From an uncultured Spirochaetales bacterium (GTDB lineage: Bacteria; Myxococcota_A; UBA9160; PR03), in the NCBI GenBank assembly GCA_964353555.1, contig CAYGWM010000001.1:3659-67658 (forward strand): a stretch of DNA of 64,000 bases. Reading direction: 5' to 3'. Positions within the stretch are counted from its first letter, which is position 1, and the number at the start of each line of letters is the position of its first letter. Below are positions 1 through 64,000 of this stretch, piece after piece. Under the pieces are notes generated by a model. That model worked only from the letters and a program-made list of their open reading frames with translations, was not told where the DNA came from and ran no database searches. The position numbers and the translations under genes were made by a program.

Positions 1-1155
1 GCGGTGGAGGCGCTGCGCGCGCGCGGCTTCGACGGCCGCATCGACTGGATCGGCGCCGAGTCGCACGAACCCTACGATCGCCCGCCGCTCTCGAAGCAGG
101 TGCTGCGCGGCGAATGGGATGCCGAGCGCATCGTGCTCGCGCGTAGCGGCCTTGCGAGTCTGGCGGCCGCGCAGCACTTCGGTCGCCGCGCGCTGCGGCT
201 CGACGTGGCCGCGCGCCGCATTGAAGTCGACGACGGAAGCTCCGTCGCATTCGACGGCCTCGTGATCGCGACGGGCGCGACGCCGAGCCGGCTCCCGGGC
301 CAGCCGAAACTCGACGGTGTGTTCGTGCTGCGCACGCTCGACGACGCGCTCGCGATCCGCCGCGCGCTCGACGCGCAGCCGCGCGTCGTCGTGGTCGGGG
401 GCGGTTTCATCGGCGCGGAGGTCGCGGCTTCGTGCCGGCAGCGCGGCGCCGCGGTGACGATGGTCGAAGCGCTCGGCAATCCGCTCGAGCAGGCGCTCGG
501 CCCCGAGCTCGGCGCGCTCTTTGCTGCGATCCACCGCGATCACGGCGTGGACGTGCGCACCGGCGTCGCAGTCGCCGCGATCGAAGGCGAGCGCCATGTC
601 GAGCGCGTGCGACTCGCCGACGGGGGCGTGCTGCCCGCAGACCTAGTCGTCGTCGGCATCGGCGTGCGACCGGAAACGGCGTGGCTCGAAGGTTCCGGCG
701 TCGCGCTGCAAGACGGTGTCGTGTGCGACGCAACTTGCGCAACGAACGTCCCCGCTGTCGTTGCCGCGGGTGACGTCGCGCGCTGGACGAACCCGCGCTA
801 CGGCGAGTCGATGCGCGTCGAGCACTGGACCAATGCGGTCGAGCAAGCGGGGGCCGCCGTCGCGCGGCTGCTGGATGGGCCCGAAGCGGCGCGGCCCTTC
901 GATCCGGTGCCCTACGTGTGGAGCGATCAGTACGACGCGAAGCTGGCGGTCGCCGGTCGCCCGCGCGCGGGAGATGACGTGCACGTCGTCGATGGTTCGT
1001 TCGCCGAGAGAAAGTTCGTCGCAATCTACGGCAGGGCGGGGCGGCTGGTCGGCGCAGTTGCGATGAATCGGATGCGGAAGCACATGGATTGGCGGAAAGC
1101 GCTGCACGAGGGCATCTCATGGGGCGAGGCGGTGAAGCGGGCCGTTGCGAAGTGA
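1..1155 (+). CDS. FAD-dependent pyridine nucleotide-disulfide oxidoreductase (ferredoxin/rubredoxin reductase-like), 5' end cut by window edge
   Basis: ORF 4..1155. The opening 'EPYDRPPLSKQVL' motif and second Rossmann 'VVVVGGGFIGAEVA' are typical of ferredoxin-NAD(P)+ reductases. The N-terminal FAD GxGxxG is missing, so the gene starts upstream of the window. Confidence 0.8.
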   Translation, partial: AVEALRARGFDGRIDWIGAESHEPYDRPPLSKQVLRGEWDAERIVLARSGLASLAAAQHFGRRALRLDVAARRIEVDDGSSVAFDGLVIATGATPSRLPGQPKLDGVFVLRTLDDALAIRRALDAQPRVVVVGGGFIGAEVAASCRQRGAAVTMVEALGNPLEQALGPELGALFAAIHRDHGVDVRTGVAVAAIEGERHVERVRLADGGVLPADLVVVGIGVRPETAWLEGSGVALQDGVVCDATCATNVPAVVAAGDVARWTNPRYGESMRVEHWTNAVEQAGAAVARLLDGPEAARPFDPVPYVWSDQYDAKLAVAGRPRAGDDVHVVDGSFAERKFVAIYGRAGRLVGAVAMNRMRKHMDWRKALHEGISWGEAVKRAVAK

Positions 1156-1165
1156 TCGAACGCGG

Positions 1166-2800
1166 TCACTCCCAATGGCCCATCGCGCAGCCGTCCTTGC
1201 GGCGATCGCTCGCTCCGACCAGCATCCCATCCGCTTCGATCGCGATCGCCTGCCCACCGCCGAACACGTCCGCCATCGCTTCGCCCGGTGCGATCACCGC
1301 GTGTCCGCGCGCACTGAGCGCTTCACCGAGCGTCGTGCCCTCGTCGACACGAAGCTGCGGCGCTTCGATCGCGACGTTGCGCTCCCCCTGGAAGCGGAAG
1401 CGCGGCCGGTCGATCGCTTCCTGGGGATTCAGTCCGTGGTCCACCAGATTCGCGACGAAGTTCAGGTGCGATTGCGGCTGCACGTCGCCGCCCATCAGAC
1501 CGAAGGCCATGCGCGGACGACCGGCGCTGCGCAGCAGGCCTGGGATGATCGTGTGGAACGGACGCTTGTTCGGCGCGAGGCAGTTCGGATGATCGGGGTC
1601 GAGCACGAAGCCAGCGCCCCGGCTTTGCAACACGATGCCGGTGTCGCCGCAGCCGATGCCCGAGCCGAAGCCGGTGAAGAGGCTCTGGATGAACGAGACC
1701 AGGTTGCCGTGCTCGTCGGCCGCGCACAGGTAGACGGTGTCGCTCGCGAGTCCGGCGGCAACGCCTGCCTGCGCGCGTTCGCCGATCAGCGCGGCGCGGC
1801 GTCGCGCGTAGCCCTTGTCGAGCAGCGCTTCGATCGGGAGCGTCGCATGCTCGGGATCGGCGATGTACGCGGCGCGATCTGCAAACGCGACCTTCACCGC
1901 TTCGATGCGGCGGTGCCAATCGAGCGCGCTCGTCGAGGGCGCCGGCTCGAAGCATTCGAGCAGGTTCAGCGCTTGCAGCGCGGCGAGGCCCTGTCCGTTC
2001 GGCGGTAGCTCCAGCACTTCGACGCCGCGATACGTCGTCGCGATCGGCTCTACCCACGTCGAAGTGTGACGCGCGAGATCGCCGGGTTCGAAGCAGCCGT
2101 CTTGTTCGCGCGACGCGGCAACGATCGCCCGCGCGGCGTCGCCTGCGTAGAACGCGGCGGCGCCGCCCTCGGCGATCTGGCGGAGCGTGCGCGCGAGGCC
2201 GGGCGCGCGGAACCACTCGCCCGCGCGCGGCGCGCGACCGGCCATGAGCCAACTCGCGCGCGCTGCGTCGTTGCGCAATGCGCCGAGGCGTTCGAGCAGA
2301 AACCAGACGTGCGCGACGAGTTCAGTCACCGGGAAGCCGAAGTCGGCCGCGCGGATCGCGGGTCCGAGCGTCGTCGCGAGCGGCAGCGCGCCGAAGCGGC
2401 GCGACAGCGTCTCCCAGGCATGGACGGCGCCCGGCACCGTCGCGGAGAGGATGCCGACCGGCGCGATCGAAGTGAGCCCGCGCGCGCGATAGGCGTCGAG
2501 GCTGGCGCCGGCTGGCGCACGGCCGCTGCCGTTCAGACCGACGACGCGCCCTTCCGCGGCGGACGCGAGCAGCACGAACGCATCGCCGCCGACGCCCGTC
2601 ATCATCGGCTCGACGACGCAGAGCACGGCCGCGGTGGCGATCGCGGCGTCGATCGCGTTGCCACCGAGCCGCAGCATCTCGACGCCGGCGGCCGACGCGA
2701 TCGGCACGCTCGAGCAGACCATGCCGCGGCGCGCCAGCACGCACGAGCGCTCGCTGCGCCACGGATCGAGCGCGCGTCCGCGCCGAGTCGCGAGTGTCAT
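1166..2800 (-). CDS. ggt: gamma-glutamyltransferase
   Basis: C-terminal 544 aa of ORF 1166..3481. GGT hallmarks are present: 'GGNAIDAAIATAAVLCVVEPMMTGVGGD', the autoprocessing-Thr context 'SDTVYLCAADEHGNLVSF', and 'GLMGGDVQPQ'. ATG at 2800 read as CAT at 2798-2800. The upstream 227 codons are Arg/Pro-rich junk overlapping the real membrane gene. Confidence 0.85.
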   Translation of the reverse strand: MTLATRRGRALDPWRSERSCVLARRGMVCSSVPIASAAGVEMLRLGGNAIDAAIATAAVLCVVEPMMTGVGGDAFVLLASAAEGRVVGLNGSGRAPAGASLDAYRARGLTSIAPVGILSATVPGAVHAWETLSRRFGALPLATTLGPAIRAADFGFPVTELVAHVWFLLERLGALRNDAARASWLMAGRAPRAGEWFRAPGLARTLRQIAEGGAAAFYAGDAARAIVAASREQDGCFEPGDLARHTSTWVEPIATTYRGVEVLELPPNGQGLAALQALNLLECFEPAPSTSALDWHRRIEAVKVAFADRAAYIADPEHATLPIEALLDKGYARRRAALIGERAQAGVAAGLASDTVYLCAADEHGNLVSFIQSLFTGFGSGIGCGDTGIVLQSRGAGFVLDPDHPNCLAPNKRPFHTIIPGLLRSAGRPRMAFGLMGGDVQPQSHLNFVANLVDHGLNPQEAIDRPRFRFQGERNVAIEAPQLRVDEGTTLGEALSARGHAVIAPGEAMADVFGGGQAIAIEADGMLVGASDRRKDGCAMGHWE

Positions 2801-2829
2801 GCCGACACCGTAGCGCGCGGCCGGTGGGA

Positions 2830-3420
2830 TCAGGCGGCTCCGCGGCTCGGCGCGTCGGCGCGGCCCCAGATCCGGTGCGCCGCGAATAGCGCGGCGATCG
2901 CGAGCGCTCCAGCTACGAAGAGCAGCCACAGGTACTGATCTGCCTTGGCCACAACGACCAGCGTCAGTGTGAGCAGCAGTCCGACGAATACGAACGACCA
3001 ATCGAGATGGACGCCGGCCAGCAGACAGCCCAACGCCAGCAGCATCAGCGAGTTCAGGCCGGCCGAGACCTGCGTCTCGACGCCCGTGGCGCGGATATAG
3101 AAGTCCAGCGCGACGAAGCCGGCAATCGCGAGCCAGTGCAGGACCTGGCGCAGCACCAGGCGCTCGCCGCTCTGCTGCGAGCGCCGCCAGGCCGTGGCGA
3201 TGCAGAGCGCACCATAGATCGGGACCATCGACACCCAGTAGTTGCGCGCAAGAAGCGGCTTGGCGGTTGCGAGGCCGACGCCCAGCAGTGCCAGCACGAC
3301 CATGATCAGCGCTACCGCGGCGGTGATCTTCCAGGCGGGGGTGCCGGTCGGCGTCTGAGTCTGAGGTTGGTCGCTCAAGGGGTGGCCGATCCAGCGGAGG
3401 CCCGGGCCTCGGCGACCCAC
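2830..3420 (-). CDS. hypothetical polytopic membrane protein
   Basis: 196-aa ORF with about 6 clear hydrophobic helices and non-junk composition. No family recognised. Confidence 0.6.
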   Translation of the reverse strand: MGRRGPGLRWIGHPLSDQPQTQTPTGTPAWKITAAVALIMVVLALLGVGLATAKPLLARNYWVSMVPIYGALCIATAWRRSQQSGERLVLRQVLHWLAIAGFVALDFYIRATGVETQVSAGLNSLMLLALGCLLAGVHLDWSFVFVGLLLTLTLVVVAKADQYLWLLFVAGALAIAALFAAHRIWGRADAPSRGAA

Positions 3421-3686
3421 GTCCTCCAGTCCGTGTGGATCCCAGGCCGTCGCGCTTGCTCGTGTCCGTGATGATGTTCATTCATTCGGGTGTCCTCCGA
3501 CTGGCGACGCCGGGAGCAGCGAGCATTGCTACGACCGCGAGTTTGCGAGCCGGCGAAGCTCGCACGCGCTCCACCGATTGTCGAGCAACGCGAAGCGGTC
3601 CCGTTGGGCTCGCCGCCAGCCGAGAATCAAGCGAGCACCCGGGGCGACCGATCCCAGAGCGGAGTTGCGGTCACAAAGGGAGCGTG

Positions 3687-4091
3687 ATGGGCGATTCCGA
3701 AGACGGAGCCTCTCCGTACCGCGTTGAGGTTCTGCCGTGGGCCGAGGTCGGTTCCGGCGGGATCGTGTACCGCGAGGGGCCGGAGCCGGCGACGCTGCCG
3801 TGGAGCCGGGTCCTGCACGCTCTCGCAGCCTACGTGGGCGAGCCCGAAGGCGTCTGCACGATCGTCTTCGATCTGGTGGTCGAGCGGAAGGAGGCCGAGT
3901 GTCTCGTTTGCCGCTTCGACGCCGACCCGGGTGCGTCCGCCCAGACAGTCGCGCGCACGCTGCTCGATCGTCTTGGCCGCGGGCGCTGCTCACGATCGCT
4001 TGCCGACCTCGCCGCGGAAGGCGTCCCCACCCGCAGCTACGCCGACCTCGATTCTCTGGCCGAGGCCTCGCTCGAAGAACTCGGCTTCTAG
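3687..4091 (+). CDS. hypothetical protein
   Basis: In-frame ATG at 3687 preceded by 'aaagggag'. The acidic, balanced composition (MGDSEDGASPYRVEVLPWAE...) contrasts with the junk 5' part of ORF 3435..4091. No family recognised. Confidence 0.45.
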   Translation: MGDSEDGASPYRVEVLPWAEVGSGGIVYREGPEPATLPWSRVLHALAAYVGEPEGVCTIVFDLVVERKEAECLVCRFDADPGASAQTVARTLLDRLGRGRCSRSLADLAAEGVPTRSYADLDSLAEASLEELGF

Positions 4092-4092
4092 C

Positions 4093-4728
4093 TCACTCGC
4101 TCCAGCGCAACGAAGCCCGTTCGATGCGGCCGACGAGACCCGGCCAGCCGGCGAGCACGCGACCGGCGGATTGCGCCGCGCCGCGTACCGGTGCCAGCGC
4201 GGCGGCCGGCGTCGCGCCGAGGGCCGCGAGGGCCGAGCGCGCCCGGCCCTCGCGCTCGTAGAGATCCCCTGCGCGCGTGATGGCAGCGGCGTCGCCGGCG
4301 CGGTGCTGGGCGAGCGCGAAGCCGGTCGCGGCCAGCGCGGCGGCGCGTCGCCGCTCGAGGTGGCGAACGTCGCGCAGCCACGGACCTGCGCCGCCCGCGT
4401 GCATCCGCAGCCGCAGCAAGCCGATCGCGATCAGGCCCAGCGCTGCCCCGAGGCTCCACGTCGCAGGCGCGATCACTGCGGCGAGCAGCGTCCCCGCGGC
4501 AGCCACTGCGCGCGGCGCGACTCCGAGCAGCGACAGCGTCGCGCAGATCGCGAGCGCCTTCGCTCCAAGCTGCGGATGCGCCTGCTGCGCGAGCGCGAGC
4601 CACGCGAGTCCGAGCACGATGCGAAGCGCCGCGTCGGCGCTTCGCAACGCCGCGCCGGTCTCGGCGGGCGGCCTTCCGGCCGGCGGATCGATGGCAGAGT
4701 GCGCGTCTTCGATCGGGCTGGTCGACAT
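4093..4728 (-). CDS. hypothetical membrane protein
   Basis: 211-aa ORF with several Ala/Leu/Gly-rich hydrophobic segments. Convergent with the previous gene. No family recognised, and composition is partly like high-GC noise. Confidence 0.4.
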   Translation of the reverse strand: MSTSPIEDAHSAIDPPAGRPPAETGAALRSADAALRIVLGLAWLALAQQAHPQLGAKALAICATLSLLGVAPRAVAAAGTLLAAVIAPATWSLGAALGLIAIGLLRLRMHAGGAGPWLRDVRHLERRRAAALAATGFALAQHRAGDAAAITRAGDLYEREGRARSALAALGATPAAALAPVRGAAQSAGRVLAGWPGLVGRIERASLRWSE

Positions 4729-4846
4729 CGAGCCTCTCGAGCTGCCGCAGCAGCGCTACGTAGCCTTGCGCCAATCCCGTGAAATCTCCACACTCCCGCT
4801 GCTCAAATGAGGGTCCTGATGGACCTTGCGAGGGGTGAGGAGAGTG

Positions 4847-5386
4847 ATGAAACGAGCAGCGATCTCGCAGATCGCGGTTCTTGGCGTTGCCATCGCAGTC
4901 GTCACGGCCGGCGTGGTCGGCTGCAGCAAGAAGAAGGCGGACGAGGAAAGCCTCGAAGGAGGCACCGGCGACAGCGAGTTCAGCGCTGGCAGCAGCACCG
5001 GCGGCGGGCGCGACGGCGACTCGGCGATGACCGAGCCCGAGCGCGTGCGCGAACTGGGCTCCGTCTACTTCGACTTCGACAGCGCGTCGATCCGCGACGA
5101 CGCGCGCACCACGCTGAAGGCGAATGGCCAGGCGATCACCGGCCGCTCGGAGTGGAAGACGATCACGCTCGAAGGTCATACCGACGAGCGTGGCAGCGAC
5201 GAGTACAACCTCGCGCTCGGCGAACGTCGCGCGAACGCGGCGATGCAGTATCTGGTCGATCTCGGTGTTCCGCGGGCGCGCATGATCACGGTCAGCTTCG
5301 GCGAAGGCTCACCGGCCGTGCAGGGCAACGACGAGTCGGCATGGCGCTGGAATCGCCGCGTCGATTTCAAGGTTTCGCGCCGCTGA
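4847..5386 (+). CDS. pal: peptidoglycan-associated lipoprotein (OmpA-family C-terminal domain)
   Basis: Signal peptide with lipobox 'VVGC'. OmpA-C motifs 'VYFDFDSASIRDDAR', 'LEGHTDERGSDEYNLALGERRANAA' and 'NRRVDF'. ATG at 4847 follows 'ggtgaggagag'. Confidence 0.85.
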   Translation: MKRAAISQIAVLGVAIAVVTAGVVGCSKKKADEESLEGGTGDSEFSAGSSTGGGRDGDSAMTEPERVRELGSVYFDFDSASIRDDARTTLKANGQAITGRSEWKTITLEGHTDERGSDEYNLALGERRANAAMQYLVDLGVPRARMITVSFGEGSPAVQGNDESAWRWNRRVDFKVSRR

Positions 5387-5464
5387 TCACGCGTCTCGCT
5401 CGTTCGGTGGCTCCCCCGACGGCGGATTGATACCGTCGGCTTCCACCTCCGAGGGAGACCCCCC

Positions 5465-7111
5465 ATGCCCGTACACGGCGGCAAGATCCTTGCCCGCGCG
5501 CTGAAGAACGCAGGCGTCGAATGCATCTTCACCCTCTCGGGCGGCCACATCATGCCGCTCTACGACGGCTGCATCGACGAGGGCATCAAGATCGTCGACG
5601 TGCGCCACGAGCAGGCCGCCGTGCACGCCGCCGACGCGTGGGCGCGCTGCAACCCGGGCAAGATCGGCGTCGCCGCGATCACCGCGGGCCCGGGCGTGAC
5701 GGACGGCGTCACCGGCGTCGCCAATGCATGGCGCGCGAACTCGCCGATCCTGGTGATCGGCGGCCAGGGTCCGTTCGCGAACCTGCGCCGCGGCTCGCTG
5801 CAGGAGATGGACCACGTCAACCTGATGCGGCCGATCACCAAGTGGGCCGACTCCTGCTACCAGACCCACCGCATCGCCGAGTACGCCGAACTGGGTATCC
5901 GCCACGCGGTGTCGGGCATCCCGGGTCCGGCGTTCCTCGAGATTCCGATGGACGTGTTCATGGGCCAATGCGAATGGGCCGACGCGATGTTGCCGCCGAT
6001 CCGCACCAATCCGCCGCGGCTCGCGCCCGATCGCGTCGAGGTGCGCGAGGCGCTCGAACTGCTGCGCCATTGCCAGCGCCCGATGTTGATGGCCGGCACC
6101 AGCGTGAAGTGGTCGATGGCGAGCCCGGCGATGAACGCGTTCCTCACCGAGACCCAGATGCCTGGCTACACGAACGGCATGGGCCGCGGCACGATCCCGC
6201 CGAACTCGCCGCAATTCCTGAACCGCTCGCGTCGCGACGCGATGAAGAAGATCGATCTGATCATCCTCGCCGGTGCACTGCTCGACTTCCGGCTCGCGTT
6301 CGGGAAGACGATTCCGGCCGATGCAAAGGTCGTACAGCTCGACATGGACGCGACGCTGATCGGCCAGAACCGCTACTCGGACGTCGGCCTCGTCGGCAAT
6401 CTCGCCTGCACCTTCGAGTTGCTGCTCGAAGAGATGAAGAATGCCGGCACGAAGCTCGACTTCAGCGGCTGGCGCGACGAGCTGCGCAAGATCGAGGTCG
6501 AGGAAGAGAAGAAGGTCGAAGCCGCGCTGAACTCGAACGAGACGCCGGTGGATCCGCAGCGGATGTGCCGCGAAACGCGCGACTGGCTCGCGACGCTCGG
6601 CGACTCGATCGTGATCGGCGACGGCGGCGACATCGTCGCCACCGCCGCGAAGATCCTCCCGGTGCCGCGCGAAGGCGCGTGGATGGATCCCGGTCCGCTC
6701 GGCACGCTCGGCGTCGGCATGCCGTTCGCGCTGGCCGCGCAGCTCGCGCATCCCGACAAGCGCGTCGTGATCGTCTACGGCGACGGCTCGTTCGGCCTGA
6801 ACGGCATGGAGTACGACACCGCCGTGCGTTTCAAGCTGCCGATCATTGGCGTGATGGGCAATGACGGTGCGTGGGGCCAGATGATGCGGCCGCAGGGCGC
6901 CGTTTATGGCTGGGATCGCCTGCAGGCGACACTGCTCGAGTACACGCGCTACGACAAGGTCGTCGAAGCGCTCGGCGGCCATGGCGAGTACTGCGAGAAG
7001 CCCGAGGAGATCCGCCCCGCGCTCGATCGCGCCGCCGCATCGGGCAAGCCGGCGCTGGTGAACATCAAGATCCGCCAGGATCGCCAGTACAAGGGCGGCA
7101 TCTACGTCTGA
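5465..7111 (+). CDS. thiamine-diphosphate-dependent enzyme (acetolactate synthase / oxalyl-CoA decarboxylase / 2-hydroxyacyl-CoA lyase family)
   Basis: 548 aa. N-terminal pyrimidine-binding 'RHEQAAVHAADAWAR...GPGVTDGVTGVANA' and C-terminal ThDP motif 'GDGSFGLNGMEYDTAVRFKLPIIGVMGNDGAWG'. Confidence 0.85.
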   Translation: MPVHGGKILARALKNAGVECIFTLSGGHIMPLYDGCIDEGIKIVDVRHEQAAVHAADAWARCNPGKIGVAAITAGPGVTDGVTGVANAWRANSPILVIGGQGPFANLRRGSLQEMDHVNLMRPITKWADSCYQTHRIAEYAELGIRHAVSGIPGPAFLEIPMDVFMGQCEWADAMLPPIRTNPPRLAPDRVEVREALELLRHCQRPMLMAGTSVKWSMASPAMNAFLTETQMPGYTNGMGRGTIPPNSPQFLNRSRRDAMKKIDLIILAGALLDFRLAFGKTIPADAKVVQLDMDATLIGQNRYSDVGLVGNLACTFELLLEEMKNAGTKLDFSGWRDELRKIEVEEEKKVEAALNSNETPVDPQRMCRETRDWLATLGDSIVIGDGGDIVATAAKILPVPREGAWMDPGPLGTLGVGMPFALAAQLAHPDKRVVIVYGDGSFGLNGMEYDTAVRFKLPIIGVMGNDGAWGQMMRPQGAVYGWDRLQATLLEYTRYDKVVEALGGHGEYCEKPEEIRPALDRAAASGKPALVNIKIRQDRQYKGGIYV

Positions 7112-7170
7112 GCAAGCCTGCGGAGCAGGCGCGCAGCGAGCCGCAGGCGAGCGAAGTGCATGAGGACGCA

Positions 7171-9954
7171 ATGAAGATGGCGACGCCGGCGATCGACGTC
7201 GCTCAGCTGGCGTCGTGGCTCGCGCGCGTTGGGCCGGTCGCGATCGTCGATCTCGAGACGACCGGACTGCCGAACGATCCGGGCGCGCGCATCCTCGAGT
7301 TCGCGGCGCTGCTACTCGATCCCGGCGATGCGAAGCTGCGCGCCGTCGCGACGCTGATCCATCCCGAAGCACCGATCCCGCCCGCGATCCAGCGCCTCAC
7401 CGGCATCAGCGACGCGCTGGTGTCGGACGCGCCGCCGCTGGAAACGGTGCGCGACGCGCTGCGCGAACAGCTCCGCGGCCGCACGATCGTCGCGCACAAC
7501 GCGGATTTCGAGCGCCACTTCCTCGCGCGCTGGATCGGCGGTGAGCTCGCGAACGCCATCTATCTCGACACGCAAGACCTGCTCGCCGTCGCGCATCCCG
7601 ACGCGCCGGACCTGCGCCTCGAGGGCTTCACGCGTTCGATGTTCGGCACCGAGGAGCGTCACCGCGCACTCGACGACGCTTCGGACACGCTGCGCGTGAT
7701 GGCGCGCATCGCGTTCGGCGCCCGCGCGGGCGAACCGCGCTATGCCGCCGCGCGCGCCGCGCTCTCGAAGTACGCGCCCGATTCGCCGTGGCTCGCGCTG
7801 CTGGAGAGCGAAAGCGACGCGCGCAACGCGCCCGAATCGCGCGCCTTCGTCGAGATCGGCGCGAGCGACGAGCCGGTGGTCGAGTTCGACGAAGCGGCGA
7901 TTGCCGCTTCGCTGCGCGACGCCGCGCGCGGCGCGCGTCACTTCCCGGGCTACCGCGTGCGCGAAGCACAGGTCGAGCTGGCGCTGCGCTTCGCCCGCGT
8001 AATGGAACACGGTGGCCGCGTGCTCGTCGAAGGCGGAACCGGCGTCGGGAAGTCGCTCGCGTATCTGGCCGCGGCGATTCCCTTTGCGATGCGGGAAGCG
8101 GAACGCGCGAAGGAAGCGGGAGTGCGCGCGCGCCCGGTCGTAGTCTCGACGCGTACCAAGCTGCTGCAGGATCAACTGCTTTCGAAGGACATCCCCGCCG
8201 CCGCGCGCTTCCTCGGCTACCCGTCGCTGCGCGCGGTGTCGATCAAAGGCCGCGCGAACTACGCATGCGAGCGTCGCCTGGCTGCAGTGTTGGCCGAGGC
8301 GCGCGAGGCGCAGCTCTTTCCGGAGCAGCGGCAGGCCTACGCGGTGCTCGCCGCGTGCGCGTCGATCCGTCCGCATGGCGAACTCGGCTCGGTGCCGGCC
8401 GCCTGGTTGCGGCGCCACCCGCCGCTGCTCGATCTGCTGCGCCGCTCGGTCGCGACGCGCGCCGAGCAGTGCACGCGCGAACAGTGCGCGATGCACCCGC
8501 ACTGCGCGTTCGGTCGGCGCCGCGCAGCGCTGGCGCAGGCGCACCTGGTCGTCGCGAATCACGATCTGCTGCTGCGCTGGCCGCCCGATTACCCGGCGTT
8601 CGCGCACGCGATCGTCGATGAAGCGCACGAACTCTCCGACGTCGCCGACGAAGTGTATGCGCTCACCGTGCGTCCCGATGAAGTGCTCGAACGCATCGAC
8701 GACGTCTTCGGAAGGCCCGATCAAGCCGCGCGGCGCGAAGGCAGCGACGGCATGCTGCCCGCCTCGAAGCGACGCGCGCTGCGCAAGGACGCAGTCGCGT
8801 GGCGGCGCGCCGTGCAGCAAGAACTCGTCGCGCTCGGCCGCTCGCTCGAACCGCTCGCGAGCGAGTTCGGCGAGGTGCAGGTGCCCGAACACGCAGGGCC
8901 GCACTTCGAGGCTGCGGCGCACTGCGCCGAGATTGCCGCGCTGCGCATCGACGAGGTGTCGCGCGAGATGGAGGCGGCCGTCGATCCCGAAGAGTCGAAC
9001 GGCGGCATCGCGCGCAACGCGACCGAACTGCGCGGCGCCGCGAGCGCGTTGCGGCTCGCGTTCCAGGGCGCCGAAGACTCGGTCGCGTCGTTCGACGGCA
9101 TCGACGCGCCGTGGGATCGCTGGCGGCTCGCGGTGCGGCTGGTCTCGCCGGCGTCCGCATTCCGCGAAAACTTCCTCGAACGCCTCGAGTCCTTCGCCGG
9201 CGTCTCGGCGAGCCTCTTCGTCGGCGGCGACGCGTTCGCGGCGCTCGGCGAGATCGGCGTGACCGGCGGCGGCACGGAAGTGGAAACGCTGTCGGTCCCG
9301 AGCCCGTTCCCGTACGAGAAACACATGCGCGTCGCGGCGCTTTCCGGCGGCGCCGACCTGGTGCGCGAAACGGTGGACGTGCTCGCAACGCTCGCGCGTC
9401 ACCTCGGCGGTCGCACGCTCGGCCTCTTCACCAGCTTGCGGCGCATGAACGACGTCGCCGCTCTGCTCGCCGAGCGGCTGCGCGACGACGGCATCGAAGT
9501 GCTCGCACCGCGCCGCGCCTCGGACGACCCGAGCGCGCTGGTCGAACGCTTCCGCCAGGGTGGCGCGGTACTGCTCGGCGCGCGCAAGTTCTGGCAAGGG
9601 CTCGACCTGCCGGGCGAGCAGCTCCAGGCCGTCGTGATCGAGAAGCTGCCGTTCGAAGTACCCACAGAATTGCGGCGCCGCCGCGAGCTGCGCTTGAAGC
9701 GCGAGGGCATCGACGCCTTCGAGCGTTTCGCGCTCGGCAAGATGCTGCTGAACCTGAAGCAGATGGTGGGGCGCTTGATCCGCAGCGAAGACGATCGCGG
9801 GATCGTCGTGCTGGTCGAGTCGCGGCCGGAGAAGCGCTACTTCCGCCGCCTCGGCGACGCGCTGCCGCCGGGCTCGCGCGTGGTGCTGGCGGAGCCCGAA
9901 GACCTCGTCGCGCTGCTCACCGAAGTGGGAATCGGCGCTGCGGACGGCTGCTAG
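7171..9954 (+). CDS. dinG: DinG-family ATP-dependent DNA helicase with N-terminal DnaQ-like 3'-5' exonuclease domain
   Basis: Exo motifs 'IVDLETTGL', 'AHNADFERHFL' and 'HRALDDA'. Walker A 'GTGVGKS', DEAH box 'VDEAHEL', and four Cys ('YACERR', 'EQCTREQCAMHPHC') typical of the XPD/DinG Fe-S domain. ATG at 7171; the ORF-track 5' extension from 6871 overlaps the previous gene. Confidence 0.85.
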   Translation: MKMATPAIDVAQLASWLARVGPVAIVDLETTGLPNDPGARILEFAALLLDPGDAKLRAVATLIHPEAPIPPAIQRLTGISDALVSDAPPLETVRDALREQLRGRTIVAHNADFERHFLARWIGGELANAIYLDTQDLLAVAHPDAPDLRLEGFTRSMFGTEERHRALDDASDTLRVMARIAFGARAGEPRYAAARAALSKYAPDSPWLALLESESDARNAPESRAFVEIGASDEPVVEFDEAAIAASLRDAARGARHFPGYRVREAQVELALRFARVMEHGGRVLVEGGTGVGKSLAYLAAAIPFAMREAERAKEAGVRARPVVVSTRTKLLQDQLLSKDIPAAARFLGYPSLRAVSIKGRANYACERRLAAVLAEAREAQLFPEQRQAYAVLAACASIRPHGELGSVPAAWLRRHPPLLDLLRRSVATRAEQCTREQCAMHPHCAFGRRRAALAQAHLVVANHDLLLRWPPDYPAFAHAIVDEAHELSDVADEVYALTVRPDEVLERIDDVFGRPDQAARREGSDGMLPASKRRALRKDAVAWRRAVQQELVALGRSLEPLASEFGEVQVPEHAGPHFEAAAHCAEIAALRIDEVSREMEAAVDPEESNGGIARNATELRGAASALRLAFQGAEDSVASFDGIDAPWDRWRLAVRLVSPASAFRENFLERLESFAGVSASLFVGGDAFAALGEIGVTGGGTEVETLSVPSPFPYEKHMRVAALSGGADLVRETVDVLATLARHLGGRTLGLFTSLRRMNDVAALLAERLRDDGIEVLAPRRASDDPSALVERFRQGGAVLLGARKFWQGLDLPGEQLQAVVIEKLPFEVPTELRRRRELRLKREGIDAFERFALGKMLLNLKQMVGRLIRSEDDRGIVVLVESRPEKRYFRRLGDALPPGSRVVLAEPEDLVALLTEVGIGAADGC

Positions 9955-9963
9955 GCTGCGCGC

Positions 9964-10692
9964 GTGATCGACAACCCCGTCGCCCTCGTGACCGGCGCCG
10001 CGCGCGGAATCGGCGCGGCCTGCGCGCGCGCGCTCGCTGCCGAGGGCTTCTGCGTCGCGATCCACTACAACGGCAGCGCCGACGCCGCGGCGAAGCTCGC
10101 GGGCGAGTTGCCCGACGCCTTCGCGCTGCGCGCGGACCTCGCCGATCCCGCGGCGATCGACGCGCTGCTCGCGGAACTCGCCGAGCGCGCCGGCCGCATC
10201 GACGTGCTCGTCAACAATGCCGGTCTCACGCGCAATGCGCCGACGCCGGTGATGAAACTCGACGACTACGACGCGGTGGCGGCGCTGTCGCGCGGTACCT
10301 GGTACTTGACCAAGCTCGTGCTGCGCAAGTTCATGATGAAGCAGAAGTCCGGGCGCATCATCCAGATCTCGAGCGTGGTGGGACACATCGGGAACCGCGG
10401 GCAATCGCCGTACACGATGGCGAAGGCGGGGCTCGACGCGCTGACGCGCTCGCTCGCGCTGGAACTCGCCGATCGCAACATCCTGGTGAACTCGGTGGCG
10501 CCCGGTTTCATCGAGACCGACATGACGGCCGCGCTGCCCGAGCAGGCGAAGCAGCAGATCCTCGCGCGCATCCCGCTCGGGCGGATGGGCACGCCCGAAG
10601 AGGTGGCCGAGGTGGTGGCGTTCCTCGCGACGCGCGGCGGCTACATCCAGGGCTCCGTGATCCATGTGAACGGGGGCCTTTACGGCGGCTGA
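9964..10692 (+). CDS. fabG: 3-oxoacyl-[ACP] reductase-like short-chain dehydrogenase
   Basis: 'TGAARGIGAA' cofactor motif, 'NNAG', catalytic 'SSVVGHIGNRGQSPYTMAKAG' and C-terminal 'GSVIHVNGGLY'. GTG start. Confidence 0.8.
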   Translation: MIDNPVALVTGAARGIGAACARALAAEGFCVAIHYNGSADAAAKLAGELPDAFALRADLADPAAIDALLAELAERAGRIDVLVNNAGLTRNAPTPVMKLDDYDAVAALSRGTWYLTKLVLRKFMMKQKSGRIIQISSVVGHIGNRGQSPYTMAKAGLDALTRSLALELADRNILVNSVAPGFIETDMTAALPEQAKQQILARIPLGRMGTPEEVAEVVAFLATRGGYIQGSVIHVNGGLYGG

Positions 10693-10750
10693 ACGCGCGC
10701 GATGTCTCGTCGCGGGCTGCGGCTACGTCGGAGCGGCGCTGGCTGCGCAG

Positions 10751-11590
10751 TTGCGCGATGCAGGCCACGAGGTATTCGGGCTGAAGCGCCAGCCTGCGGG
10801 TCTGCCCGATGGTGTGACGCCCATCCAGGCCGATCTGGCCGACGCGCATTCGCTCGCTGCCGCACTCGCCCGCATCGGCGAATCGCTCGACGTCGTGGTC
10901 TACGCCGCCGCGGCGGATCGCGGCGACGATGAGTCGTATCGGCGCTCGTACGTCGACGGACTGCGCAATGTGATCGGCGCGCTGCATGCGCGCTCCGCGA
11001 AGCCTGCGGCGGTGCTGTTCACGTCGAGCACCGCAGTCTATGCGCAGGCCGACGGCTCGTGGGTCGACGAATCGACTGCGACGGCGCCGCACGACTTTCG
11101 CGGGCTGCGCATGCTGGAAGCCGAAGCGGTGCTCGCGACGAGCGGTTTCCTGGCTGCGTCGCTGCGACTCGGCGGCATCTACGGTCCCGGTCGCACGCGA
11201 CTCGTCGAAAGCGTGCGCAGCGGCCGCGCGACGATCCGGCCGGGCCCTCCGCGCTATGGCAATCGCATCCACCGCGACGACGCCGCCGGCGCGCTTGCGC
11301 ATCTCGCGGCGCTGGCGCTCGGGGGTCGCGTGCTCGATCCGATCTACCTCGGCGTCGACGACGAGCCGAGCGACGAGGCGGTGGTGCTGCGCTGGATCGC
11401 GTCGCAACTAGGTGTCGCGGAGCCGCCGGTTCGCGACGACGAGCCGGCCGCGAGCGTGCGCGACGGCGATCGACCCACTTCGAACAAGCGCTGCTCGAAC
11501 GCGCGGCTGCGCGCGACTGGCTATCGCTTCCGGTTCCCGACCTTCCGCGAGGGCTACGCCGCGGCGATCGCGCTCGCTACTTCACCGTGA
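10751..11590 (+). CDS. NAD-dependent epimerase/dehydratase-family (atypical SDR) protein; start unresolved
   Basis: ORF-track start is TTG at 10751. However, the same frame upstream (10703-10750) encodes 'CLVAGCGYVGAALAAQL', the Rossmann GxGxxG, with no ATG/GTG/TTG. An ATG at 10702 is one base out of frame (see finding). Confidence 0.7.
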   Translation: MRDAGHEVFGLKRQPAGLPDGVTPIQADLADAHSLAAALARIGESLDVVVYAAAADRGDDESYRRSYVDGLRNVIGALHARSAKPAAVLFTSSTAVYAQADGSWVDESTATAPHDFRGLRMLEAEAVLATSGFLAASLRLGGIYGPGRTRLVESVRSGRATIRPGPPRYGNRIHRDDAAGALAHLAALALGGRVLDPIYLGVDDEPSDEAVVLRWIASQLGVAEPPVRDDEPAASVRDGDRPTSNKRCSNARLRATGYRFRFPTFREGYAAAIALATSP

Positions 11591-12056
11591 TCGTAATCGG
11601 CTCCGAGACCAGCGGTGGCTCGTGCGGCACGTGGTCCTTGTCGCCGAGCACAAGCTGGAGCGTGTGCTTGCCGGGCGTCAGTGCGGCGTTGGTCTCGGTC
11701 TGACCGCCGCCGAAATGAAGGTGCTTGTCGTCCTTCGGGAGCGGCACATCGAGGGCCGGCAGCTCGGAGTCGATGATCAGGTGGTGGTGACCGGTGTTCG
11801 GCGTCGCGACGCCCGCCGGCGCGACGCCCATGCCGATGAGTCCGAAGCGCACCGTCACCGGACTCGAAACCGTTTCGCCGTTTGCGGGCGAGATGAGGTA
11901 AAGCTTCGCGTCGGCGGGACGCGGCGTGCGCACGATCGCGTTGGCGGCCGCGGCTCTTGGTGCGGCCTCCTCCGCGCGTGCAGCAGGCAGCGCGGCGAAC
12001 GCGACGAGCACGACGGCGAGCGCCGAGACCGAGACGAGGCGGACGTGAAGGCTCAT
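11577..12056 (-). CDS. secreted DUF4399-like protein
   Basis: C-terminal 159 aa of ORF 11577..12635. Signal peptide 'LVSVSALAVVLVAFAALPAARA', then the 'NTGHHHLIID' and 'HLHFGGGQTE' motifs I associate with DUF4399. ATG at 12056. Confidence 0.6.
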   Translation of the reverse strand: MSLHVRLVSVSALAVVLVAFAALPAARAEEAAPRAAAANAIVRTPRPADAKLYLISPANGETVSSPVTVRFGLIGMGVAPAGVATPNTGHHHLIIDSELPALDVPLPKDDKHLHFGGGQTETNAALTPGKHTLQLVLGDKDHVPHEPPLVSEPITITVK

Positions 12057-14022
12057 GGCATCTCCCTTCGATGACGACAGCGATCCTACGCGATCACCGG
12101 TCGTGCTGAAAGCACGACGCGGGAACGCCGTCGCGATCGCGGCCGCGCTGCTGCTGCTCTTTGCGACGCTCGTCGCGTTGCGGCTGCACGGATTCTCGCT
12201 GGCGGCCTGGCACGAGGTGATCGACGGCAGCGCACCCAGCGAGGTGCTTCTCGGCGAGCCGCGGATGATCCGCTCCGACGACTGGAAGGTGCATCTGCCG
12301 CTGCTACTCGCGCAGACCGCGCAGACGCCGCGCTTCCCGGTGGTGAATCCGAGCGTCGGTCTCGGACAGAGCATGCTGCTGCCGGTCGACGCACTGGTCG
12401 CGCATTGGGTTGCGCTGTTCCGCCCGACGATGTGGGGATTCCTGCTCGGGCCCGACACGGGGATCGCGTGGCTGTGGTGGAGTCGCGTGCTCGGGCTCTT
12501 CGGGGTCTGGTTCGCGGTGTTGGCGGTGGTGACGCGCGGGCGTTTCGCACCTGCGGCGACCGGTGCTGCGCTTCTCGCGTGCGCGCCGTTCTTCCAGTTC
12601 TGGGCGTTCAACAGCGCGCCGCAGGTGACCAGCATGGGCGCGGCGTTCCTCGCGACGGTCGCGCTTGCGCGCGCGAAAGAATGGCGCTCGATCGTCGCGG
12701 CTGCGCTCGCGCTCGCGCTGTCGGGCGCATGGTTCGCGCTGTCGATCTATCCGCCGTATCAGGTGACGCTCGGCTGGCTCTACGTCGCGCTAGTAACGGG
12801 CTGGCTGCTCGATGCACGAGACGAGTTGCCGCTGCGCAATCACGTTGCGCTGCGTGCGCTCGCGCTCGCTGCGGCCGGTGTCAGCGTCGTCGCCGTGGTC
12901 GCCGCGTTTGCGTCCGATGCGAGTGATGCGATCGCGCTGATGCGCGACACCGCGTACCCCGGCCGCCGGATGTCGACCGGTGCCGAGCGCAACCTCGCGG
13001 AGCTGTGGAACACCAACCTCGGCGCACCGCTGTGGGCCGAGAAGTGGGGCCCGCTCTTCAACATCTGCGAGGCCGCGTCGTTCTGGATGCTATCGCCAGT
13101 GCCGATCACGTTGTTGCTGTGGCGCCGCACGCGCGGCGAGCGCATCGATGCGCTGACGGCGACCATCGCTCTCTACGCAGTTGTGATGACGCTCTACGCG
13201 CTGATCGGAGTTCCAACGTTCCTCGCGCGCGTGACGGCGCTGGGTTTCGTGCCTGGCAGGCGGGCCGTGATCGGGATCGGCATCGCCGATGCGATTCTGC
13301 TGGTGCGTTTCGCCGCGTGCAGCGCTGCTGCGCGACGCGAAGAGCGCGGGCGCGTGTTGGCAATCGCGCTCGCGTGGTTCGCGGTGCTGGCGGGCTGCTC
13401 GTTTTGGCTCGCGCGCGAGCTGCCCGATGCGCGGCTTCCGGTGCTGCTCGCGTTCGCGTTCGGGAACGCCGTGCTCGCAGCGTTCGTGCTGTGGATGCCG
13501 CGCAGCGCACTATTGGCGCTCGTCGCGCTGTCAGCGATCAGCACGCTGTGGTTCAACCCGCTTGCGGTGGGCGGCGCCGCCTATCTGCGCGACAACGCGC
13601 TCGCCCAGAAGATCACCGAGATCGATCGCGCGGAAGGCGGCGACACCACCTGGGTTTCGTTCGGTCGCGACGACCTGCCGAACTTGTTCCGCGCGATCGG
13701 CGTGCGCGCGCTGAACGGCGTCCACCCGATCCCGCAGCTCGCGCTGTGGAAGCGCATCGACCCCGCCGGCCGCTTTCGCAACGTCTACAACCGCTACGCG
13801 CACATCGCATTTGCCGCCGTGTCGTCGGGCGAGCCGCGCTTCCAACTCCATTCGCAGGACTACGTGATCGTGCAGATCCGCCCGAACTCCGACGAGTTCC
13901 GCGCGCTCGGCGTCACCCACGTGCTCGTCCGCGACGACGCAGCCGCCGCCTTCGAGCGCCTGAGCGGCTTCGAGCCCCTCGCGACGATCGGCCCAAACCA
14001 CCTATACCACGTCCCGAAGTAG
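12055..14022 (+). CDS. large polytopic membrane protein (655 aa), candidate GT-C-like glycosyltransferase/polymerase
   Basis: More than 10 hydrophobic helices followed by a soluble roughly 170-aa C-terminal domain. Sits in a glycosylation neighbourhood. Family not recognised, and the start is uncertain because it overlaps the divergent gene's start codon. Confidence 0.6.
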   Translation: MASPFDDDSDPTRSPVVLKARRGNAVAIAAALLLLFATLVALRLHGFSLAAWHEVIDGSAPSEVLLGEPRMIRSDDWKVHLPLLLAQTAQTPRFPVVNPSVGLGQSMLLPVDALVAHWVALFRPTMWGFLLGPDTGIAWLWWSRVLGLFGVWFAVLAVVTRGRFAPAATGAALLACAPFFQFWAFNSAPQVTSMGAAFLATVALARAKEWRSIVAAALALALSGAWFALSIYPPYQVTLGWLYVALVTGWLLDARDELPLRNHVALRALALAAAGVSVVAVVAAFASDASDAIALMRDTAYPGRRMSTGAERNLAELWNTNLGAPLWAEKWGPLFNICEAASFWMLSPVPITLLLWRRTRGERIDALTATIALYAVVMTLYALIGVPTFLARVTALGFVPGRRAVIGIGIADAILLVRFAACSAAARREERGRVLAIALAWFAVLAGCSFWLARELPDARLPVLLAFAFGNAVLAAFVLWMPRSALLALVALSAISTLWFNPLAVGGAAYLRDNALAQKITEIDRAEGGDTTWVSFGRDDLPNLFRAIGVRALNGVHPIPQLALWKRIDPAGRFRNVYNRYAHIAFAAVSSGEPRFQLHSQDYVIVQIRPNSDEFRALGVTHVLVRDDAAAAFERLSGFEPLATIGPNHLYHVPK

Positions 14023-14040
14023 CAGAATGGAGGAGAAAGG

Positions 14041-14152
14041 GAGAAAGGGGACGGTCCTGGGCGAGGACGGGCTGAGGACTGGAGGGACACACCTCGGCAA
14101 GTGTGTCCCTCCAGTCCTCAGCCAGGTCACTTCGAGGACCGTCCCCTTTCTC
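14041..14152. terminator. nested perfect inverted repeats (about 112 nt) between convergent genes; putative bidirectional terminator
   Basis: The inner stem 14074-14092 'gaggactggagggacacac' pairs perfectly with 14101-14119 (19 bp, 8-nt loop). It is extended by ggct/agcc. The outer stem 14041-14058 'gagaaaggggacggtcct' pairs perfectly with 14135-14152 (18 bp). No clear U-tract. Confidence 0.55.
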
Positions 14153-15047
14153 CTCCGATGCTGGCGAGGAAGTGCAGCTTGCGGAGAGCGGCGCGACCGC
14201 GCAGCGAGACGAGGTCGGTGGCGATTCGGGCGGCGAGGTGCAGGCGCACGATCGCTTTGCCTTCGGCGACGCGCGCGGCGTCGCGAAAGCCGCGTTCGCG
14301 CGCGCGCGCGGCGATCCAGTCCATCACTGCGACTTCTTCTTGGAAGCGCGAGAGATCTTCGGTCTGCACGGCGGTCGCGCTCTCGGCGTGACGCCGGTAG
14401 GCGTAGGCACGGCGCCGCGTGCCGGCGATCGACTCGCCGTCTAGCAGCAGGCGCGCGAGCATCTCGAGGTCTTGCGCCTGCTTCAGGCCGGCTTCGAAGC
14501 GGCGCGCGCCGAGACGCTCGCGCCGCCACGCGAGCGTTGGACACATCACGAAGTCGGCGCGCGCGAGTGCGCGCAGGCCCGATTCGCCTTCGATCTGCCA
14601 CGGTTCACCGCGCGGGACGAGGCGGCGCTTCACCGCGTCGGCGAGCGAAAAGCGCGGGCGGCCCTGCGCATCGATGATCTCCGCGTCGCAGCACAGCGCG
14701 ACCGCGCGCGGGTGGGCGTCGGCCAGCGCGAAGATCACGTCGCAGTAGTCCGGCAGCAGCCGGTCGTCGGCGTGCAGCAGCGTGACCCACTCGGTCGTGG
14801 CGAGGTCGAGGCCGCGGTTCCAGTTTCCGACGATCCCGAGCGTCGTCTGGTTGTCGTGGTACGTGATGCGCGCATCGCCGAAGCGAGCGACGAGATCTGC
14901 GACGCCGCCCGGCTCGCCGCGGTCGTCGAGCACGATGCAGCGCCACCTGATGACGCGCTGGTCTCGCACGCTCTCGATCGTTTCGCGCAGATAGCCGAGG
15001 CCGCGGTGGAACGGAATCGCGAAGGTGATGCGCGCGGCGGTGCTCAT
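14127..15047 (-). CDS. family-2 glycosyltransferase (soluble)
   Basis: C-terminal 306 aa of ORF 14127..15926: 'ITFAIPFHRGLGYLRETIESVRDQ', 'IVLDDRG' and 'LLHADDRLLPDY' (GT2 DxD region). ATG at 15047. Confidence 0.8.
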   Translation of the reverse strand: MSTAARITFAIPFHRGLGYLRETIESVRDQRVIRWRCIVLDDRGEPGGVADLVARFGDARITYHDNQTTLGIVGNWNRGLDLATTEWVTLLHADDRLLPDYCDVIFALADAHPRAVALCCDAEIIDAQGRPRFSLADAVKRRLVPRGEPWQIEGESGLRALARADFVMCPTLAWRRERLGARRFEAGLKQAQDLEMLARLLLDGESIAGTRRRAYAYRRHAESATAVQTEDLSRFQEEVAVMDWIAARARERGFRDAARVAEGKAIVRLHLAARIATDLVSLRGRAALRKLHFLASIGGERGRSSK

Positions 15048-15074
15048 CGCGGCGCGGAGACTACAATCGCCCGC

Positions 15075-15671
15075 GTGGAGCCGCCGCGCGATACCCGGGA
15101 AGCCGCCTACGCCGAGCGCCTCGAGCGCCTCGCGGGCGCGCGCTGGAAGCGCTGGTTCGACGTGCAGCGGCCCTATCGCTGGAACCTGCGGCGCCTCGCG
15201 CTCGGCCGCACACTGGAGATCGGCTGCGGAATCGGGCGCAATCTCGCCTCGCTCGCCCCCGCTGCCGTCGGAATCGACCACAACGCGCACGCGGTCGAGA
15301 TCGCGCGCGCGCGCGGCTTTCGCGCCTTCTTGCCCGATGCGTTTTGCGCGTCGGCCGACGCGGCGCTGCCCTTCGACGCGCTGCTGTTCGCGCACGTGCT
15401 CGAACACATGACGCGCGCCGATGCGGCCGCACTGGTAGCGCAGTGGCTCCGCCATCTGCGCCCGGGCGGAAAGGTACTGCTGATCACGCCGCAGGAGGCC
15501 GGTTTTCGCTCGGACCCGAGCCACGTCGAGTTCATGGACTTCGACGCGCTGCGCGCGCTTCTCGAGGATGTGGGATGCGAGACGCTGGGCGCGTACTCGT
15601 TCCCGTTCCCGCGACTCGCCGGCCGCGTGTTCCCGCACAACGAGTTCGTGGTGCTGGGGCGGCGCCGCTAG
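15075..15671 (+). CDS. class I SAM-dependent methyltransferase
   Basis: C-terminal 198 aa of ORF 14472..15671. Motif I 'LEIGCGIGRN', plus 'LLFAHVLEHM' and 'LRPGGKVLLITP'. GTG at 15075 is the first start that does not overlap the divergent GT2. Confidence 0.7.
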   Translation: MEPPRDTREAAYAERLERLAGARWKRWFDVQRPYRWNLRRLALGRTLEIGCGIGRNLASLAPAAVGIDHNAHAVEIARARGFRAFLPDAFCASADAALPFDALLFAHVLEHMTRADAAALVAQWLRHLRPGGKVLLITPQEAGFRSDPSHVEFMDFDALRALLEDVGCETLGAYSFPFPRLAGRVFPHNEFVVLGRRR

Positions 15672-17902
15672 AAACGCCGGCGCCGCCGCAGGGAGTCGGC
15701 GCCGCTCGCGACGGCCACAACCGCGAGCGTGCTCCAACTGATTGCCGTGAGCAGCAGATAGCTGGAGGGTTCGTATCTGAAGCGCACGTGGTTCACGCCC
15801 GCGTGCACGCGCACGGCCCGGAACAGGAAGTCGCCGCCTAAGACGGGAACCTCCGCGCCGTCCACCGTCGCACGCCACGAGCGCGCCCAGCGGTCGGTGA
15901 CGAGGATCCATCCCGCCCTCGGGCAATCCACGTCGATCGCGAGCTCTTCGGGCGTGTAGCGCTCGACGACCGCGGCGATCGGCTGCGCGGCGGGGAAGGT
16001 GGACGGATCGGGGAGTACGGCGTCTTCGGAAGTCGCGCCGAGCATGGTCTCACGGCGGTGTAATACGAGAGGAAGTGACTGGATCTGCTCCGCACGCGCG
16101 ACGAAGCGCCGCCAGGCCTCGTCGTTCAGCGGGATCTCGGGTGCTTCGCTCGCGAACCAGGTGCGCGGTCGCCCGCGCTCTTGCTGGAGAGCGGCCGACA
16201 GCAGTACCGGGATGTCGAGCCAGCGCTCGTGGAAGCTGTTGCGGAGCGAATCGTAGCCGCGAAACGTCGCGATCTTGAGGGCGACGTTCATGCCGCTCGG
16301 CTCGCCACCGAATTGCGTTTCGAGCATGCGCGTGAGCCCGTTCGGGGTGAGATCCAGGCTCGGCGAGCGTAGCCCCTCGAGGCCGCTCCACGCGAAGAGC
16401 AGTCCCCGGTGCGTGCTGTAGAGGGTGGGCGAGAGAGTGTGGGTCACGACTGCGTCGATCGACACCATAAAAAGTAGAGCGAGCGCAGCCAGCCCATGGC
16501 GCCGTCGTTCGAGCGCGGGGCCCACCAGCGGAAAAGCCGCGATGCCGAGCCAGACGCTCACGACGTGAAGGCGCGCCAAGCGGGCATTCGCGCCGGAATA
16601 CGAGGCTTCTCGCACGACCCAGGCAAATGCCGCGATCGCGACGAGTGCCGCTCCGGCCGAGACCACCGCGAAGCGTCGCCACGGCGCACGGTCGCCGTTC
16701 GCGAGCGCGCGCCACAGATCGGTCGTTCCGCACGCCGCGAGCACGACCACTGCGAACATCGTGTAGACGCGGAAGAGCGCCGCGTGGCGAAAGAAGCGCG
16801 AGGGCGGGAAGAGGTCGTAGAGCCAGCCGCGCAACGGAGTCGCGTCGCCGACGGCGAGCGCCGCAGAGAGTGCGGCGAGCGCGACGAGTCCGACGCGGAA
16901 ACGACTCCGTGTGCCGCTCGCGACTGCGAAGAGCGCGAGACACAGAACGGCCGCGCCGCAGTAGAGGCTGCACATCGTCACGTCCGTGCGCGGCCACAGT
17001 CGCGGGTTCGCGAGTTTCACCGCGAGTAGATGCGGACTCGCGAACGTCGCGAACGCCCCAGGGTCCAGCGCGTCCGATCCGATCGCGACCTCGCGCGTCT
17101 TCGGGCCGCTGGAGCCGCTGTAGCCGGTGGTCTCGTGCAGGATCGCCGTGTAGGCCGGCGCGAGAACGATCCCGCCGACGATCCCGAACGTCAGCGCGAT
17201 CGCTCCGGCACGCATCGGGGAGCTACCACGCCATCGCAGCGCCACCCAACTCGCTGCGAAGGCCGGATTCAAGATCGTCATCGCCGGATAGCCAGACAGC
17301 GCGGAGAGCCCCCAGAGCGCGCCCGCCTGCGCCGCCGGCAACAGCCATCGCTCCTCTCGCGCGGCGACGTCGAGTCGCAGCAGGATCAGCGGAAGATAGC
17401 TGAACGAGATCAGGATCGGCACGTGCTGCGCCTGTCCCACGTAGAGTCCGCAGTAGAGCCAGCCGATCGCCGGAACGAGGGCGCCCCACGGCGGAGCGCC
17501 GAGTCGCGCTGCGAGCGCGAGGATGCCGAGTCCGCCCAGCAGCCAGTGCGAGAGCCAGAGAATCGTGAAGCCGCGTGCCGATCCGCCGGTCCACGCGCCG
17601 AGGGCAACCGACACCGGCGAGAAGGTGCCCGACTGCGGATCTGCGAAGGAGGGCGAGCCTGCCTGCGTCCACGGATTCCAGAAGAGCAAGCGACCGGCTC
17701 GCGCGTGATCGGCCAACAGGATCTGGTTCGGCGCATGCAAGTCACGCGCGTCCCACGCCGGCACCCCGGCGCCCGCGACGAGACGATTCTCGATTGCAAA
17801 GAACAACGCGCAGAGCCACAGAACCGCGAGCAGCCACGCGCCGCGGCGCGTCCGACGGTTGGTTGCTCCGTTCGCCTCGCCTTGCACAGATCCAGAATGC
17901 AC
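15668..17902 (-). CDS. YfhO-family polytopic membrane protein (putative lipid-carrier-dependent glycosyltransferase)
   Basis: 744 aa with many TM helices. The C-terminal beta-rich domain ends in a last TM ('WRATVDGAEVPVLGGDFLFRAVRVHAGVNHVRFRYEPSSYLLLTAISW'), the architecture I associate with YfhO. GTG start lies 3 nt after the upstream GT2 stop. Confidence 0.7.
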   Translation of the reverse strand: MHSGSVQGEANGATNRRTRRGAWLLAVLWLCALFFAIENRLVAGAGVPAWDARDLHAPNQILLADHARAGRLLFWNPWTQAGSPSFADPQSGTFSPVSVALGAWTGGSARGFTILWLSHWLLGGLGILALAARLGAPPWGALVPAIGWLYCGLYVGQAQHVPILISFSYLPLILLRLDVAAREERWLLPAAQAGALWGLSALSGYPAMTILNPAFAASWVALRWRGSSPMRAGAIALTFGIVGGIVLAPAYTAILHETTGYSGSSGPKTREVAIGSDALDPGAFATFASPHLLAVKLANPRLWPRTDVTMCSLYCGAAVLCLALFAVASGTRSRFRVGLVALAALSAALAVGDATPLRGWLYDLFPPSRFFRHAALFRVYTMFAVVVLAACGTTDLWRALANGDRAPWRRFAVVSAGAALVAIAAFAWVVREASYSGANARLARLHVVSVWLGIAAFPLVGPALERRRHGLAALALLFMVSIDAVVTHTLSPTLYSTHRGLLFAWSGLEGLRSPSLDLTPNGLTRMLETQFGGEPSGMNVALKIATFRGYDSLRNSFHERWLDIPVLLSAALQQERGRPRTWFASEAPEIPLNDEAWRRFVARAEQIQSLPLVLHRRETMLGATSEDAVLPDPSTFPAAQPIAAVVERYTPEELAIDVDCPRAGWILVTDRWARSWRATVDGAEVPVLGGDFLFRAVRVHAGVNHVRFRYEPSSYLLLTAISWSTLAVVAVASGADSLRRRRRF

Positions 17903-17905
17903 TCG

Positions 17906-18865
<960 letters not shown>

Positions 18866-18949
18866 GCCGGCCAAGGATACATCCTCCGTTGCACGCGCCG
18901 ACCTACGGCCAAATTGCCCAGCGGTTGCTCGTCGCAATCAATGTCGCGG

Positions 18950-20416
18950 TCAGCCGCGCACGAAGCGGTAGTCGTGCCAGTTCGGGTGGCGCGTGCGCCG
19001 CCAGTAGTCGGTCGTGAAGCCGGACCAGTTGTTGACGACCTTGCCGGAAGCGGTCTTGTACCAACTCGCGCATCCGGCGGTCCAAGCGGTCTTCGCGAGC
19101 GCCGCTTGGAGATCGCGGTTGTAGCGGTCCATCACGTCGCGACGCACGTCGAGCCACGAGACATGGCGCCTCTGCAGTTCCTGGATGCACTGCACCGCGT
19201 AGCCGACCTGGCACTCGATCATGAAGATGATGGAGTTGTGGCCGAGGTTGGTATTCGGGCCGTAGAGCATGAACAGGTTGGGGAAGCCTGCGACCGTCAC
19301 GCCCAGGTACGCCTCGGCGCCGCCGCGCCATATTTCGTCGAGCTTCGCGCCGCCGAGACCTTCGATCGCGAGCGGCGCCAGGAACGTGGTGGTCTCGAAG
19401 CCGGTGCCGAAAACGATCGTGTCGGCCGGTCGCGCGACGCCGTCCTTCGTGACCACCGCGTCGCGCGTCACCTGCACGATCGGCTCGTCGACGACTTCGA
19501 CGCTCTGCCGCACCAACGCCTGGTAGTAGTCGTCGGAGATCAGGATACGCTTGCAGCCGATCGGATAGTCGGGCGTGAGCTTCGCGCGCAGCACCGGGTC
19601 GCTCACTTGCGCATGCAGGTACTCGGTCGCGATGCGGGTCATCCGGCGCGAGAACCAGCTATCGCGCAGGAACGCCAGGAAGCGGATCTCGAGCATCGAC
19701 CAGATGAACGCGCGCACTGTGCGCAGCAGCAGCGGATGGCGCCGGAAGCGCGCCTTGTCGGCTTCGCTGAACTTGCGGTCGTTGCGAGGGATCACCCAGT
19801 TGGCCGAGCGCTGGAAGACCGTCACCCGCTCCGCGGTCTTCGCGATTTCCGGGATGAACTGCAGCGCGCTCGCGCCGTTGCCGATCACCGCGACGCGCTC
19901 GCCGCTCGTATCGTGCTCGTGGTTCCAGCGCGCCGAGTGGAAGCTCGTGCCCTCGAACGACGACAGACCCGGAATCTCCGGGAAGTGCGGGCGGTTCAGT
20001 TGTCCGAGTCCGGAGACCAGCGCCTTCGCGGTGATCTCTTCGTCGGCGCTGGTGCGGATGCGCCATACGCCCGCGTGCTCGTCGAAGCTCGCGCCCGCGA
20101 TCTCGGTGCCGAAGCGGATCTGCGCGAGGATCTGGTACTTCTCCGCGCAGTGGCGCAGATAGCGCTGGATCTCCGGTTGCGGCGAAAATGCGCGACTCCA
20201 CTCCGGATTCGGCTCGAACGAGAACGAGTAGAGATGCGAGGGAACGTCGCAGCCGGAGCCCGGATACGAGTTGTCGAGCCAGGTGCCGCCGACGTCTTGC
20301 GACTTCTCGAAGATCTCGAACGACGGGATGCCTGCCTTGCGGAGCTGAATCGCCATACAGAGGCCCGACACGCCCGCGCCGAGAATCGCGACTTCCAAAT
20401 GCTGCCGGTTCGCCAT
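18950..20416 (-). CDS. type I Baeyer-Villiger / flavin-containing monooxygenase
   Basis: FAD Rossmann 'ILGAGVSGL', NADPH Rossmann 'VIGNGASA' and BVMO fingerprint FxGxxxHxxxW present as 'FEGTSFHSARW'. Confidence 0.85.
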   Translation of the reverse strand: MANRQHLEVAILGAGVSGLCMAIQLRKAGIPSFEIFEKSQDVGGTWLDNSYPGSGCDVPSHLYSFSFEPNPEWSRAFSPQPEIQRYLRHCAEKYQILAQIRFGTEIAGASFDEHAGVWRIRTSADEEITAKALVSGLGQLNRPHFPEIPGLSSFEGTSFHSARWNHEHDTSGERVAVIGNGASALQFIPEIAKTAERVTVFQRSANWVIPRNDRKFSEADKARFRRHPLLLRTVRAFIWSMLEIRFLAFLRDSWFSRRMTRIATEYLHAQVSDPVLRAKLTPDYPIGCKRILISDDYYQALVRQSVEVVDEPIVQVTRDAVVTKDGVARPADTIVFGTGFETTTFLAPLAIEGLGGAKLDEIWRGGAEAYLGVTVAGFPNLFMLYGPNTNLGHNSIIFMIECQVGYAVQCIQELQRRHVSWLDVRRDVMDRYNRDLQAALAKTAWTAGCASWYKTASGKVVNNWSGFTTDYWRRTRHPNWHDYRFVRG

Positions 20417-20426
20417 CAGGGCGACG

Positions 20427-21173
20427 CTAACTCATGGTGAGGCCGCCGCTCACCGAGAGCGTCTGGCCGGTGATGTACGCCGCTTCGTTCGAAGCGAGGA
20501 ATGCCACCGCGGGCGCGATGTCGTCTGGCCGGCCGAGGCGCCGCATCGGGATCGCGCGTTCGAGTGCCTGGGTGATGCGGTCGCCGTCGTCGGTGGACTC
20601 GGCGAGCCCGCGGAACAGCGGCGTATCGGTGGGACCCGGGCACACGCAGTTCGCGGTGATGCCGTGGCGCACGACTTCGCGCGCGATCGACTTCGCGAGC
20701 GCGAGGAGGCCTCCCTTCGCCGCCGCGTAGATCGCTTCGCCGGAAGACCCGACGCGTCCCGCGTCCGACGACACCAACACGATGCGGCCAAAGTTCGCGT
20801 CGATCATGTCGGGCAACACCGCGCGCGCAACGCGGATCGGCCCGCCCAGATTGATCTCCAGCACGCGCGACTGGAACGGCTCGTCAGTCTCGATGAACGG
20901 GCGCATCAGGTCCCAGCCGGCGCACGAGACCAGCACGGTCACCGGGCCGAGGCGATCGCGTACCGCGGCGAGCGCAAGGTCGACCGAATCGGGGTCGGCG
21001 ACGTCGATCGGCACGCCGAGCCCGCCGAGTTCCGCCGCGAGCAGTGCGGCGCCCTCGCCGTCGAGATCGGCGACCGCCACCGTGCGACCTTGTGCGGCGA
21101 GCGCGCGACACACCGCCGCGCCGATCGCGCCGGCCCCGCCGGTGACGAGTGCAACGCGCGGGCTTCCGGTCAT
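20427..21173 (-). CDS. short-chain dehydrogenase/reductase (BadH/FabG-like)
   Basis: 'VTGGAGAIGAA' and the catalytic 'SSDAGRVGSSGEAIYAAAKGG' Ser...YxxxK arrangement, 248 aa. Confidence 0.85.
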   Translation of the reverse strand: MTGSPRVALVTGGAGAIGAAVCRALAAQGRTVAVADLDGEGAALLAAELGGLGVPIDVADPDSVDLALAAVRDRLGPVTVLVSCAGWDLMRPFIETDEPFQSRVLEINLGGPIRVARAVLPDMIDANFGRIVLVSSDAGRVGSSGEAIYAAAKGGLLALAKSIAREVVRHGITANCVCPGPTDTPLFRGLAESTDDGDRITQALERAIPMRRLGRPDDIAPAVAFLASNEAAYITGQTLSVSGGLTMS

Positions 21174-21177
21174 CGCG

Positions 21178-21975
21178 TCACTTCCTGTGTTTGGAGAAGT
21201 CTGGCTTTCGCTTCGCGGCGAACGCTTCGACGCCTTCGCGCGCCTCGGGCGTGTCCACGAACAGATCGAGGCCCGCGAACGCGAGCGTGCCGATGCCGGC
21301 GATCGATTCGGTGTCGGCGTTGAACGAGTGCTTCAGGAAGCGCAGCGCGGTGGGACTCTTCTCGAGGATCTCGTCTGCCCAGCGACGCACTTCGGCGCGC
21401 AGCTCTGCGCTGGGTACGACCACGTTCACGAGGCCCCAGTTCAGCATCGTCGCGGCGTCGTATTGGCGGCACAGGTACCAGACCTCGCGCGCGCGTTTGT
21501 CGCCGAGGATGCGGGCGAGGTACGCGGAGCCGAAGCCCGCATCGAACGACCCGACGCGCGGACCGGCCTGTCCGAAGCGCGCGTGCTCGGCGGCGATCGT
21601 CAGATCGCAGAGGACGTGCAGCACGTGACCGCCGCCGATTGCGATGCCGTTCACTGCGGCGATGACCGGCTTCGGAATGTCGCGGATCACGCGGTGCAGT
21701 GTCTCGATCTCGAAGAGGCCCGACTCGGACGGCCCGTAGTCGCCCGTTTCTTCGCGCTGCTTCTGATCGCCGCCCGCGCAGAATGCCTTGTCGCCCGCGC
21801 CGGTCAGCACGACGACGCCGACGCTCGCGTCCGCCCACGCCGCCTTGAAGCAGGCGATCAGTTCATCGACGGTGTGCGCGCGGAATGCGTTGTAGCGTTC
21901 GGGCCGGTTGATGGTGATCCACGCGAGTCCGCGCTCGACTTCGTAGGCGACGTCGGTGAGCGCGGCCGGGTTCAC
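21178..21975 (-). CDS. crotonase-superfamily enzyme of the MenB / BadI (Dieckmann / retro-Dieckmann) subfamily
   Basis: C-terminal 265 aa of ORF 21178..22920. 'AFCAGGDQK', 'NGIAIGGGHVLHVLCDLTIAAEHARFGQAGPRVGSFDAGFGSAYLAR' and 'KRKPDF' are near-canonical MenB-family blocks. GTG at 21975 overlaps the upstream stop (GTGA). Confidence 0.85.
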   Translation of the reverse strand: MNPAALTDVAYEVERGLAWITINRPERYNAFRAHTVDELIACFKAAWADASVGVVVLTGAGDKAFCAGGDQKQREETGDYGPSESGLFEIETLHRVIRDIPKPVIAAVNGIAIGGGHVLHVLCDLTIAAEHARFGQAGPRVGSFDAGFGSAYLARILGDKRAREVWYLCRQYDAATMLNWGLVNVVVPSAELRAEVRRWADEILEKSPTALRFLKHSFNADTESIAGIGTLAFAGLDLFVDTPEAREGVEAFAAKRKPDFSKHRK

Positions 21976-23183
21976 GCGAGCGTCAGCTCCAGCACCGCAT
22001 CGAGCGCGGGCCACAGGTCTTCTTCCGGAATGTTCAGCGCCGGAAAGAGTCGCAATACGGTGCCAGCCGTGACGTTCACCAGCACGCCGCGATCGATCGC
22101 GCGGCGCGAGAGCGTGGCGGCGGCGTCCGCATCGAGCAGGTCCATGCCGAGCAGCAGGCCGCGACCGCGCGCGCGCGCCGCGACCTTCGGATGCGACGCC
22201 GCGAAGCGTTCGAGGTGGGCGAGCACGCGCGCGCCGAGTTCCGCGGTGCGCTCGACGAGGCCATCTTCTTCGATCACGCGCAGCACCGTGTTCGCCGCCG
22301 CGCACGCGAGCGGGTTGCCCGCGTAGGTGCCGCCGTGATCGCCGAGCGACACCGTCTTCGACACATCCTCGGTGCACAAGAAGCCCGCGATCGGGAAGCC
22401 GCCGCCGAGTCCCTTGCCGAGCGTGATCGCGTCGGGAACACACTCCAATGCTCCGGAGGCCTTCGCGTCGTGTTCGAGCGCGAGCCACTTGCCGGTGCGG
22501 CCGATGCCGGTCTGGATCTCGTCGAGCACCAGCAGCGCGCCGGCGTTGCGGGTCAGCTCGCGCAGGCCGGCGAGGTAGCCGGGCGGCGCGACGTTGACGC
22601 CGCCTTCGCCCTGCACCGGTTCCACCACGAATGCGGCGGTGTTCTCGCCGATCGCGCGGCGCGCGGCGTCGAGATCGCCGAACGGAACGAAGCAGCCCTG
22701 CTGCACGATGCGCTGGTACGGCGAGCGGTGTTTCTGCTGCCCGATGATCGACAGCGCACCGAGCGTGCGGCCGTGGAACGACTGCGTGGTCGAGACGAAG
22801 AGCGTCCGGCCCGTCGCGCGGTGCGCGAGCTTCAACGCGCCGTCCATCGCCTCGGCTCCCGACGAGACGAAGAAACAGCGCGTCAGCGCATCGGGCACCA
22901 CGCCGAGCAGCCGCTCGCACAGATCGAGCTGCGGCAGCGTGTAGAAGAGATTGGTGGTCTGCATCAGCCGGCCGGCTTGCTCGGCGATCGCCTCGACCAG
23001 CGCCGGGTGCGAGTGGCCGATCGCGGTGACGCCCCAGCCGCCGGTGAGGTCGACGTACTCATGCCCGTCGGCGTCCTGCACGCGCGAGCCACGGCCCGAT
23101 GCGATCGCGACCGGCAGGCGCTTCACGACCGGCAGGAAGCTGCGCGCCTCGCGCGCCACGATGTCGTCGAAATGCGTGCCCAA
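21972..23183 (-). CDS. class-III PLP aminotransferase (acetylornithine/GABA aminotransferase family)
   Basis: 403 aa. 'FVSSGAEAMDGALKLA', 'DEIQTGIGRTGKW' and the Schiff-base Lys context 'DAITLGKGLGGGFP'. Confidence 0.85.
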   Translation of the reverse strand: MGTHFDDIVAREARSFLPVVKRLPVAIASGRGSRVQDADGHEYVDLTGGWGVTAIGHSHPALVEAIAEQAGRLMQTTNLFYTLPQLDLCERLLGVVPDALTRCFFVSSGAEAMDGALKLAHRATGRTLFVSTTQSFHGRTLGALSIIGQQKHRSPYQRIVQQGCFVPFGDLDAARRAIGENTAAFVVEPVQGEGGVNVAPPGYLAGLRELTRNAGALLVLDEIQTGIGRTGKWLALEHDAKASGALECVPDAITLGKGLGGGFPIAGFLCTEDVSKTVSLGDHGGTYAGNPLACAAANTVLRVIEEDGLVERTAELGARVLAHLERFAASHPKVAARARGRGLLLGMDLLDADAAATLSRRAIDRGVLVNVTAGTVLRLFPALNIPEEDLWPALDAVLELTLA

Positions 23184-23269
23184 TCATCCTCCGCGCCGAT
23201 CCGGGTCGAGCGTCGGTCGAGATTCGAGGCTCGCGCCGGCTGCGTCAACCCCGCTACGCTGGGAATGCG

Positions 23270-24283
23270 ATGAATCCCCCCGCTACGATCGACCCCCTGC
23301 TCACCGACGGCTGGAACCGCTCGATCACGAATCTCCGCATCTCGGTGACGGATCGCTGCAACTTCCGCTGCGTCTACTGCATTCCCGACGAGAACATCGA
23401 GTGGTTGCCGCGCGGGCAGATCGCGTCGCTCGAAGAGCTGGGACGCATCGCGCGAATCGCCGTCGGGCTCGGCGTGCGCAAGCTGCGCATCACCGGCGGC
23501 GAGCCGCTGCTGCGCAAGAACCTGCCGAGTTTGATCGCCGAGCTGGCGGCATTGCCGGGTCTCGACGACATCGCGCTGACGACGAACGGCACCGAGCTGC
23601 CGCGCCTCGCACGCGATCTCGCCGAAGCGGGGCTCGAACGCGTCAACGTCAGTCTCGACTCGCTCGATCGCGCCACCTTCGTGAAGCTCGCGCAGCGAGA
23701 CATGCTGCCGGACGTGCTGGCCGGCATCGACGCCGCGGTCGATGCCGGCCTGACGCCGCTCAGCATCAACTGCGTCGCGATCCGCGGCACCAACGACCAC
23801 GAAGCGGTGGCGTTCGCGCGTTTCGCCCGCGAGCGCGGCTTCGAAGTGCGCTTCATCGAGTTCATGCCGCTCGAACACGGTCAGCGCTGGGGCGAACACG
23901 CGCTGGTGCCGGGCCACGAACTGCGCGATCGCGTCGACGCGGTGTTCCCGCTGAAGCCCGCGCCCGACCAGGACCCGCACGCGCCGAGCAAGGACTGGAT
24001 CTTCGCCGATGGCGCGCCGGGTGTGATGGGTTTCATCGATTCCGTCAGCGCGCCGTTCTGCGAAACCTGCAACCGCATTCGCCTCACCGCCGACGGCAAG
24101 CTGCGCACGTGTCTGTTCTCGCTGAACGAGCACGACCTCCTCGGCCCGATCCGCGCTGGCGCTTCGGACGAGCAGGTCGCCGCGCTGCTGCGCGCCGCCG
24201 TCAGCACCAAGGAGCTCAAGCACAACATCACCGACGGCCTGTTCGTGAAGCCGCAGCGGACGATGTCCCAGATCGGGGGCTAG
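23270..24283 (+). CDS. moaA: GTP 3',8-cyclase (radical SAM)
   Basis: 'LRISVTDRCNFRCVYCIP' (CxxxCxxC), 'ITGGEPLLR' and the C-terminal second-cluster 'CETCNRIRLTADGKLRTCLF'. ATG at 23270 inside ORF 23099..24283. Confidence 0.9.
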   Translation: MNPPATIDPLLTDGWNRSITNLRISVTDRCNFRCVYCIPDENIEWLPRGQIASLEELGRIARIAVGLGVRKLRITGGEPLLRKNLPSLIAELAALPGLDDIALTTNGTELPRLARDLAEAGLERVNVSLDSLDRATFVKLAQRDMLPDVLAGIDAAVDAGLTPLSINCVAIRGTNDHEAVAFARFARERGFEVRFIEFMPLEHGQRWGEHALVPGHELRDRVDAVFPLKPAPDQDPHAPSKDWIFADGAPGVMGFIDSVSAPFCETCNRIRLTADGKLRTCLFSLNEHDLLGPIRAGASDEQVAALLRAAVSTKELKHNITDGLFVKPQRTMSQIGG

Positions 24284-24285
24284 TC

Positions 24286-24660
24286 GTGACCGACACCATC
24301 CTGCTCGAAGGCATCCAGGTTCCCGCCGCGCTCGGCGTCACCGCAGCCGAGCGGCGCATGCGCCGGCCGGTGCTGCTCGACATCGAAGTCGAATACGACC
24401 TGCGCGCCTCCGGCCGCAGCGACCGGATCGGCAACACGCTCCACTACAAGCGTATCTTCGAGGTGGTGGAAGACGTCGCCGCAAACCAGGAACACAAGCT
24501 GGTGGAGGCGCTCGGAGAGCGGATCGCGCGCGCGGTGCTCGAGAAGTTCGACGCGCCGGCGATCACCGTGACGGTGCGCAAGCCGAAGCCGATCAACGGA
24601 GTGCTCGAGCATGCGGGGGTACGGATACGGCGGACGCGGAAGGATCTCGGGTTGGGGTGA
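24286..24660 (+). CDS. folB: dihydroneopterin aldolase-family (T-fold) protein
   Basis: 124 aa. 'ILLEGIQVPAALGVTAAERRMRRPVLLDIEV', 'TLHYKRI' and 'VTVRKPKP' follow the FolB pattern. GTG lies 2 nt after the moaA stop. Confidence 0.7.
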   Translation: MTDTILLEGIQVPAALGVTAAERRMRRPVLLDIEVEYDLRASGRSDRIGNTLHYKRIFEVVEDVAANQEHKLVEALGERIARAVLEKFDAPAITVTVRKPKPINGVLEHAGVRIRRTRKDLGLG

Positions 24661-24760
24661 GCTTCGGCTCGTGGGTCGCTCGCAAGAGTTCCGGCTCCCC
24701 GCAGTGCCACGAGTGCTGGTACCTTCGGGAGGACTCCTTCCACTCGACGGAGGTTGAACC

Positions 24761-25132
24761 ATGAGTGAGCGAACGCTCTATGAACGTCTCGGCGGCTACG
24801 ACGCCATCGCTGCGGTGGCAGGTGACCTGTTGCCGCGATTGCAAGCGGATTCCGGATTGGCTCGATTCTGGCAGCATCGCGGCGAGGATGGAGTCGCGCG
24901 CGAGAAGCAGCTGCTGATCGACTTCCTCTGCTCGAACGCGGGAGGCCCGCTCTACTACACCGGGCGCGACATGAAGACGTCGCATCGAGGGATGAAGATC
25001 AGCGCGGGCGATTGGGCTGCATTCATTGGACACCTGAACGCGACGTTGGCGGCGTTTCAGGTACCGCCCACCGAACGCGATCAGGTCGTCGCGTTCGTGC
25101 AGAGCACGAAGGCCGACATCGTCGAGGCGTGA
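24761..25132 (+). CDS. glbN: group I truncated haemoglobin
   Basis: 123 aa. 'LYERLGGYDAIAAV', 'YTGRDMKTSHRGMKIS' (proximal His region) and 'FIGHL'. RBS 'ggaggt' upstream. Confidence 0.85.
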   Translation: MSERTLYERLGGYDAIAAVAGDLLPRLQADSGLARFWQHRGEDGVAREKQLLIDFLCSNAGGPLYYTGRDMKTSHRGMKISAGDWAAFIGHLNATLAAFQVPPTERDQVVAFVQSTKADIVEA

Positions 25133-25228
25133 GTTCGGCCGTTTGGACGGCACGAACCCCTCGGGGTCATCTCGCGAACCAGCGGGCGATCCCGCTACTC
25201 TGGCGAGTCCCGCGCCCCCGGAGCCTCG

Positions 25229-27001
25229 ATGACCTGGACCCCCTCCGACAAGCCCTCCGTGACGCTCGCCGACTCGAAGCTCGAGGAGATGTCGAAGAAC
25301 GAGCGGATCAAGGTGGCGAGCCAGGGGCTGTTCTTCGTTTCCGACGGCAAGACGACGCACACCTTCGCGGACGAGGTCGACGCGCTCTCGAGGGGCGAGG
25401 CCGAAACGATCGGCGGCGAGGCCAAGGAACTCTCGAAGTTCTTCGGGATCTACCGGCAGCAGATCCGCGGCGAGCGCGGTCGCAAGACCGGCGAGCACGT
25501 CTTCATGGTGCGCATCAAGTGCCCCGCCGGTGGCGAGCTGAGCGCGAAGCAGTGGGCCGCGCTCGACGACGCTTCCGAGCAATTCGCCGACGGCACGATC
25601 CGCATCACGTCGCGCCAGGGCGTCCAATATCACTACGTGCACGGTCCGAAGCTGGCGCCGCTGGTGCGCTTCCTGAACCGCCACTACCGCGAGGAAGCGA
25701 CGCTCAGCGCCTGCGGCGACGTGAACCGCAACGTGATGGCGTCGCCGGTGGACGGCCTGCTCGGTCCGGGCGATCCACGCGGCCGTGAGCTGGCGGTGAC
25801 GCTCGCGGGCGAACTCGCGCCGCGGTCGTCGTCGTACTTCCAGATCTTCCTCACCGACGCCGACGGCCGCACCGTCGCGCCGATGCACAGCGACGAGCCG
25901 CTCTACGGACCGCAGTACCTGCCGCGCAAATTCAAGATCGGCATCGCGCACCCGGACGACAACTCGATCGACGCGTTGACGCAGGACGTCGGTCTCATCC
26001 CCGTGCTCGTGAATCGGCCTGATGGGAAAGAGGGCTTCGCGAGCGACGGCTCGCTGTGGGATCTCTACTCGGGCGGCGGCCTCGGCCAGTCGCACAACAA
26101 TCCGCAGACCGCGCCGCTGCTCGGGATGTATCTCGGTCGCATCGCGCGCGATCAGGTGGTCGGCGCGGTGAAGGCGATCGTCACGCTGCAGAAGGAGCAG
26201 GGCGACCGTCGCGACCGCAAGCAGGCGCGCTGGAAGTACACGATCCGGCGTCTCGGTCTCGACTTCGTGAAGCGAACGCTCGTCGCGCGTTTCGGGATCC
26301 GCCTCGAAGACGCCGCGCCGCAGCCGATCGCGCCGGGTCTCTTGCACCTCGGTTTCAGCGACGCGCTCGACGGCTCGAGCTTCTACGGCATATCGATCGA
26401 GAACGGCCGCGTGAGGCCGCCGCAGCGCAAGGCGATCCGAGAAGCCGCTGTGACGCTCGGGCTCGGCGTGCGCATGACGGCGCACCAGGATGTGATTCTG
26501 ACCAACGTGCGCGATCGCGTCGCTCTGCTCGCGATTCTAGATCGCCACGGCATGGCGCGTCCCGAGGCGGTGTCGCGCGCACGCAGCCTCGGTATCGCGT
26601 GTCCCGCGAAGCCGACTTGCGGCCTCGCGATGACCGAAGCGGAGAACATCCTGCCGCACTACTTCGACGCGCTCGAAGCCGCCGGCCTAGGCGACGTCGA
26701 CCTCGAAGTCCGCATGACGGGCTGCCCGAACAACTGCGCCAGGCCGCCGTCCGCCGAGATCGGCATCTTCGGCTACGGCAAGAACGATCACGTGCTGCTC
26801 GCGGGCGGCTCGCGCCGCGGCACGCGCCTCGCGTCGGTGCTCTACCCGCGCATCTCCGAAGAACAGATGGTTCCCGCGCTGGTCGGCCTGTTCCGCGTCG
26901 TGAAGGAGCGCTGCCCCGCCGGCACGCCCCCCGGCGACTGGATCGCCGCCACCGACTTCGCCCAACTCCGCACCTGGATCGCCCTCGCCCCCCCCACCTG
27001 A
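25229..27001 (+). CDS. ferredoxin-type sulfite/nitrite reductase haemoprotein (NirA/Sir family)
   Basis: 590 aa with duplicated NiR/SiR ferredoxin-like halves. Siroheme-[4Fe-4S] Cys motifs 'ACPAKPTCGLA' and 'TGCPNNCARP'. Confidence 0.85.
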   Translation: MTWTPSDKPSVTLADSKLEEMSKNERIKVASQGLFFVSDGKTTHTFADEVDALSRGEAETIGGEAKELSKFFGIYRQQIRGERGRKTGEHVFMVRIKCPAGGELSAKQWAALDDASEQFADGTIRITSRQGVQYHYVHGPKLAPLVRFLNRHYREEATLSACGDVNRNVMASPVDGLLGPGDPRGRELAVTLAGELAPRSSSYFQIFLTDADGRTVAPMHSDEPLYGPQYLPRKFKIGIAHPDDNSIDALTQDVGLIPVLVNRPDGKEGFASDGSLWDLYSGGGLGQSHNNPQTAPLLGMYLGRIARDQVVGAVKAIVTLQKEQGDRRDRKQARWKYTIRRLGLDFVKRTLVARFGIRLEDAAPQPIAPGLLHLGFSDALDGSSFYGISIENGRVRPPQRKAIREAAVTLGLGVRMTAHQDVILTNVRDRVALLAILDRHGMARPEAVSRARSLGIACPAKPTCGLAMTEAENILPHYFDALEAAGLGDVDLEVRMTGCPNNCARPPSAEIGIFGYGKNDHVLLAGGSRRGTRLASVLYPRISEEQMVPALVGLFRVVKERCPAGTPPGDWIAATDFAQLRTWIALAPPT

Positions 27002-27004
27002 GTT

Positions 27005-27178
27005 GTTGACTCGTGTTGACTCGGGGACGCGTTGACTCGGGGACGTTCGTTGCGCCGGTTGACTTGGGGACGTTGGTTGCGCGAGTTGCGTCCAGGAACG
27101 TCCCCAACGCAAACGGCGCAACCAACGTCCCCAACGCAACTCGAGCAACGAACGTCCCCGACGCAACGGCGCGTGCTA
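27005..27178. repeat. palindromic array of 27-nt repeats (about 3.5 forward units, then 3 inverted units)
   Basis: Forward units are 27031-27057 GTTGACTCGGGGACGTTCGTTGCGCCG and 27058-27084 GTTGACTTGGGGACGTTGGTTGCGCGA, with partial units at 27005 and 27015. Inverted units are 27098-27124, 27125-27151 and 27152-27178 (ACGTCCCC[A/G]ACGCAAC...). A 17-bp perfect stem pairs 27066-27082 with 27116-27132, and a 15-bp stem pairs 27039-27053 with 27145-27159. Confidence 0.8.
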
Positions 27179-27198
27179 GGTTCCGGGGGGCGCGCAGT

Positions 27199-28461
27199 AT
27201 GCGAGGATGTTTGGTGGATCTGCCGTCGGCCGATGCTTCGCTTTCGGTCCGCGAGGTCGAGTCGATCACGCAGGGCGCCGTGGATGTCGGTCGTCTCGAG
27301 CGCGCGCCTGCGGAGCGACTTGGGCGCCAGCTGCTCGCCGATGCGCGCATTCTCGAAGCGGTCGCCGCGGCGGCTGCGGACGCGAAGCAGCGCTCGCGCG
27401 GCGCGGTCGTCACCGTCGCGCGCAATGTGTTCATCCCGCTGACGAACCTGTGCCGCGACCGCTGCACGTACTGCACCTTCGCGAAGCGACCCGGCGACGC
27501 CGGCGCGAAGTCGTACACGCTGGCGGAAGTGGCCGAGGTTTCGCGAAATGCTGCGAGCGCGGGTTGCACCGAGGCGCTCTTCTGTCTGGGCGACAAGCCC
27601 GAGCTCGCGTTCGAGAGCTATCGCGACTGGCTCGCGGCGCAGGGCTACCCGAGCACGGCCGCGTATCTGGTCGAGGCGTGTCGCGTGGCGGCTATGCAGG
27701 GGATGCTCCCACACACCAACGCGGGGCTGCTCACGCAGCAGCAGATGGACGCGCTGCGGCCGTGGAACGCGTCGATGGGACTGATGCTCGAGACCACCAG
27801 CGAGCGACTGTGCCAGAAGGGCGGGGCGCACCACGCCGCGCCCGACAAGAAGCCGGAGCTGCGGCTGCGCATGCACCGCGAAGCCGGCGAGCTTCGCGTC
27901 CCGTTCACGACTGGAATGCTGATGGGCATCGGCGAGACGACCGACGAGCGCGTCGACACGCTGTTCGCAATTCGCGAACTCTCGGATCGCTACGGCCACA
28001 TCCAGGAAGCGATCATCCAGCCGTTCCATCCCAAGACCGCGACCAAGATGAGCGAGCGCCCGACACCGGAAGAGGACGATGTGGTCGGCTGGGTCGCGCT
28101 GGCGCGGCTCGTGCTCGGCCCCGATGTGAGCGTGCAAGCGCCGCCGAACCTGGCGAACCTGTCCGGTGATCGATTGCTCGACCGCCTGCTCCGCGCCGGC
28201 GCCGACGACTTCGGCGGCGTCTCGCCGATGACGATCGATTTCATCAACCCGGAAGCGCCGTGGCCGAAGCTCGATACGCTGCGCCGTCGCACCGAAGCGG
28301 CCGGCCAGACGCTGCGCGAGCGGCTGCCGGTATATCCAGAATTTCTGACGAGCAAGCCCGACTACTTCGATGCTTCGATGCGCGAGCGCTGCGAAGCGCT
28401 CGCCGACAGGACCGGCTACGCACGCACGCGCGCCACCGCGCAAAGCGAGGAAGCGGCATGA
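27199..28461 (+). CDS. cofG: 7,8-didemethyl-8-hydroxy-5-deazariboflavin (FO) synthase subunit 1
   Basis: 'NVFIPLTNLCRDRCTYCTF' radical-SAM motif, 'EALFCLGDKPE', 'LPHTNAG' and 'GMLMGIGET'. The first ATG is at 27199, but the true start could be further downstream because the N-terminal region is about 60 aa longer than I expect. Confidence 0.8.
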   Translation: MRGCLVDLPSADASLSVREVESITQGAVDVGRLERAPAERLGRQLLADARILEAVAAAAADAKQRSRGAVVTVARNVFIPLTNLCRDRCTYCTFAKRPGDAGAKSYTLAEVAEVSRNAASAGCTEALFCLGDKPELAFESYRDWLAAQGYPSTAAYLVEACRVAAMQGMLPHTNAGLLTQQQMDALRPWNASMGLMLETTSERLCQKGGAHHAAPDKKPELRLRMHREAGELRVPFTTGMLMGIGETTDERVDTLFAIRELSDRYGHIQEAIIQPFHPKTATKMSERPTPEEDDVVGWVALARLVLGPDVSVQAPPNLANLSGDRLLDRLLRAGADDFGGVSPMTIDFINPEAPWPKLDTLRRRTEAAGQTLRERLPVYPEFLTSKPDYFDASMRERCEALADRTGYARTRATAQSEEAA

Positions 28462-29705
28462 GTCTCGAGAAACTCTACGGTGCCATCTCGAAGCCGATCG
28501 GCGACGTGCTCGATCGCGCGCTCGCCGGTCGCGAGCTGTCGGTCGCCGACGCGACATTGCTGCTCGGCGCGCAGGGCGCCGACCTGCTCGCGCTGATGCA
28601 GGCCGCCGACGTCGCGCGGCGCGAAGACAAGGGTGACCTCGTCACCTACGTCGTCTGCCGGAACATGAACTTCACCAACGTCTGTTACGTCGGCTGCTCC
28701 TACTGCGGCTTCTCGCGACACAAAGACGACGCCGACGCCTACGACCATCCGATGGAGGCGCTCGTCGCGAAGGGTCGCGACGCGGCCCTGCGCGGCGCCA
28801 CCGAGTTCTGCATCCAGGGCGGCATCCATCCCGAGAAGGATCACACCCACTACCGCGAGATCCTGACGTCGCTGAAGGCAGCCTTCCCGCAGATCCACAT
28901 CCATGCGTTCTCGCCCGAGGAGATCGATCACGGCCACAAGAAGAGTGGCATGGCGCTCGCCGATTATCTGACGTGGTTGAAAGACGCCGGCCTCGGGACC
29001 ATCCCCGGAACGGCTGCCGAAATCCTCGACGATGAGATCCGCCAGGTGATCGAGCCGCGCAAGCTCGGCAGCGCGCGCTGGATCGAGATCATCGAAGCCG
29101 CGCACCGCGTCGGCCTGCGCTCGACCGCGACCGTGATGTATGGACACATCGAGCAGGCGCGTCACGTCGCGGCGCATCTGGGCACGATCCGCGAGATCCA
29201 GAAGCGCACCGGCGGCTTCACCGAGTTCGTGCCGCTCGGTTTCATCCACGAGAAGAACCGGCTCTTCCAGCACCTGCACGCGCGGCCCGGTTCATCGGGA
29301 CCGGAAGACATGCGCGTCGTCGCCGTCGCGCGACTGTTCCTGCGGCCGTGGATCCCGAACATCCAGATGTCGTGGGTGAAGATGGGGACCAAGCTCGCGC
29401 AGTTCGCGCTGCTGTCGGGCGCGAACGATTTCGGCGGCACGCTGATGGAGGAGTCGATCTCGCGCGAGTCCGGCTCGCAGCACGGCGAGAACCTGCCGCC
29501 CGAGGAGTTCCGCCGGCTGATCCGCGAAATGGGTCGCACCCCCGCCGAGCGCAGCACCAAGTACGAGATCCTGCGCGTGTTCGCGGATCCCGCGGAGGAT
29601 CCGCCGAGCCTCGAACCGGAACGCAAGAAGGATCTCGCTGGGCCGGCGCGCTGGAAGAAACAGGGCGAGAAGAATCCGCTGCGCGTGGCGGGGACGGGCG
29701 CCTAG
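28458..29705 (+). CDS. cofH: FO synthase subunit 2
   Basis: 'NMNFTNVCYVGCSYCGF', 'EFCIQGGIHPE', 'IHIHAFSPEEI' and 'ANDFGGTLMEESISRESG'. The ATG overlaps the cofG stop (ATGA). Confidence 0.9.
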   Translation: MSLEKLYGAISKPIGDVLDRALAGRELSVADATLLLGAQGADLLALMQAADVARREDKGDLVTYVVCRNMNFTNVCYVGCSYCGFSRHKDDADAYDHPMEALVAKGRDAALRGATEFCIQGGIHPEKDHTHYREILTSLKAAFPQIHIHAFSPEEIDHGHKKSGMALADYLTWLKDAGLGTIPGTAAEILDDEIRQVIEPRKLGSARWIEIIEAAHRVGLRSTATVMYGHIEQARHVAAHLGTIREIQKRTGGFTEFVPLGFIHEKNRLFQHLHARPGSSGPEDMRVVAVARLFLRPWIPNIQMSWVKMGTKLAQFALLSGANDFGGTLMEESISRESGSQHGENLPPEEFRRLIREMGRTPAERSTKYEILRVFADPAEDPPSLEPERKKDLAGPARWKKQGEKNPLRVAGTGA

Positions 29706-29809
29706 CCACACTGCTGCGTTTCCGCACCGGCGCGCGGCTCGCTCGGTCTCGGATTCCTGGTGCACGCTATCGTTGCCGCCGAATCTCTGGGCGCAGCGGC
29801 GGAGCGAGT

Positions 29810-30835
29810 GTGGCGATCGACGACATCCCGGACCGGACCCAAACATGGGACGCCGGAGACGACGCTCCGATCGTCTCCGTGATTCTGCCGGTCTACAACG
29901 AGCGGGAGACCCTCCCGGCACTCGAGACCCGGCTCCTGCCCGTGCTGCGGGATTGCGCCGGCGACCGCTTCGAAGTGATCCTGGTCGATGACGGAAGTCT
30001 GGACGGCTCGGCGCAGATCCTCGACGCCTTCCATGCGCGGGACCCGCGTCTCAAGGTGATCCACTTCTCGCGCAACTTCGGCCATCAGTCCGCGCTGCAG
30101 GCGGGGCTCGACGTGGCGGTCGGAGCCGCGGTGATCCTGATGGACGCGGACATGCAGGATCCACCGGAGGTCGTGCGGCAGCTCGTCGATCAATGGAAGC
30201 GCGGCTACGAAGTCGTCTACGCCGTCCGGCGTCGGCGCATGGAAAGCAGACTGAAACGGGCCGCCTACGCCGTCTTCTATCGAACGCTCAGGACCATCGC
30301 CGAGATCGACGTGCCGCTGGATTCGGGAGACTTCTGTCTGATCGATCGACGCGTGGTGCGGGCGCTGAACGACCTGCCCGAGCGAAATCGGTTCCTGCGC
30401 GGCCTGCGGAGCTGGGTCGGGTTCCGCCAGATCGGCGTCGAGTACGATCGCGAGGCGCGCTACGGAGGCGATTCGAAATACACGCTCGGCAAGCTCATCC
30501 GTCTCGCGTTGTCCGGCTACATCGGATTCTCAGCCGTTCCGCTGCGCGCAGCCGTGTGGCTCGGAGTCTCGGCCGCGGCAACCGGGTTCCTGATCGCGAT
30601 CTGGGCGCTCGCGACGAAGCTCTGGGGCGTGTACACACCGCGCGGTTGGCTCTCTACCGTCGCCGTCATCCTGTTCATCGGCGGCGTGCAGCTCCTGATC
30701 CTGGGCGTGATCGGCGAGTATCTGAGTCGCGTCTACGACGAGGTTCGCCAGCGGCCTCTCTACATCGTTCGCTCGCGTCTGGGCTTTGGATCGCGCGAAG
30801 GCGCAGCCGATGCACGAGACATCGAGTCGCGATGA
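29810..30835 (+). CDS. polyprenyl-phosphate glycosyltransferase (GT2, ArnC/GtrB/DPM1-like)
   Basis: 'VSVILPVYNE', 'ILVDDGSLDGS', 'RNFGHQSA' and 'MDADMQDPPE', followed by two C-terminal TM helices and 'GEYLSRVYDEVRQRPLYIV'. GTG at 29810. Confidence 0.85.
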   Translation: MAIDDIPDRTQTWDAGDDAPIVSVILPVYNERETLPALETRLLPVLRDCAGDRFEVILVDDGSLDGSAQILDAFHARDPRLKVIHFSRNFGHQSALQAGLDVAVGAAVILMDADMQDPPEVVRQLVDQWKRGYEVVYAVRRRRMESRLKRAAYAVFYRTLRTIAEIDVPLDSGDFCLIDRRVVRALNDLPERNRFLRGLRSWVGFRQIGVEYDREARYGGDSKYTLGKLIRLALSGYIGFSAVPLRAAVWLGVSAAATGFLIAIWALATKLWGVYTPRGWLSTVAVILFIGGVQLLILGVIGEYLSRVYDEVRQRPLYIVRSRLGFGSREGAADARDIESR

Positions 30836-30881
30836 AGCCGGATTGCGCGGAAGAGCGTCGCGCCATTGAGGCTCGGCATCC

Positions 30882-33122
30882 GTGGTGCCGCGGAAGTGCG
30901 CGATGTCGCCGGTGAGTGACGACCCCTTCCGATCCCGATCTGCGCCGTCTCGGCGCACGGATTTGATCGTCCTGTCGGGCATCATCGCGTCGTCCGTGGC
31001 CGTGACCGCGCTCCCCATATTCTTGTCGGGGCATCTCCATCACGACACGCTCGGCGTCTTTCCATACTTCCTGGACAACTTCGTATCGCTGTACCGCTTC
31101 GGAGAACCAGCCTGGTGGTCTCCCAAGATCAGCTTCGGATTCCCGACGTACTTCTATGCCCTCGTCGGAATCGTCAACGCCGGCAAGCCGGCATTCATGT
31201 TCGTGGGGCTGCTGGTCTGGATGCTGGGACGGCTCGGCATCGACATTCCCGACATGGTTCCCGTGTACATCTTCTACTTCGCCGTGCTGCTTCCCGCGTT
31301 GTTCGTGGTCGGCGTGGGACTCGTCGCGCGACGACTGCTCCGTTCGCGGGTGGCGCTTCTCTATGTGATGATCGTCGCGGCGTTCTCGCCCGGTGTGATC
31401 CTGAATCTGACCGACCCGGGAATGCTCGAGTACATGGCCTATTGCCTGTTCTGCGTCGCGGCCTACTTCGACTTCGTCGCCAGACCGAGCGCGCGGTCGT
31501 TTGCGCTCTTGTGTCTCTGCGGTGGGCTGATCAGCCTCGCCTTCAGCCAGTACGCTCTGATGACTGCGATTCCGTGGCTTCCGCTCCTCGTGATCACTTC
31601 GGCGGCAGTCTCGAAGTCGGCGCGAGCGGCGCTTCGGAGTGTGCCCATCTGGCAATGGGCGGCGGCGGCGATGCTGATCGTCGTGACGGCTTTGCCGAGC
31701 CTGATCGCTTATGCGCAGCAGCGCGACGAGACGACCCAGTACTCGCTGGACGGTTTCGAGTATTCCTTCTCCCGCATCAAGCCGGGGAACCCGCTCGAGT
31801 TCCTGCTCGCTAGCGTGCCGGCGATCACGTTCGAATGGGACGACTACCATCAAGGTGAGGACGCGCCCATCTCGGAGTTCAGGGCGGACGGGCTCGAGCG
31901 AGGCCGGCCCGGCGGCTTCGACTATCTGGGTGTGCTCGCCATTCCACTCGCGGCGCTGGGATTGGTGTACGGCCGTCGCCGTCTGCGGGTTCCGCTGTTC
32001 ATCATGCTGGTAGCGGCGATGACCGTCCTCGCGCTGCCGGGCTTCAGCCCGCTGTTCTCGCTGCTCCTCGCCTTCCCCTCGCCCCTGCGGAGCATGAATC
32101 ACTACGGCGATCTGCTGTATCGCGGCGGTGGATTCCTGCTGCTGCTCTTTGCGGCAGGCATGGGTCTCGAAGCGGCGCTGCGGCGTCGCGCCGTTCTCGA
32201 GCGGCTCGCGCCGCTCCTTGCCGCCACCAGCGTCGTGTCGCTGGGTGTCTGGTTCCACTTCGGACGGCCGGCGCAGAGTCTAGTGGGATTCTGCATGGCG
32301 CTGACGGTCTGTTTCCTGGTGGTGTTGCTGTGGGCCGCTCGTCTGCCGCGAAGGAGCGGCTCTCGGCTGCTCGCTGCTGGCATCCTGGGGCTTACCGCGA
32401 TCGACGTCTCGACCGCCGCATTCTGGCACATCCGCCTCCTGGTCATCGGTGAGCGCCAGCACTACGGACTCGGAGCAGGGCAGGGTCGCGACGATCCCTA
32501 TCCCGAAACCCAGGTCGCGGTGCTGATGCGCGAGACCAAGAAGATGGGCGAACGCGGCCTGCCTCTGGAGCGGATTCCATCGGTGAGCGCGTTCTGCAGC
32601 GCGCACACCTACGAGGATCTGCCGTCCGCGAGCGATTTCGAGCGCGCTCTCGACGTACCCAAGGCGGAACGTTCCCTGCCGCTGCCTGCGACGCTGCGGG
32701 ACGACGAATCGCTGCGCGCCTTCTTCGACCGACCTCCGGGGCAACCCTGCAAGACCTGGCTCGAACACGGCGGAAGCTTCAACTCGAAGCACGTGGTCGT
32801 CACCGCGGACCAGCCGACTCTCGTGCTCTTCGGCGACGCCTACGCGAAAGAGTGGCGCGCTACCGTCGATGGGATCCCGACACCCGTTCATCGCGCATTC
32901 GGAGCCTTCAAGGCGGTGTCCGTGCCTGCCGGCAAGTCTGATCTGCGACTCCGCTTCGAGCCGCCGTTGGTCGGCAAGGCGCTCGGGGGCGCCTACCTGG
33001 TCATGGTGGTGCTGGGACTCGTCGTGCTGCGGATGCCGCCGGACCGCGGGCCCTCCGGAACATCGTTTGCATCCTCGTCGCGACGAGACCGCCGACCGGA
33101 AGAACACAGCCAGCTGCGATAG
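30882..33122 (+). CDS. YfhO-like polytopic membrane protein (second copy)
   Basis: 746 aa with many TM helices. The C-terminal domain 'WRATVDGIPTPVHRAFGAFKAVSVPAGKSDLRLRFEPP' plus a final TM parallels the 15668..17902 protein. An alternative ATG is at 30903. Confidence 0.7.
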   Translation: MVPRKCAMSPVSDDPFRSRSAPSRRTDLIVLSGIIASSVAVTALPIFLSGHLHHDTLGVFPYFLDNFVSLYRFGEPAWWSPKISFGFPTYFYALVGIVNAGKPAFMFVGLLVWMLGRLGIDIPDMVPVYIFYFAVLLPALFVVGVGLVARRLLRSRVALLYVMIVAAFSPGVILNLTDPGMLEYMAYCLFCVAAYFDFVARPSARSFALLCLCGGLISLAFSQYALMTAIPWLPLLVITSAAVSKSARAALRSVPIWQWAAAAMLIVVTALPSLIAYAQQRDETTQYSLDGFEYSFSRIKPGNPLEFLLASVPAITFEWDDYHQGEDAPISEFRADGLERGRPGGFDYLGVLAIPLAALGLVYGRRRLRVPLFIMLVAAMTVLALPGFSPLFSLLLAFPSPLRSMNHYGDLLYRGGGFLLLLFAAGMGLEAALRRRAVLERLAPLLAATSVVSLGVWFHFGRPAQSLVGFCMALTVCFLVVLLWAARLPRRSGSRLLAAGILGLTAIDVSTAAFWHIRLLVIGERQHYGLGAGQGRDDPYPETQVAVLMRETKKMGERGLPLERIPSVSAFCSAHTYEDLPSASDFERALDVPKAERSLPLPATLRDDESLRAFFDRPPGQPCKTWLEHGGSFNSKHVVVTADQPTLVLFGDAYAKEWRATVDGIPTPVHRAFGAFKAVSVPAGKSDLRLRFEPPLVGKALGGAYLVMVVLGLVVLRMPPDRGPSGTSFASSSRRDRRPEEHSQLR

Positions 33123-33156
33123 CGGCGTTCGCAGCTTCATCGTACGCGGAGACGAG

Positions 33157-33774
33157 ATGGCACTCACAGATCTGTTCCAGTCCCCGGCGCTCTACATCGC
33201 TTTCCAGCGTTTGATCGGCGGCGCGCGAATGCGCAGCGTCTGCCTCCGCAAGTTGGCACCGAAGGAGGGCGAGCGAATCCTCGACATCGGCTGCGGACCC
33301 GCTTACTACCTCCCCGAGATGCCGCGCGTCGATTATCACGGCTTCGACACCGATGCGCGCTACATCGAGTACGCGCGCTCGCGATTCGGCCGTCTGGGCA
33401 CGTTCCATTGCGAGACCTTCAGCGCCGAACACGCCGCCCCCCTCGGGCACTTCGATGGCGTTCTCTTGATGGGCCTCCTGCACCATCTGGACGACGAGGC
33501 CTGCAATACGGTGCTGCGGCTGGTGGCGAGCGTTCTGAAACCCGAGGGCCGTGCGATTGCACTCGACACCACACTGCACAAGGGTCAGAACAGATTGGAG
33601 CGCATGATGGCGGTACGGGACCGCGGCAAGTATGTGCGGCGCCCGGAAGAATTCGAGGCGCTCGCGAAGTCGTGGTTCGGCTCCGTGGAAGGGAGCGTCA
33701 GCTCGGAACGATTCTTCCCTGCGATCCACTGGTGGATGGAGATGCGGCGGCCGCGCAACCCGGAGCCGCGATGA
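33157..33774 (+). CDS. class I SAM-dependent methyltransferase
   Basis: 'ILDIGCGPAYY' motif I, plus 'VLLMGLLHHL' and 'LKPEGRAI'. ATG at 33157 inside ORF 32869..33774. Confidence 0.75.
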   Translation: MALTDLFQSPALYIAFQRLIGGARMRSVCLRKLAPKEGERILDIGCGPAYYLPEMPRVDYHGFDTDARYIEYARSRFGRLGTFHCETFSAEHAAPLGHFDGVLLMGLLHHLDDEACNTVLRLVASVLKPEGRAIALDTTLHKGQNRLERMMAVRDRGKYVRRPEEFEALAKSWFGSVEGSVSSERFFPAIHWWMEMRRPRNPEPR

Positions 33775-33841
33775 CACTCACCGGCGCGGACGAAGTTGCG
33801 CTTTCCCCTCTGCTCGGATTCGAGTGGCAGCAGGCCCGCTT

Positions 33842-35542
33842 TCAGCGCTTCGCCTCGTACACCAACTCCCCCTCGAAGAGCGTCATCAGCACCTTCGTCT
33901 TCGCGATCTCCGCGGGCGCGATCGCGAAGAGATCCTGATCTAGAACCACCAGGTCGGCCGACTTGCCGACCTCGATCGAACCCGTCTCCGCTTCTCGATG
34001 CATCAGCGTCGCTCCGCCGATCGTGTAGGCGCCGATCATCGTCGCGAGGTCGACGCTCTCGCCCGCACCGAGCTGCGCGCCGCCCGGTTTCTGCGGATCG
34101 CTGCGCGTGACCGCGACCTGCATCGCCGCGAGCGGATTCATCGACGACACCGGCCAGTCGCTGCCGGCCGCGAGCGGCGCGGAGGCGCGCGCGAGGCTGC
34201 CGATCGGATACATCCACTCGGTCCGTGCGCGGCCGAGCAGCGGCACGTCGAGTTCCATCGCGTAGTCGTCGGGGAACGCCCAGAGCGCCTGCACATTCGC
34301 GAAGACGCCGAGCGCGGCGAAGCGCGGCCAGTCGACCGGATCGACGAGCTGGAGGTGCGCAATGTGGTGGCGCGCGTCGCGCGGACCATTGCGTTCGCGC
34401 GCGGCGGCGATGGCGTCGAGCGCTTCGCGCACCGCGGCGTCGCCGATCGCGTGGAAGTGCAGCTGGAAGCCGTCGCGATCTAGCTGCGTTGCGAACTCGG
34501 CGAGCCGCTCTGGCGTGAAGTTGGGCGCGCCGCGGTCGCTGCCGCCTTCGTAGGGCTCGAGCAGGAACGCGGTGCGCGACTCGGCGACGCCGTCGACGAA
34601 GATCTTGATCGCATTGCCGCGCACGTGCTCGGTGAAGTCGTGGCTGCGACGGCTCACCAATTCGGCAATCTGCTCGTCGCCGCGCGCAGGGTCGAGCCAC
34701 AGCGATAGTGTGACGCGCGCGTGCAGCATCCCGGCGAGATCGAGCAGGCGATAGGCCCAGTCGTATTTGCTCGTCGTCGCGCGCGCTTCGACGAATGACG
34801 TGATGCCGAACTGGTTCGCCGTCGCGATGGCGCGTCGCAGGCCGCGCAGCGCGTCGAGCGGGCCGACGTCGAAGGCGAGCGCCTGCACCGGCTCCATCGC
34901 CGTTTCGCGCAGCGTACCGGATGGCTCGCCGCTCGCAGGATCGCGCTCGATGCGGCCGCGCGGCGGATCGGGCGTCTCGCGATCGATGCGCGCCGCCACG
35001 AGCGCGCGCGAGTTCACCCAGGCCGAGTGGCCGTCTCCGGCGATCAAGAAGACCGGGCGGTCCGGAACGATGCGATCGAGTTCTTCCTTGCGCGGATTCG
35101 CGTCCGGGAACGCCGCGAGCGACCAGCCGCTGCCTGCGATCCAGGCCGCCTCCGGATGCGCCGCGGCGTAGCGCCCGATCGCCGCGAAGATCGCTTCTGC
35201 GTTGCGTTCCTTCGAGAGATCGCACGCGTCCACTGAGACGCCGCCTTCGAGCATGTGAACGTGCGCATCGGTGAAGGAGGGCAGCAACACGCGACCGGCG
35301 AGGTCGACGCTGCGCGTGTCCGGTCCGACGAAGGCGGCGCCGCCCGCGGCGTCGCCGACGTAGACGATGCGGCCGTCGTCCACCGCGACGGCTTCGGCCA
35401 CGCGTCGCTGTGCGTCGGCCGTGTAGACGCGACCGCCGTGGAACACCCACTCGGCGCCGTCGCGGCTGCATGCGGTCGCCGCGAGCAACGGCGTGGCCAC
35501 CAGCAACACCGCCACTCGTCTTTTCCACCTGCGCATTCGCAT
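33842..35542 (-). CDS. amidohydrolase-family metallohydrolase (YtcJ-like), lipoprotein
   Basis: Signal plus lipobox 'LLAATAC'. 'LPSFTDAHVHMLEGG' (HxH metal site), 'HFHAIGDAA', 'HIAHLQL' and the C-terminal 'GSDWPV'. Confidence 0.85.
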   Translation of the reverse strand: MRMRRWKRRVAVLLVATPLLAATACSRDGAEWVFHGGRVYTADAQRRVAEAVAVDDGRIVYVGDAAGGAAFVGPDTRSVDLAGRVLLPSFTDAHVHMLEGGVSVDACDLSKERNAEAIFAAIGRYAAAHPEAAWIAGSGWSLAAFPDANPRKEELDRIVPDRPVFLIAGDGHSAWVNSRALVAARIDRETPDPPRGRIERDPASGEPSGTLRETAMEPVQALAFDVGPLDALRGLRRAIATANQFGITSFVEARATTSKYDWAYRLLDLAGMLHARVTLSLWLDPARGDEQIAELVSRRSHDFTEHVRGNAIKIFVDGVAESRTAFLLEPYEGGSDRGAPNFTPERLAEFATQLDRDGFQLHFHAIGDAAVREALDAIAAARERNGPRDARHHIAHLQLVDPVDWPRFAALGVFANVQALWAFPDDYAMELDVPLLGRARTEWMYPIGSLARASAPLAAGSDWPVSSMNPLAAMQVAVTRSDPQKPGGAQLGAGESVDLATMIGAYTIGGATLMHREAETGSIEVGKSADLVVLDQDLFAIAPAEIAKTKVLMTLFEGELVYEAKR

Positions 35543-35622
35543 TTGCGCGCAGCATGGCCCAGCCGGGGTGCAGGTGCCCGGCGACCGTGGAACAATGCGC
35601 TGCCCACCAACAGGAGGTCAGA

Positions 35623-36555
35623 TTGCGGGTTCTCGTCACGGGCGGCGCGGGGTATCTCGGCTCGATTCTCTGCGAGCATCTGCTCGCCGCGGGGCACCGC
35701 GTGACCGCGCTCGACGCGCTCCATCACAGCGTGCCGTCGCTGCTGCACCTGTGCGAAAATGCGCGCTTCGAGTTCGTTCGCGGCGACGCGCGCGACGAAG
35801 CGCTGCTCGCTCGGCTGGTGGCAGACGCCGACGCGATCATCCCGCTCGCGGCAGTGGTCGGCGCGCCGGCCTGTGATCGCGATCCGTGGCTCGCGACGTC
35901 CACCAACCTCGACGCGATCCGCCTGCTGCTGCGGCTGCGCTCGCCCGAGCAGCTGATCGTGTATCCGACGACGAACAGCGGTTACGGCACGCAATCGGGC
36001 GATGTCCTCTGCACCGAGGAGACGCCGCTCGAGCCGATCTCCTTGTACGGCCGCACCAAGGTGCAGGCGGAAGCCGACGTGCTGGCCAGCCCGAACGCGA
36101 TCACGCTGCGACTCGCGACGGTGTTCGGAACGTCGCCGCGGATGCGACTCGATCTGCTCGTCAACCACTTCGTCTACGCGGCCGTCACCGATGGCTATCT
36201 GGTGCTGTTCGAGCAGGAGTTCAAGCGCAACTTCATCCACATCCGCGATGTCGCCGACTGCTTCGTGCACTGCCTTGCGAACCCGCAGCGGATGCTCGGT
36301 CGGGCGCACAATGCGGGACTCGACAGCGCGAACATCTCGAAGGGCGAACTCGCCGCCGCGGTGCAGAAGCAGGTGCCGAACTTCCACGTCGTCGTCTCGG
36401 CGATCGGCTCGGATCCCGACAAGCGCAACTACATCGTCTCCAACCAGCGACTTCGAGAAGCCGGCTTCGAGGCGCGTCGCTCGCTCGAGGACGGCATCCG
36501 CGAGCTGCTGCGCGCCTATCGGATGCTCCCGCTCGGCAACTTTCGGAACGCGTGA
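35623..36555 (+). CDS. NAD-dependent sugar epimerase/dehydratase (extended SDR)
   Basis: TTG start 5 nt after 'aggagg'. 'VLVTGGAGYLGS' and catalytic 'SLYGRTK' (YxxxK). Confidence 0.8.
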   Translation: MRVLVTGGAGYLGSILCEHLLAAGHRVTALDALHHSVPSLLHLCENARFEFVRGDARDEALLARLVADADAIIPLAAVVGAPACDRDPWLATSTNLDAIRLLLRLRSPEQLIVYPTTNSGYGTQSGDVLCTEETPLEPISLYGRTKVQAEADVLASPNAITLRLATVFGTSPRMRLDLLVNHFVYAAVTDGYLVLFEQEFKRNFIHIRDVADCFVHCLANPQRMLGRAHNAGLDSANISKGELAAAVQKQVPNFHVVVSAIGSDPDKRNYIVSNQRLREAGFEARRSLEDGIRELLRAYRMLPLGNFRNA

Positions 36556-37298
36556 CGAAGTCGAACGCACTCGCCGAAATCCCGGTCGCGATCCTGGCCG
36601 GCGGACTCGGTACACGGCTGCGCCCATCGATCGGCGAACGGCCGAAGGTGGTCGCGGAAGTGAACGGCCGCCCGTTCCTTGCGTATCTGCTCGATCAGGT
36701 CGCGCGCTTCGGCTTCCGCGACGTGGTGCTCTGCGTGGGCTGGCAGGCGGACGCCGTCGAGGCGGCGCTCGGCGCGCGCCACGGACCGCTGCGACTGCGC
36801 TACTCGCGCGAGCCCGCGCCGCTCGGTACCGGCGGCGCACTGCGCCTCGCGCTGCCGCTGCTCGAAGGTCCCGCCGCGATGGTGATGAACGGCGATTCGT
36901 ACTGCGACGCCGATCTCGCCGCGGCCTGGGCATGGCACCGCGAAAAGCGCTCATCGGCGACGCTGGTACTGGTCGAGATGGCCGATACGTCCCGCTACGG
37001 CCGTGTCGAGCTCGACGAAAGCGATTCCAGCGGCTCGATCTGCCGCTTCCTGGAAAAGCAGCAAGGCAGCACACCAGGTTGGATCAATGCGGGAATCTAC
37101 CTGCTGGACCGCTCTCGCATCGAGTCGATCGCGGCGGACCGCGCGCTGTCGTTCGAGCTCGACGTGCTGCCGGGCTGGGTGGGCGCGGGGCTGATGGGCC
37201 ATCGCGTGGAAGCTCGTTTCATTGATATAGGAACGCCTCAATCGTATTCTACTGCGTCCCGATTCTTCGAGGGGGAAGCCTGGAGGAAGACCGAGTGA
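36552..37298 (+). CDS. sugar-1-phosphate nucleotidyltransferase (HddC-like, D-glycero-D-manno-heptose-1-P guanylyltransferase family)
   Basis: 'VAILAGGLGTRLRP...PKVVAEVNGRPFL', 'EPAPLGTGGAL', 'MNGDSY' and 'SRYGRV...FLEK'. The GTG overlaps the upstream stop (GTGA). Confidence 0.8.
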   Translation: MTKSNALAEIPVAILAGGLGTRLRPSIGERPKVVAEVNGRPFLAYLLDQVARFGFRDVVLCVGWQADAVEAALGARHGPLRLRYSREPAPLGTGGALRLALPLLEGPAAMVMNGDSYCDADLAAAWAWHREKRSSATLVLVEMADTSRYGRVELDESDSSGSICRFLEKQQGSTPGWINAGIYLLDRSRIESIAADRALSFELDVLPGWVGAGLMGHRVEARFIDIGTPQSYSTASRFFEGEAWRKTE

Positions 37299-38353
37299 TC
37301 ATCAGCCGCACGCCCTACCGCATCTCCTTCTTCGGAGGCGGCACTGATTATCCGGACTGGTACCGCGAGCATGGCGGCGCGGTGCTCGCGACCTCGATCG
37401 ACAAGTACTGCTATCTCTCCGCACGCTTCCTGCCGCCGTTCTTCGAGCACAAGATCCGCGTCGTCTACTCGAAGATCGAGGATTGCCACGACATCGACGA
37501 GATCCAGCACCCGGCGGTCCGCGAGATCCTGCGCTTCCTGCGCTTCGAGCGCGGCGTCGAGATCCACCATGACGGCGACCTGCCGGCGCGCAGCGGGATC
37601 GGCTCCTCCTCGTCGTTCTGCGTCGGCCTGCTGCACGCACTCTACGCGCTCACCGGCAAGATGCCGAGCAAGCACCAGCTCGCGACCGAGGGCATCCACA
37701 TCGAGCAGGAAGTGCTGAACGAAACGGTCGGCTCGCAAGACCAGGTGACGGCGGCCCACGGCGGCTTCAACCACCTGATGTTCCAGCCGAGCGGCGAGAT
37801 CTCGGTGCGGCCGATCACGATCGGCCCACAGCGGATGCACGAACTCGAGTCGCATCTGCTGCTCTTCTTCACCGGCGTGAGGCGCACCTCTTCGGATGTG
37901 GCGCAGAGCTACGTCCACAATTTCGACGGCAACAAGCGTCACTTGCGGATCATGAAGGACCTCGTCGACGAAGCCCTGGCGGTGCTGTCGAGCGATCGCC
38001 CGCTGGAGAACTTCGGCACGCTGCTGCACGAATCGTGGCTCGCGAAGCGCAGTCTCTCGAAAGAGGTCTCGACCTCCGAGATCGACGAGATCTATCAGAG
38101 CGCGCTCGGCGCGGGCGCGCTCGGTGGGAAACTGCTCGGCGCTGGCGGTGGCGGGTTCCTGCTGCTCTTCGCCAGTCCGGATCGCCACGAGATCCTGAAG
38201 CAGAAACTCGACGGTCTGATCCACGTCCCGTTCCGCTTCGAGTCCGGCGGCTCGCAGATCATCTTCTACGACCCCGAGGCGGACTACACTGCCGAGGAGC
38301 GCGTACGTGCCAATGGTCCGCCCAAGGTGTTCCGCGAGCGCGGCGGCTGCTGA
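37295..38353 (+). CDS. GHMP-family sugar kinase (HddA-like)
   Basis: 'IISRTPYRISFFGGGTDYPDWY', the GHMP ATP motif 'DLPARSGIGSSSSF', 'GSQDQVTAAHGGFN' and 'GGKLLGAGGGGFLLLF'. GTGA overlap with the upstream gene. Confidence 0.85.
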   Translation: MIISRTPYRISFFGGGTDYPDWYREHGGAVLATSIDKYCYLSARFLPPFFEHKIRVVYSKIEDCHDIDEIQHPAVREILRFLRFERGVEIHHDGDLPARSGIGSSSSFCVGLLHALYALTGKMPSKHQLATEGIHIEQEVLNETVGSQDQVTAAHGGFNHLMFQPSGEISVRPITIGPQRMHELESHLLLFFTGVRRTSSDVAQSYVHNFDGNKRHLRIMKDLVDEALAVLSSDRPLENFGTLLHESWLAKRSLSKEVSTSEIDEIYQSALGAGALGGKLLGAGGGGFLLLFASPDRHEILKQKLDGLIHVPFRFESGGSQIIFYDPEADYTAEERVRANGPPKVFRERGGC

Positions 38354-38363
38354 GCGGTGCCAG

Positions 38364-39311
38364 TTGGACACCGAGGCGCGGATCTTCGTCGCGGGCGGCG
38401 GTGCGCTGGTCGGCGACGCGCTGCTGCGGCGCCTGCGCGACGCCGGCTTCGTGAATCTTCTTGGCGTTGGCGACACCGAACCGGATCTGCGCGACGCCGA
38501 AGCCGTCGATGAGTTCTTCGCGAGCGAACGCCCCGAGTACGTGTTCCTGCTCGGTGGGCGCTCCGGCGGCATCGCGCGCAACCTGCGCGAACCCGCCGAG
38601 TTGATGCTCGACAACCTGCGCATCGAGACCGCGCTGATCCCAGCCGCGCACCGCCATGGCGTCCGCAAACTGCTCTATCTCGCCGCCGCCTGCATCTACC
38701 CGCGCGACTGCGAGCAGCCGATGCGGCCCGCGCAGCTCGGCAGCGGTCCGGTCGAGCCCAGCAGCGAGGCGTACGCGATGGCAAAATGGGCGGGTCTCGT
38801 GTTGTGCCGCGCCTACGCACGGCAGTACGGCGCGCGCTTCATCACCGCGATTCCGGCGAACCCATTTGGGCCGGGCGACGACACGCGCTCCGAAGATGCC
38901 CATGTCGTCGGCGCTCTGATCCGGCGGATGCACGAGGCGAAGCAGCGAGGCGACGCGGAAGTGATCGTGTGGGGCACCGGTCGCGCGCGCCGCGATTTCC
39001 TGTTCGCGCCCGATCTCGCCGACGCGCTGGTCTTCCTGATGCAGCGCTACGACGGCGAGCAACCGATCAACGTGTCGGGCGCATCGGATGTCGCGATCGG
39101 CGAGCTGGCTGAGTGCATCCAGAAGGTGGTCGGCTTCAGCGGCCGGCTGCGCTTCGACGCGAGCCGTCCCGACGGCGCGCCGCGCAAAACGCTCGACGGC
39201 GAGGCGCTCCACGCACTCGGCTGGTCGCCGCGTCACGCGCTCGAGGAAGCGCTCACTGCTACGGTTCGCTGGTTCGTCGAGTCCGAGTCGGGAGCGGCGA
39301 CGCATGGCTGA
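38364..39311 (+). CDS. GDP-L-fucose synthase-like NDP-4-keto-sugar epimerase/reductase
   Basis: 'IFVAGGGALVG', 'ACIYP', 'YAMAKWAG' (YxxxK), 'VWGTGRARRDFLF' and 'DASRPDGAPRKTLD'. TTG at 38364 is the first in-frame start after the kinase stop. Confidence 0.8.
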   Translation: MDTEARIFVAGGGALVGDALLRRLRDAGFVNLLGVGDTEPDLRDAEAVDEFFASERPEYVFLLGGRSGGIARNLREPAELMLDNLRIETALIPAAHRHGVRKLLYLAAACIYPRDCEQPMRPAQLGSGPVEPSSEAYAMAKWAGLVLCRAYARQYGARFITAIPANPFGPGDDTRSEDAHVVGALIRRMHEAKQRGDAEVIVWGTGRARRDFLFAPDLADALVFLMQRYDGEQPINVSGASDVAIGELAECIQKVVGFSGRLRFDASRPDGAPRKTLDGEALHALGWSPRHALEEALTATVRWFVESESGAATHG

Positions 39312-40254
39312 TCTCGATCGCATCTACCGCTCGCTGTTCCGGATCCGCCGCGTCGAGGAGGAGATCGCGCGCGTCTATCCGACCGACGTGATCAAGAGCC
39401 CGGTGCACCTTTCGATCGGTCAGGAATCCGTCTCGGTCGGACTCTGCGAAGCATTGCGACCGGATGACGCCGCGTTCGGCACCTACCGCAGCCATGCGCT
39501 CTATCTCGCGAAGGGCGGCGACCTGCGCGCGATGATCGCGGAGCTGTACGGCAAGGCGACCGGCTGTGCGGGTGGCAAGGGCGGCTCGATGCACATGATC
39601 GACGTCGCGGCCGGCGTGTTCGGTTCTTCCGCAGTGGTGGGAACGACGATCCCGCACGCGGTCGGCTACGCGTACGCGGTGAAGCTGCGCCGCGAGTCGC
39701 GCGTGGTGGCGTGCGTCTTCGGCGACGGCGCGGTCGACGAGGGCGTCTTCTACGAGAGCCTGAACTTCGCCGCATTGAAGCGCCTCCCGGTGATCTTCGT
39801 GTGCGAGAACAACAGCTACGCGATCCATACCCACCAACGGCTGCGGCAGCGCGTGGCGGACGTCTGCGCGCGCGTGACCGCGCTCGGCATCCCCGCGGAG
39901 CGCATCGACGACGGTGACGTGCTGCGGATCGCCACGCGCGCGCGTGCGGCGAGCGATGCGCTGCGCGGCGGCGACGCCGGTCCCGTCTTCATCGAGTGCA
40001 TGACGTATCGATGGAAGGAACACGTCGGCCCGGGCGAGGACTGGAACCTCGGCTATCGCGGGCGCGCCGAAGCCGAGCCCTGGATCCGCGGGGACCAGGT
40101 CGCGCGGCTCGCGACGACGATCGACCAGGTCGCGCGCAAGCGAATCGAGAGCGAGGTGGAGGCTGAGATCGCCGACGCCTTCGCGTTTGCCGAGGGCTCG
40201 CCGTTCCCGGATCCGACCGCGCTGCACACCCAGGTGTTCCGGGAGTCGCCGTGA
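39304..40254 (+). CDS. ThDP-dependent 2-oxoacid dehydrogenase E1 component, alpha subunit-like
   Basis: 'IKSPVHLSIGQE', 'YRSHA', 'GKGGSMH' and the ThDP motif 'GDGAVDEGVFYESLNFAALKRLPVIFVCENNSYA'. The ATG overlaps the upstream gene by 8 nt. Confidence 0.85.
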   Translation: MADLDRIYRSLFRIRRVEEEIARVYPTDVIKSPVHLSIGQESVSVGLCEALRPDDAAFGTYRSHALYLAKGGDLRAMIAELYGKATGCAGGKGGSMHMIDVAAGVFGSSAVVGTTIPHAVGYAYAVKLRRESRVVACVFGDGAVDEGVFYESLNFAALKRLPVIFVCENNSYAIHTHQRLRQRVADVCARVTALGIPAERIDDGDVLRIATRARAASDALRGGDAGPVFIECMTYRWKEHVGPGEDWNLGYRGRAEAEPWIRGDQVARLATTIDQVARKRIESEVEAEIADAFAFAEGSPFPDPTALHTQVFRESP

Positions 40255-41300
40255 GCGAGCGCGAGCAGAGCTACGTCGACGCGCTGCGCGAGGCCGCGTT
40301 CCAGGAGATGGAGCGCGATCCGTCGGTCGTCTGCTTCGGCCTCGATGTGGACGATCCGAAGGCGATCCAGGGCACTACGCGCGGGCTCGTCGATAAATTC
40401 GGCCCGGAGCGCGTGTTCGGCACGCCGCTCGCCGAAGACGCGATGACCGGCGTTGCGATCGGCATGGCGCTCGCCGGCCTGCGCCCGATCCACGTGCACA
40501 TCCGGATGGATTTCTTGCTGCTGGCGATGAACCAGCTGATCAACATCGCGGCGAAGAGCCATTACATGTATGGCGGTCACGTCCACGTGCCGATCGTCGT
40601 GCGCTCGATGATCGGCAAGAGCTGGGGGCAAGGTGCCCAGCATTCGCAGGGACTCTATTCGTTCTTCATGCACGTGCCGGGCATCAAGGTGGCGGCGCCC
40701 ACCAATCCCCACGACGCGAAGGGCTGTCTCATTGCAGCGATTCGCGACGACAACCCGGTGATGCTCGTCGAACACCGGCTGCTGTATCCACACGAGGGGC
40801 CCGTGCCGCAGGCGCTCTACGAAGTGCGGCCCGGGCGCGCCCGCGTCGCAGCGCCGGGCAGCGACGTCACGTTGGTGGGCATCTCGCACATGTTGGTGGA
40901 GTGCCTGCAAGCGCGCACGTATCTCGCCGAGAAGGGCGTTTCAGCCGAGGTGATCGACCCGATCTGGCTGGCGCCGCTCGACATCGACACGATCGTGGCG
41001 TCGGTTGCGAAGACCGGCCGGCTGGTCGCGGTGGACAATGGCTGGACGACTTGCGGCGCCTCGGCGGAGATCGTTGCCCGCGTGGTCGAGCGTTTGCAGG
41101 GCACGCGCGACATTCGCGTGCACCGGATGGGCTTCGCGCCCACCACCTGCCCGCCGACGCCGGGCCTCGAGAAGCTCTTCTACGCCGATGCGCGCACGAT
41201 TGCGGCCGCTGCCAACGATCTGGTCGAAGGTCGCAGCACGGGTTGGCTTCCTGCCGAGCGTCCGAGCTCCGGTGAGATCACGTTCCGGGGACCGTTCTGA
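40251..41300 (+). CDS. E1 component beta subunit-like (transketolase pyrimidine-binding and C-terminal domains)
   Basis: 'RVFGTPLAEDAMTGVAIGMALAGLRP', 'QHSQ' and 'APTNPHDAKGCL'. GTGA overlap with the alpha subunit. Confidence 0.85.
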   Translation: MSEREQSYVDALREAAFQEMERDPSVVCFGLDVDDPKAIQGTTRGLVDKFGPERVFGTPLAEDAMTGVAIGMALAGLRPIHVHIRMDFLLLAMNQLINIAAKSHYMYGGHVHVPIVVRSMIGKSWGQGAQHSQGLYSFFMHVPGIKVAAPTNPHDAKGCLIAAIRDDNPVMLVEHRLLYPHEGPVPQALYEVRPGRARVAAPGSDVTLVGISHMLVECLQARTYLAEKGVSAEVIDPIWLAPLDIDTIVASVAKTGRLVAVDNGWTTCGASAEIVARVVERLQGTRDIRVHRMGFAPTTCPPTPGLEKLFYADARTIAAAANDLVEGRSTGWLPAERPSSGEITFRGPF

Positions 41301-42478
41301 TGTCCTGGCCGCTGATGCGCAACAACATCTCACGTGAAGATTTGCAGGCGGTGATCCGGTTCCTGTCGGCCGACGATCCGATCCTCACGCAGTCGAAACA
41401 GGTGGAACTCTTCGAGCAGGAATGGTCGGAGTGGCTGGGCGTACAGCACTCGGTATTTGTGAACTCGGGTTCGTCGGCGAATCTGATCACGATGGCGGCG
41501 CTGCGCCACCGCTACGGCCCGGGCGAGGTGATCGTACCGACGCTCACCTGGGTCTCCGACATCACCGCGGTGCTGCATGCGGGTCTGACGCCGGTGTTCG
41601 TCGACATCGATCCGCGCACGCTCGGGATGGACAACGACGCGGTGATCGAGAAGCTGTCGCCGCGCACGCGCGCGGTCTTCCTGACGCACATCCTCGGCTA
41701 CAACGCGCTCGGCGACCGGCTGCTCGATACGCTGCGCGAGCGCCGCATTCCGCTGATCGAGGACGTCTGCGAGTCGCACGGTGCGACCTTCGCGGGCCGC
41801 AAGCTCGGCACCTTCGGACTCGCGTCGAATTTCTCGTTCTATTACGCGCATCACATGAGCACGATCGAAGGCGGCATGGTTTCGACCGACGACGCCGAGC
41901 TGTTTGCCATGCTCCGCATGTTGCGCGCCCACGGACTCGTGCGCGAAGCCGGCGATGATGCGGTGAAGAGCCGCTACGCCGAGGCGCACCCGGATCTCAC
42001 GCCTGACTTCATTTTTGCGCTGCCCGGCTTCAACGTGCGCTCGACCGAGATCAACGCGGTAATGGGTCGCTCGCAGCTGCGCCGTCTCGACGCGAACAAC
42101 GAACGCCGTCGCGCGAACCTCGCGGTGTTCCTGCGCCATCTCGATCCGAACAAGTACTTCACCGACTTCGCCACCGAGGGAAGCTGCAACTACGCCTTCA
42201 CGCTGGTGCTGCGCGATCCGGACGACGCGCTTCGCGATCGCGTGATGACCGCGCTCCGCGAGCGCGGCATCGAGTTTCGGCGCGGCACCTCGGGCGGCGG
42301 CAATCAGCTCCGCCAGCCCTACCTCCGAGGGATCGTCGCTGCGGAAGATCTCGGCCGCTTTCCGCGCGTCGATCACGTCCATTTCTACGGCTTCTACATC
42401 GGCAACTACCCCGATCTCGAGCCCGAACGGATCGCCCGCCTCTGCGATATGTTGAACGCAATCGACAGTGGGAAGTAG
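41300..42478 (+). CDS. DegT/DnrJ/EryC1-fold PMP-dependent NDP-4-keto-6-deoxysugar 3-dehydratase (ColD / E1 DdhC type)
   Basis: DegT-family fold ('NSGSSANL', 'IEDVCESHGA'). At the Schiff-base position the sequence reads 'FSFYYAHHMSTIEGGM', with His instead of Lys. This is the signature of ColD and CDP-hexulose 3-dehydrase E1. Confidence 0.75.
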   Translation: MSWPLMRNNISREDLQAVIRFLSADDPILTQSKQVELFEQEWSEWLGVQHSVFVNSGSSANLITMAALRHRYGPGEVIVPTLTWVSDITAVLHAGLTPVFVDIDPRTLGMDNDAVIEKLSPRTRAVFLTHILGYNALGDRLLDTLRERRIPLIEDVCESHGATFAGRKLGTFGLASNFSFYYAHHMSTIEGGMVSTDDAELFAMLRMLRAHGLVREAGDDAVKSRYAEAHPDLTPDFIFALPGFNVRSTEINAVMGRSQLRRLDANNERRRANLAVFLRHLDPNKYFTDFATEGSCNYAFTLVLRDPDDALRDRVMTALRERGIEFRRGTSGGGNQLRQPYLRGIVAAEDLGRFPRVDHVHFYGFYIGNYPDLEPERIARLCDMLNAIDSGK

Positions 42479-42483
42479 GCATC

Positions 42484-43989
42484 ATGGCGACCGACATCGA
42501 TCTGGTCCTCGTGAACCCGGGCGGTCGCGCCCGCATCTATCAGTCGCTTGCGACGGAGGTCACCGCCGTCGAACCGCCCGTATGGGCGGGACTGATGGCC
42601 AGTTTCGTCCGCGGGCGTGGTCACTCGGTTGCGATCATCGACTCGAACGCCGAAGAGCTGGGACCGGAAGAAGCAGCCGCACGCGCGATCGAGATGCGGC
42701 CGCGGATGGTCGCGGTGCCCGTCTACGGTCACCAGCCGTCCGCCTCGACGCAGGTGATGCCGGGTGCGAGCGCGGTCGTGACCGCGCTGAAGGACCTCGC
42801 GCCCGAGCTGCCCGTATTGATGGTCGGCGGTCACGTCGCATCGCTGCCGCAGCGCACGCTCGCCGAGGAGCGCTGCGACTTCGTCGCCGACGGCGAGGGC
42901 CTGCACACGATGGTGGAGCTGCTCGAAGCGCTCGCCGCGAGCAGCACACCCGAATTCTCGCGCGTGCGCGGCCTCTGGACACGTGATGGCGACGGCGCGA
43001 AATGCACTGCGACCGCGCCGCTGGTGATGAACGTGGACGTCGAGATGCCGGGCGTCGCGTGGGACCTGCTGCCGATGCAGAAGTACCGCGCGCACAACTG
43101 GCACTGCTTCGGCGAAGCGAGCCGCGAGCCCTACGTCGCGCTCTACACCACGCTCGGGTGTCCGTACCACTGCTCGTTCTGTTGCATCCAGGCGCCGTTC
43201 AAGAGCGGCGAGTCGCTGGCCGGCTACAAGGACAGCGTCAACTCGTACCGCTTCTGGAGTCCCGCGCGCGTGCTCGAGGATCTGACGCTGCTGGTCGAAC
43301 GCTACGGCGTTCGCAACATCAAAGTTGCCGACGAGATGTTCGTGCTGAACGCGCGCCACGTGAACGCGATCTGCGACGGCATCGTCGCGCGCGGCCTGCC
43401 GCTGAACATCTGGGCGTATGCACGCGTCGACACCGTGAAGGATTCGATGGTCGACAAGCTGGCGCGCGCCGGCGTACGTTGGCTCGCCTTCGGCATCGAG
43501 GCCGCCAGCGAACGCGTGCGCGCCGACGTCGACAAGGGCTTCGACGACGAACTGGTCTACCGCACGCTCGAGAAGGTGCGCGGCGCCGGCATCCGCGTGA
43601 TCGGCAACTACATCTTCGGCCTGCCGGAAGACGATCACGACACGATGCAAGAGACGCTCGACCTCGCGATCGAGCTCAACTGTGAGTTCGCAAACTTCTA
43701 CTGCGCGATGGCGTACCCCGGATCGCCGCTCTACGACCGCGCGATCGCCGAGGGCTGGCCGCTGCCCGAGACCTGGGGCGGCTACTCGCAGCACAGTGTC
43801 GACTCGCTGCCGCTGCCCACGCGCCACCTCTCGGCCGGCGAGGTGCTGCGCTTCCGCGATGAAGCCTTCCAGGCCTACTTCAAGAGCCCGCGGTACCTGT
43901 CGATGGTCGAAGCGAGGTTCGGCGCTGCGACGCTGCGCGAGATCGCCGCGATGTCCGCGCACCGGCTCGAGCGGCGGTTCGCCGCGTGA
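42484..43989 (+). CDS. B12-binding-domain radical SAM enzyme (class B)
   Basis: N-terminal Rossmann-like cobalamin-binding domain ('DLVLVNPG...', 'VGGHVASLP'), then 'TTLGCPYHCSFCC' (CxxxCxxC). 501 aa. Confidence 0.85.
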   Translation: MATDIDLVLVNPGGRARIYQSLATEVTAVEPPVWAGLMASFVRGRGHSVAIIDSNAEELGPEEAAARAIEMRPRMVAVPVYGHQPSASTQVMPGASAVVTALKDLAPELPVLMVGGHVASLPQRTLAEERCDFVADGEGLHTMVELLEALAASSTPEFSRVRGLWTRDGDGAKCTATAPLVMNVDVEMPGVAWDLLPMQKYRAHNWHCFGEASREPYVALYTTLGCPYHCSFCCIQAPFKSGESLAGYKDSVNSYRFWSPARVLEDLTLLVERYGVRNIKVADEMFVLNARHVNAICDGIVARGLPLNIWAYARVDTVKDSMVDKLARAGVRWLAFGIEAASERVRADVDKGFDDELVYRTLEKVRGAGIRVIGNYIFGLPEDDHDTMQETLDLAIELNCEFANFYCAMAYPGSPLYDRAIAEGWPLPETWGGYSQHSVDSLPLPTRHLSAGEVLRFRDEAFQAYFKSPRYLSMVEARFGAATLREIAAMSAHRLERRFAA

Positions 43990-44936
43990 GCGCGCCGGTG
44001 CTTTCGGTCGTGCTGTCGTTCCGCAACGAGGCGGACGTGATCCCGGAGTTGATCTCCCGGCTCGCAAAGTCGCTCGAAGGCGCCGGCATCGACTACGAGC
44101 TGATCTTCGTGAACGACGCCTCTACGGATGGCTCGCTCGCGCTACTCGAAGCACTGCGCGCTCGCGATCCGCGCGTGAAGATCCTGAACATGTCGCGTCG
44201 CTTCGGTGTGGCTCCCTGCGTGATGGCGGGTATGCAATTCGCGCGGGGCGACGCCGTCGTCTACATGGACACGGACCTGCAGGATCCGCCCGAGCTGATC
44301 CCGACGCTGGTTGCGCGCTGGCGCGAAGGTGCCGACGTCGTCTACACGGTGCGCACTTCGCGACAGGGCGAGTCGGTATGGAAGATGCGCGTGACGCGCG
44401 CCGCGTACCGCGCGATCCAGCTCGCGTCGGACATCGAACTGCCGATCGAGGCAGGCGACTTCAAGTTGCTTTCGCGACGCGTCGTCGACCAACTGATCGC
44501 GCTCGGCGAGCAGGATCTCTACGTGCGCGGGCTCGTCACGTGGATGGGATTCCGGCAGGTGGCGGTGCCGTACGAACGCCAGCCGCGCGGCGCGGGTGAG
44601 GCGCACTTCCCGCTGTTGCGGAGCTGGGGGCCGATTTCTTCATTTGTTGCCGGCGTGACGTCGTTCTCGCATGCGCCATTGATTGCTTTTCTGCTGCTCG
44701 GCCTCGCCGGTGGCGCGCTCTCGATGCTCGCGCTCGCGCTGCTGCTGCTCGCTGGTGTCGTCGGCGCAGCGGCCTCGAGCATCGCGTGGCTCGTCGCATT
44801 CGGCGTGCTGCTGTGGAGTACGCTGGCGCTCGGGATCGGCGTCATCGGTCTCTATCTCGCACGCATCCATCGCGAGGTGCTCGGACGGCCGCGCTACATC
44901 GTGGAGAGCGCCATCGGCTTCGATGAGCCGAGCTGA
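43986..44936 (+). CDS. polyprenyl-phosphate glycosyltransferase (GT2, ArnC/GtrB-like; third copy)
   Basis: 'LSVVLSFRNE', 'IFVNDASTDGS', 'RRFGVAPC' and 'MDTDLQDPPE', then two C-terminal TM helices and 'GLYLARIHREVLGRPRYIV'. GTGA overlap with the rSAM gene. Confidence 0.85.
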   Translation: MSAPVLSVVLSFRNEADVIPELISRLAKSLEGAGIDYELIFVNDASTDGSLALLEALRARDPRVKILNMSRRFGVAPCVMAGMQFARGDAVVYMDTDLQDPPELIPTLVARWREGADVVYTVRTSRQGESVWKMRVTRAAYRAIQLASDIELPIEAGDFKLLSRRVVDQLIALGEQDLYVRGLVTWMGFRQVAVPYERQPRGAGEAHFPLLRSWGPISSFVAGVTSFSHAPLIAFLLLGLAGGALSMLALALLLLAGVVGAAASSIAWLVAFGVLLWSTLALGIGVIGLYLARIHREVLGRPRYIVESAIGFDEPS

Positions 44937-46899
44937 GCAGCTGTCGTCGTCCGCAGTGTCGCCCTTCAGCGCCGGCCGTCCGCTCGCCGGCGTAGTGGCG
45001 ATCAGCGCCGCGGCGGGGTTCGTGGTCGGTCTGCTGTTCCCTGCCTGGCACGTCGCGCTCGAACCCGCGCAGGTGATCGCTGGGATCGTCGAGTACCCGA
45101 GCGGCAATCCATTCGGACTCTACGAAACACGGCTATGGACCGGCTGGCACCAGGTCCTCGCGCCGCTGCTCGCGGCTGGTGTTCCGGAGCGCGTGCTGAC
45201 CTTCGTGCTCTCTGGTCTCGTCGCCGCGATTTCGTTCACAGCACTCACCGCATTTGCATACGGACTCGGCGCCGACGCCGAGCTTGCGATCGCGACACCG
45301 TTCGTGCTCGGCGTGCTGAACCCCACCTCGTGGCAGTTTTGGTACCCGATCATTTTGCTCGGCCATGGCCACACCTACGGCATGGCGGGACTTGCGTGGC
45401 TGGTGCTTGCCTGCGGTGTGCTCGCGACGGAACGCTGGGCGGTGGCAGCGTTTCTGATCGGCATCGCGCCCGCAGTACACGCGTCGCTCGGCGCGTGGCT
45501 CGGTCTGCTCGCGCTGGTTTGCGGACTCGCGCACTGGCGCGAGGTGCGCCCCCATGTCGCCGCGATCGTGCGCGGTGGCACGCTCGGCGCTTCGATCGCC
45601 GCGCTGAGTCTCGCGACACATCTGCTCCGCCAGCCCGCCGGGCTGGCGGTCGATCCCGCCGTCGCGAGCCGCTACCTCGATGGCTTCGTCCAGCTCTGGG
45701 ATGCGCACCGCATCCCCGGCAACGTGACGGGTTTCGGCGGGCTCGTGGTGTGCATCGGCCTGATCGTCGCCGTCGCAATGCTGCGATGTGCACGACGGCA
45801 GATCGGCGCCGCCACTGCACTGGTGCTGAACGTCTATGTCAGTTGCGGCGTGCTAGGCATCGCGCTGGCGCTCGTGCAGCGATTCGTGCCACCCGAGCAG
45901 ATCCCGAACACGCTGCTGATCGCGATGCCGGCGAGGCTGCTCAATCTGCCGGCGCTCGCGTTCGTGCCGCTGCTGATCGGCGTGCTCGGGCGCTACCGGA
46001 GCGATGTGGTGGCGCGCGCGCTGCTGGTCGTTTTGGTGACGGTCGCCGCGCTGCGTCCACTCTTCGCGGATCTCGCACTCTACGGCTTGCCGATCGTTGG
46101 TGTGGCGACGGCCCTTGTGATCGACCGCCACGCCGATCGTCCCGGCGCAATCCGGATCGCGGTGATCGGCATGCTGGCGTTTGCCGGGCTGCGCGCGACG
46201 CAGTCCACGGTTCCCCTCTCGTGGCGGGATGCGGCGTCGTTCGCTGCGATGCTGACCGCGGCGGCGCTGGGGGTCGGCGCTTCGCTGCAGCGAACGCGCG
46301 CGACCAACCGCGATGGATCGCTAGCGCGACTCGCGCGTCGCCTCGCCGAGCAGCCGTTGCCGCTGCAGCTTCCGCTGCGCATCGCACTCGTCGCGACGGT
46401 ACTGATCACGGTCAACGCGGCGATTCGCGGCTTCGAGTACCGCTTGTCACGGCTGCACGATCGCAGCAACGATCGAGCGCTGGCCGCCGCGTCGCGCGGC
46501 GACGGTCTGTTGCTGGTGGCGCCGCGCATTTCGACGCCGCAGCTGATCACGCGTCGCCCGGTGGTGCTCGATCCGGGCGCGCTCGACATGCTGCCCTACG
46601 CGCTCGCGGGTGGACCCGAGTTGGAGCGCATGCTGCGCATCGGCTACGGAGTCGAATTCTTCGCGCCGCCGCCGAAGGCGCTGCACACCGCGCTGTTGCC
46701 CAGCGAAGTCGTGCAGCCGATCTGGGAGAAGCGCAGCGGCGCGGAATGGCGCGAAGTTGCGACGAGTCTCGGCGTCACCGACGTGCTGGTTCCGGCGACG
46801 TGGAAGCTATCCGGCGTGCCGGAAGTCGAGCGCAGCAGCGCGTACGTGCTCTATCACCTCGCGACGCCCGCTGGCGCAGGTCCGGCCGGCACCCGATAG
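44923..46899 (+). CDS. polytopic membrane protein (658 aa), candidate GT-C-type transferase for the operon's sugar
   Basis: C-terminal 658 aa of ORF 44683..46899. About 12 or more TM helices, then a soluble C-terminal domain. The ATG at 44923 overlaps the GT2 by 14 nt. Family not recognised. Confidence 0.6.
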   Translation: MSRAEQLSSSAVSPFSAGRPLAGVVAISAAAGFVVGLLFPAWHVALEPAQVIAGIVEYPSGNPFGLYETRLWTGWHQVLAPLLAAGVPERVLTFVLSGLVAAISFTALTAFAYGLGADAELAIATPFVLGVLNPTSWQFWYPIILLGHGHTYGMAGLAWLVLACGVLATERWAVAAFLIGIAPAVHASLGAWLGLLALVCGLAHWREVRPHVAAIVRGGTLGASIAALSLATHLLRQPAGLAVDPAVASRYLDGFVQLWDAHRIPGNVTGFGGLVVCIGLIVAVAMLRCARRQIGAATALVLNVYVSCGVLGIALALVQRFVPPEQIPNTLLIAMPARLLNLPALAFVPLLIGVLGRYRSDVVARALLVVLVTVAALRPLFADLALYGLPIVGVATALVIDRHADRPGAIRIAVIGMLAFAGLRATQSTVPLSWRDAASFAAMLTAAALGVGASLQRTRATNRDGSLARLARRLAEQPLPLQLPLRIALVATVLITVNAAIRGFEYRLSRLHDRSNDRALAAASRGDGLLLVAPRISTPQLITRRPVVLDPGALDMLPYALAGGPELERMLRIGYGVEFFAPPPKALHTALLPSEVVQPIWEKRSGAEWREVATSLGVTDVLVPATWKLSGVPEVERSSAYVLYHLATPAGAGPAGTR

Positions 46900-46914
46900 A
46901 TCCGGGAGAGCGAG

Positions 46915-47598
46915 TCAGCGCGGCGTTCTCTCGCGGTGTTGGCGTCGCATTGCCGAGGCACGCGGCCCGCGCGCCCACTCGGCGAGCGCGCTCCGATCGA
47001 GCGGATCCTCGCCGGCGAGCAAGCGCTCGAGGAACGGGAAGTCGTCGAAGCCGAAAAACAACTCGCCATCGACGACCATCGTCGGCACGCCGAACACGCC
47101 GGCGGCGATCGCATCGTCGGTCTGCTTGCGCAGCGCCGCCTTCGCTTCCGGTTGCTGCGCGGATGCAACGAGCGCGGCTCCATCGAGGCCCGCCTCGGTC
47201 GCGATCTGCGCGACGACGGCCGGGTCGCTCACGTGCCGGCGCTCGGCCCACACGCCGCGGAGCAGCCCGCCGACCAGCCGCGCGCGCGCCGCGTCGTCCA
47301 TCGGTAGCGAGGTCGTGCGCAGCGCCAGCAGCGGATTGAATGGATGGAACGCCGGCGGATACAGCGGCACACCGAGAAGTGCGGCCTTGCGCAGGTTGTT
47401 CTTCGCCATCCACCAGGCCTTCGGCAGCACCTCGGCGGGACCCATCTGCCCGTGCGCTTCGAGCAGGCCCGCGAACAGCACCGGCACCGGCTCGATCACG
47501 CGACCGAAGCGTTCGGCGAGGGCCGGCAGCTGTGTCCAGGCCAGGTAGACGTTCGAGGAGAGGTAGTCGAGGTAGATGCGGATCGGCGAGTCGTTCAT
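46915..47598 (-). CDS. 2-hydroxychromene-2-carboxylate isomerase / DsbA-like thioredoxin-fold protein
   Basis: 'IRIYLDYLSSNVYLAW' and the C-terminal 'GVFGVPTMVVDGELFFGFD', typical of the HCCA-isomerase family. ATG at 47598. Confidence 0.75.
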   Translation of the reverse strand: MNDSPIRIYLDYLSSNVYLAWTQLPALAERFGRVIEPVPVLFAGLLEAHGQMGPAEVLPKAWWMAKNNLRKAALLGVPLYPPAFHPFNPLLALRTTSLPMDDAARARLVGGLLRGVWAERRHVSDPAVVAQIATEAGLDGAALVASAQQPEAKAALRKQTDDAIAAGVFGVPTMVVDGELFFGFDDFPFLERLLAGEDPLDRSALAEWARGPRASAMRRQHRERTPR

Positions 47599-47663
47599 CG
47601 GGGCGATTCTAGGCGGCCAGTCGCTATGCTGCGCGCCCGTCAATTTCAGCCAAGGAGAAGACC

Positions 47664-47987
47664 ATGGTGCGCGCGTCCGGTTTCGTGATTGCCTTCGGGT
47701 TCATTCTGCTGGTTGCGGCAGCTCCGGCTCTCGCGGATGTGACCGTCGCAGTAGGCCACAGCAGCTTCGATCCGGCGCAGGTGACGATCAAAAAGGGCGA
47801 GTCGGTGATCTTCCACAACGTCCAGGAAATGCCCGGCGGTCATACCGTGGTTGCCGACGATGGCTCGTGGAAGAGCCCGCCGCTCGCGCTGAACGAGAAG
47901 TTCACCAAGCGCTTCGAGCAGAGCGGGACCGTCAAGATCCACATCGAGCAGCATCCGCACGCGACCGGCGAGATCGTCGTCGAGTAG
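47664..47987 (+). CDS. small secreted cupredoxin-like protein (no Cys ligand)
   Basis: RBS 'aaggag', signal peptide ending 'APALA', and a plastocyanin-like 'FDPAQVTIKKGESVIFHN...GHTV' beta-sandwich pattern. The C-terminal 'IHIEQHPHATGEIVV' replaces the usual C..H..M motif. Confidence 0.6.
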   Translation: MVRASGFVIAFGFILLVAAAPALADVTVAVGHSSFDPAQVTIKKGESVIFHNVQEMPGGHTVVADDGSWKSPPLALNEKFTKRFEQSGTVKIHIEQHPHATGEIVVE

Positions 47988-47991
47988 CGAA

Positions 47992-48750
47992 CTAGCGCGT
48001 GGCGCCGGCGAGCACTTGCTCGAACGCGCGCGCAAAGCTGTAGGCGTCGCCCGGCCAGCGCGCGGAGACGTAGTTGTCGTCGCGAACGACGAACGCGGGG
48101 CTCGCGTCGTGCTCCGAGTCGCGCTGCGTGAGTGACAACGGGCCGCGCTCGAAGAGCCGCTTCGCATCGCGCAGCGCGGCCTTCACCTCGTCCTCGACGT
48201 ACGCCGGATAAGTGCGGTAGTAGCGGCCGAGTTTCCAGCACGTCAACGCGTAGGCAGTGCGCTCCTGGTACTTCGTCAGGCAAGTCGTGCGGCGGTCGTA
48301 CAGCACACTCCTTCCGGTTGCCGGGTCGATGCTGCGCGCGAGCACCAGCACGCCGTGGCAGATCGCTCCGACCGGGCGCCCGCTCGCGAAGAACGCGGCG
48401 ACGCGACGCTGCAGCGAGTCCGAACCGAGGTACTGCCGCATGCCGGGCGCGTGCCCGCCGGGCAGCAGCAGCCCGTCGTAGTCGGCGAACTCCGTCGCGT
48501 CCCACGATCGAGGCGCGCGGAACGCCGGATCGGCCTCGAGTTCGCGGTAGAACGCACACGATTCCGGCTCGGCCCCCAGTTTCCCGAACAGCACGCCCGA
48601 GAGCAGCAGCGGATCGGCTGTGGGTGCGACGCCGCCCTTCTCGGTGCAGAACTCGACGCGATGCCCGGCACGCGTGAGCAATCGCCACGGCACTGCAACC
48701 TCGGTCACGTCGAAGTCGCGGTCGGGCAGCGGGATCAGTACGCGGGGCAT
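47992..48750 (-). CDS. DJ-1/PfpI-like class I glutamine amidotransferase-fold protein
   Basis: 'YDGLLLPGGHAPG' and the nucleophile elbow 'PVGAICHGVLVL'. 252 aa. Confidence 0.75.
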   Translation of the reverse strand: MPRVLIPLPDRDFDVTEVAVPWRLLTRAGHRVEFCTEKGGVAPTADPLLLSGVLFGKLGAEPESCAFYRELEADPAFRAPRSWDATEFADYDGLLLPGGHAPGMRQYLGSDSLQRRVAAFFASGRPVGAICHGVLVLARSIDPATGRSVLYDRRTTCLTKYQERTAYALTCWKLGRYYRTYPAYVEDEVKAALRDAKRLFERGPLSLTQRDSEHDASPAFVVRDDNYVSARWPGDAYSFARAFEQVLAGATR

Positions 48751-48842
48751 CGGGGGTCGAAGCTAGCAGCGACGACGGTACGGGGGCAGCTAGCGTCTCG
48801 TGTTGGGCGCCGGTCCAGCCGATGTCGGCGCAGGAGCAGAAG

Positions 48843-50102
48843 ATGACACTCGACTACGACCCGTTCTCGCCGCGTTTCCGTGATGACCCGTATCCGGTCT
48901 ATCGCGCGTTACGGGAACAGGCGCCGGTTCATTTTGCGCCCGAGTCGAAGATGTTCTGTGTGTCGCGCCACGACGACGTCAGCCAGGTGCTGCGGCGCGC
49001 GGACCTTTTCTCGTCGTCGGCGATGGCAACCGTGCTGATGAACGCCGACATGGGGCCGATGCGGCCGCGCTACGTCTTCGCGCTCGCGCGCTTCCTCTGG
49101 AAGACGCGGATCAACCCGGTGAAGATGCAGAAGCGCGGGAACCTGACGAGTATCGACCCGCCGCGCCACGACGTGATGCGCAAGATCGTGAATCGAGCCT
49201 TCACGCCGAAGCGCATCGACGCGTGGGAGGCTCGTGCGCGGGAGATCGTTGCGACGCAGCTCGCGAAGCTCAAGCGCGGCGATGCCTTCGACGTGGTCGA
49301 GGATCTCGCGATCCCGCTGCCCGTGACGATCATCGCGGAGATGCTCGGCGTCGCCCCCGAGCGACAGCGCGACTTCAAGCGCTGGAGCGATGCGATCATC
49401 TCCGTTGCCTCGGGTTCGGCGCGACAGAACCCGGTCGAGAGCGGGATGCTCGAAGGCTTTTCTGAACTTTACGCGTATCTGCGCGAAACGGTCCGACGGC
49501 GGCGTCGCACTCCGGCAGACGACCTGGTGAGCGTGCTCGTCGATCCGTCGCAGGACGGCGTGCTCGACGAACTCGACGTCGTGAACTTCGTGGTGCTGCT
49601 GCTGGTCGCGGGCAACGAGACGACGACGAACCTGATCGGCAATGCGGTGCATGCACTGCTCGAGCATCCGGAGCAGCTCGCGCGTGTCGCGAGCGACCCT
49701 TCGCTGGTTCCGAGCCTCATCGAAGAGACGCTGCGTTACGACGCGCCGATCCAGCTGCTATTCCGCACGGCAAGCTGCGATACGGAGCTCGCCGGCAAGC
49801 GCATTCCCAAGGGATCCGTCGTCGTACCGCTGCTCGGTTCGGCGAACCGCGACGAGCGCGTCTTCGACGCACCGGATCGTTTCGACGTGACTCGCGACGC
49901 AAAGGGACATCTCGCGTTCGGCCTCGGCGTGCACTTCTGCCTCGGCTCCGCGCTTGCGCGACTCGAAGCGCGCGTCGCGCTCGAAACGCTGGTGCCGCTG
50001 CTCTCGGAGTGCGAACCGAGCCAGATGGACGCCCCGTTCGTCGATTCGTTCTTGGTGCGCGGCCGCACGCACCTGCCGATCGCAGTCAGCGGCGCCGTCT
50101 AA
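48843..50102 (+). CDS. cytochrome P450
   Basis: I-helix 'LLLVAGNETT', 'ETLR' (ExxR) and haem-binding 'FGLGVHFCLGSALAR'. The ATG at 48843 has 'aggag' 6 nt upstream; an alternative ATG is at 48822. Confidence 0.9.
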   Translation: MTLDYDPFSPRFRDDPYPVYRALREQAPVHFAPESKMFCVSRHDDVSQVLRRADLFSSSAMATVLMNADMGPMRPRYVFALARFLWKTRINPVKMQKRGNLTSIDPPRHDVMRKIVNRAFTPKRIDAWEARAREIVATQLAKLKRGDAFDVVEDLAIPLPVTIIAEMLGVAPERQRDFKRWSDAIISVASGSARQNPVESGMLEGFSELYAYLRETVRRRRRTPADDLVSVLVDPSQDGVLDELDVVNFVVLLLVAGNETTTNLIGNAVHALLEHPEQLARVASDPSLVPSLIEETLRYDAPIQLLFRTASCDTELAGKRIPKGSVVVPLLGSANRDERVFDAPDRFDVTRDAKGHLAFGLGVHFCLGSALARLEARVALETLVPLLSECEPSQMDAPFVDSFLVRGRTHLPIAVSGAV

Positions 50103-50470
50103 CCGCCCGAGCGCTTCACCGTCCAGCCGAGCTTCGCGAGCTCCGCCACCAACAGATCGCGGTGGTCGCCCTGGATTTCGATCAAGCCATCCTTCACGGT
50201 GCCGCCCGATCCACAGCTGCGTTTCAGCTTCGAAGCGAGCTCACCCAGCGCGTCGGCGGCGAGCGGCACGCCGGTCACCACCGTCACGCCCTTGCCCTTG
50301 CGTCCCTTCGTCTCGCGACCGACGCGCACGACACCGTCACCGGTTTGGGGCGCCTTGGCCGCGCGCCGGCACTGGCAGTTCGCGACGGGCATCCGGCAGC
50401 CGGGGCAGATGCGTCCGTGCTGCGTCGAGTAGACGAGTCCGCCAGCGCTTGCCGAGTTCTTGGGTTTCAT
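50099..50470 (-). CDS. yciH: SUI1/eIF1-family translation initiation factor
   Basis: C-terminal 123 aa of ORF 50099..50605. 'CPGCRMPVANCQC', 'VRVGRETKGRKGKGVTVVTG' and 'CGSGGTVKDGLIEIQGDHR'. ATG at 50470. Confidence 0.8.
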   Translation of the reverse strand: MKPKNSASAGGLVYSTQHGRICPGCRMPVANCQCRRAAKAPQTGDGVVRVGRETKGRKGKGVTVVTGVPLAADALGELASKLKRSCGSGGTVKDGLIEIQGDHRDLLVAELAKLGWTVKRSGG

Positions 50471-50543
50471 CGTCCATGCCTCGCGCGGTCGCGCCGAACG
50501 GCCCCGTGCCGCTGTTGGGCAACGTCCCTGCTCCAGCGACAAG

Positions 50544-51482
50544 CTAAGGTGAGATCGGCCATGTCTCCACCGCGAATCGTTCGGGTGCAGGAAGCGTGAT
50601 GTCACTACGACCGGGCGGGAGGTCGCTCAAGTCGTGTCCGAAGACGATGACCAATCGAGGCAAGGCGGCCTTGATGGCTCGGATCTGGTTCCGAACCTTC
50701 GCGGCGCGACTCGGGTCGACGGCGATCCGTTGCACGTCATCCGACTCGAGCCAGTCGCCGTGAACGGCCGCATCGCCGGCCAGCAATACGGGGCCCTCGG
50801 GCAGGCTCAGCAGGGCCATCAAGTCTTCGTGCGTGTGACCTCCGCCTCGGATCAGCACGACGCTGCCGTCGTGAAATAGATCGAGCGTTCCTTCGAACGG
50901 CGGCATCGGTCGCGATGACTCCTGCTGCGTGATCTCGCGCCACCGACCCTTCACGCCGAGTGAGTCTGCGTGATTTCCAGATCCGGGTCCCCCGATGACG
51001 GTTGCAGCGGGGAATGCACCGATCCTCCCGACGTGGTCATCGTGCAGGTGCGATACGATCAGCCAGCGCACGCGTGCCGGGTCAAGGCTCGCTTCGCGCA
51101 TTTGTGCGTCGAGGACATGCTCAGGACGGCCTCGGCTTTCGAAGAGCCAACGCATTGGGATCGGCATTGCCGCTTCACCGTCCCGCGCAACGGCATCAGA
51201 CAGTCCCGTATCGAAGACGAGGAGCCCCTGCTGCGGATGCGAGATCACCAGCGCGGGGACCGGGCGCCACGGCCGCTGCGTGCCGACCAACAGCGATGAC
51301 ATCCGATTGGCGCCCGTGTTGAAGACGAACAAGCGGAGGCCGGGAACCGCAAGTGGAAGCGTGTACGGACCGGGAGCAGCAACCTCTGCTGCGACGAAAA
51401 TCGGCCGGTACGGGATGACCCAGCACAGGCTGATCGCCATTGCCAGCGTCAGCGCAATCAGCGCGTTCCGTTTTGTGATCAC
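50544..51482 (-). CDS. MBL-fold metallohydrolase (lactonase-like), membrane-anchored or secreted
   Basis: 'HLHDDHVG' (HxHxDH) and 'GGHTHED', with an N-terminal hydrophobic anchor 'ALIALTLAMAISL'. GTG at 51482 avoids overlap with lspA. Confidence 0.8.
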   Translation of the reverse strand: MITKRNALIALTLAMAISLCWVIPYRPIFVAAEVAAPGPYTLPLAVPGLRLFVFNTGANRMSSLLVGTQRPWRPVPALVISHPQQGLLVFDTGLSDAVARDGEAAMPIPMRWLFESRGRPEHVLDAQMREASLDPARVRWLIVSHLHDDHVGRIGAFPAATVIGGPGSGNHADSLGVKGRWREITQQESSRPMPPFEGTLDLFHDGSVVLIRGGGHTHEDLMALLSLPEGPVLLAGDAAVHGDWLESDDVQRIAVDPSRAAKVRNQIRAIKAALPRLVIVFGHDLSDLPPGRSDITLPAPERFAVETWPISP

Positions 51483-51495
51483 GCGTGGGTCCGGC

Positions 51496-51996
51496 TCATT
51501 GCAGCCCACGCTCCGCGCTCGCTGCCCCGCGACTCGCAATCAGCAGCGCGAGCATGCCACCGACCACCGCGACGTCCGCGAAGTTGAAGATGCCGGTGCG
51601 CAGCGGGCCGATGCCGAGACTGACGAAGTCCGTCACGTGACCGTCGTGAAGAATCCGGTCGATCCAGTTGCCGAAGCCACCCCCGGCGACGAGGCCGAGT
51701 GCGGCGATCTGGGTAAGTGTCGCCGTTGCGCTTCGCAGCATACCCGCGACGAGCACGAGCAGGCCCAGCGGCACGAGTCCCCCGAGCAGCACGGTGCGAA
51801 GTAGCGGCGAAAGACCCGCGCCGAGGCCGAGGAATGCGCCCGCGTTGTAGACCACCTCGAAGCGCAGCGCGCCCGACGCGAGCGAGATCACGCGAGCCGG
51901 CTCGATCAGCGCGGTCGCTGCGCACTTGCTCGCGTGGTCGCAGCCGACGCATGCGACCAGCACCGACACGAAGACGAGAGCGCGTGTGTGATTCAT
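51496..51996 (-). CDS. lspA: lipoprotein signal peptidase II
   Basis: 'VYNAGAFLG', 'GGGFGNWIDR' and 'VTDFV...IFNFADV' are canonical LspA blocks. ATG at 51996 has GGAGG 7 nt upstream. Confidence 0.85.
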   Translation of the reverse strand: MNHTRALVFVSVLVACVGCDHASKCAATALIEPARVISLASGALRFEVVYNAGAFLGLGAGLSPLLRTVLLGGLVPLGLLVLVAGMLRSATATLTQIAALGLVAGGGFGNWIDRILHDGHVTDFVSLGIGPLRTGIFNFADVAVVGGMLALLIASRGAASAERGLQ

Positions 51997-52027
51997 GGCT
52001 GCGCCTCCGTCGCAACGAGGTTCGAGA

Positions 52028-52240
52028 CTAGTGCTGCGGCACGCAGAGAAAACACGGCGGCGCGGCGCCGGTTGCACAGGTCGTGCGTTCGCAGACACCG
52101 AGCGGACCGTCCGGGAGCTGGCACTGAACGCCCATTTCTACGCAGCGCGCTGGCGCAGCGCCGGAGTGCGAGCCGGGATCGCAGGCCATCCAAATGACGA
52201 GCGCGGTGACCGCAATCGCGGAACGGATTCGAGTTTCCAT
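52028..52240 (-). CDS. hypothetical Cys-rich secreted microprotein (70 aa)
   Basis: Signal-like N-terminus 'AIAVTALVIWMAC' (lipobox-like), followed by 6 more Cys in 50 residues. Lies 31 nt upstream of lspA on the same strand. No clear RBS and no family recognised. Confidence 0.4.
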   Translation of the reverse strand: METRIRSAIAVTALVIWMACDPGSHSGAAPARCVEMGVQCQLPDGPLGVCERTTCATGAAPPCFLCVPQH

Positions 52241-52304
52241 TCGTTGGCCCGAGCCTACCGCGTTCCCGAAGCGCCGCGTGGTAGCGTCCTCGCGGGAGGC
52301 TCCC

Positions 52305-52709
52305 GTGGCGACCCAACTCGATCACATGATCCTTCGCGTGAACGATGCGCAGCAGAGCATCGACTTCTATACGCGCATTCTCGGTCTGCACTACGAGGGC
52401 GAACGCGGCCCGTTCGCGGTGATCCGCGTCACCGATGGACTGACGTTGCAGCTCGCGCCGTGGACGACACCCGGCGGCGAGCACCTGGCGTTCGCGATGA
52501 CTCGCAGCGAGTTCGAGGACGTCTTTCGCCGCGCGCGCGAAGCGGGCATCGAGTACGGCGACTCGTTCCACACGGTCGGGAACATGCAGGGTCCCGGCGA
52601 GGAAGATGGCGCGCGCGGTCCCGGCAAGGCGCTGTACTTGTTCGACCCGAACGAGCACCTGATCGAGATTCGCTACTACGAATTCCGAACCGCACCGGTC
52701 TCGGCCTGA
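52305..52709 (+). CDS. VOC-family (glyoxalase/bleomycin-resistance fold) protein
   Basis: 'LDHMILRVNDAQQSIDFYTRILGL' and 'EHLAFAM'. The GTG at 52305 follows 'gggagg'. Confidence 0.75.
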   Translation: MATQLDHMILRVNDAQQSIDFYTRILGLHYEGERGPFAVIRVTDGLTLQLAPWTTPGGEHLAFAMTRSEFEDVFRRAREAGIEYGDSFHTVGNMQGPGEEDGARGPGKALYLFDPNEHLIEIRYYEFRTAPVSA

Positions 52710-52791
52710 GCCGGATCCGTCCTCGCGCGCTGGCGATTGCTCGCTGCTCTCGCGAAGATCGAGCACGCACGCAGCAAAGTGCTGGGAAGCT

Positions 52792-53526
52792 TCAACGAGG
52801 TCTCTTCCGTGGCACGGGCAGCAGCATGGGGACTTCTCGCTTGTACTGTCGGTAGTCGTCACCGAGGAACTTCACCAGATCGCGCTCCTCCAAGAGGATG
52901 CCAACAAGCATGTAAGCGGTCGTGGCCACGCTGAACAGCAGATGGCCGTGCGTCATCTGCGGTGTGGCCCAGAAGGCAATCACGAAACCAAGCAGAAGGG
53001 GATGGCGCACGAACCGATAGAGCGCGGTTTCCCGAAATGGGATCGGCGAGTACTCCTCACCGCGGAGTCGAAGGAAGACTTGGCGAAGTCCGAAGAGGTC
53101 GAAGTGGTTGATCAGGAAGGAACTCAGCAGAACCTGGGCCCATCCGAGCCAGAAAGCCAGCTGTAGAACCAGACGGCCGAAGGGGTTCTCGACCGTCCAG
53201 ACCACGCCAGTCATCGGCTCCCACTTCCAGTAGAGAAGGAAGAGCAACAGGCTGGAGAGCAAGACGTAGGTACTTCGCTCTACCGACCCGGGTACGAACT
53301 TCGTCCACCAGATCTTGAACCCGTGCCGTGCCATGACGCTGTGTTGGATCGCGAAGACGCCGAGCAACACGACGTTGATCAAAAGCGCATGGCTCAGTGG
53401 TCCTTCGGATCCCGAGTCGATCGTCTTCGAAGCCACCAGGTTCCCGACGAAGCCGATCGCGTAGAGGAAGCTTCCCAAGAACGCCAGGTAGGCGACAATG
53501 CCGTACAAGAATGCCGCTACTCCCAT
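52792..53526 (-). CDS. membrane methyltransferase of the ICMT/PEMT superfamily (MddA-like)
   Basis: 244 aa, 4-5 TM. 'FAIQHSVMAR' and 'YRFVRHPLLLGFVIAFWATP...EERDL...FGDDYRQY' match the ICMT-type SAM-binding C-terminus. Strong RBS 'aaggag'. Confidence 0.7.
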   Translation of the reverse strand: MGVAAFLYGIVAYLAFLGSFLYAIGFVGNLVASKTIDSGSEGPLSHALLINVVLLGVFAIQHSVMARHGFKIWWTKFVPGSVERSTYVLLSSLLLFLLYWKWEPMTGVVWTVENPFGRLVLQLAFWLGWAQVLLSSFLINHFDLFGLRQVFLRLRGEEYSPIPFRETALYRFVRHPLLLGFVIAFWATPQMTHGHLLFSVATTAYMLVGILLEERDLVKFLGDDYRQYKREVPMLLPVPRKRPR

Positions 53527-53595
53527 GACTGGTCTCCTTCTTTCCGATCGATTGCGCGTCGAATTGTTGCTCGATCAGGACCGCGCGCTGGGGTC

Positions 53596-54003
53596 CTAGC
53601 CAGGCGCGCGCTCGAACGTCATCACGCCGTCGGGCAGATGATGGAACGTCTGCTTGTCGATCGTGAAGATCACCATCTGCGGCGCGCCGTAGATGCTCGG
53701 ATCGTCGAGCGTGCCCACCTTCAGCATCACAGCGCCGGGAAGGCCGGACGACCGCGCCAGGATGTGCGTGCCGCATTGCGCGCAGAACTCGCGCGTGACG
53801 GGCTTGTCGAGATCGCTGCGGGTGAAAAGCTTCGGCTCCCCTTTGGTGTACGTGAAGCTCGCGGCCGGCATCCCCATCACGGAATTCGGATGCCCGCCTG
53901 AGATGTACTGGCACTCGCGACAGTGACACTGCGCCTTGAACAGCGGCGCACCGTCGGCCGCGAATCGCAACGCGCCGCAATAGCAACCACCTTCGATGCT
54001 CAT
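53596..54003 (-). CDS. GFA-family (glutathione-dependent formaldehyde-activating / CENP-V-like) zinc protein
   Basis: 'GGCYCGALRF', 'CHCRECQ' and 'FCAQCGTH' Cys clusters. RBS 'gaggagg'. Confidence 0.8.
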   Translation of the reverse strand: MSIEGGCYCGALRFAADGAPLFKAQCHCRECQYISGGHPNSVMGMPAASFTYTKGEPKLFTRSDLDKPVTREFCAQCGTHILARSSGLPGAVMLKVGTLDDPSIYGAPQMVIFTIDKQTFHHLPDGVMTFERAPG

Positions 54004-54178
54004 CGATTCCTCCTCGTTCCAACGGACAGCCGCGCAATTGCCGGCTGCCGTGGTGCGACGCTAACCCGAGAAGCAGGACGATGCGAAGCGGTCGATGCGA
54101 GCGCCTGGATCCAGCGCGGGGACCATTCGCGACGTGCGCGTCGTTGGCGACGAACTCGCCTTTGAGTAGCGTTTTCCG

Positions 54179-55431
54179 ATGCCCCACCGCGACGTCGCCA
54201 CCCGCTTCGTGCGGTGGACGTGCATGCGGGCGGTGTTCCACCGCGGCTACTGGCTCGTCACCAGTCTCTATCTCGTCGTCGACGCCGACCTGTCTGCGTT
54301 CCAGCTGGTGTTCCTCGGCACGGCACAGGGGCTAACGGCGCTGGCGTGCGAGGTGCCCACGGGGGTCATGGCGGACACGATCAGCCGCAAGTGGTCGATC
54401 GTGATCTCGCATCTCGTGATGGGTGTCGGCATGCTGGCAACCGGGCTCGTTACCGGGTTCCCGGCACTCGTGGTGACGCAGATGTTGTGGGGGCTGGGAT
54501 GGACGTTCGCAAGCGGTGCCGAAGTCGCGTGGGTCACCGATGAGCTCGATCGACCCGACCGCATCGCCGCTATGTTGACGGCGAGTGCTCGCTGGCAGCA
54601 GGTGGGAGCGGCTGGTGGCATGGTCGGGTTCGGCGCGCTCGCCTGGGCGACCGACTCGCCACTTCGATGGTGGCCTCTGGACTCGCCATGTTGGTGTTGG
54701 GGCTGTTCGTCGCGGCACGATTCACCGAACACCACTTCACCCCAACGCGCGAGCAGCGCTGGCGCGAGTCGGTGTCGATCTTCCGGCGCGGCGTCGACCT
54801 TGCGCGCCGCGATCCCGAGATCCTGATCGTCTTCGCTGCGACGATCCTGGTGAACGGCGCCGCGGAAGCGTTCGGGCGGTTGTTCCCCAAACAACTGGTC
54901 GAACTCGGCTTCCCTGCGCAACTCGATCCGATCGTGTGGCTCACGGCGCTCGGTCTCGTCACGCTGGCGGTCGGCGCGCTCGCGTTGCGCATCGTCGAGG
55001 CGCGCATCGATGGCGCAGGCGTCGCCCGACGCGTCTATGTGTCAGCGTGCTTCATCGGTGCGCTCGGCCTGATCGTGCTCGCGGGCGCGCCCGACGACGT
55101 CACCGGCATGGCGGGCGTGTTGCTCGTGAGTGGCATCGCGTTGACCGTGACCCGTTGCGTCAGCGTGATCTGGGTCAACCGCCGCGCCACCAGCGACGTG
55201 CGGGCGACGGTGCAGTCCTTCCTCGCCCAGGCGGAATACTGCGGCGAGATCTTCCTCGGACTCACGCTCGCCGTCATCGCCCAGACAACGAGCATCGCGA
55301 CCGCGATGATGGGCTCGTGCGCGCTCGTCACGTGCGCCGGAGTTCTTGTCGTTCGCTCACGCCAGCGCGGATCGCGCCGCGGTCGTCGCGCAGGAGAATC
55401 CCCAGCATGCGGCCGTCGTGATGGCCGGTGA
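54179..55431 (+). pseudogene. MFS transporter interrupted by a frameshift near 54645-54667
   Basis: ORF 54179..54826 encodes TM1-6 ('EVPTGVMADTISRK', 'LWGLGWTFASGAEVAWVTDE') and turns to junk after 'GALAWATD'. ORF 54667..55431 in the next frame encodes TM7-12. Neither half is a complete MFS. Confidence 0.65.
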
Positions 55432-55522
55432 CGTCGGCGTTGTGCTCGTTGATCTGATTCTCGAGGAACGCGATGTCGGCTGCGGCGGGATCCTCGAGGA
55501 CGCGGAGCGGTTCGCCGGGCAT
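55328..55522 (-). pseudogene. truncated GNAT N-acetyltransferase remnant (64 codons)
   Basis: 'MPGEPLRVLEDPAAADIAFLENQINEHNADVTGHHDGRMLGILLRDDRGAIRAG' matches the N-terminal third of small GNATs. It then terminates before the acetyl-CoA (R/QxxGxG/A) motif, and the 3' end overlaps the MFS tail. Confidence 0.5.
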
Positions 55523-55581
55523 GATGGATGATGCCACCCCGCGCGGCTGTCGCGCGAACGATCCAGGTCTAGAATGCCGCG

Positions 55582-58500
55582 ATGCCCCTAACCCCCGTCG
55601 GCCCCGCCGCGCGCGCGTGGTTCGAATCCTCGTTCGAACACGCGACGCCCGTGCAGGCGCAGGGTTGGGCGCGCATCGCCGCCGGCGAGCACGCGCTGCT
55701 GATCGCGCCGACCGGTAGTGGCAAGACGCTCGCGGCGTTCTTCTATTGCATCGATCGGCTCTCGCGCGCCGACGACGCCGAGCCGCCGCGGCCGCCCGGC
55801 GTGCGTGTGCTCTACATCTCGCCGCTGAAAGCGCTCGTCTACGACATCGAGCGCAATCTGCGCGCGCCGCTCGTCGGTGTGCGGCGCGCGGCCGAGAAGC
55901 TCGCGCTGCCGGTGCGGATGCCGCGCGTAGCGGTGCGCACCGGCGACACGCCCGCACGTGAGCGACAGGAGCAGGCGCGCGATCCCGCCGAGATCCTCGT
56001 CACGACGCCCGAGTCGCTGTACCTGATCCTCGGCTCCGCGCAGCGCGAGACGCTGCGCAGCGTCGAGTGGGTGATCGTCGACGAGATCCACGCGCTGGCG
56101 CCGACCAAGCGCGGCGCGCATCTCGCGCTGTCGCTGGAACGCGTCGCGATGCTGACCGCCAGCGATCCTCAACGCATCGGACTCTCCGCCACCGCCCGAC
56201 CGCTCGCGGAAGTCGCGCGCTTCCTCGGCGGTGATCGGCCCGTGGCGGTGGTCGATACCAGCGCGCGCCCGCGCCTCGACGTCGAGATCTGCGTGCCGGT
56301 TCCCGACATGACGCGCCCCGTCACGCCCGCGTCACAACAACCTGACAAAACCGCCGACACGAGCCCGGCACCATTCTCGAGTTTCTTGACGGAGTTGCCG
56401 GAGCCTTCGTTGGGGTTGTGGCCGGCGATCTATCCGGCGCTGCTCGAGCAGGTGCTGGCGCATCGGTCGACGATCCTGTTCGTGAATTCGCGGGGGCTTT
56501 GCGAGCGGCTCTGTCAGCGGCTGAACGAGCTTGCGGGCGAGGAGATTTTGCTCGCGCATCATGGGAGCATTGCGCACGAGCAGCGGCGCGAGATCGAGGA
56601 GGCGCTGAAGGCGGGGCGGATTCGCGGGATCGTTGCGACGTCGAGTCTGGAACTCGGTATCGACATGGGCGCGGTCGATCTGGTGTTGCTCGTGGAGTCG
56701 CCCGGCGCGGTCGCGCGCGGCTTGCAGCGGATCGGGCGTGCGGGGCACCAGGTCGGCGAGGTTTCGAAGGGCCGCGTCTATCCCAAACACCGCGGCGATC
56801 TACTCGAAGCCACCGTCGTGTGCCGCGGCATGGAAGAGGGCGCCGTCGAGGCGACGCAGCTCCCGCGCAATCCGCTCGATGTGCTGGCGCAGCAGATCGT
56901 TGCGATGTGCGGCGTTGCGCCGTGGCAGGTGGATGAGCTGGAGCGCGTGGTGCGCCGCGCGGCGAACTACCGCGATCTGTCGCGCGATGCGCTGGTCGCG
57001 GTGCTCGACATGCTCGCGGGTCGCTACCCGTCCACCGATTTCGCCGAGCTGCGGCCGCGCCTCGTCTGGGACCGCGAAGCCGACGTGCTGACGCCGACAC
57101 GCGGCGCCGCAAAGCTTTCTGTGCTGTCGGGTGGCACGATCCCCGATCGCGGCATGTACACCGTGCACGTCGGCGGCGAGGGTCCGCGCGTTGGCGAGCT
57201 CGACGAAGAGATGGTCTTCGAGTCGCGGCCGGGGCAGACGATCACGCTCGGCGCGTCGACCTGGCGCGTCATCGAGATCACACGCGATCGCGTACTCGTT
57301 GCGCCGGCGCCTGGCGAAGTCGGACGCCTGCCGTTCTGGCGCGGCGAAGGACCGGGGCGCCCGATCGAACTCGGCCGCGCGCTCGGCGCGTTCGTGCGCG
57401 AAGTCGCGGACAAACCACGCGAGGAGGCCGAGGCCTGGCTGCGCGAGACGCATCACCTCGACGCGTTCGCCGCGCGCAATCTGCTCGACCACTTGCACGA
57501 GCAGCGAGAAGCGACCGGCACGTTGCCCACCGATCGCGCCATCACGATCGAACGCTTCCGCGATGAACTCGGCGACTGGCGTGTCTGCATCCTCTCGCCG
57601 TTCGGTGCGCGCGTGCACACGCCGTGGGCGCTGGCGCTCGAAGCGCAGCTCGGCGCGGACGCCGGCTTCGAGGTGCAGGCGGTGTCGAGCGACGACGGCA
57701 TCGTGCTGCGTTTCGCCGATGCCGACGTGCTGCCGGACGTCGACGCGCTGCTGCCCGATCCTGAAATCGTCGAAGACCTGATCGTCTCGCAGCTCGGGAA
57801 CTCGGCGCTCTTTGCCGCGAACTTCCGGGAGAACGCGGCGCGCGCGCTGCTGCTGCCGCGCCGCCGGCCGGGCTCGCGTACACCGCTCTGGGTGCAGCGC
57901 CTCAAGTCGCAGAACCTGCTCGCAGTCGCGCGGCAGTTCCCGAGCTTCCCGATCATCCTCGAGACCTACCGCAGCTGCTTGCAAGACGTCTTCGATCTGC
58001 CGGGCCTCGTCGATCTGCTGCGCCGCATCCGCTCGCGCGAGGTGCGCGTCGATCAAGCCGAAACGCGCATCGCGTCGCCGTTCGCTCGCTCGTTGGTCTT
58101 CGCGTACACGGCTGCATACCTGTATCAAGGCGACTCGCCGGCGGCCGAGCGCCGCGCGCAGGCGCTGCAGCTCGATCGCAACATGCTGCGCGACCTGCTC
58201 GGCCAGGAGCAGCTGCGCGATCTGCTCGACGCCCGCGCACTCGAAGAAGTGGAAGACGAGCTGCAGGGACGCGCCGAGGTGATGCGCGTCTCGCACCTGG
58301 ACTCGCTGGTCGATCTGCTGCGCCGCGTCGGCGATCTCACCAGCGATGAGCTAGCCGCTCGCTGCGAAGAAGATCCCGCTGCGTGGCTCGCCGAGTTGTC
58401 GTCGCGACGGCGCATCGTCGCGATCCGGATCGCCGGCGAATCCCGCTTCATCGCCGCCGAGGACGCCGCGCTGTACCGCGACGCGCTGGGCTGCGTGCTG

Positions 58501-60039
58501 CCCGTGGGTCTCGCGAGCGCGCTGCTCGAACCGACAGTCGAGCCGATGGAGCAACTGTTGCTGCGCTACGCGCGAACGCACGCGCCGTTCGTGGCGGCGC
58601 AGCTCGCGCGTCGCTTCGATCTGTTGCCGGCGCAAGCGGAAGTGGCGCTCGGGCTGCTCGAAGCGCGCGGGCGGCTGCTCTCCGGCGAGTTCCGCCCGGG
58701 CGGTCGCGAGCACGAGTGGTGCGACGCCGAGGTGCTGCGCCGGATCCGCCGCCGCACGATGGCGAAGCTGCGGGGTGAGGTTGCTGCTGTCGAAGCGCGC
58801 GTGCTCGCGCGCTTCCTGCCGTCGTGGCACGGCATCGGCGCCGCACACGGCGGCGAGCGCCGACTCGACGACGCGCTCGCGCAGCTCGAGGGCGTGCCGC
58901 TGCCGTTTTCGGATCTGGAACGGATGATCCTGCCCGCGCGCGTGCGCGACTTCGATCCGCGCATGCTCGATGAACGCGGCGCGCTCGGGAAACTCGTCTG
59001 GGTCGGCTGCGGCGCGCTCGGCGAACGCGACGGCCGCGTCGCGCTCTACCGCCGCGAGCGCGCGGGCCTGCTGGTCGACGTTCTCGACGCCCCCGCGGAA
59101 CTCGGCGCGCTGCACCGCGCGATGCTCGAACACCTCGAGCTTCGTGGCGCTTCGTTCTTCGCCGGACTGCTCGCAATCGCGGGCGCTGCCAGCGAGCGAC
59201 AGGTCTTCGATGCGCTGTGGGATCTCGTCTGGGCGGGCCTCGTCACGAACGACACCTTCAATCCACTGCGCGCACTCGCGGCGCGCGCAGAGAAGCGACG
59301 ACCGGGTAGGAACGCGCCTTCACCGGCAGCGGGGCGCTGGTCGCTGGTCGCGCAACTGGTGACGGGGCCGGTCGACGTGACGCGCCGCGCGCATGCGCGC
59401 TCGCTGGTGTTGCTCGATCGTTGGGGCATCGTTGCGCGCGATGCGCTCGCCGCGGAGGCAATTGCCGGCGGCTTTTCCGCCGTCTACCCGGTGCTGCGCG
59501 CGATGGAAGAGGCGGGCAAGATCCGCCGGGGTCACTTCGTCGATGGACTCGGCGGCGCGCAGTTCGCGTTCGCCGGCGCGGTCGATCAGCTGCGCGCGGC
59601 GCGCGATCGCAGCGACCAGGCCGATTTCGTGTTGCTCGCCGCGACGGATCCCGCGAATGCATACGGCGCCGTGCTGCCGTGGCCCGCGCCGACGCAGCGC
59701 GCAGACGCGGAAGCGGCAAGGCCGCGCCGCGCCGCGGGCGCCGCGGTCGTGCTGGCGGACGGAGAACTCGCGCTCTACCTCGATCGTGGCGGGCGGCAGG
59801 TGCTGAGCTTCCCCACCGTCGGCGGTGGCGGAGCGTTCGCGAGCGCGGTGGGCGCGCTGCGCGGGCTACTCGCCGATCGCCGCCGTCGCGCGTTGCGCAT
59901 CGAACGCATCGACGGCGAAGTCGCGCTCGATTCGCCGCTGCGCAGAGCATTCGAACAGGCGGGCTTCCGCGCCGAGTACAAGGGCCTCGCGCTCGATCGC
60001 TTCGCTGCGGAGAGCGCGCCCGCTCGCACCAGTCCTTGA
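55582..60039 (+). CDS. lhr: Lhr-family large ATP-dependent DNA/RNA helicase
   Basis: 1485 aa. 'ATPVQAQGW', 'APTGSGKT', 'DEIH', 'SATA', 'HHGSIAHEQR' and 'ATSSLELGIDMG', followed by a long Lhr-type C-terminal extension. Confidence 0.9.
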   Translation: MPLTPVGPAARAWFESSFEHATPVQAQGWARIAAGEHALLIAPTGSGKTLAAFFYCIDRLSRADDAEPPRPPGVRVLYISPLKALVYDIERNLRAPLVGVRRAAEKLALPVRMPRVAVRTGDTPARERQEQARDPAEILVTTPESLYLILGSAQRETLRSVEWVIVDEIHALAPTKRGAHLALSLERVAMLTASDPQRIGLSATARPLAEVARFLGGDRPVAVVDTSARPRLDVEICVPVPDMTRPVTPASQQPDKTADTSPAPFSSFLTELPEPSLGLWPAIYPALLEQVLAHRSTILFVNSRGLCERLCQRLNELAGEEILLAHHGSIAHEQRREIEEALKAGRIRGIVATSSLELGIDMGAVDLVLLVESPGAVARGLQRIGRAGHQVGEVSKGRVYPKHRGDLLEATVVCRGMEEGAVEATQLPRNPLDVLAQQIVAMCGVAPWQVDELERVVRRAANYRDLSRDALVAVLDMLAGRYPSTDFAELRPRLVWDREADVLTPTRGAAKLSVLSGGTIPDRGMYTVHVGGEGPRVGELDEEMVFESRPGQTITLGASTWRVIEITRDRVLVAPAPGEVGRLPFWRGEGPGRPIELGRALGAFVREVADKPREEAEAWLRETHHLDAFAARNLLDHLHEQREATGTLPTDRAITIERFRDELGDWRVCILSPFGARVHTPWALALEAQLGADAGFEVQAVSSDDGIVLRFADADVLPDVDALLPDPEIVEDLIVSQLGNSALFAANFRENAARALLLPRRRPGSRTPLWVQRLKSQNLLAVARQFPSFPIILETYRSCLQDVFDLPGLVDLLRRIRSREVRVDQAETRIASPFARSLVFAYTAAYLYQGDSPAAERRAQALQLDRNMLRDLLGQEQLRDLLDARALEEVEDELQGRAEVMRVSHLDSLVDLLRRVGDLTSDELAARCEEDPAAWLAELSSRRRIVAIRIAGESRFIAAEDAALYRDALGCVLPVGLASALLEPTVEPMEQLLLRYARTHAPFVAAQLARRFDLLPAQAEVALGLLEARGRLLSGEFRPGGREHEWCDAEVLRRIRRRTMAKLRGEVAAVEARVLARFLPSWHGIGAAHGGERRLDDALAQLEGVPLPFSDLERMILPARVRDFDPRMLDERGALGKLVWVGCGALGERDGRVALYRRERAGLLVDVLDAPAELGALHRAMLEHLELRGASFFAGLLAIAGAASERQVFDALWDLVWAGLVTNDTFNPLRALAARAEKRRPGRNAPSPAAGRWSLVAQLVTGPVDVTRRAHARSLVLLDRWGIVARDALAAEAIAGGFSAVYPVLRAMEEAGKIRRGHFVDGLGGAQFAFAGAVDQLRAARDRSDQADFVLLAATDPANAYGAVLPWPAPTQRADAEAARPRRAAGAAVVLADGELALYLDRGGRQVLSFPTVGGGGAFASAVGALRGLLADRRRRALRIERIDGEVALDSPLRRAFEQAGFRAEYKGLALDRFAAESAPARTSP

Positions 60040-60061
60040 GGCTGCGATTGTCCGAAGCGGA

Positions 60062-60913
60062 TCAGTAGGCGATCGACGCGAGCCACGCGCCGCGCGGTTC
60101 CTGGTAGCGGCCCATGCTCATCAGCGTCAGCGGCTGCACGATGCGCAGGCCCTGCTCGAGGCACCAGCGCAGCAGCGCGGCGTTGCGCGTCGGGACGAGA
60201 AAGCCGGGTCCGTGGAAGATCGGTGCGGCGGCGATCAGCGCCTGCACGTCCTCGTTGGTCTCGCCGACCGCGTGGCTGAAGAACGCGATGCCGGTTGCGT
60301 AGCCGGTGATGCGACCCGCGCGCAGCGCCACTTGCGCGTTGCCGCTCCGGATCGCGTCGGCGACTTCGCCGCTGCGCGTATGATCGTGAACGCGGAGGCA
60401 GAGCGCATCGCAGCCGGCGAGGTCGTCGGCATTCGCGCGGCGCACGGTGAATCCCGGGAGCTGCTTCGCGAGCGGGGTTCCCTGCAAGCACGAAAGTGGT
60501 TCGCGCGGATCGAAGCCGAGCTTCGAGTACAGCGACAGCGAACGGTTGTGGAAGGCGGCCTGTACCAGTCGCACACCGGCGAACGACGACGCGCGCGCGA
60601 GGACGTGCCCCATCAGCAGTCGACCGACGCCCGCGTTCTGCAACTGTGGGTCGACGGTGATCGGACCGACGCCGGCGATCTCAGAACGTTCGTCGAGTAC
60701 GTTGCTGCCGAGCAGCACGCCGTCGCGCTCGGCCACCACCACGTGGAAGCCGGGGTGGGCGATCATCATGCGCAACAGGCCGATGCCCATCTCGGGGGTC
60801 GGGATGTCGGGCGGGAAGTTGTGCGCCTCGTTGATCGCGCGGAACGCTTCGTAGCAGATGCGCCCGCAGCGCTCGGCGTCCTCGGGTCGTCCCTCGCGCA
60901 GAGCGATCGACAT
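60062..60913 (-). CDS. GNAT-family N-acetyltransferase (two-domain)
   Basis: 'ITVDPQLQNAGVGRLLM' (acetyl-CoA motif), 283 aa. RBS 'aaggagg'. Confidence 0.75.
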   Translation of the reverse strand: MSIALREGRPEDAERCGRICYEAFRAINEAHNFPPDIPTPEMGIGLLRMMIAHPGFHVVVAERDGVLLGSNVLDERSEIAGVGPITVDPQLQNAGVGRLLMGHVLARASSFAGVRLVQAAFHNRSLSLYSKLGFDPREPLSCLQGTPLAKQLPGFTVRRANADDLAGCDALCLRVHDHTRSGEVADAIRSGNAQVALRAGRITGYATGIAFFSHAVGETNEDVQALIAAAPIFHGPGFLVPTRNAALLRWCLEQGLRIVQPLTLMSMGRYQEPRGAWLASIAY

Positions 60914-60987
60914 TGTGCCTCCTTCCGTTGGTCGCGCATGTTGCCACGACTACCGCACCGGAAGGAGGCCAATTGCGCACGAACAAA

Positions 60988-61326
60988 TCAGGCCGTTCGA
61001 ACCGCATGCGCCGCGACGACGCCGGACTCGGCGCGCTTGCTGCTCTCGCGCCGGATCAGGTACAGCAGCGGCCCCATCGAGCCGAGCGTCACGGTGAGCA
61101 GCAGGTACGGCCACAGCGTCGCGCCGCGCTCGCGCGCGTCGTTCCACATCCAGACGCTGAAGAGCGACAGCGCGATCAGCAGGTCCGCGACCACGAGCAG
61201 CGTCGGGTATCCCGCGCTGAGCAGGTTCTCGAAGAAACCGATGTAGCCGAAATGGACGATCGCATAGGCCGTCTCGAAACCGAAGGCGGCGAGTACGACG
61301 CCGAGCAGGATCTGGGTCTTGGTCAT
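60988..61326 (-). CDS. small membrane protein (DUF2834-like)
   Basis: 112 aa, 3-4 TM, 'WMWNDARERG...WPYLLLTVTLGSMGPLLYL'. The family assignment is from memory only. Confidence 0.5.
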   Translation of the reverse strand: MTKTQILLGVVLAAFGFETAYAIVHFGYIGFFENLLSAGYPTLLVVADLLIALSLFSVWMWNDARERGATLWPYLLLTVTLGSMGPLLYLIRRESSKRAESGVVAAHAVRTA

Positions 61327-61437
61327 CTCGTGTTCCTTTCGTGGGCTGGGCGCCGTCGCCCAGTAGTGATCGATCGCATCTGCAACCGACGTGCCCGCGT
61401 CACGGCGCTACCAGCGCGAGCTTCGCGGGCGGAAACG

Positions 61438-61479
61438 TTGCAGCGCTGCAACGTCGTGAGGAGCGCTTGCAACGCTGCC
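61438..61479. promoter_or_regulatory. TTGCA-type palindrome pair upstream of the two-component operon
   Basis: A perfect 14-bp palindrome TTGCAGCGCTGCAA lies at 61438-61451, and a related half-palindrome TTGCAACGCTGC at 61467-61478. A further TGCAAC is at 61381-61386. All lie in the 216-nt divergent intergenic region. Confidence 0.4.
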
Positions 61480-61542
61480 GACAGCGCGTGCATCGCAAGC
61501 GTTCGCGCGGATCCGGTATGCGCCTTGCTGTAGGCTCCGGCC

Positions 61543-62510
61543 GTGCCGCTGCTCGCATCACTCCGCAGACACTGGGACTGGATCGGCCTCGCCGCGGGCG
61601 TCGCGATGGGGTTCGCCGACTACGGTCTGTTCGTCTTCATGGGTTCGCCCGAGCTCTCGCCGCCGGATCCCGCGATCTTCGCGATCGGCCTCGCGGTGAC
61701 CTTCGGCGCGCTCGGCTTCGCAGTCGGGCGGCTCGCGATCCAGCGCCAGCGTGCGCGCCGCGACGCCGACACGATCGCGCGCCAGCTCCGCCAGCTCGAA
61801 GACGCGCAGCGCGCGCTGGTGCAGCATGAAAAGCTCGCCGCGATCGGCCGGATCGCCGCGGGCGTCGCGCACGAGGTGCGCAACCCGCTCGGCGTGATCC
61901 GCGCTTCGGCGGCGCTGATGCGCGAGGGCTTCGCGCCCGGCGACGACTCGTTCCGCGCCTGCCAGTTCATTTGCGACGAAAGCGATCGCCTGAACGGCTT
62001 GGTGACGACACTGCTCGACTTCTCGCGGCCGACGCAGCCGCGCATCGAAGCGATCGACGTCGAGAAGGTCCTCGATCACGCTCTCGAGTTGGCGGGCGAT
62101 GCGCTCCGCGCGATCGACGCGCGCGCAGTCCGCGAGATTGCGCCTCAGCAGGGCACGGTGCGCGCCGATCCGCACCTACTGGCGCAGGTGTTGCTCGATC
62201 TGCTGATCAATGCGGCGGAGGCGGTGGCGCCGCAAGGTCGCATCGCGGTGCGGGTTGCGAGCGACGCCGCAGCGCTGCGCATCGATGTCGCGGACGATGG
62301 TCCGGGTGTTGCGCCGTCGCTGCGCGCGCAACTCTTCGAGCCCTTCGTCACCACGAAACCGCGTGGTACCGGCCTCGGGCTCGCGATGGCGCTGCGCATC
62401 GCCGAGGCGCATGGCGGCACGCTGGTGTTCGTCGAGGGCGCGGGCGCCGGAGCAGATGGCGCCGGCGCGTGCTTCCGACTCGCCTTGCCGGCGCGGAGCG
62501 AGGTCGCCGC

Positions 62511-62514
<4 letters not shown>
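61543..62514 (+). CDS. sensor histidine kinase (2 TM, HisKA + HATPase)
   Basis: H-box 'AAGVAHEVRNPL', N-box 'LLINAAEA', 'DDGPGV' and 'GTGLGLAMA'. GTG start. Confidence 0.85.
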
Positions 62515-63878
<1,364 letters not shown>

Positions 63879-64000
63879 GAGGCGTTCGAGCCGGCTCGGC
63901 CGCGGGCGGGCCTGATGGAGCTCGCCGCTCGGATTCGCCTCGCTACGCGGGACGATGGGGCTTCGGAGTCATGTGCTGGGGTTTCTGCGGCGGCTGTAGT

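Follow-up and report, generated by a model that had tools for sequence, protein, structure and literature searches.

The locus studied here raises the question of what the two subunits of a ThDP-dependent E1 enzyme, which normally point to a 2-oxoacid dehydrogenase complex, are doing among genes for sugar-nucleotide chemistry. The window, i.e., the whole 64-kb stretch of DNA that was analysed, carries the pair within a ten-gene operon (35623-46899), in which the junctions between genes lay between +10 and -14 nt throughout. The operon consisted of the following features:

35623..36555, + strand: extended SDR, homologue of PDB 6vo6 (PF01370, 1.7e-30; PDB 6vo6/6vo8, E 1.9e-101, residues 1-308)
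36552..37298, + strand: nucleotidyltransferase, HddC-like (PF00483, 1.5e-26; PDB 6jq8/5xhw, 9e-33)
37295..38353, + strand: GHMP sugar kinase, HddA-like (GHMP_kinases_N and _C; NCBIfam HddA, 4.7e-39, under its cut-off)
38364..39311, + strand: GDP-L-fucose-synthase-like (GFS-like, Fcl-like) SDR of the epimerase/reductase type (NCBIfam GDPFucSynFcl, 5.7e-104)
39304..40254, + strand: E1 alpha subunit, ThDP-binding, of the E2-less (alphaKADH2) type (316 aa; PF00676 E1_dh, E 1e-58)
40251..41300, + strand: E1 beta subunit with a C-terminal extension of ~23 residues (349 aa; PF02779 Transket_pyr, 1.2e-34; PF02780 Transketolase_C, 1.1e-28)
41300..42478, + strand: predicted PMP-dependent sugar 3-dehydratase, ColD-like (PF01041, 4e-69; PDB 2gms, 3gr9 and 3b8x, 2.6e-49)
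42484..43989, + strand: B12-binding radical SAM enzyme (PF02310, PF04055; NCBIfam HpnJ, 152 bits, far below the 577-bit cut-off)
43986..44936, + strand: GT2 polyprenyl-phosphate glycosyltransferase of the GtrB/ArnC/PgfS type (PF00535, 2.6e-31)
44923..46899, + strand: membrane protein with ~12 transmembrane segments (658 aa; without a Pfam family)

The end of the GFS-like gene ran 8 nt into the start of the alpha gene, the alpha and beta genes shared 4 nt, and beta had 1 nt in common with the gene that follows it. These overlapping junctions support translational coupling of the pair with its neighbours. The first-pass annotation had proposed such coupling to sugar-tailoring genes on both sides, and this part stands; the downstream partner, however, is better read as a ColD-type 3-dehydratase than as an aminotransferase.

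The E1 pair and the search for E2 and E3

Both subunits were intact, as originally claimed. The alpha (E1_dh) and beta (Transket_pyr plus Transketolase_C) subunits were encoded separately, and the two Pfam matches of beta correspond to the pyrimidine-binding and C-terminal domains that had been assigned to it. The ThDP motif of alpha (GDGAVDEGVFYESLNFAALKRLPVIFVCENN, first residue 140) was present, but its spacer comprised 26 residues (GDG-x26-NN) rather than the 27 given earlier. The catalytic residues were also in place: alpha His240 (in WKEHVG) aligned with human alpha His263, the beta Glu in PLAEDAM with human beta Glu59, and the beta His in GAQHSQ with human beta His128. The top NCBIfam names for the pair were PDH E1 alpha and beta, and the closest solved structure to either subunit was human PDH E1. 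The scores against the NCBIfam PDH E1 equivalogs remained below the cut-offs for both alpha (282.6 versus 393.85 bits) and beta (274.8 versus 321 bits).

The absence of a lipoyl-E2 or E3 from the window was confirmed by two approaches. A six-frame tblastn search of the whole 64 kb with two E2 seeds and one lipoyl-E3 seed returned 0 E2/E3 matches at 1e-4, and Pfam scans revealed no lipoyl, 2-oxoacid_dh or Pyr_redox_dim domain in the called genes. A Pyr_redox_2 protein at 4-1155 was considered as an E3 candidate and rejected, since its Reductase_C domain identifies it as a ferredoxin-reductase type. The sole protein of YerE architecture in the window (5465-7111) was located 32 kb from the pair and best matched acetolactate synthase PRK05858. 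A YerE-like single chain (TPP_enzyme_N, M, C) was rejected for the pair itself, as its Pfam architecture is that of an E1.

Placement of the pair among E1 enzymes

Neighbour-joining trees of 80 related loci (bootstrap n = 300) were used to place the pair. An E2 gene was adjacent in 32 related loci and absent beside the window pair and about 45 others. The E2-linked and E2-less loci were split with bootstrap values of 299/300 in the alpha tree, which included human PDHA1 and TxnB3, and 300/300 in the alpha+beta tree, for a sample that is biased, as the loci were retrieved with patterns derived from the query itself. Human PDHA1 fell with the E2-linked E1s, and the window pair in the E2-less half, together with TxnB3 (trioxacarcin) and the Kibdelosporangium and S. 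rochei E1 alpha homologues. These three alpha subunits were the named sugar-branching members in the tree, from which AviB1, Pau11 and the aldgamycin pair were left out. The phylogeny suggested in the first-pass annotation as a check thus placed the pair outside the E2-linked, PDH-type clade.

The window alpha subunit was 45% identical to TxnB3 and 46% identical to the Kibdelosporangium E1 alpha, and shared with both a clade signature consisting of P33, S37, Y67, C88, E146, R181 and an EHVGPGxD loop. This loop, which follows the catalytic alpha His, reads EHVGPGED in the window and GH(S/F)xxDP in human PDHA1 and the E2-linked E1s. The clade-specific residues of E1 beta were His83, Arg85 and Arg176, and a VHIR sequence was found beside the ThDP-stacking Phe, where E2-linked E1s have E-(I/L)-M-x. 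Past the last conserved block, the beta tail comprised 32 aa in the window versus 8-15 aa (median 9) in 30/30 E2-linked pairs. These residues yield a putative sequence signature that would separate sugar-branching E1s from E1s of dehydrogenase complexes. For the putative E2-docking surface of the beta C-terminal domain, the features expected were a short C-terminus of fixed length and an acidic residue at the position of Glu285 of B. stearothermophilus beta. This column was D/E in 30/30 E2-linked pairs and K/R in 24 of 40 E2-less pairs. The window beta has Asp287 at this column, inside a locally divergent segment, so loss of E2 docking at the residue level is not established for this subunit.

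Predicted functions of the neighbouring genes

The genes upstream of the pair suggest GDP-heptose chemistry, as both an HddA-like and an HddC-like gene were present within the operon. The HddA-like kinase matched the PDB heptose kinases 3k85, 4usk and 4n3o (1e-35 to 1e-32). The HddC-like protein, probably a heptose-1-phosphate guanylyltransferase, had as its best PDB matches 6jq8/5xhw, titled '6-deoxy-D-mannoheptose pathway protein', followed by mannose-1-P guanylyltransferases. The first gene (35623; TTG start, preceded by AGGAGG) encodes an SDR whose PDB matches 6vo6/6vo8 carry the title 'putative sugar-nucleotide epimerase/dehydratase'. We take 6vo6 to be Cj1427 of C. jejuni, and the SDR is probably a GDP-heptose C4-dehydrogenase making a 4-keto sugar. 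No SIS or HAD (GmhA/GmhB-like) gene was found within the ten-gene operon. The GFS-like SDR, whose start is ambiguous (38307, 38313 or 38364), matched the PDB GFS 7ll6 (2.7e-84) and the E. coli GFS (1e-78). It retained Cys109, Tyr136, Lys140 and His179, with Ser107 replaced by Ala, and the complete epimerase/reductase residue set was kept in most of its relatives, making it a candidate C5-epimerase and/or ketoreductase.

Downstream of the pair, ColD/WbdK structures outranked aminotransferases among the PDB matches of the 41300-42478 protein. Its motif FYYAHHMSTIEGG aligned with FYSHHIATMEGG of ColD, with a His where the Schiff-base Lys would be expected, as read from the alignment to ColD 2gms and the mutant 3b8x. 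The same His was present in the orthologues at related loci L001-3, 5, 8, 9, 13, 23 and 34. The identity as a DegT aminotransferase was rejected on the grounds of this Lys-to-His replacement and of ColD as the best PDB match, and the protein is predicted to be a ColD-type 3-dehydratase. This identity sharpens the earlier carboligase idea and does not contradict it. The B12-radical SAM enzyme, which had the AprD4 diol-dehydratase among its weak NCBIfam matches (7e-17), may be a C-methyltransferase or perform other radical chemistry on the sugar.

The last two genes encode a GT2 and a membrane protein. The GT2 scored under the respective cut-offs of NCBIfam PgfS (4.1e-62) and ArnC (1.1e-38) and had two C-terminal hydrophobic helices (approximately residues 225-295). 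The membrane protein had no Pfam or NCBIfam match and only 50 homologues, none of them annotated; several of these lay on contigs whose lengths equalled those of contigs with E1 alpha homologues. The GT-C fold combines a polytopic N-terminal module, which has an acidic motif in its first loop, with a periplasmic domain; in the window protein, an invariant Glu47 followed TM1. Its AF2 model (pLDDT 88.9) was searched with Foldseek, and the top 12 PDB matches were all GT-C, at weak scores (E 0.018-0.13, TM ~0.3, probability 0.77-0.99). The model makes the protein a candidate GT-C-fold transferase using a polyprenyl-P-sugar. Among the ten genes, none for a GtrA-like flippase was seen.

Gene context of related loci

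The survey of 130 genes flanking 39 E2-less pairs showed that NDP-sugar enzymes predominate among the immediate neighbours. The most frequent flanking families were extended SDR (18), DegT (17), radical SAM (12), GT2 (6), SIS_2 (5) and GHMP (4). A module composed of SDR1, GHMP kinase, Fcl-like SDR, E1 alpha, E1 beta and His-type DegT recurred with varied gene order in Gammaproteobacteria, Dehalococcoidia, Lentisphaerales, Binatia, Chloroflexota and others. A SIS_2 (GmhA-like) gene was found inside the module at L001, L002 and L034, and a HAD (GmhB-like) gene also at L001 and L002. The B12-radical-SAM gene co-occurred with the module at L002, L013, L034 and L081-83, with two copies at L002 and L034.

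Proposed function of the pair

On the basis of these comparisons, the pair is probably a ThDP carboligase that acts on its own, as a sugar-branching enzyme of the alphaKADH2 type, outside a 2-oxoacid dehydrogenase complex. Members of this class, which has already been described, attach two-carbon branches derived from pyruvate to keto-sugars, at position C3 or C4 (PMC12247030). The analogy with AviB1/B2 drawn in the first-pass annotation is the established model for the class (PMC12247030 section 2.2; PMC4753412; PMC4802897), and the two-carbon transfer from pyruvate to a keto-sugar that it considered likely is supported by the phylogeny and the gene context. The pair is embedded among NDP-sugar enzymes predicted to be able to supply a keto-sugar, and the operon offers a plausible acceptor of this kind.

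We infer the following route, in which pyruvate as donor, the acceptor and its C4 position, the sequence of the reactions, the parts played by the GFS-like and radical SAM enzymes and the molecule that finally receives the sugar are all provisional. GmhA and GmhB would be provided from elsewhere in the genome, their genes lying within the module in relatives. The 6vo6-like SDR would oxidise C4, and the ColD-like PMP enzyme would remove the 3-OH to give GDP-3-deoxy-4-keto-heptose. E1 alpha/beta would then decarboxylate pyruvate to hydroxyethylidene-ThDP and add it to the C4 ketone, forming a 4-C-acetyl tertiary alcohol. The GFS-like SDR would epimerise the sugar and/or reduce the branch ketone, with further modification by the B12-radical-SAM enzyme. 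Finally, the GT2 would load the product on polyprenyl phosphate, and the GT-C-like membrane protein would pass the sugar to an envelope acceptor.

The alternatives differ in how far they depart from this route. The pair could be a ThDP carboligase with another acceptor, e.g., adding C2 onto a heptose side-chain aldehyde or ketone made by the B12-radical-SAM enzyme (chain extension instead of C4 branching), or with another donor, such as hydroxypyruvate or 2-oxobutyrate in place of pyruvate. Without any help from the E1, the GFS-like and ColD-like enzymes might use up the C4 ketone in the manner of ColC and ColD, giving a colitose-like 3-deoxy-heptose without branching and leaving the E1 without an obvious ketone, which speaks against the route proposed above. 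The radical SAM enzyme, with its constant presence beside the module, its duplication at two loci and its AprD4 match, would fit another acceptor or donor. We nevertheless hold such a change of acceptor or donor to be unlikely, because the known alphaKADH2 enzymes attack ring ketones at C3/C4 and are seemingly restricted to pyruvate (PMC12247030), and the predicted enzymes of the operon would lead directly to a 3-deoxy-4-keto sugar, the type of acceptor used by YerE.

A decarboxylase or lyase, which would turn a 2-oxo acid into an aldehyde or split an acyloin and make no C-C bond on a sugar, would agree with the generic catalytic residues and with a decarboxylation half-reaction common to all E1 enzymes. 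No operon gene, however, makes or consumes such an acid or aldehyde, and the co-inheritance of the pair with keto-sugar-forming enzymes across phyla indicates a keto-sugar partner, so this function seems very improbable. We give the least credence, and very little, to an ordinary PDH or acetoin-dehydrogenase E1 that has E2 and E3 elsewhere and came to lie among sugar genes by accident. In its favour are the best family names, the best solved-structure match and Asp287, since all E2-linked pairs are acidic at this beta position. Against it stand the scores under the equivalog cut-offs, the position outside the E2-linked clade (299-300/300), the codon overlaps with a sugar gene at either end of the pair and the maintenance of this linkage in several phyla and gene orders, as well as the remodelled loop after alpha His240 and the 32-aa beta tail.

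Implications of a putative sugar-branching E1 pair

If the operon makes a branched sugar of the kind described below, the E2-less E1 pairs would form a cross-phylum family of sugar C-branching enzymes, from Pelagibacter to Patescibacteria, and not a speciality of actinomycete antibiotics, and many undiscovered branched sugars would be expected in the envelopes of uncultured microbes. To our knowledge, the C-branched sugars of Gram-negative envelopes have until now been attributed to single-chain enzymes of the YerE type, and E1 alpha/beta branching enzymes have been discussed for actinomycete antibiotics only. The window locus and its relatives indicate that many uncultured lineages may also employ E1-type branching for their envelope glycans, with GDP-heptose as the scaffold. 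Four enzymes, namely C4-dehydrogenase, 3-dehydratase, E1 alpha/beta and SDR, would suffice to convert GDP-heptose into a branched sugar. Its end product might be an undescribed sugar, tentatively a 3-deoxy-heptose with a C4 acetyl or 1-hydroxyethyl branch, modified by the B12-radical-SAM enzyme, carried on polyprenyl phosphate and handled by a new GT-C-like transferase family; we put this combination at slightly short of an even chance. At present, sugar-branching and complex E1s alike carry the annotation 'pyruvate/acetoin dehydrogenase E1', and the former are candidates for new ketone-accepting ThDP carboligases for tertiary alcohols.

Comparison with known systems

The canonical E1s of PDH, BCKDH and acetoin dehydrogenase have the same fold, domains, GDG...NN motif, cofactor-activating beta Glu and alpha/beta His as the window pair. 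The latter differs in having no nearby E2/E3, in belonging to a separate clade, in its EHVGPGED instead of GHSxxDP, in the beta VHIR and in the C-terminal extension. The end of the operon resembles periplasmic glycosylation systems of the GtrB/GtrC, ArnC/ArnT and PgfS type, in which a GT2 with two C-terminal TM helices is followed by a large polytopic protein. Unlike in these systems, the membrane protein of the window falls into no described family and shows a weak likeness to GT-C enzymes (E >= 0.018).

The C. jejuni GDP-heptose enzymes (the C4-dehydrogenase Cj1427, the HS:5 C3-dehydratase and the GFS-like C4-reductases) have homologues in the window, where the C. jejuni-type set comprises a kinase, a guanylyltransferase, a C4-dehydrogenase-like SDR, a PMP 3-dehydratase and a GFS-like reductase. 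The C. jejuni heptose pathways are not known to us to include a step catalysed by a ThDP or B12-radical-SAM enzyme. The paper on these GDP-heptose enzymes has 0 occurrences of thiamine; it reported that Cj1427 together with a C3-dehydratase produced GDP-D-glycero-3-deoxy-4-keto-heptose in vitro and presented 3-deoxy (6-hydroxy) heptoses as new compounds obtained in vitro (PMC10680097). The gene pairing in the window suggests that 3-deoxy heptoses are natural intermediates at this locus.

YerE/YerF of yersiniose A and the related ErwE, which are found in pathways for O-antigens of Gram-negative bacteria, share the cell-surface glycan setting proposed for the window. Their logic is also that proposed here, i.e., a 4-keto sugar, PMP-dependent 3-deoxygenation, ThDP-dependent branching at C4 and ketoreduction by an SDR, and the YerE substrate, a CDP-3,6-dideoxy-4-keto sugar, is analogous to the proposed acceptor (PMC9306805). 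YerE is, however, a flavoprotein made of one chain; it belongs to the decarboxylase (TPP_enzyme_N/M/C) superfamily and uses a CDP-hexose as its substrate. In the window, an E1 alpha/beta pair takes its place, and the nucleotide sugar is probably a GDP-heptose.

The closest counterparts are the alphaKADH2 pairs of antibiotic producers, i.e., AviB1/AviB2 (avilamycin), Pau11/Pau12 = Plm8/Plm9 (paulomycin), TxnB3 and its partner (trioxacarcin), the aldgamycin pair and KbDH-alpha/beta (kibdelomycin), the last of which was assayed in vitro (PMC12247030). Like the window pair, they are two-subunit E1s without E2/E3 amid NDP-sugar genes, and their chemistry, in which pyruvate supplies an acetyl branch to a keto-sugar, is that proposed for the window (PMC12247030, PMC4753412, PMC4802897). 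They belong to actinomycetes and act on dTDP-deoxyhexoses, whereas the window host is an uncultured bacterium that is not an actinomycete, the scaffold is apparently a GDP-heptose, and the predicted partners are a ColD-type 3-dehydratase and a B12-radical-SAM enzyme. The transfer of the product to a polyprenyl-phosphate GT2 and a GT-C-like protein would indicate an envelope glycan rather than a secondary metabolite. The novelty lies in this setting, a ten-gene, putatively cell-surface sugar operon of an uncultured bacterium, for a proposed chemistry that is known from antibiotic makers.

The E1 pair and its operon

The E1 alpha and beta genes were located within a ten-gene operon on the forward strand (35623-46899), with junctions of +10 to -14 nt. 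The operon comprised the following genes (the E1 pair being defined by GC3-based gene calling and Pfam):

gene 1, + strand: extended SDR (SDR1), matching PDB 6vo6 (E 1.9e-101)
gene 2, + strand: HddC-like nucleotidyltransferase
gene 3, + strand: HddA-like GHMP kinase
gene 4, 38364-39311, + strand: GDP-fucose-synthase-like (GFS-like) SDR
gene 5, 39304-40254, + strand: E1 alpha, PF00676 (E 1e-58)
gene 6, 40251-41300, + strand: E1 beta, PF02779 (E 1.2e-34) and PF02780 (E 1.1e-28)
gene 7, 41300-42478, + strand: DegT-family protein
gene 8, + strand: B12-binding radical SAM enzyme
gene 9, + strand: GT2 with two C-terminal transmembrane helices, closest to PgfS and ArnC
gene 10, + strand: 658-aa polytopic membrane protein without family assignment

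The 6vo6 structure is, we assume, that of the C. jejuni GDP-heptose C4-dehydrogenase Cj1427. Promoter and terminator scans gave signals no stronger than those in shuffled sequence. The 68% GC content of the window initially suggested an actinomycete, but the nearest homologues carried the label of a Pseudomonadota MAG. The same label accompanied CofG and CofH, the two halves of FO (F420 precursor) synthase, which were encoded elsewhere in the window (27013-28461 and 28260-29705, + strand) and both scored above their NCBIfam cut-offs.

The top NCBIfam models for the pair were the pyruvate dehydrogenase (PDH) E1 alpha and beta subunits, each below the equivalog cut-off (282.6 versus 393.85 bits for alpha and 274.8 versus 321 bits for beta), and the closest solved relative was human PDH E1. 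The first-pass annotation had described two intact subunits, coupled to sugar genes on both sides and lacking an E2 or E3 in the window. This observation was confirmed, since both genes carried the expected domains, the catalytic residues of human E1 were matched in the alignment (the cofactor-activating beta Glu, the beta His in GAQHSQ and alpha His240 in WKEHVG), the three junctions of the pair showed start-stop overlaps of 8, 4 and 1 nt, and the window yielded no tblastn match to two E2 seeds and one lipoyl-E3 seed drawn from related loci. Pfam scans of the other called genes of the window likewise detected no E2 or E3 domains. One detail required correction: the ThDP motif reads GDG-x26-NN, not GDG-x27-NN.

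Phylogeny and signature residues of E2-less E1 pairs

The E1 genes were located in 80 related loci fetched from reference genomes (numbered with the prefix L), and E2 and E3 were then sought in each. An E2 gene adjoined the pair in 32 of the 80 loci, none of which exceeded about 43% identity to the alpha subunit of the window. In about 45 others, among them every closer locus, no E2 gene stood beside the pair. The two groups parted in a neighbour-joining tree of concatenated alpha and beta subunits; ignoring four taxa whose E2 status was unknowable (mostly on short contigs or near a contig end), the split was recovered in 299/300 bootstrap replicates with alpha alone, where human PDHA1 was added on the E2-linked side, and in 300/300 with both subunits. 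A search with the alpha subunit of L048, an E2-less locus of Streptomyces, retrieved TxnB3, which is encoded in the trioxacarcin cluster and is 70% identical to L048, along with an S. rochei protein annotated as 'probable pyruvate dehydrogenase alpha-subunit' and an E1 alpha from Kibdelosporangium. These three proteins (45-46% identity to the window alpha) joined the window in the E2-less half of the tree. The proposal that the pair is unlikely to act in a dehydrogenase complex was supported, as neither gene context nor phylogeny placed it with such E1s.

The groups also differed in sequence. The E2-less alpha subunits, TxnB3 and the window among them, shared P33, S37, Y67, C88, E146 and R181 and an EHVGPGxD loop past the catalytic His, whereas the E2-linked alphas and human PDHA1 carried G32-F33, W159 and GH(S/F)xxDP. 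Beside the ThDP-stacking Phe of beta, the E2-less proteins had V-H-I-R (His 93%, Arg 100%) and the E2-linked ones E-(I/L)-M-x; beta Arg176 was invariant across the E2-less group. Past the last conserved block, the beta tail measured 32 aa in the window, equal to the E2-less median, and spanned 8-15 aa in all E2-linked proteins. The literature search for published E2-docking residues of E1 beta returned none, and the docking surface was therefore compared clade against clade in a data-driven manner. The column that we take to hold Glu285, the PSBD contact in the beta subunit from B. stearothermophilus, was D/E in all 30 E2-linked pairs and K/R in 24 of the 40 E2-less pairs, and the window pair retains Asp.

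Gene context across the E2-less clade

Pfam families were counted among the 130 genes found no more than two positions away from 39 E2-less pairs. Extended SDRs (18), DegT (17) and radical SAM (12) led the count, followed by GT2 (6), SIS_2 (5), sugar transferases (4) and GHMP kinases (4). The DegT partners were of the His (dehydratase) type in the sub-clade of the window (L001-3, 5, 8, 9, 13, 23 and 34) and of the Lys (aminotransferase) type in other sub-clades, e.g., Pelagibacter L070. The recurring module consisted of SDR1, the GHMP kinase, the GFS-like (Fcl-like) SDR, E1 alpha, E1 beta and the 3-dehydratase; gene order varied, and the B12 radical SAM enzyme was an optional member. Its hosts included Gammaproteobacteria, Dehalococcoidia, Lentisphaerales, Binatia, Myxococcales, Rhodospirillales and Chloroflexota, and it was fully syntenic in relatives of 79-89% identity with differing flanking genes. 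A SIS_2 (GmhA-like) gene lay inside the module of L001, L002 and L034, accompanied in L001 and L002 by a HAD (GmhB-like) gene.

Several loci departed from this arrangement. Two B12-binding radical SAM genes were present in both L002 (13942-16041 and 18564-20072) and L034 (11705-13180 and 13207-14658), with an additional NUDIX gene in the former and a SAM methyltransferase in the latter, which suggests more heavily modified sugars. In L081, whose E1 alpha is 89% identical to that of the window, gene calling split the ColD-like gene into two pieces (206 and 90 aa, 12325-13178) and the membrane protein was missing after the GT2 (downstream of 15636); this may represent module decay or an assembly error. 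In L070, a Candidatus Pelagibacter (SAR11) MAG, the E2-less pair had an SDR on one side and two DegT aminotransferases of the Lys type on the other (9980-14663); the streamlined genome of this marine lineage thus appears to carry a sugar-branching module.

Putative sugar pathway and its alternatives

Judged by its residues, the 'DegT' gene of the operon is predicted to encode a 3-dehydratase. The best solved relatives of its product were ColD/WbdK, GDP-4-keto-6-deoxymannose 3-dehydratase (2.6e-49), with perosamine synthase and ArnB ranking lower. The motif FYYAHHMSTIEGG aligned to FYSHHIATMEGG of ColD, the first His of which is Asn in the ColD mutant entry 3b8x. This His stands where aminotransferases have the Schiff-base Lys, a known hallmark of ColD and E1 dehydrase.

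Cj1427 oxidises C4 of GDP-heptose, and a ColD-like C3-dehydratase acting after it gives GDP-D-glycero-3-deoxy-4-keto-heptose (Raushel laboratory, PMC10680097). An analogue of this product, CDP-3,6-dideoxy-4-keto-hexose, receives a C2 unit of pyruvate from the ThDP enzyme YerE in yersiniose synthesis, before YerF acts as reductase on the acetyl branch (PMC9306805). The alphaKADH2 pairs, E2-less E1s of actinomycete antibiotic pathways, branch C3 or C4 deoxysugar ketones with the same C2 unit in aldgamycin, paulomycin, avilamycin, trioxacarcin and kibdelomycin (PMC12247030; PMC4753412; PMC4802897); in vitro, KbDH-alpha/beta was restricted to pyruvate as the donor and accepted ketones (PMC12247030). 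Because of these precedents, we propose that the E1 pair would transfer an acetyl unit from pyruvate to C4 of GDP-3-deoxy-4-keto-heptose. The GFS-like SDR would serve to epimerise and/or to reduce the ketone on the branch, and a further modification would come from the radical SAM enzyme. Pyruvate as donor, C4 as the site of attack and the sequence of the steps are all inferred.

The main weakness of this proposal is the GFS-like SDR, which together with the dehydratase could complete a colitose-like 3-deoxy-heptose and so force the E1 pair onto another carbonyl. For this reason a different acceptor is given some weight, although we consider it unlikely. The SDR retains Cys109, Tyr136, Lys140 and His179, and carries Ala where E. 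coli GFS has Ser107 of the catalytic triad (motif AAC(I/V)YP). An epimerase-only variant that spares the 4-ketone for E1 was considered and rejected: the change was found in the window and its 74-86% relatives (L081-L083), with Ser kept in the farther members L001, L002, L004, L013 and L034, and is therefore not a feature of the module. Two known sugars were also discarded. Erwiniose formed via a heptose and radical-SAM methylation was dropped, as the ErwE route, which uses 4-hydroxy-2-oxopentanoate on a CDP-hexose, accounts for it (PMC9306805). Bradyrhizose was raised by the HpnJ-like radical SAM enzyme, and the literature found gives no matching gene content.

The window also encoded a ThDP enzyme that carries its TPP_enzyme_N, M and C domains on a single chain (5465-7111, + strand). 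Its best matches were to acetolactate synthase PRK05858 (518 bits against a cut-off of 587) and to 2-hydroxyacyl-CoA lyase. It resembles YerE in architecture but lies 32 kb away from the operon.

Possible delivery route for the sugar

In architecture, the GT2 matches polyprenyl-phosphate glycosyltransferases. A search of 5.8 billion clustered proteins yielded only 50 homologues of the 658-aa membrane protein; all lack annotation, and several were on contigs equal in size to those of E1 alpha homologues. The twelve top PDB matches of its AlphaFold2 model (40 sequences; pLDDT 88.9, pTM 0.90) were all GT-C enzymes (EmbC/A/B, AglB, STT3, ALG9, DPY19 and PglB), with probabilities of 0.77-0.99 but weak E-values (0.018-0.13) and a TM of about 0.3. 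The GT2 architecture and these weak, uniformly GT-C matches make a periplasmic glycosylation step of the GtrB/GtrC or ArnC/ArnT kind plausible.

Elsewhere in the window, a second GT2 (AglJ/PpgS-like) adjoined a 744-aa protein without a Pfam match (15668-18937, - strand), and a separate 746-aa protein matched YfhO weakly (30882-33122, + strand); these may be further polyprenyl-phosphate GT/GT-C-like transferase pairs. A large DUF7657 and DUF7654 protein (E 1.3e-89 and 2.5e-27) was encoded at 12055-14022 (+ strand).

Comparison with known systems

The literature search on E1 genes in O-antigen clusters gave no relevant report. In the literature searched, a pathway setting that combines GDP-heptose with a ColD-type dehydratase, a B12 radical SAM enzyme and delivery on polyprenyl phosphate appears to be undescribed, as do Gram-negative or uncultured hosts for the pair and the cross-phylum breadth of the E2-less clade. 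The alphaKADH2 class itself is already known, assayed and reviewed, and about 120 of its clusters were reportedly described by Krug et al. in 2024. The finding is solid, helps annotation and is open to direct test, but would not surprise a specialist. At the sequence level, the pair shares every alphaKADH2 feature examined: its architecture, the lack of an E2, its sugar context and its grouping with named members in the tree.

Follow-up and report, generated by a model that had tools for sequence, protein, structure and literature searches.

A DegT-fold protein with histidine in place of the Schiff-base lysine: a probable iron-sulfur-free nucleotide-sugar 3-dehydratase in a widespread sugar cassette

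The window, i.e. the whole stretch of 64,000 nucleotides of DNA from an uncultured Spirochaetales bacterium that was analysed, contains ten consecutive genes on the forward strand, one of which encodes a protein with a DegT fold:

35623-36555, + strand: SDR1, homologue of the GDP-heptose C4-dehydrogenase Cj1427 (PDB 6vo6, 343 bits; 51% identity, full length)
36552-37298, + strand: sugar-1-phosphate nucleotidyltransferase (Pfam NTP_transferase; GTGA overlap with SDR1)
37295-38353, + strand: GHMP sugar kinase, HddA-like (heptose-7-phosphate kinase; Pfam GHMP_kinases_N/C)
38307-39311, + strand: SDR2, epimerase/reductase resembling GDP-L-fucose synthase (GDPFucSynFcl and 7ll6 matches)
39304-40254, + strand: ThDP-dependent E1 alpha, pyruvate-dehydrogenase-like (Pfam E1_dh, 199 bits; NCBIfam PDH_E1_alph_y, 283 bits)
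40251-41300, + strand: ThDP-dependent E1 beta (Pfam Transket_pyr and Transketolase_C; NCBIfam PDH E1 beta, 275 bits)
41300-42478, + strand: predicted DegT-fold, His-type (ColD-like, Fe-S-free) NDP-4-keto-sugar 3-dehydratase, 392 amino acids
42484-43989, + strand: B12-binding radical SAM enzyme (Pfam B12-binding and Radical_SAM)
43986-44936, + strand: GT2 glycosyltransferase of the PgfS/ArnC type (Pfam Glycos_transf_2, 109 bits)
44923-46899, + strand: polytopic membrane protein of 658 amino acids with about 10-12 hydrophobic segments by hydropathy (overlaps the GT2 gene)

The start-to-stop overlaps between these genes indicate one translationally coupled operon; the stop codon of E1 beta overlaps the start codon of the dehydratase gene (TGATG), which itself ends six nucleotides before the first letter of the radical SAM gene. 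SDR1 is read from a TTG start after AGGAGG, the longest ORF beginning at 35410. Its PDB match 6vo6 was established as the SDR of the C. jejuni capsule heptose locus by sequence and genomic neighbourhood. The nucleotidyltransferase scores 156 bits with the NCBIfam mannose-1-phosphate guanylyltransferase model and 131 bits with HddC, both below the cutoff, and is 33% identical to C. jejuni HddC; judged by these matches it is probably a guanylyltransferase of the HddC or mannose-1-phosphate type. For the GHMP kinase the best NCBIfam model is HddA (135 bits, below the cutoff; 29% identity to C. jejuni HddA). SDR2 reaches 348 bits with GDPFucSynFcl against a cutoff of 500 and 287 bits with the GDP-L-fucose synthase of PDB 7ll6, and may carry out a ketoreduction or epimerisation late in the pathway. 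The ThDP motif of E1 alpha (GDG-X26-NN) is intact, and the alpha and beta chains together form a probable two-carbon branching enzyme. The best NCBIfam model for the B12-radical SAM enzyme is HpnJ (152 bits, cutoff 578), followed by ApyD and BchE, suggesting a C-methylase or a rearrangement or cyclisation enzyme. The GT2 protein, which scores 210 bits with PgfS and 133 bits with ArnC, both below the cutoff, is a probable polyprenyl-phosphate sugar transferase. The 658-residue membrane protein has no Pfam or NCBIfam match. It recurs where the cluster occurs in its Myxococcota/'Proteobacteria' versions and is a candidate GT-C-type transferase or transporter for a lipid-linked sugar.

The dehydratase ORF begins with ATG, and its frame has a GC3 of 0.85, the two remaining forward frames reaching 0.65 and 0.43. 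Since GC3 favours this frame, an overlapping minus-strand ORF of 350 amino acids is a high-GC shadow ORF. The preliminary description had given both the position of the ORF and the peptide NFSFYYAHHMSTIEGGMVS (residues 177-195) correctly. Pfam DegT_DnrJ_EryC1 (PF01041) covers residues 11-385 with 234 bits, and the cofactor motifs read NSGSSAN (55-61), EDVCES (154-159) and SFYYAHH (179-185). The AF2 model (pTM 0.81, with the active-site loop 183-189 at a pLDDT below 50) superimposes in Foldseek on many DegT-fold structures with TM-scores of 0.75-0.84, and thus has the fold-type I architecture of the DegT/DnrJ/EryC1 family.

Sugar 3-dehydratases of this fold are defined by a His in place of the Schiff-base Lys. 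E1 and SpnQ additionally carry a four-Cys [2Fe-2S] cluster and use reductases, whereas ColD has no Fe-S cluster and uses hydrolysis and glutamate instead (PMC8987622). In a MAFFT alignment of seven sequences one column holds His184 of the query, His188 of ColD, His220 of E1, a His of 9wvy and the Schiff-base Lys of ArnB. The sequence and residue numbering of E1 were recovered from PDB alignments via an Azospirillum RfbH bridge. The catalytic role of His184, which is followed by His185, is assigned by alignment. This is further supported by the phmmer alignment to ColD, where the first His of the query stands opposite N in 3b8x and K in 2r0t and 3gr9; according to the Foldseek titles 3b8x is 'ColD H188N' and 3gr9 'ColD H188K S187N'. 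In E1, His220 likewise leads the AHH triplet, and chain 3bb8 ('E1 H220K') has K in its place. Across 201 distinct family sequences both His184 and His185 are 100% conserved, and the invariant residues of the cofactor motifs are S56, G57, D155, E158, S179, T188, E190, G191, N245 and R247. The claim of the preliminary description that His replaces the Schiff-base Lys is borne out, with His184 in the column of ColD His188 and E1 His220.

A relocated Schiff-base Lys, which would have contradicted that claim, was considered and ruled out: none of the six Lys residues is invariant in the 201 homologues, and even the most conserved, K168, is replaced by Arg or Asn in 9% of them. Ala183 occupies the site of ColD Ser187, as in E1; this Ser is not conserved among dehydratases (10.1101/2021.09.04.459008, preprint).

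These data bear on whether the protein might be a true aminotransferase, acting at C4 (or C3) without a Schiff-base Lys and making a 4-amino sugar. The DegT fold, the NCBI label and the 31% identity to the aminotransferase ArnB, about as close as to ColD, are consistent with this, as is the GDP-perosamine synthase that ranks second in the structural search. SpnQ, moreover, transaminates when no reductase is supplied, but ColD and E1 do not do so under comparable conditions (PMC8987622). The invariant His and the HH dyad are common only to characterised dehydratases, ArnB having K-N instead, and the SxxxxK motif of aminotransferases reads S179-x4-H184 in the query, with the ArnB Lys in the same column. 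In addition, no Lys of the protein is invariant, and an aminated C4 would offer no keto acceptor to the neighbouring ThDP E1 alpha/beta pair. We therefore regard an aminotransferase as very unlikely.

Among characterised enzymes ColD is the top match of the predicted 3-dehydratase both in phmmer (172 bits, compared with 132 bits for E1) and in Foldseek (TM-score 0.83-0.84), where E1 appears only at ranks 46-49. The pairwise identities are, however, low throughout, with 33% to ColD, 30% to E1 and 31% to ArnB. Since the ColD-type enzymes characterised so far share 62-67% identity with one another (PMC10440746), the query is not a ColD orthologue; by pairwise identity its family forms a separate, highly conserved subfamily that lies about as far from ColD as from E1 and the aminotransferases. 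Its members span more than ten phyla (at least 539 species representatives) and are 66-72% identical across phyla among the matches listed (80 of 539 loci). In a plasmid collection no member was detected, all 1219 matches there being below 60% identity; that search supplied comparator sequences. NCBI names the family as a generic aminotransferase, while the JGI pipelines use 'CDP-6-deoxy-D-xylo-4-hexulose-3-dehydrase / E1', a label that appears right for the reaction and wrong for the subtype. The change of annotation from aminotransferase to C-3 deoxygenase that had been proposed would thus correct the NCBI name, but not that of JGI, where a 3-dehydrase is already given.

To assess an E1-like mechanism we compared the Fe-S cysteines. 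E1 C251, C253 and C261 are retained in bona fide RfbH and correspond to A217, a gap and V222 of the query in a shortened segment, so the [2Fe-2S] motif of E1, whose absence the preliminary description had suggested checking, is indeed missing. The query has three Cys in total, one of which, C157, is also present in the Fe-S-free ColD. Cys157, Cys296 and Cys382 are 91-99% conserved in the 201 sequences, and only 52% of family members have a Cys at position 195; an atypical metal or Fe-S site built from the three conserved residues is unlikely. Raw CX4CX2C matches occur three times in the window, all in non-coding frames. Pfam scans of about 45 ORFs of the window revealed no E3-type protein (Fer2, FAD_binding_6/FNR, NAD_binding_1), in line with the earlier claim that no E3-type reductase partner is present. 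When the window and 85 related loci were scanned with regular expressions for the motifs of Fer2, RxYS and GxGxxP, zero matches were obtained; this result is weak, as the Azospirillum rfb stretch contained no E3 that could have served as a positive control.

An E1/SpnQ-type reductive 3-deoxygenase, in which the PMP-glucoseen is reduced via an enzyme-bound Fe-S cluster by electrons from E3 or a general ferredoxin or flavodoxin reductase, accordingly appears highly improbable. Several features do recall E1: RfbH is the best NCBIfam model (199.4 bits), the JGI name contains 'E1', Ala-His-His of the query equals A219-H220-H221, Y181 (site 2) equals E1 Y217, and the C-terminal GGGNQLRQPY resembles AGNLTRQPY of E1. 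The family also has three conserved Cys, and a ferredoxin-reductase-like gene lies at positions 4-1155 of the window. The RfbH score is nevertheless less than half of the cutoff of 423, and the Azospirillum RfbH matches PDB 3bcx with 659 bits compared with 132 bits for the query. Of the E1 cysteines only C157, which ColD also has, is left; genes of the CDP-glucose pathway are absent, and E1 ranks far below ColD by sequence and fold.

With His in the Lys column, the Fe-S motif absent, no E3 partner and ColD as best match by sequence and fold, we consider it likely that the gene product is a PMP/PLP-dependent, iron-sulfur-free nucleotide-sugar 3-dehydratase of the ColD type. The earlier preference for a ColD-like over an E1-like enzyme stands in this sense, although at 33% identity the protein is no ColD orthologue. 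C3 deoxygenation is predicted from the His signature together with the operon context, and glutamate dependence from exclusion of the Fe-S route and analogy with ColD. By the same analogy, PMP would arise from PLP through transamination, L-glutamate being the most likely donor, and would condense with the sugar at its C4 keto group to a ketimine. His184 would then take the C4' proton while the 3-OH leaves, and hydrolysis of the 3,4-ene-amine adduct would yield the 3-deoxy-4-keto sugar, ammonia and PLP.

The identity of the substrate is suggested by the neighbouring genes. The operon contains no 4,6-dehydratase, but the Cj1427-like C4-dehydrogenase SDR1, HddA- and HddC-like genes and the Fcl-like SDR2, and for this reason GDP-4-keto-heptose rather than a 4-keto-6-deoxyhexose is the likely substrate. 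The GDP-type genes comprise the Cj1427-like SDR, the GDP-fucose-synthase-like SDR and the Man-1-P/HddC-like transferase, and the top two fold matches of the dehydratase, ColD and GDP-perosamine synthase, are GDP-sugar enzymes as well; with each of the NCBIfam models concerned (HddA, HddC, Fcl and RfbH) the score stays well short of the curated cutoff. SDR1 is the probable source of the 4-keto substrate and would oxidise C4 to give GDP-D-glycero-4-keto-heptose. In vitro, Cj1427 and a ColD-type C3-dehydratase with PLP and glutamate convert GDP-heptose to GDP-D-glycero-3-deoxy-4-keto-heptose (PMC10680097, PMC10440746). The NDP-4-keto-6-deoxy sugars proposed earlier as assay substrates are therefore probably the wrong choice. 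Many related loci include GmhA-like SIS and HAD genes, and a GMD-like gene is present in a variant of Betaproteobacteria type (L059). The window has no SIS or HAD gene, so genes in another part of the genome must supply the heptose.

Of 85 loci from a range of phyla, most have E1 alpha/beta directly upstream of the dehydratase gene and the B12-radical SAM gene directly downstream. The conserved cassette consists of the 3-dehydratase, ThDP E1 alpha/beta, the B12-radical SAM enzyme and the polyprenyl-phosphate GT2, with proteins about 60-75% identical across Myxococcota, Cyanobacteriota, Verrucomicrobiota, Planctomycetota, Chloroflexota, Acidobacteriota and others. Some Verrucomicrobiota loci have the dehydratase without E1 alpha/beta.

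This conservation could reflect a His-type PMP chemistry specific to the cassette, e.g. a 3,4-ene handed to the ThDP or radical SAM partner, reaction at another position, or a non-GDP substrate. The equidistant position of the subfamily and its unusual conservation across phyla would fit, as would Tyr298 (site 5), which is invariant in the family and Phe in every comparator dehydratase, the likewise invariant Tyr182, and the location between E1 alpha/beta and the B12-radical SAM gene, where stop and start codons overlap. However, nothing in the data points positively to such chemistry, and the ordinary ColD reaction explains all catalytic hallmarks, the pairing of Cj1427 with a ColD-type enzyme being functional in vitro (PMC10680097). 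The Verrucomicrobiota loci that keep the dehydratase without E1 alpha/beta also argue for a stand-alone activity. We thus judge this alternative unlikely. Under the ColD-type reading the enzyme is an ordinary addition to a known enzyme type, and the cassette is the uncharacterised part.

The preliminary description had also held that this enzyme sets the chemistry of the whole operon. This agrees with the role of 3-deoxy-4-keto sugars as acceptors of ThDP branching enzymes (PMC9306805), and the installation of C4 acetyl branches has been ascribed, as a proposal, to pairs of the E1 alpha/beta type (AviB1/B2; PMC4753412). In the pathway that we propose, E1 alpha/beta would add an acetyl branch from pyruvate to C4 of the 3-deoxy-4-keto acceptor, the B12-radical SAM enzyme and SDR2 would modify the sugar further, and the PgfS/ArnC-like GT2 would load it onto polyprenyl phosphate for export. 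The product is probably a 3-deoxy, C4-branched heptose-derived sugar; that it is an undescribed 3-deoxy heptose with a C4 acetyl or hydroxyethyl branch, possibly C-methylated and used in more than ten phyla, has in our view about an even chance.

A more specific but improbable proposal is that the cassette leads to a carbocyclic sugar of the caryose type (4,8-cyclo-3,9-dideoxy-nonose) or a close relative, the biosynthesis of caryose being stated as unknown (PMC9092360). The pathway would comprise GDP-heptose activation, Cj1427-like C4 oxidation, 3-dehydration, ThDP E1 alpha/beta and the HpnJ-like B12-radical SAM enzyme. The gene content agrees with such a sugar in the number of carbons and in the deoxygenated positions. 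Seven carbons from heptose and two from pyruvate would give nine; the 3-deoxy position would stem from the dehydratase, the 9-deoxy methyl from pyruvate and the C4 tertiary alcohol from the ThDP addition, and a C7-C8 bond formed by the radical SAM enzyme would close the cyclopentane.

Comparison with known systems helps to place the branched-heptose pathway. ColD/WbdK is the GDP-4-keto-6-deoxy-D-mannose 3-dehydratase of E. coli O55 (PDB 2gms, 3b8x, 2r0t, 3gr9). The query shares its fold, the His and the HH dyad, the EDxCES and RAHG motifs, the lack of an Fe-S Cys motif and a GDP-sugar gene context, but differs in sequence, including Ala for Ser187 and Tyr298 for Phe. Its upstream enzyme is a Cj1427-like C4-dehydrogenase and not GMD, its substrate is probably a seven-carbon sugar that keeps the 6-OH, and its product is proposed to feed a ThDP branching enzyme rather than the ColC reductase. 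The GDP-heptose C3-dehydratases of C. jejuni HS:5/HS:11 are ColD-type, PLP/glutamate-dependent enzymes acting on GDP-4-keto-heptoses (PMC10440746, PMC10680097) and accept the Cj1427 product in vitro, the very reaction proposed for the query. They are, however, true ColD orthologues (62-67% identical to ColD), from which the query is set apart by its own identity to ColD; their natural substrate is a 6-deoxy sugar, and the pairing with Cj1427 is artificial. E1 (AscC/DdhC/RfbH), the CDP-6-deoxy-L-threo-D-glycero-4-hexulose 3-dehydrase (PDB 3bcx, 3bb8), has in common with the query the His, the A-H-H triplet, the site 2 Tyr and a C-terminal NxxRQPY-like segment. In contrast, the query lacks Cys251/253/261, the insertion of roughly 10 residues that bears them and the N-terminal extension of ~40 residues, and has neither an E3 partner nor CDP-glucose genes.

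Acyl-branched sugars are made in the yersiniose pathway (E1/E3, then YerE/YerF), those of erwiniose and caryophyllose (ErwE, MMAR_2332) and those of avilamycin and paulomycin with AviB1/AviB2-type E1 alpha/beta. The proposed pathway would share their order of steps, in which a 3-deoxy-4-keto NDP-sugar undergoes ThDP-dependent acyl addition at C4 and then ketoreduction (PMC9306805, PMC4753412). Unlike the query system, the Gram-negative examples use CDP-hexoses, E1/E3 and a single-chain YerE-type flavoenzyme, and the actinomycete examples use dTDP sugars. The cassette has its own mix of a GDP-heptose start, a ColD-type dehydratase, split E1 alpha/beta chains and a B12-radical SAM enzyme, and in the literature on GDP-heptose, 3-dehydratases and yersiniose, caryose or erwiniose we found no description of this gene combination or its product.

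The predicted activity would give a large and widespread family, labelled as aminotransferase by NCBI or as E1 by JGI, its correct annotation as an Fe-S-free ColD-type 3-dehydratase, with a GDP-4-keto-heptose as the probable substrate. The 3-dehydratase step would define a 3-deoxy-4-keto intermediate, i.e. the type of acceptor used by ThDP branching enzymes. Culturable organisms, e.g. Nodosilinea nodulosa PCC 7104 and Microcoleus strains, carry the cassette and so bring its product within reach of experiment; this is likely a lipid-carried sugar, newly derived from a heptose by branching or rearrangement.

The probable dehydratase is encoded on the + strand by an open reading frame (41300-42478) with an ATG start and 392 codons. 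GC3 is 0.85 in this frame, while the two remaining + frames have 0.65 and 0.43, and because the GC content of the whole window is 68% many shadow ORFs overlap the gene. The protein, used as query throughout, comprises a full-length DegT/DnrJ/EryC1 domain (Pfam, 234 bits). In phmmer searches of the PDB four entries of ColD, a His-type sugar 3-dehydratase, rank on top (166-172 bits, query residues 23-337), followed by perosamine synthase (137 bits) and then by E1, the His-type dehydrase with an Fe-S cluster (128-132 bits). Residues 177-195 of the query read NFSFYYAHHMSTIEGGMVS. In the phmmer alignments the first His of its HH pair faces the sole residue that varies among the ColD chains, which is His in 2gms, Asn in 3b8x and Lys in 2r0t and 3gr9; Foldseek titles 3b8x 'ColD H188N' and 3gr9 'ColD H188K S187N'. 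The S187N/H188K double substitution turns ColD into an aminotransferase. For a residue-level view of E1 we used the RfbH-annotated gene of an Azospirillum plasmid as bridge query, which recovered E1 residues 3-432. His220 of E1 is the first His of an A-H-H motif and is replaced by Lys in 3bb8 ('E1 Dehydrase H220K Mutant').

A MAFFT alignment of seven sequences, i.e. the query, ColD, E1, the new structure 9wvy, Azospirillum RfbH, a Chelatococcus ColD-like protein from a GDP-mannose/fucose cluster and the true aminotransferase ArnB of Pantoea, places query H184, ColD His188, E1 H220 and the Schiff-base Lys of ArnB in one column. In the next column all dehydratases have a second His, ArnB an Asn. 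H184 and H185 are 100% conserved among 201 distinct family sequences and, judged from these, are under strong selection, while none of the six query Lys positions is invariant, the best (K168) being Arg or Asn in 9%. This confirms the preliminary description of a DegT-fold protein with His at the Schiff-base Lys position, and no Lys elsewhere takes over the active site.

Every 3-dehydratase has His in place of this Lys; in E1 and SpnQ four Cys also hold a [2Fe-2S] cluster, and both enzymes depend on E3 or on ferredoxin/flavodoxin reductases, while in ColD, which has no cluster, an ene-amine intermediate is hydrolysed and PMP is regenerated by glutamate (PMC8987622). The Cys residues of E1 are at positions 192, 193, 251, 253, 257, 261, 298 and 327, of which Azospirillum RfbH keeps C193, C251, C253 and C261 but not C257. 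At these four positions the query has C157, Ala217, a gap and Val222, so that three of them are without Cys and the [2Fe-2S] motif is absent. C157 sits in an EDxCES motif that is also present in the Fe-S-free ColD. The Cys-bearing segment of E1 is shortened in the query, likewise in ColD, and the query contains three Cys in total (157, 296 and 382). Pfam scans of about 45 window ORFs revealed no Fer2/FNR-type E3, in line with the earlier remark that a reductase partner is missing. An AlphaFold2 model of the query (mean pLDDT 79.9, pTM 0.81) retrieves ColD as best Foldseek match (TM 0.83-0.84), then GDP-perosamine synthase, with E1 far below at ranks 46-49, and with the NCBIfam RfbH equivalog the query reaches 199 bits, where the cutoff is 423. 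As the Cys motif is absent, no E3 was found in the window, the RfbH score is below cutoff and the fold is nearest to ColD, an Fe-S-dependent mechanism as in E1 is very unlikely. To our knowledge the ColD type is the only alternative to it. The query is thus probably a ColD-type 3-dehydratase and by analogy presumably depends on glutamate.

The sole ferredoxin-reductase-like gene of the window (4-1155, +, Pyr_redox_2 and Reductase_C) is separated from the dehydratase by about 40 kb. The window also encodes a P450 (48822-50102) and a cupredoxin (47664-47987); the flavoprotein is a more plausible candidate for a redox partner of a P450 than for a substitute of E3.

By BLASTP the query is 33% identical to ColD, 30% to E1, 36% to 9wvy, 35% to the Chelatococcus ColD-like protein and 31% to ArnB; ColD and E1 share 33%. 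Pairwise identity among characterised ColD-type enzymes (E. coli, Yersinia, C. jejuni) is 62-67% (PMC10440746). Five specificity sites are taken up in a preprint (10.1101/2021.09.04.459008).

Query residues at the five specificity sites
Site 1: E158, same as ColD
Site 2: Y181, same as Y217 of E1
Site 3: A183, same as A219 of E1; Ser187 in ColD
Site 4: H184, the catalytic His
Site 5: Y298, Phe in all comparator dehydratases

By this mixture of ColD-like and E1-like features the query stands in a subfamily of its own. With 33% identity, Ala for Ser187 and no GMD partner it is not a ColD orthologue, and it clearly falls outside E1. Of the earlier preference for a ColD-like over an E1-like enzyme, the mechanism therefore remains likely, based on the missing Fe-S motif and ColD as top match in phmmer and Foldseek, while orthology is not retained at this identity. 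The query is likely a divergent new member of the His-type, Fe-S-free sugar 3-dehydratases that works like ColD. Within the family, position 195 after EGGMV (window about 41882-41884) is split between Cys (52%) and Ser (48%) among 201 members. Cys296 (91%) and Cys382 (98.5%) are conserved and have no counterpart in ColD or E1.

The dehydratase belongs to an operon of ten + strand genes (35623-46899). Start and stop codons overlap at each junction (GTGA, TGATG, ATGA-type), indicating translational coupling.

Operon genes upstream of the dehydratase, all +
35623-36555, SDR1: PDB 6vo6/6vo8, 343 bits
Nucleotidyltransferase: best NCBIfam matches mannose-1-P guanylyltransferase (156 bits) and HddC (131 bits)
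GHMP kinase: best NCBIfam match HddA, 135 bits
SDR2: GDP-L-fucose-synthase-like, 348 bits against a cutoff of 500; PDB 7ll6, 287 bits
39304-40254 and 40251-41300, ThDP-dependent E1 alpha and E1 beta

As the NCBIfam matches are below equivalog cutoffs, they denote family resemblance rather than identity. SDR1 is 51% identical over its full length to the 6vo6 chain, which we take to be Cj1427. Used as query, this chain identifies a 313-aa C. jejuni protein. Its gene, part of the heptose locus of the capsule, is flanked on one side by genes for a cupin epimerase and a C4-reductase-like SDR and on the other by HddA, GmhA and HddC, which is the position of Cj1427. Cj1427-type dehydrogenases leave C6 oxygenated, without C6 deoxygenation, and use up alpha-ketoglutarate to re-oxidise bound NADH (PMC10680097). 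The alpha-ketoglutarate that the dehydratase would form from glutamate could feed SDR1 in the same operon. The operon contains no 4,6-dehydratase, and the NDP-4-keto-6-deoxy sugar first proposed as substrate class needs to be corrected in view of this and of the Cj1427-like SDR1. No SIS or HAD gene is found in the window; the SIS gene of cyanobacterial loci is GmhA-like (207 bits, likewise below cutoff). The most economical reading of the specific substrate is GDP-D-glycero-4-keto-heptose, for which we consider the chances evenly balanced. The product would then be GDP-3-deoxy-4-keto-heptose, which has m/z 616.08 in negative mode (PMC10680097).

Both ThDP subunits resemble pyruvate dehydrogenase E1 (NCBIfam, 283 and 275 bits), and the GDG-X26-NN motif of E1 alpha is intact. 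In yersiniose, erwiniose and caryophyllose a ThDP enzyme attaches an acyl anion equivalent at the C4 keto group of a 3-deoxy sugar (PMC9306805), and in actinomycetes the split pair AviB1/AviB2 has been proposed to form a C4 acetyl branch from pyruvate (PMC4753412). As the dehydratase and the ThDP enzyme both need the C4 ketone, which ThDP addition destroys, the dehydratase must act first, in agreement with the view that it sets the chemistry of the operon. The pathway would then proceed by 3-dehydration by the PMP enzyme, followed by ThDP-dependent acyl addition at the C4 ketone. No model fits the B12-radical SAM protein closely (HpnJ best, 152 bits against a cutoff of 578, then ApyD and BchE); it may catalyse a C-methylation or a rearrangement. 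The GT2 matches PgfS (210 bits) and ArnC (133 bits) in NCBIfam, both of which are polyprenyl-phosphate sugar transferases. The next gene encodes a 658-aa polytopic membrane protein without family match. Together these two genes suggest that glycosylation proceeds by a lipid-linked route facing the periplasm.

A second region, putatively concerned with modification of glycans or lipids, is located at 5465-23183, and further genes lie upstream and downstream of the operon.

Other genes in the window
5465-7111: acetolactate-synthase-like ThDP enzyme (TPP_enzyme_N/M/C), architecture class as YerE
9964-10692 and 10751-11590: two SDRs
12055-14022: DUF7657/DUF7654 protein
14472-15671: methyltransferase
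17906-18937, minus: GT2 of the second region
18950-20416, minus: flavin monooxygenase
20427-21173, minus: SDR
21972-23183, minus: class-III aminotransferase
25229-29705, +: nitrite/sulfite-reductase-like protein, then two radical SAM proteins (27013-28461 and 28260-29705), the second with a CofH/MqnC C-terminal domain
30882-33122, +: 746-aa protein upstream of the operon, weak C-terminal YfhO match (23.9 bits, below gathering score)
6871-9954 and 55582-60039, +: two large helicases unrelated to the dehydratase, a DinG-like exonuclease-helicase fusion (RNase_T and Helicase_C_2) and a Lhr-type protein of 1485 aa

The 746-aa protein could be a second, GT-C-type transferase using a lipid-linked sugar. 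The reductase-like and radical SAM genes are possibly part of a cofactor pathway of the menaquinone (futalosine) or F420 type; the true start of the second radical SAM gene is probably later than listed, since the two ORFs overlap by about 200 nt.

Conservation of the dehydratase family is striking, its members sharing 69%-97% identity with the query among the 120 matches listed, and the family is widespread. JGI names them 'CDP-6-deoxy-D-xylo-4-hexulose-3-dehydrase' or 'E1', NCBI 'DegT/DnrJ/EryC1/StrS aminotransferase'. Since 'dehydrase' is already the guess of public pipelines, the re-annotation is new only in part and its novelty had been overstated. Scanning a single genome for each GTDB species yielded 539 confirmed loci. 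The closest among those listed are in Myxococcota or 'Deltaproteobacteria' MAGs (91-94%), so that the window probably stems from a genome of myxobacterial lineage; the remaining listed loci (66-72%) are in Cyanobacteriota, including Nodosilinea nodulosa PCC 7104 and Microcoleus isolates, Verrucomicrobiota, Planctomycetota, Chloroflexota, Acidobacteriota, KSB1, Methylomirabilis, Poribacteria and a Paenibacillus MAG.

We compared the gene neighbourhood of 85 loci in a tblastn matrix. Most have E1 alpha/beta directly upstream and the B12-radical SAM gene directly downstream of the dehydratase; the GHMP kinase, nucleotidyltransferase and both SDRs are usually present, and HAD and SIS genes occur in many. 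All cassette proteins, not the dehydratase alone, are about 50-75% identical across Myxococcota, Cyanobacteriota, Planctomycetota and Chloroflexota. For sugar-modification genes such identity between phyla is unusually high, which suggests horizontal spread of a constrained module. The cassette pathway has evidently diversified. In the cyanobacterial variant a single, fused 682-aa protein (7932-9980 of locus L002) comprises E1 alpha and beta, and NUDIX, Methyltransf_24 and DAO genes are added. Some Verrucomicrobiota loci are without E1 alpha/beta and have a divergent radical SAM protein. A Betaproteobacteria-type locus (L059, 11143-17781) adds a GMD-like dehydratase, a different B12-radical SAM protein of 688 aa, an aldo-keto reductase and a 2OG-Fe(II) oxygenase.

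We found no description in the literature of a cassette that starts from GDP-heptose and unites a ColD-type dehydratase with a split ThDP E1 alpha/beta and a B12-radical SAM protein. According to a 2022 review caryose biosynthesis is unknown, and related cyclopentane-forming steps are ascribed to radical SAM enzymes, e.g. HpnJ (PMC9092360). We speculate that the cassette makes a caryose-type carbocyclic nonose, as this would fit the 7 + 2 carbons, the 3-deoxy position, a 9-deoxy methyl group from pyruvate and a radical ring closure. The enzyme itself is ordinary; it is the conserved operon anchored by the dehydratase that merits experiments.
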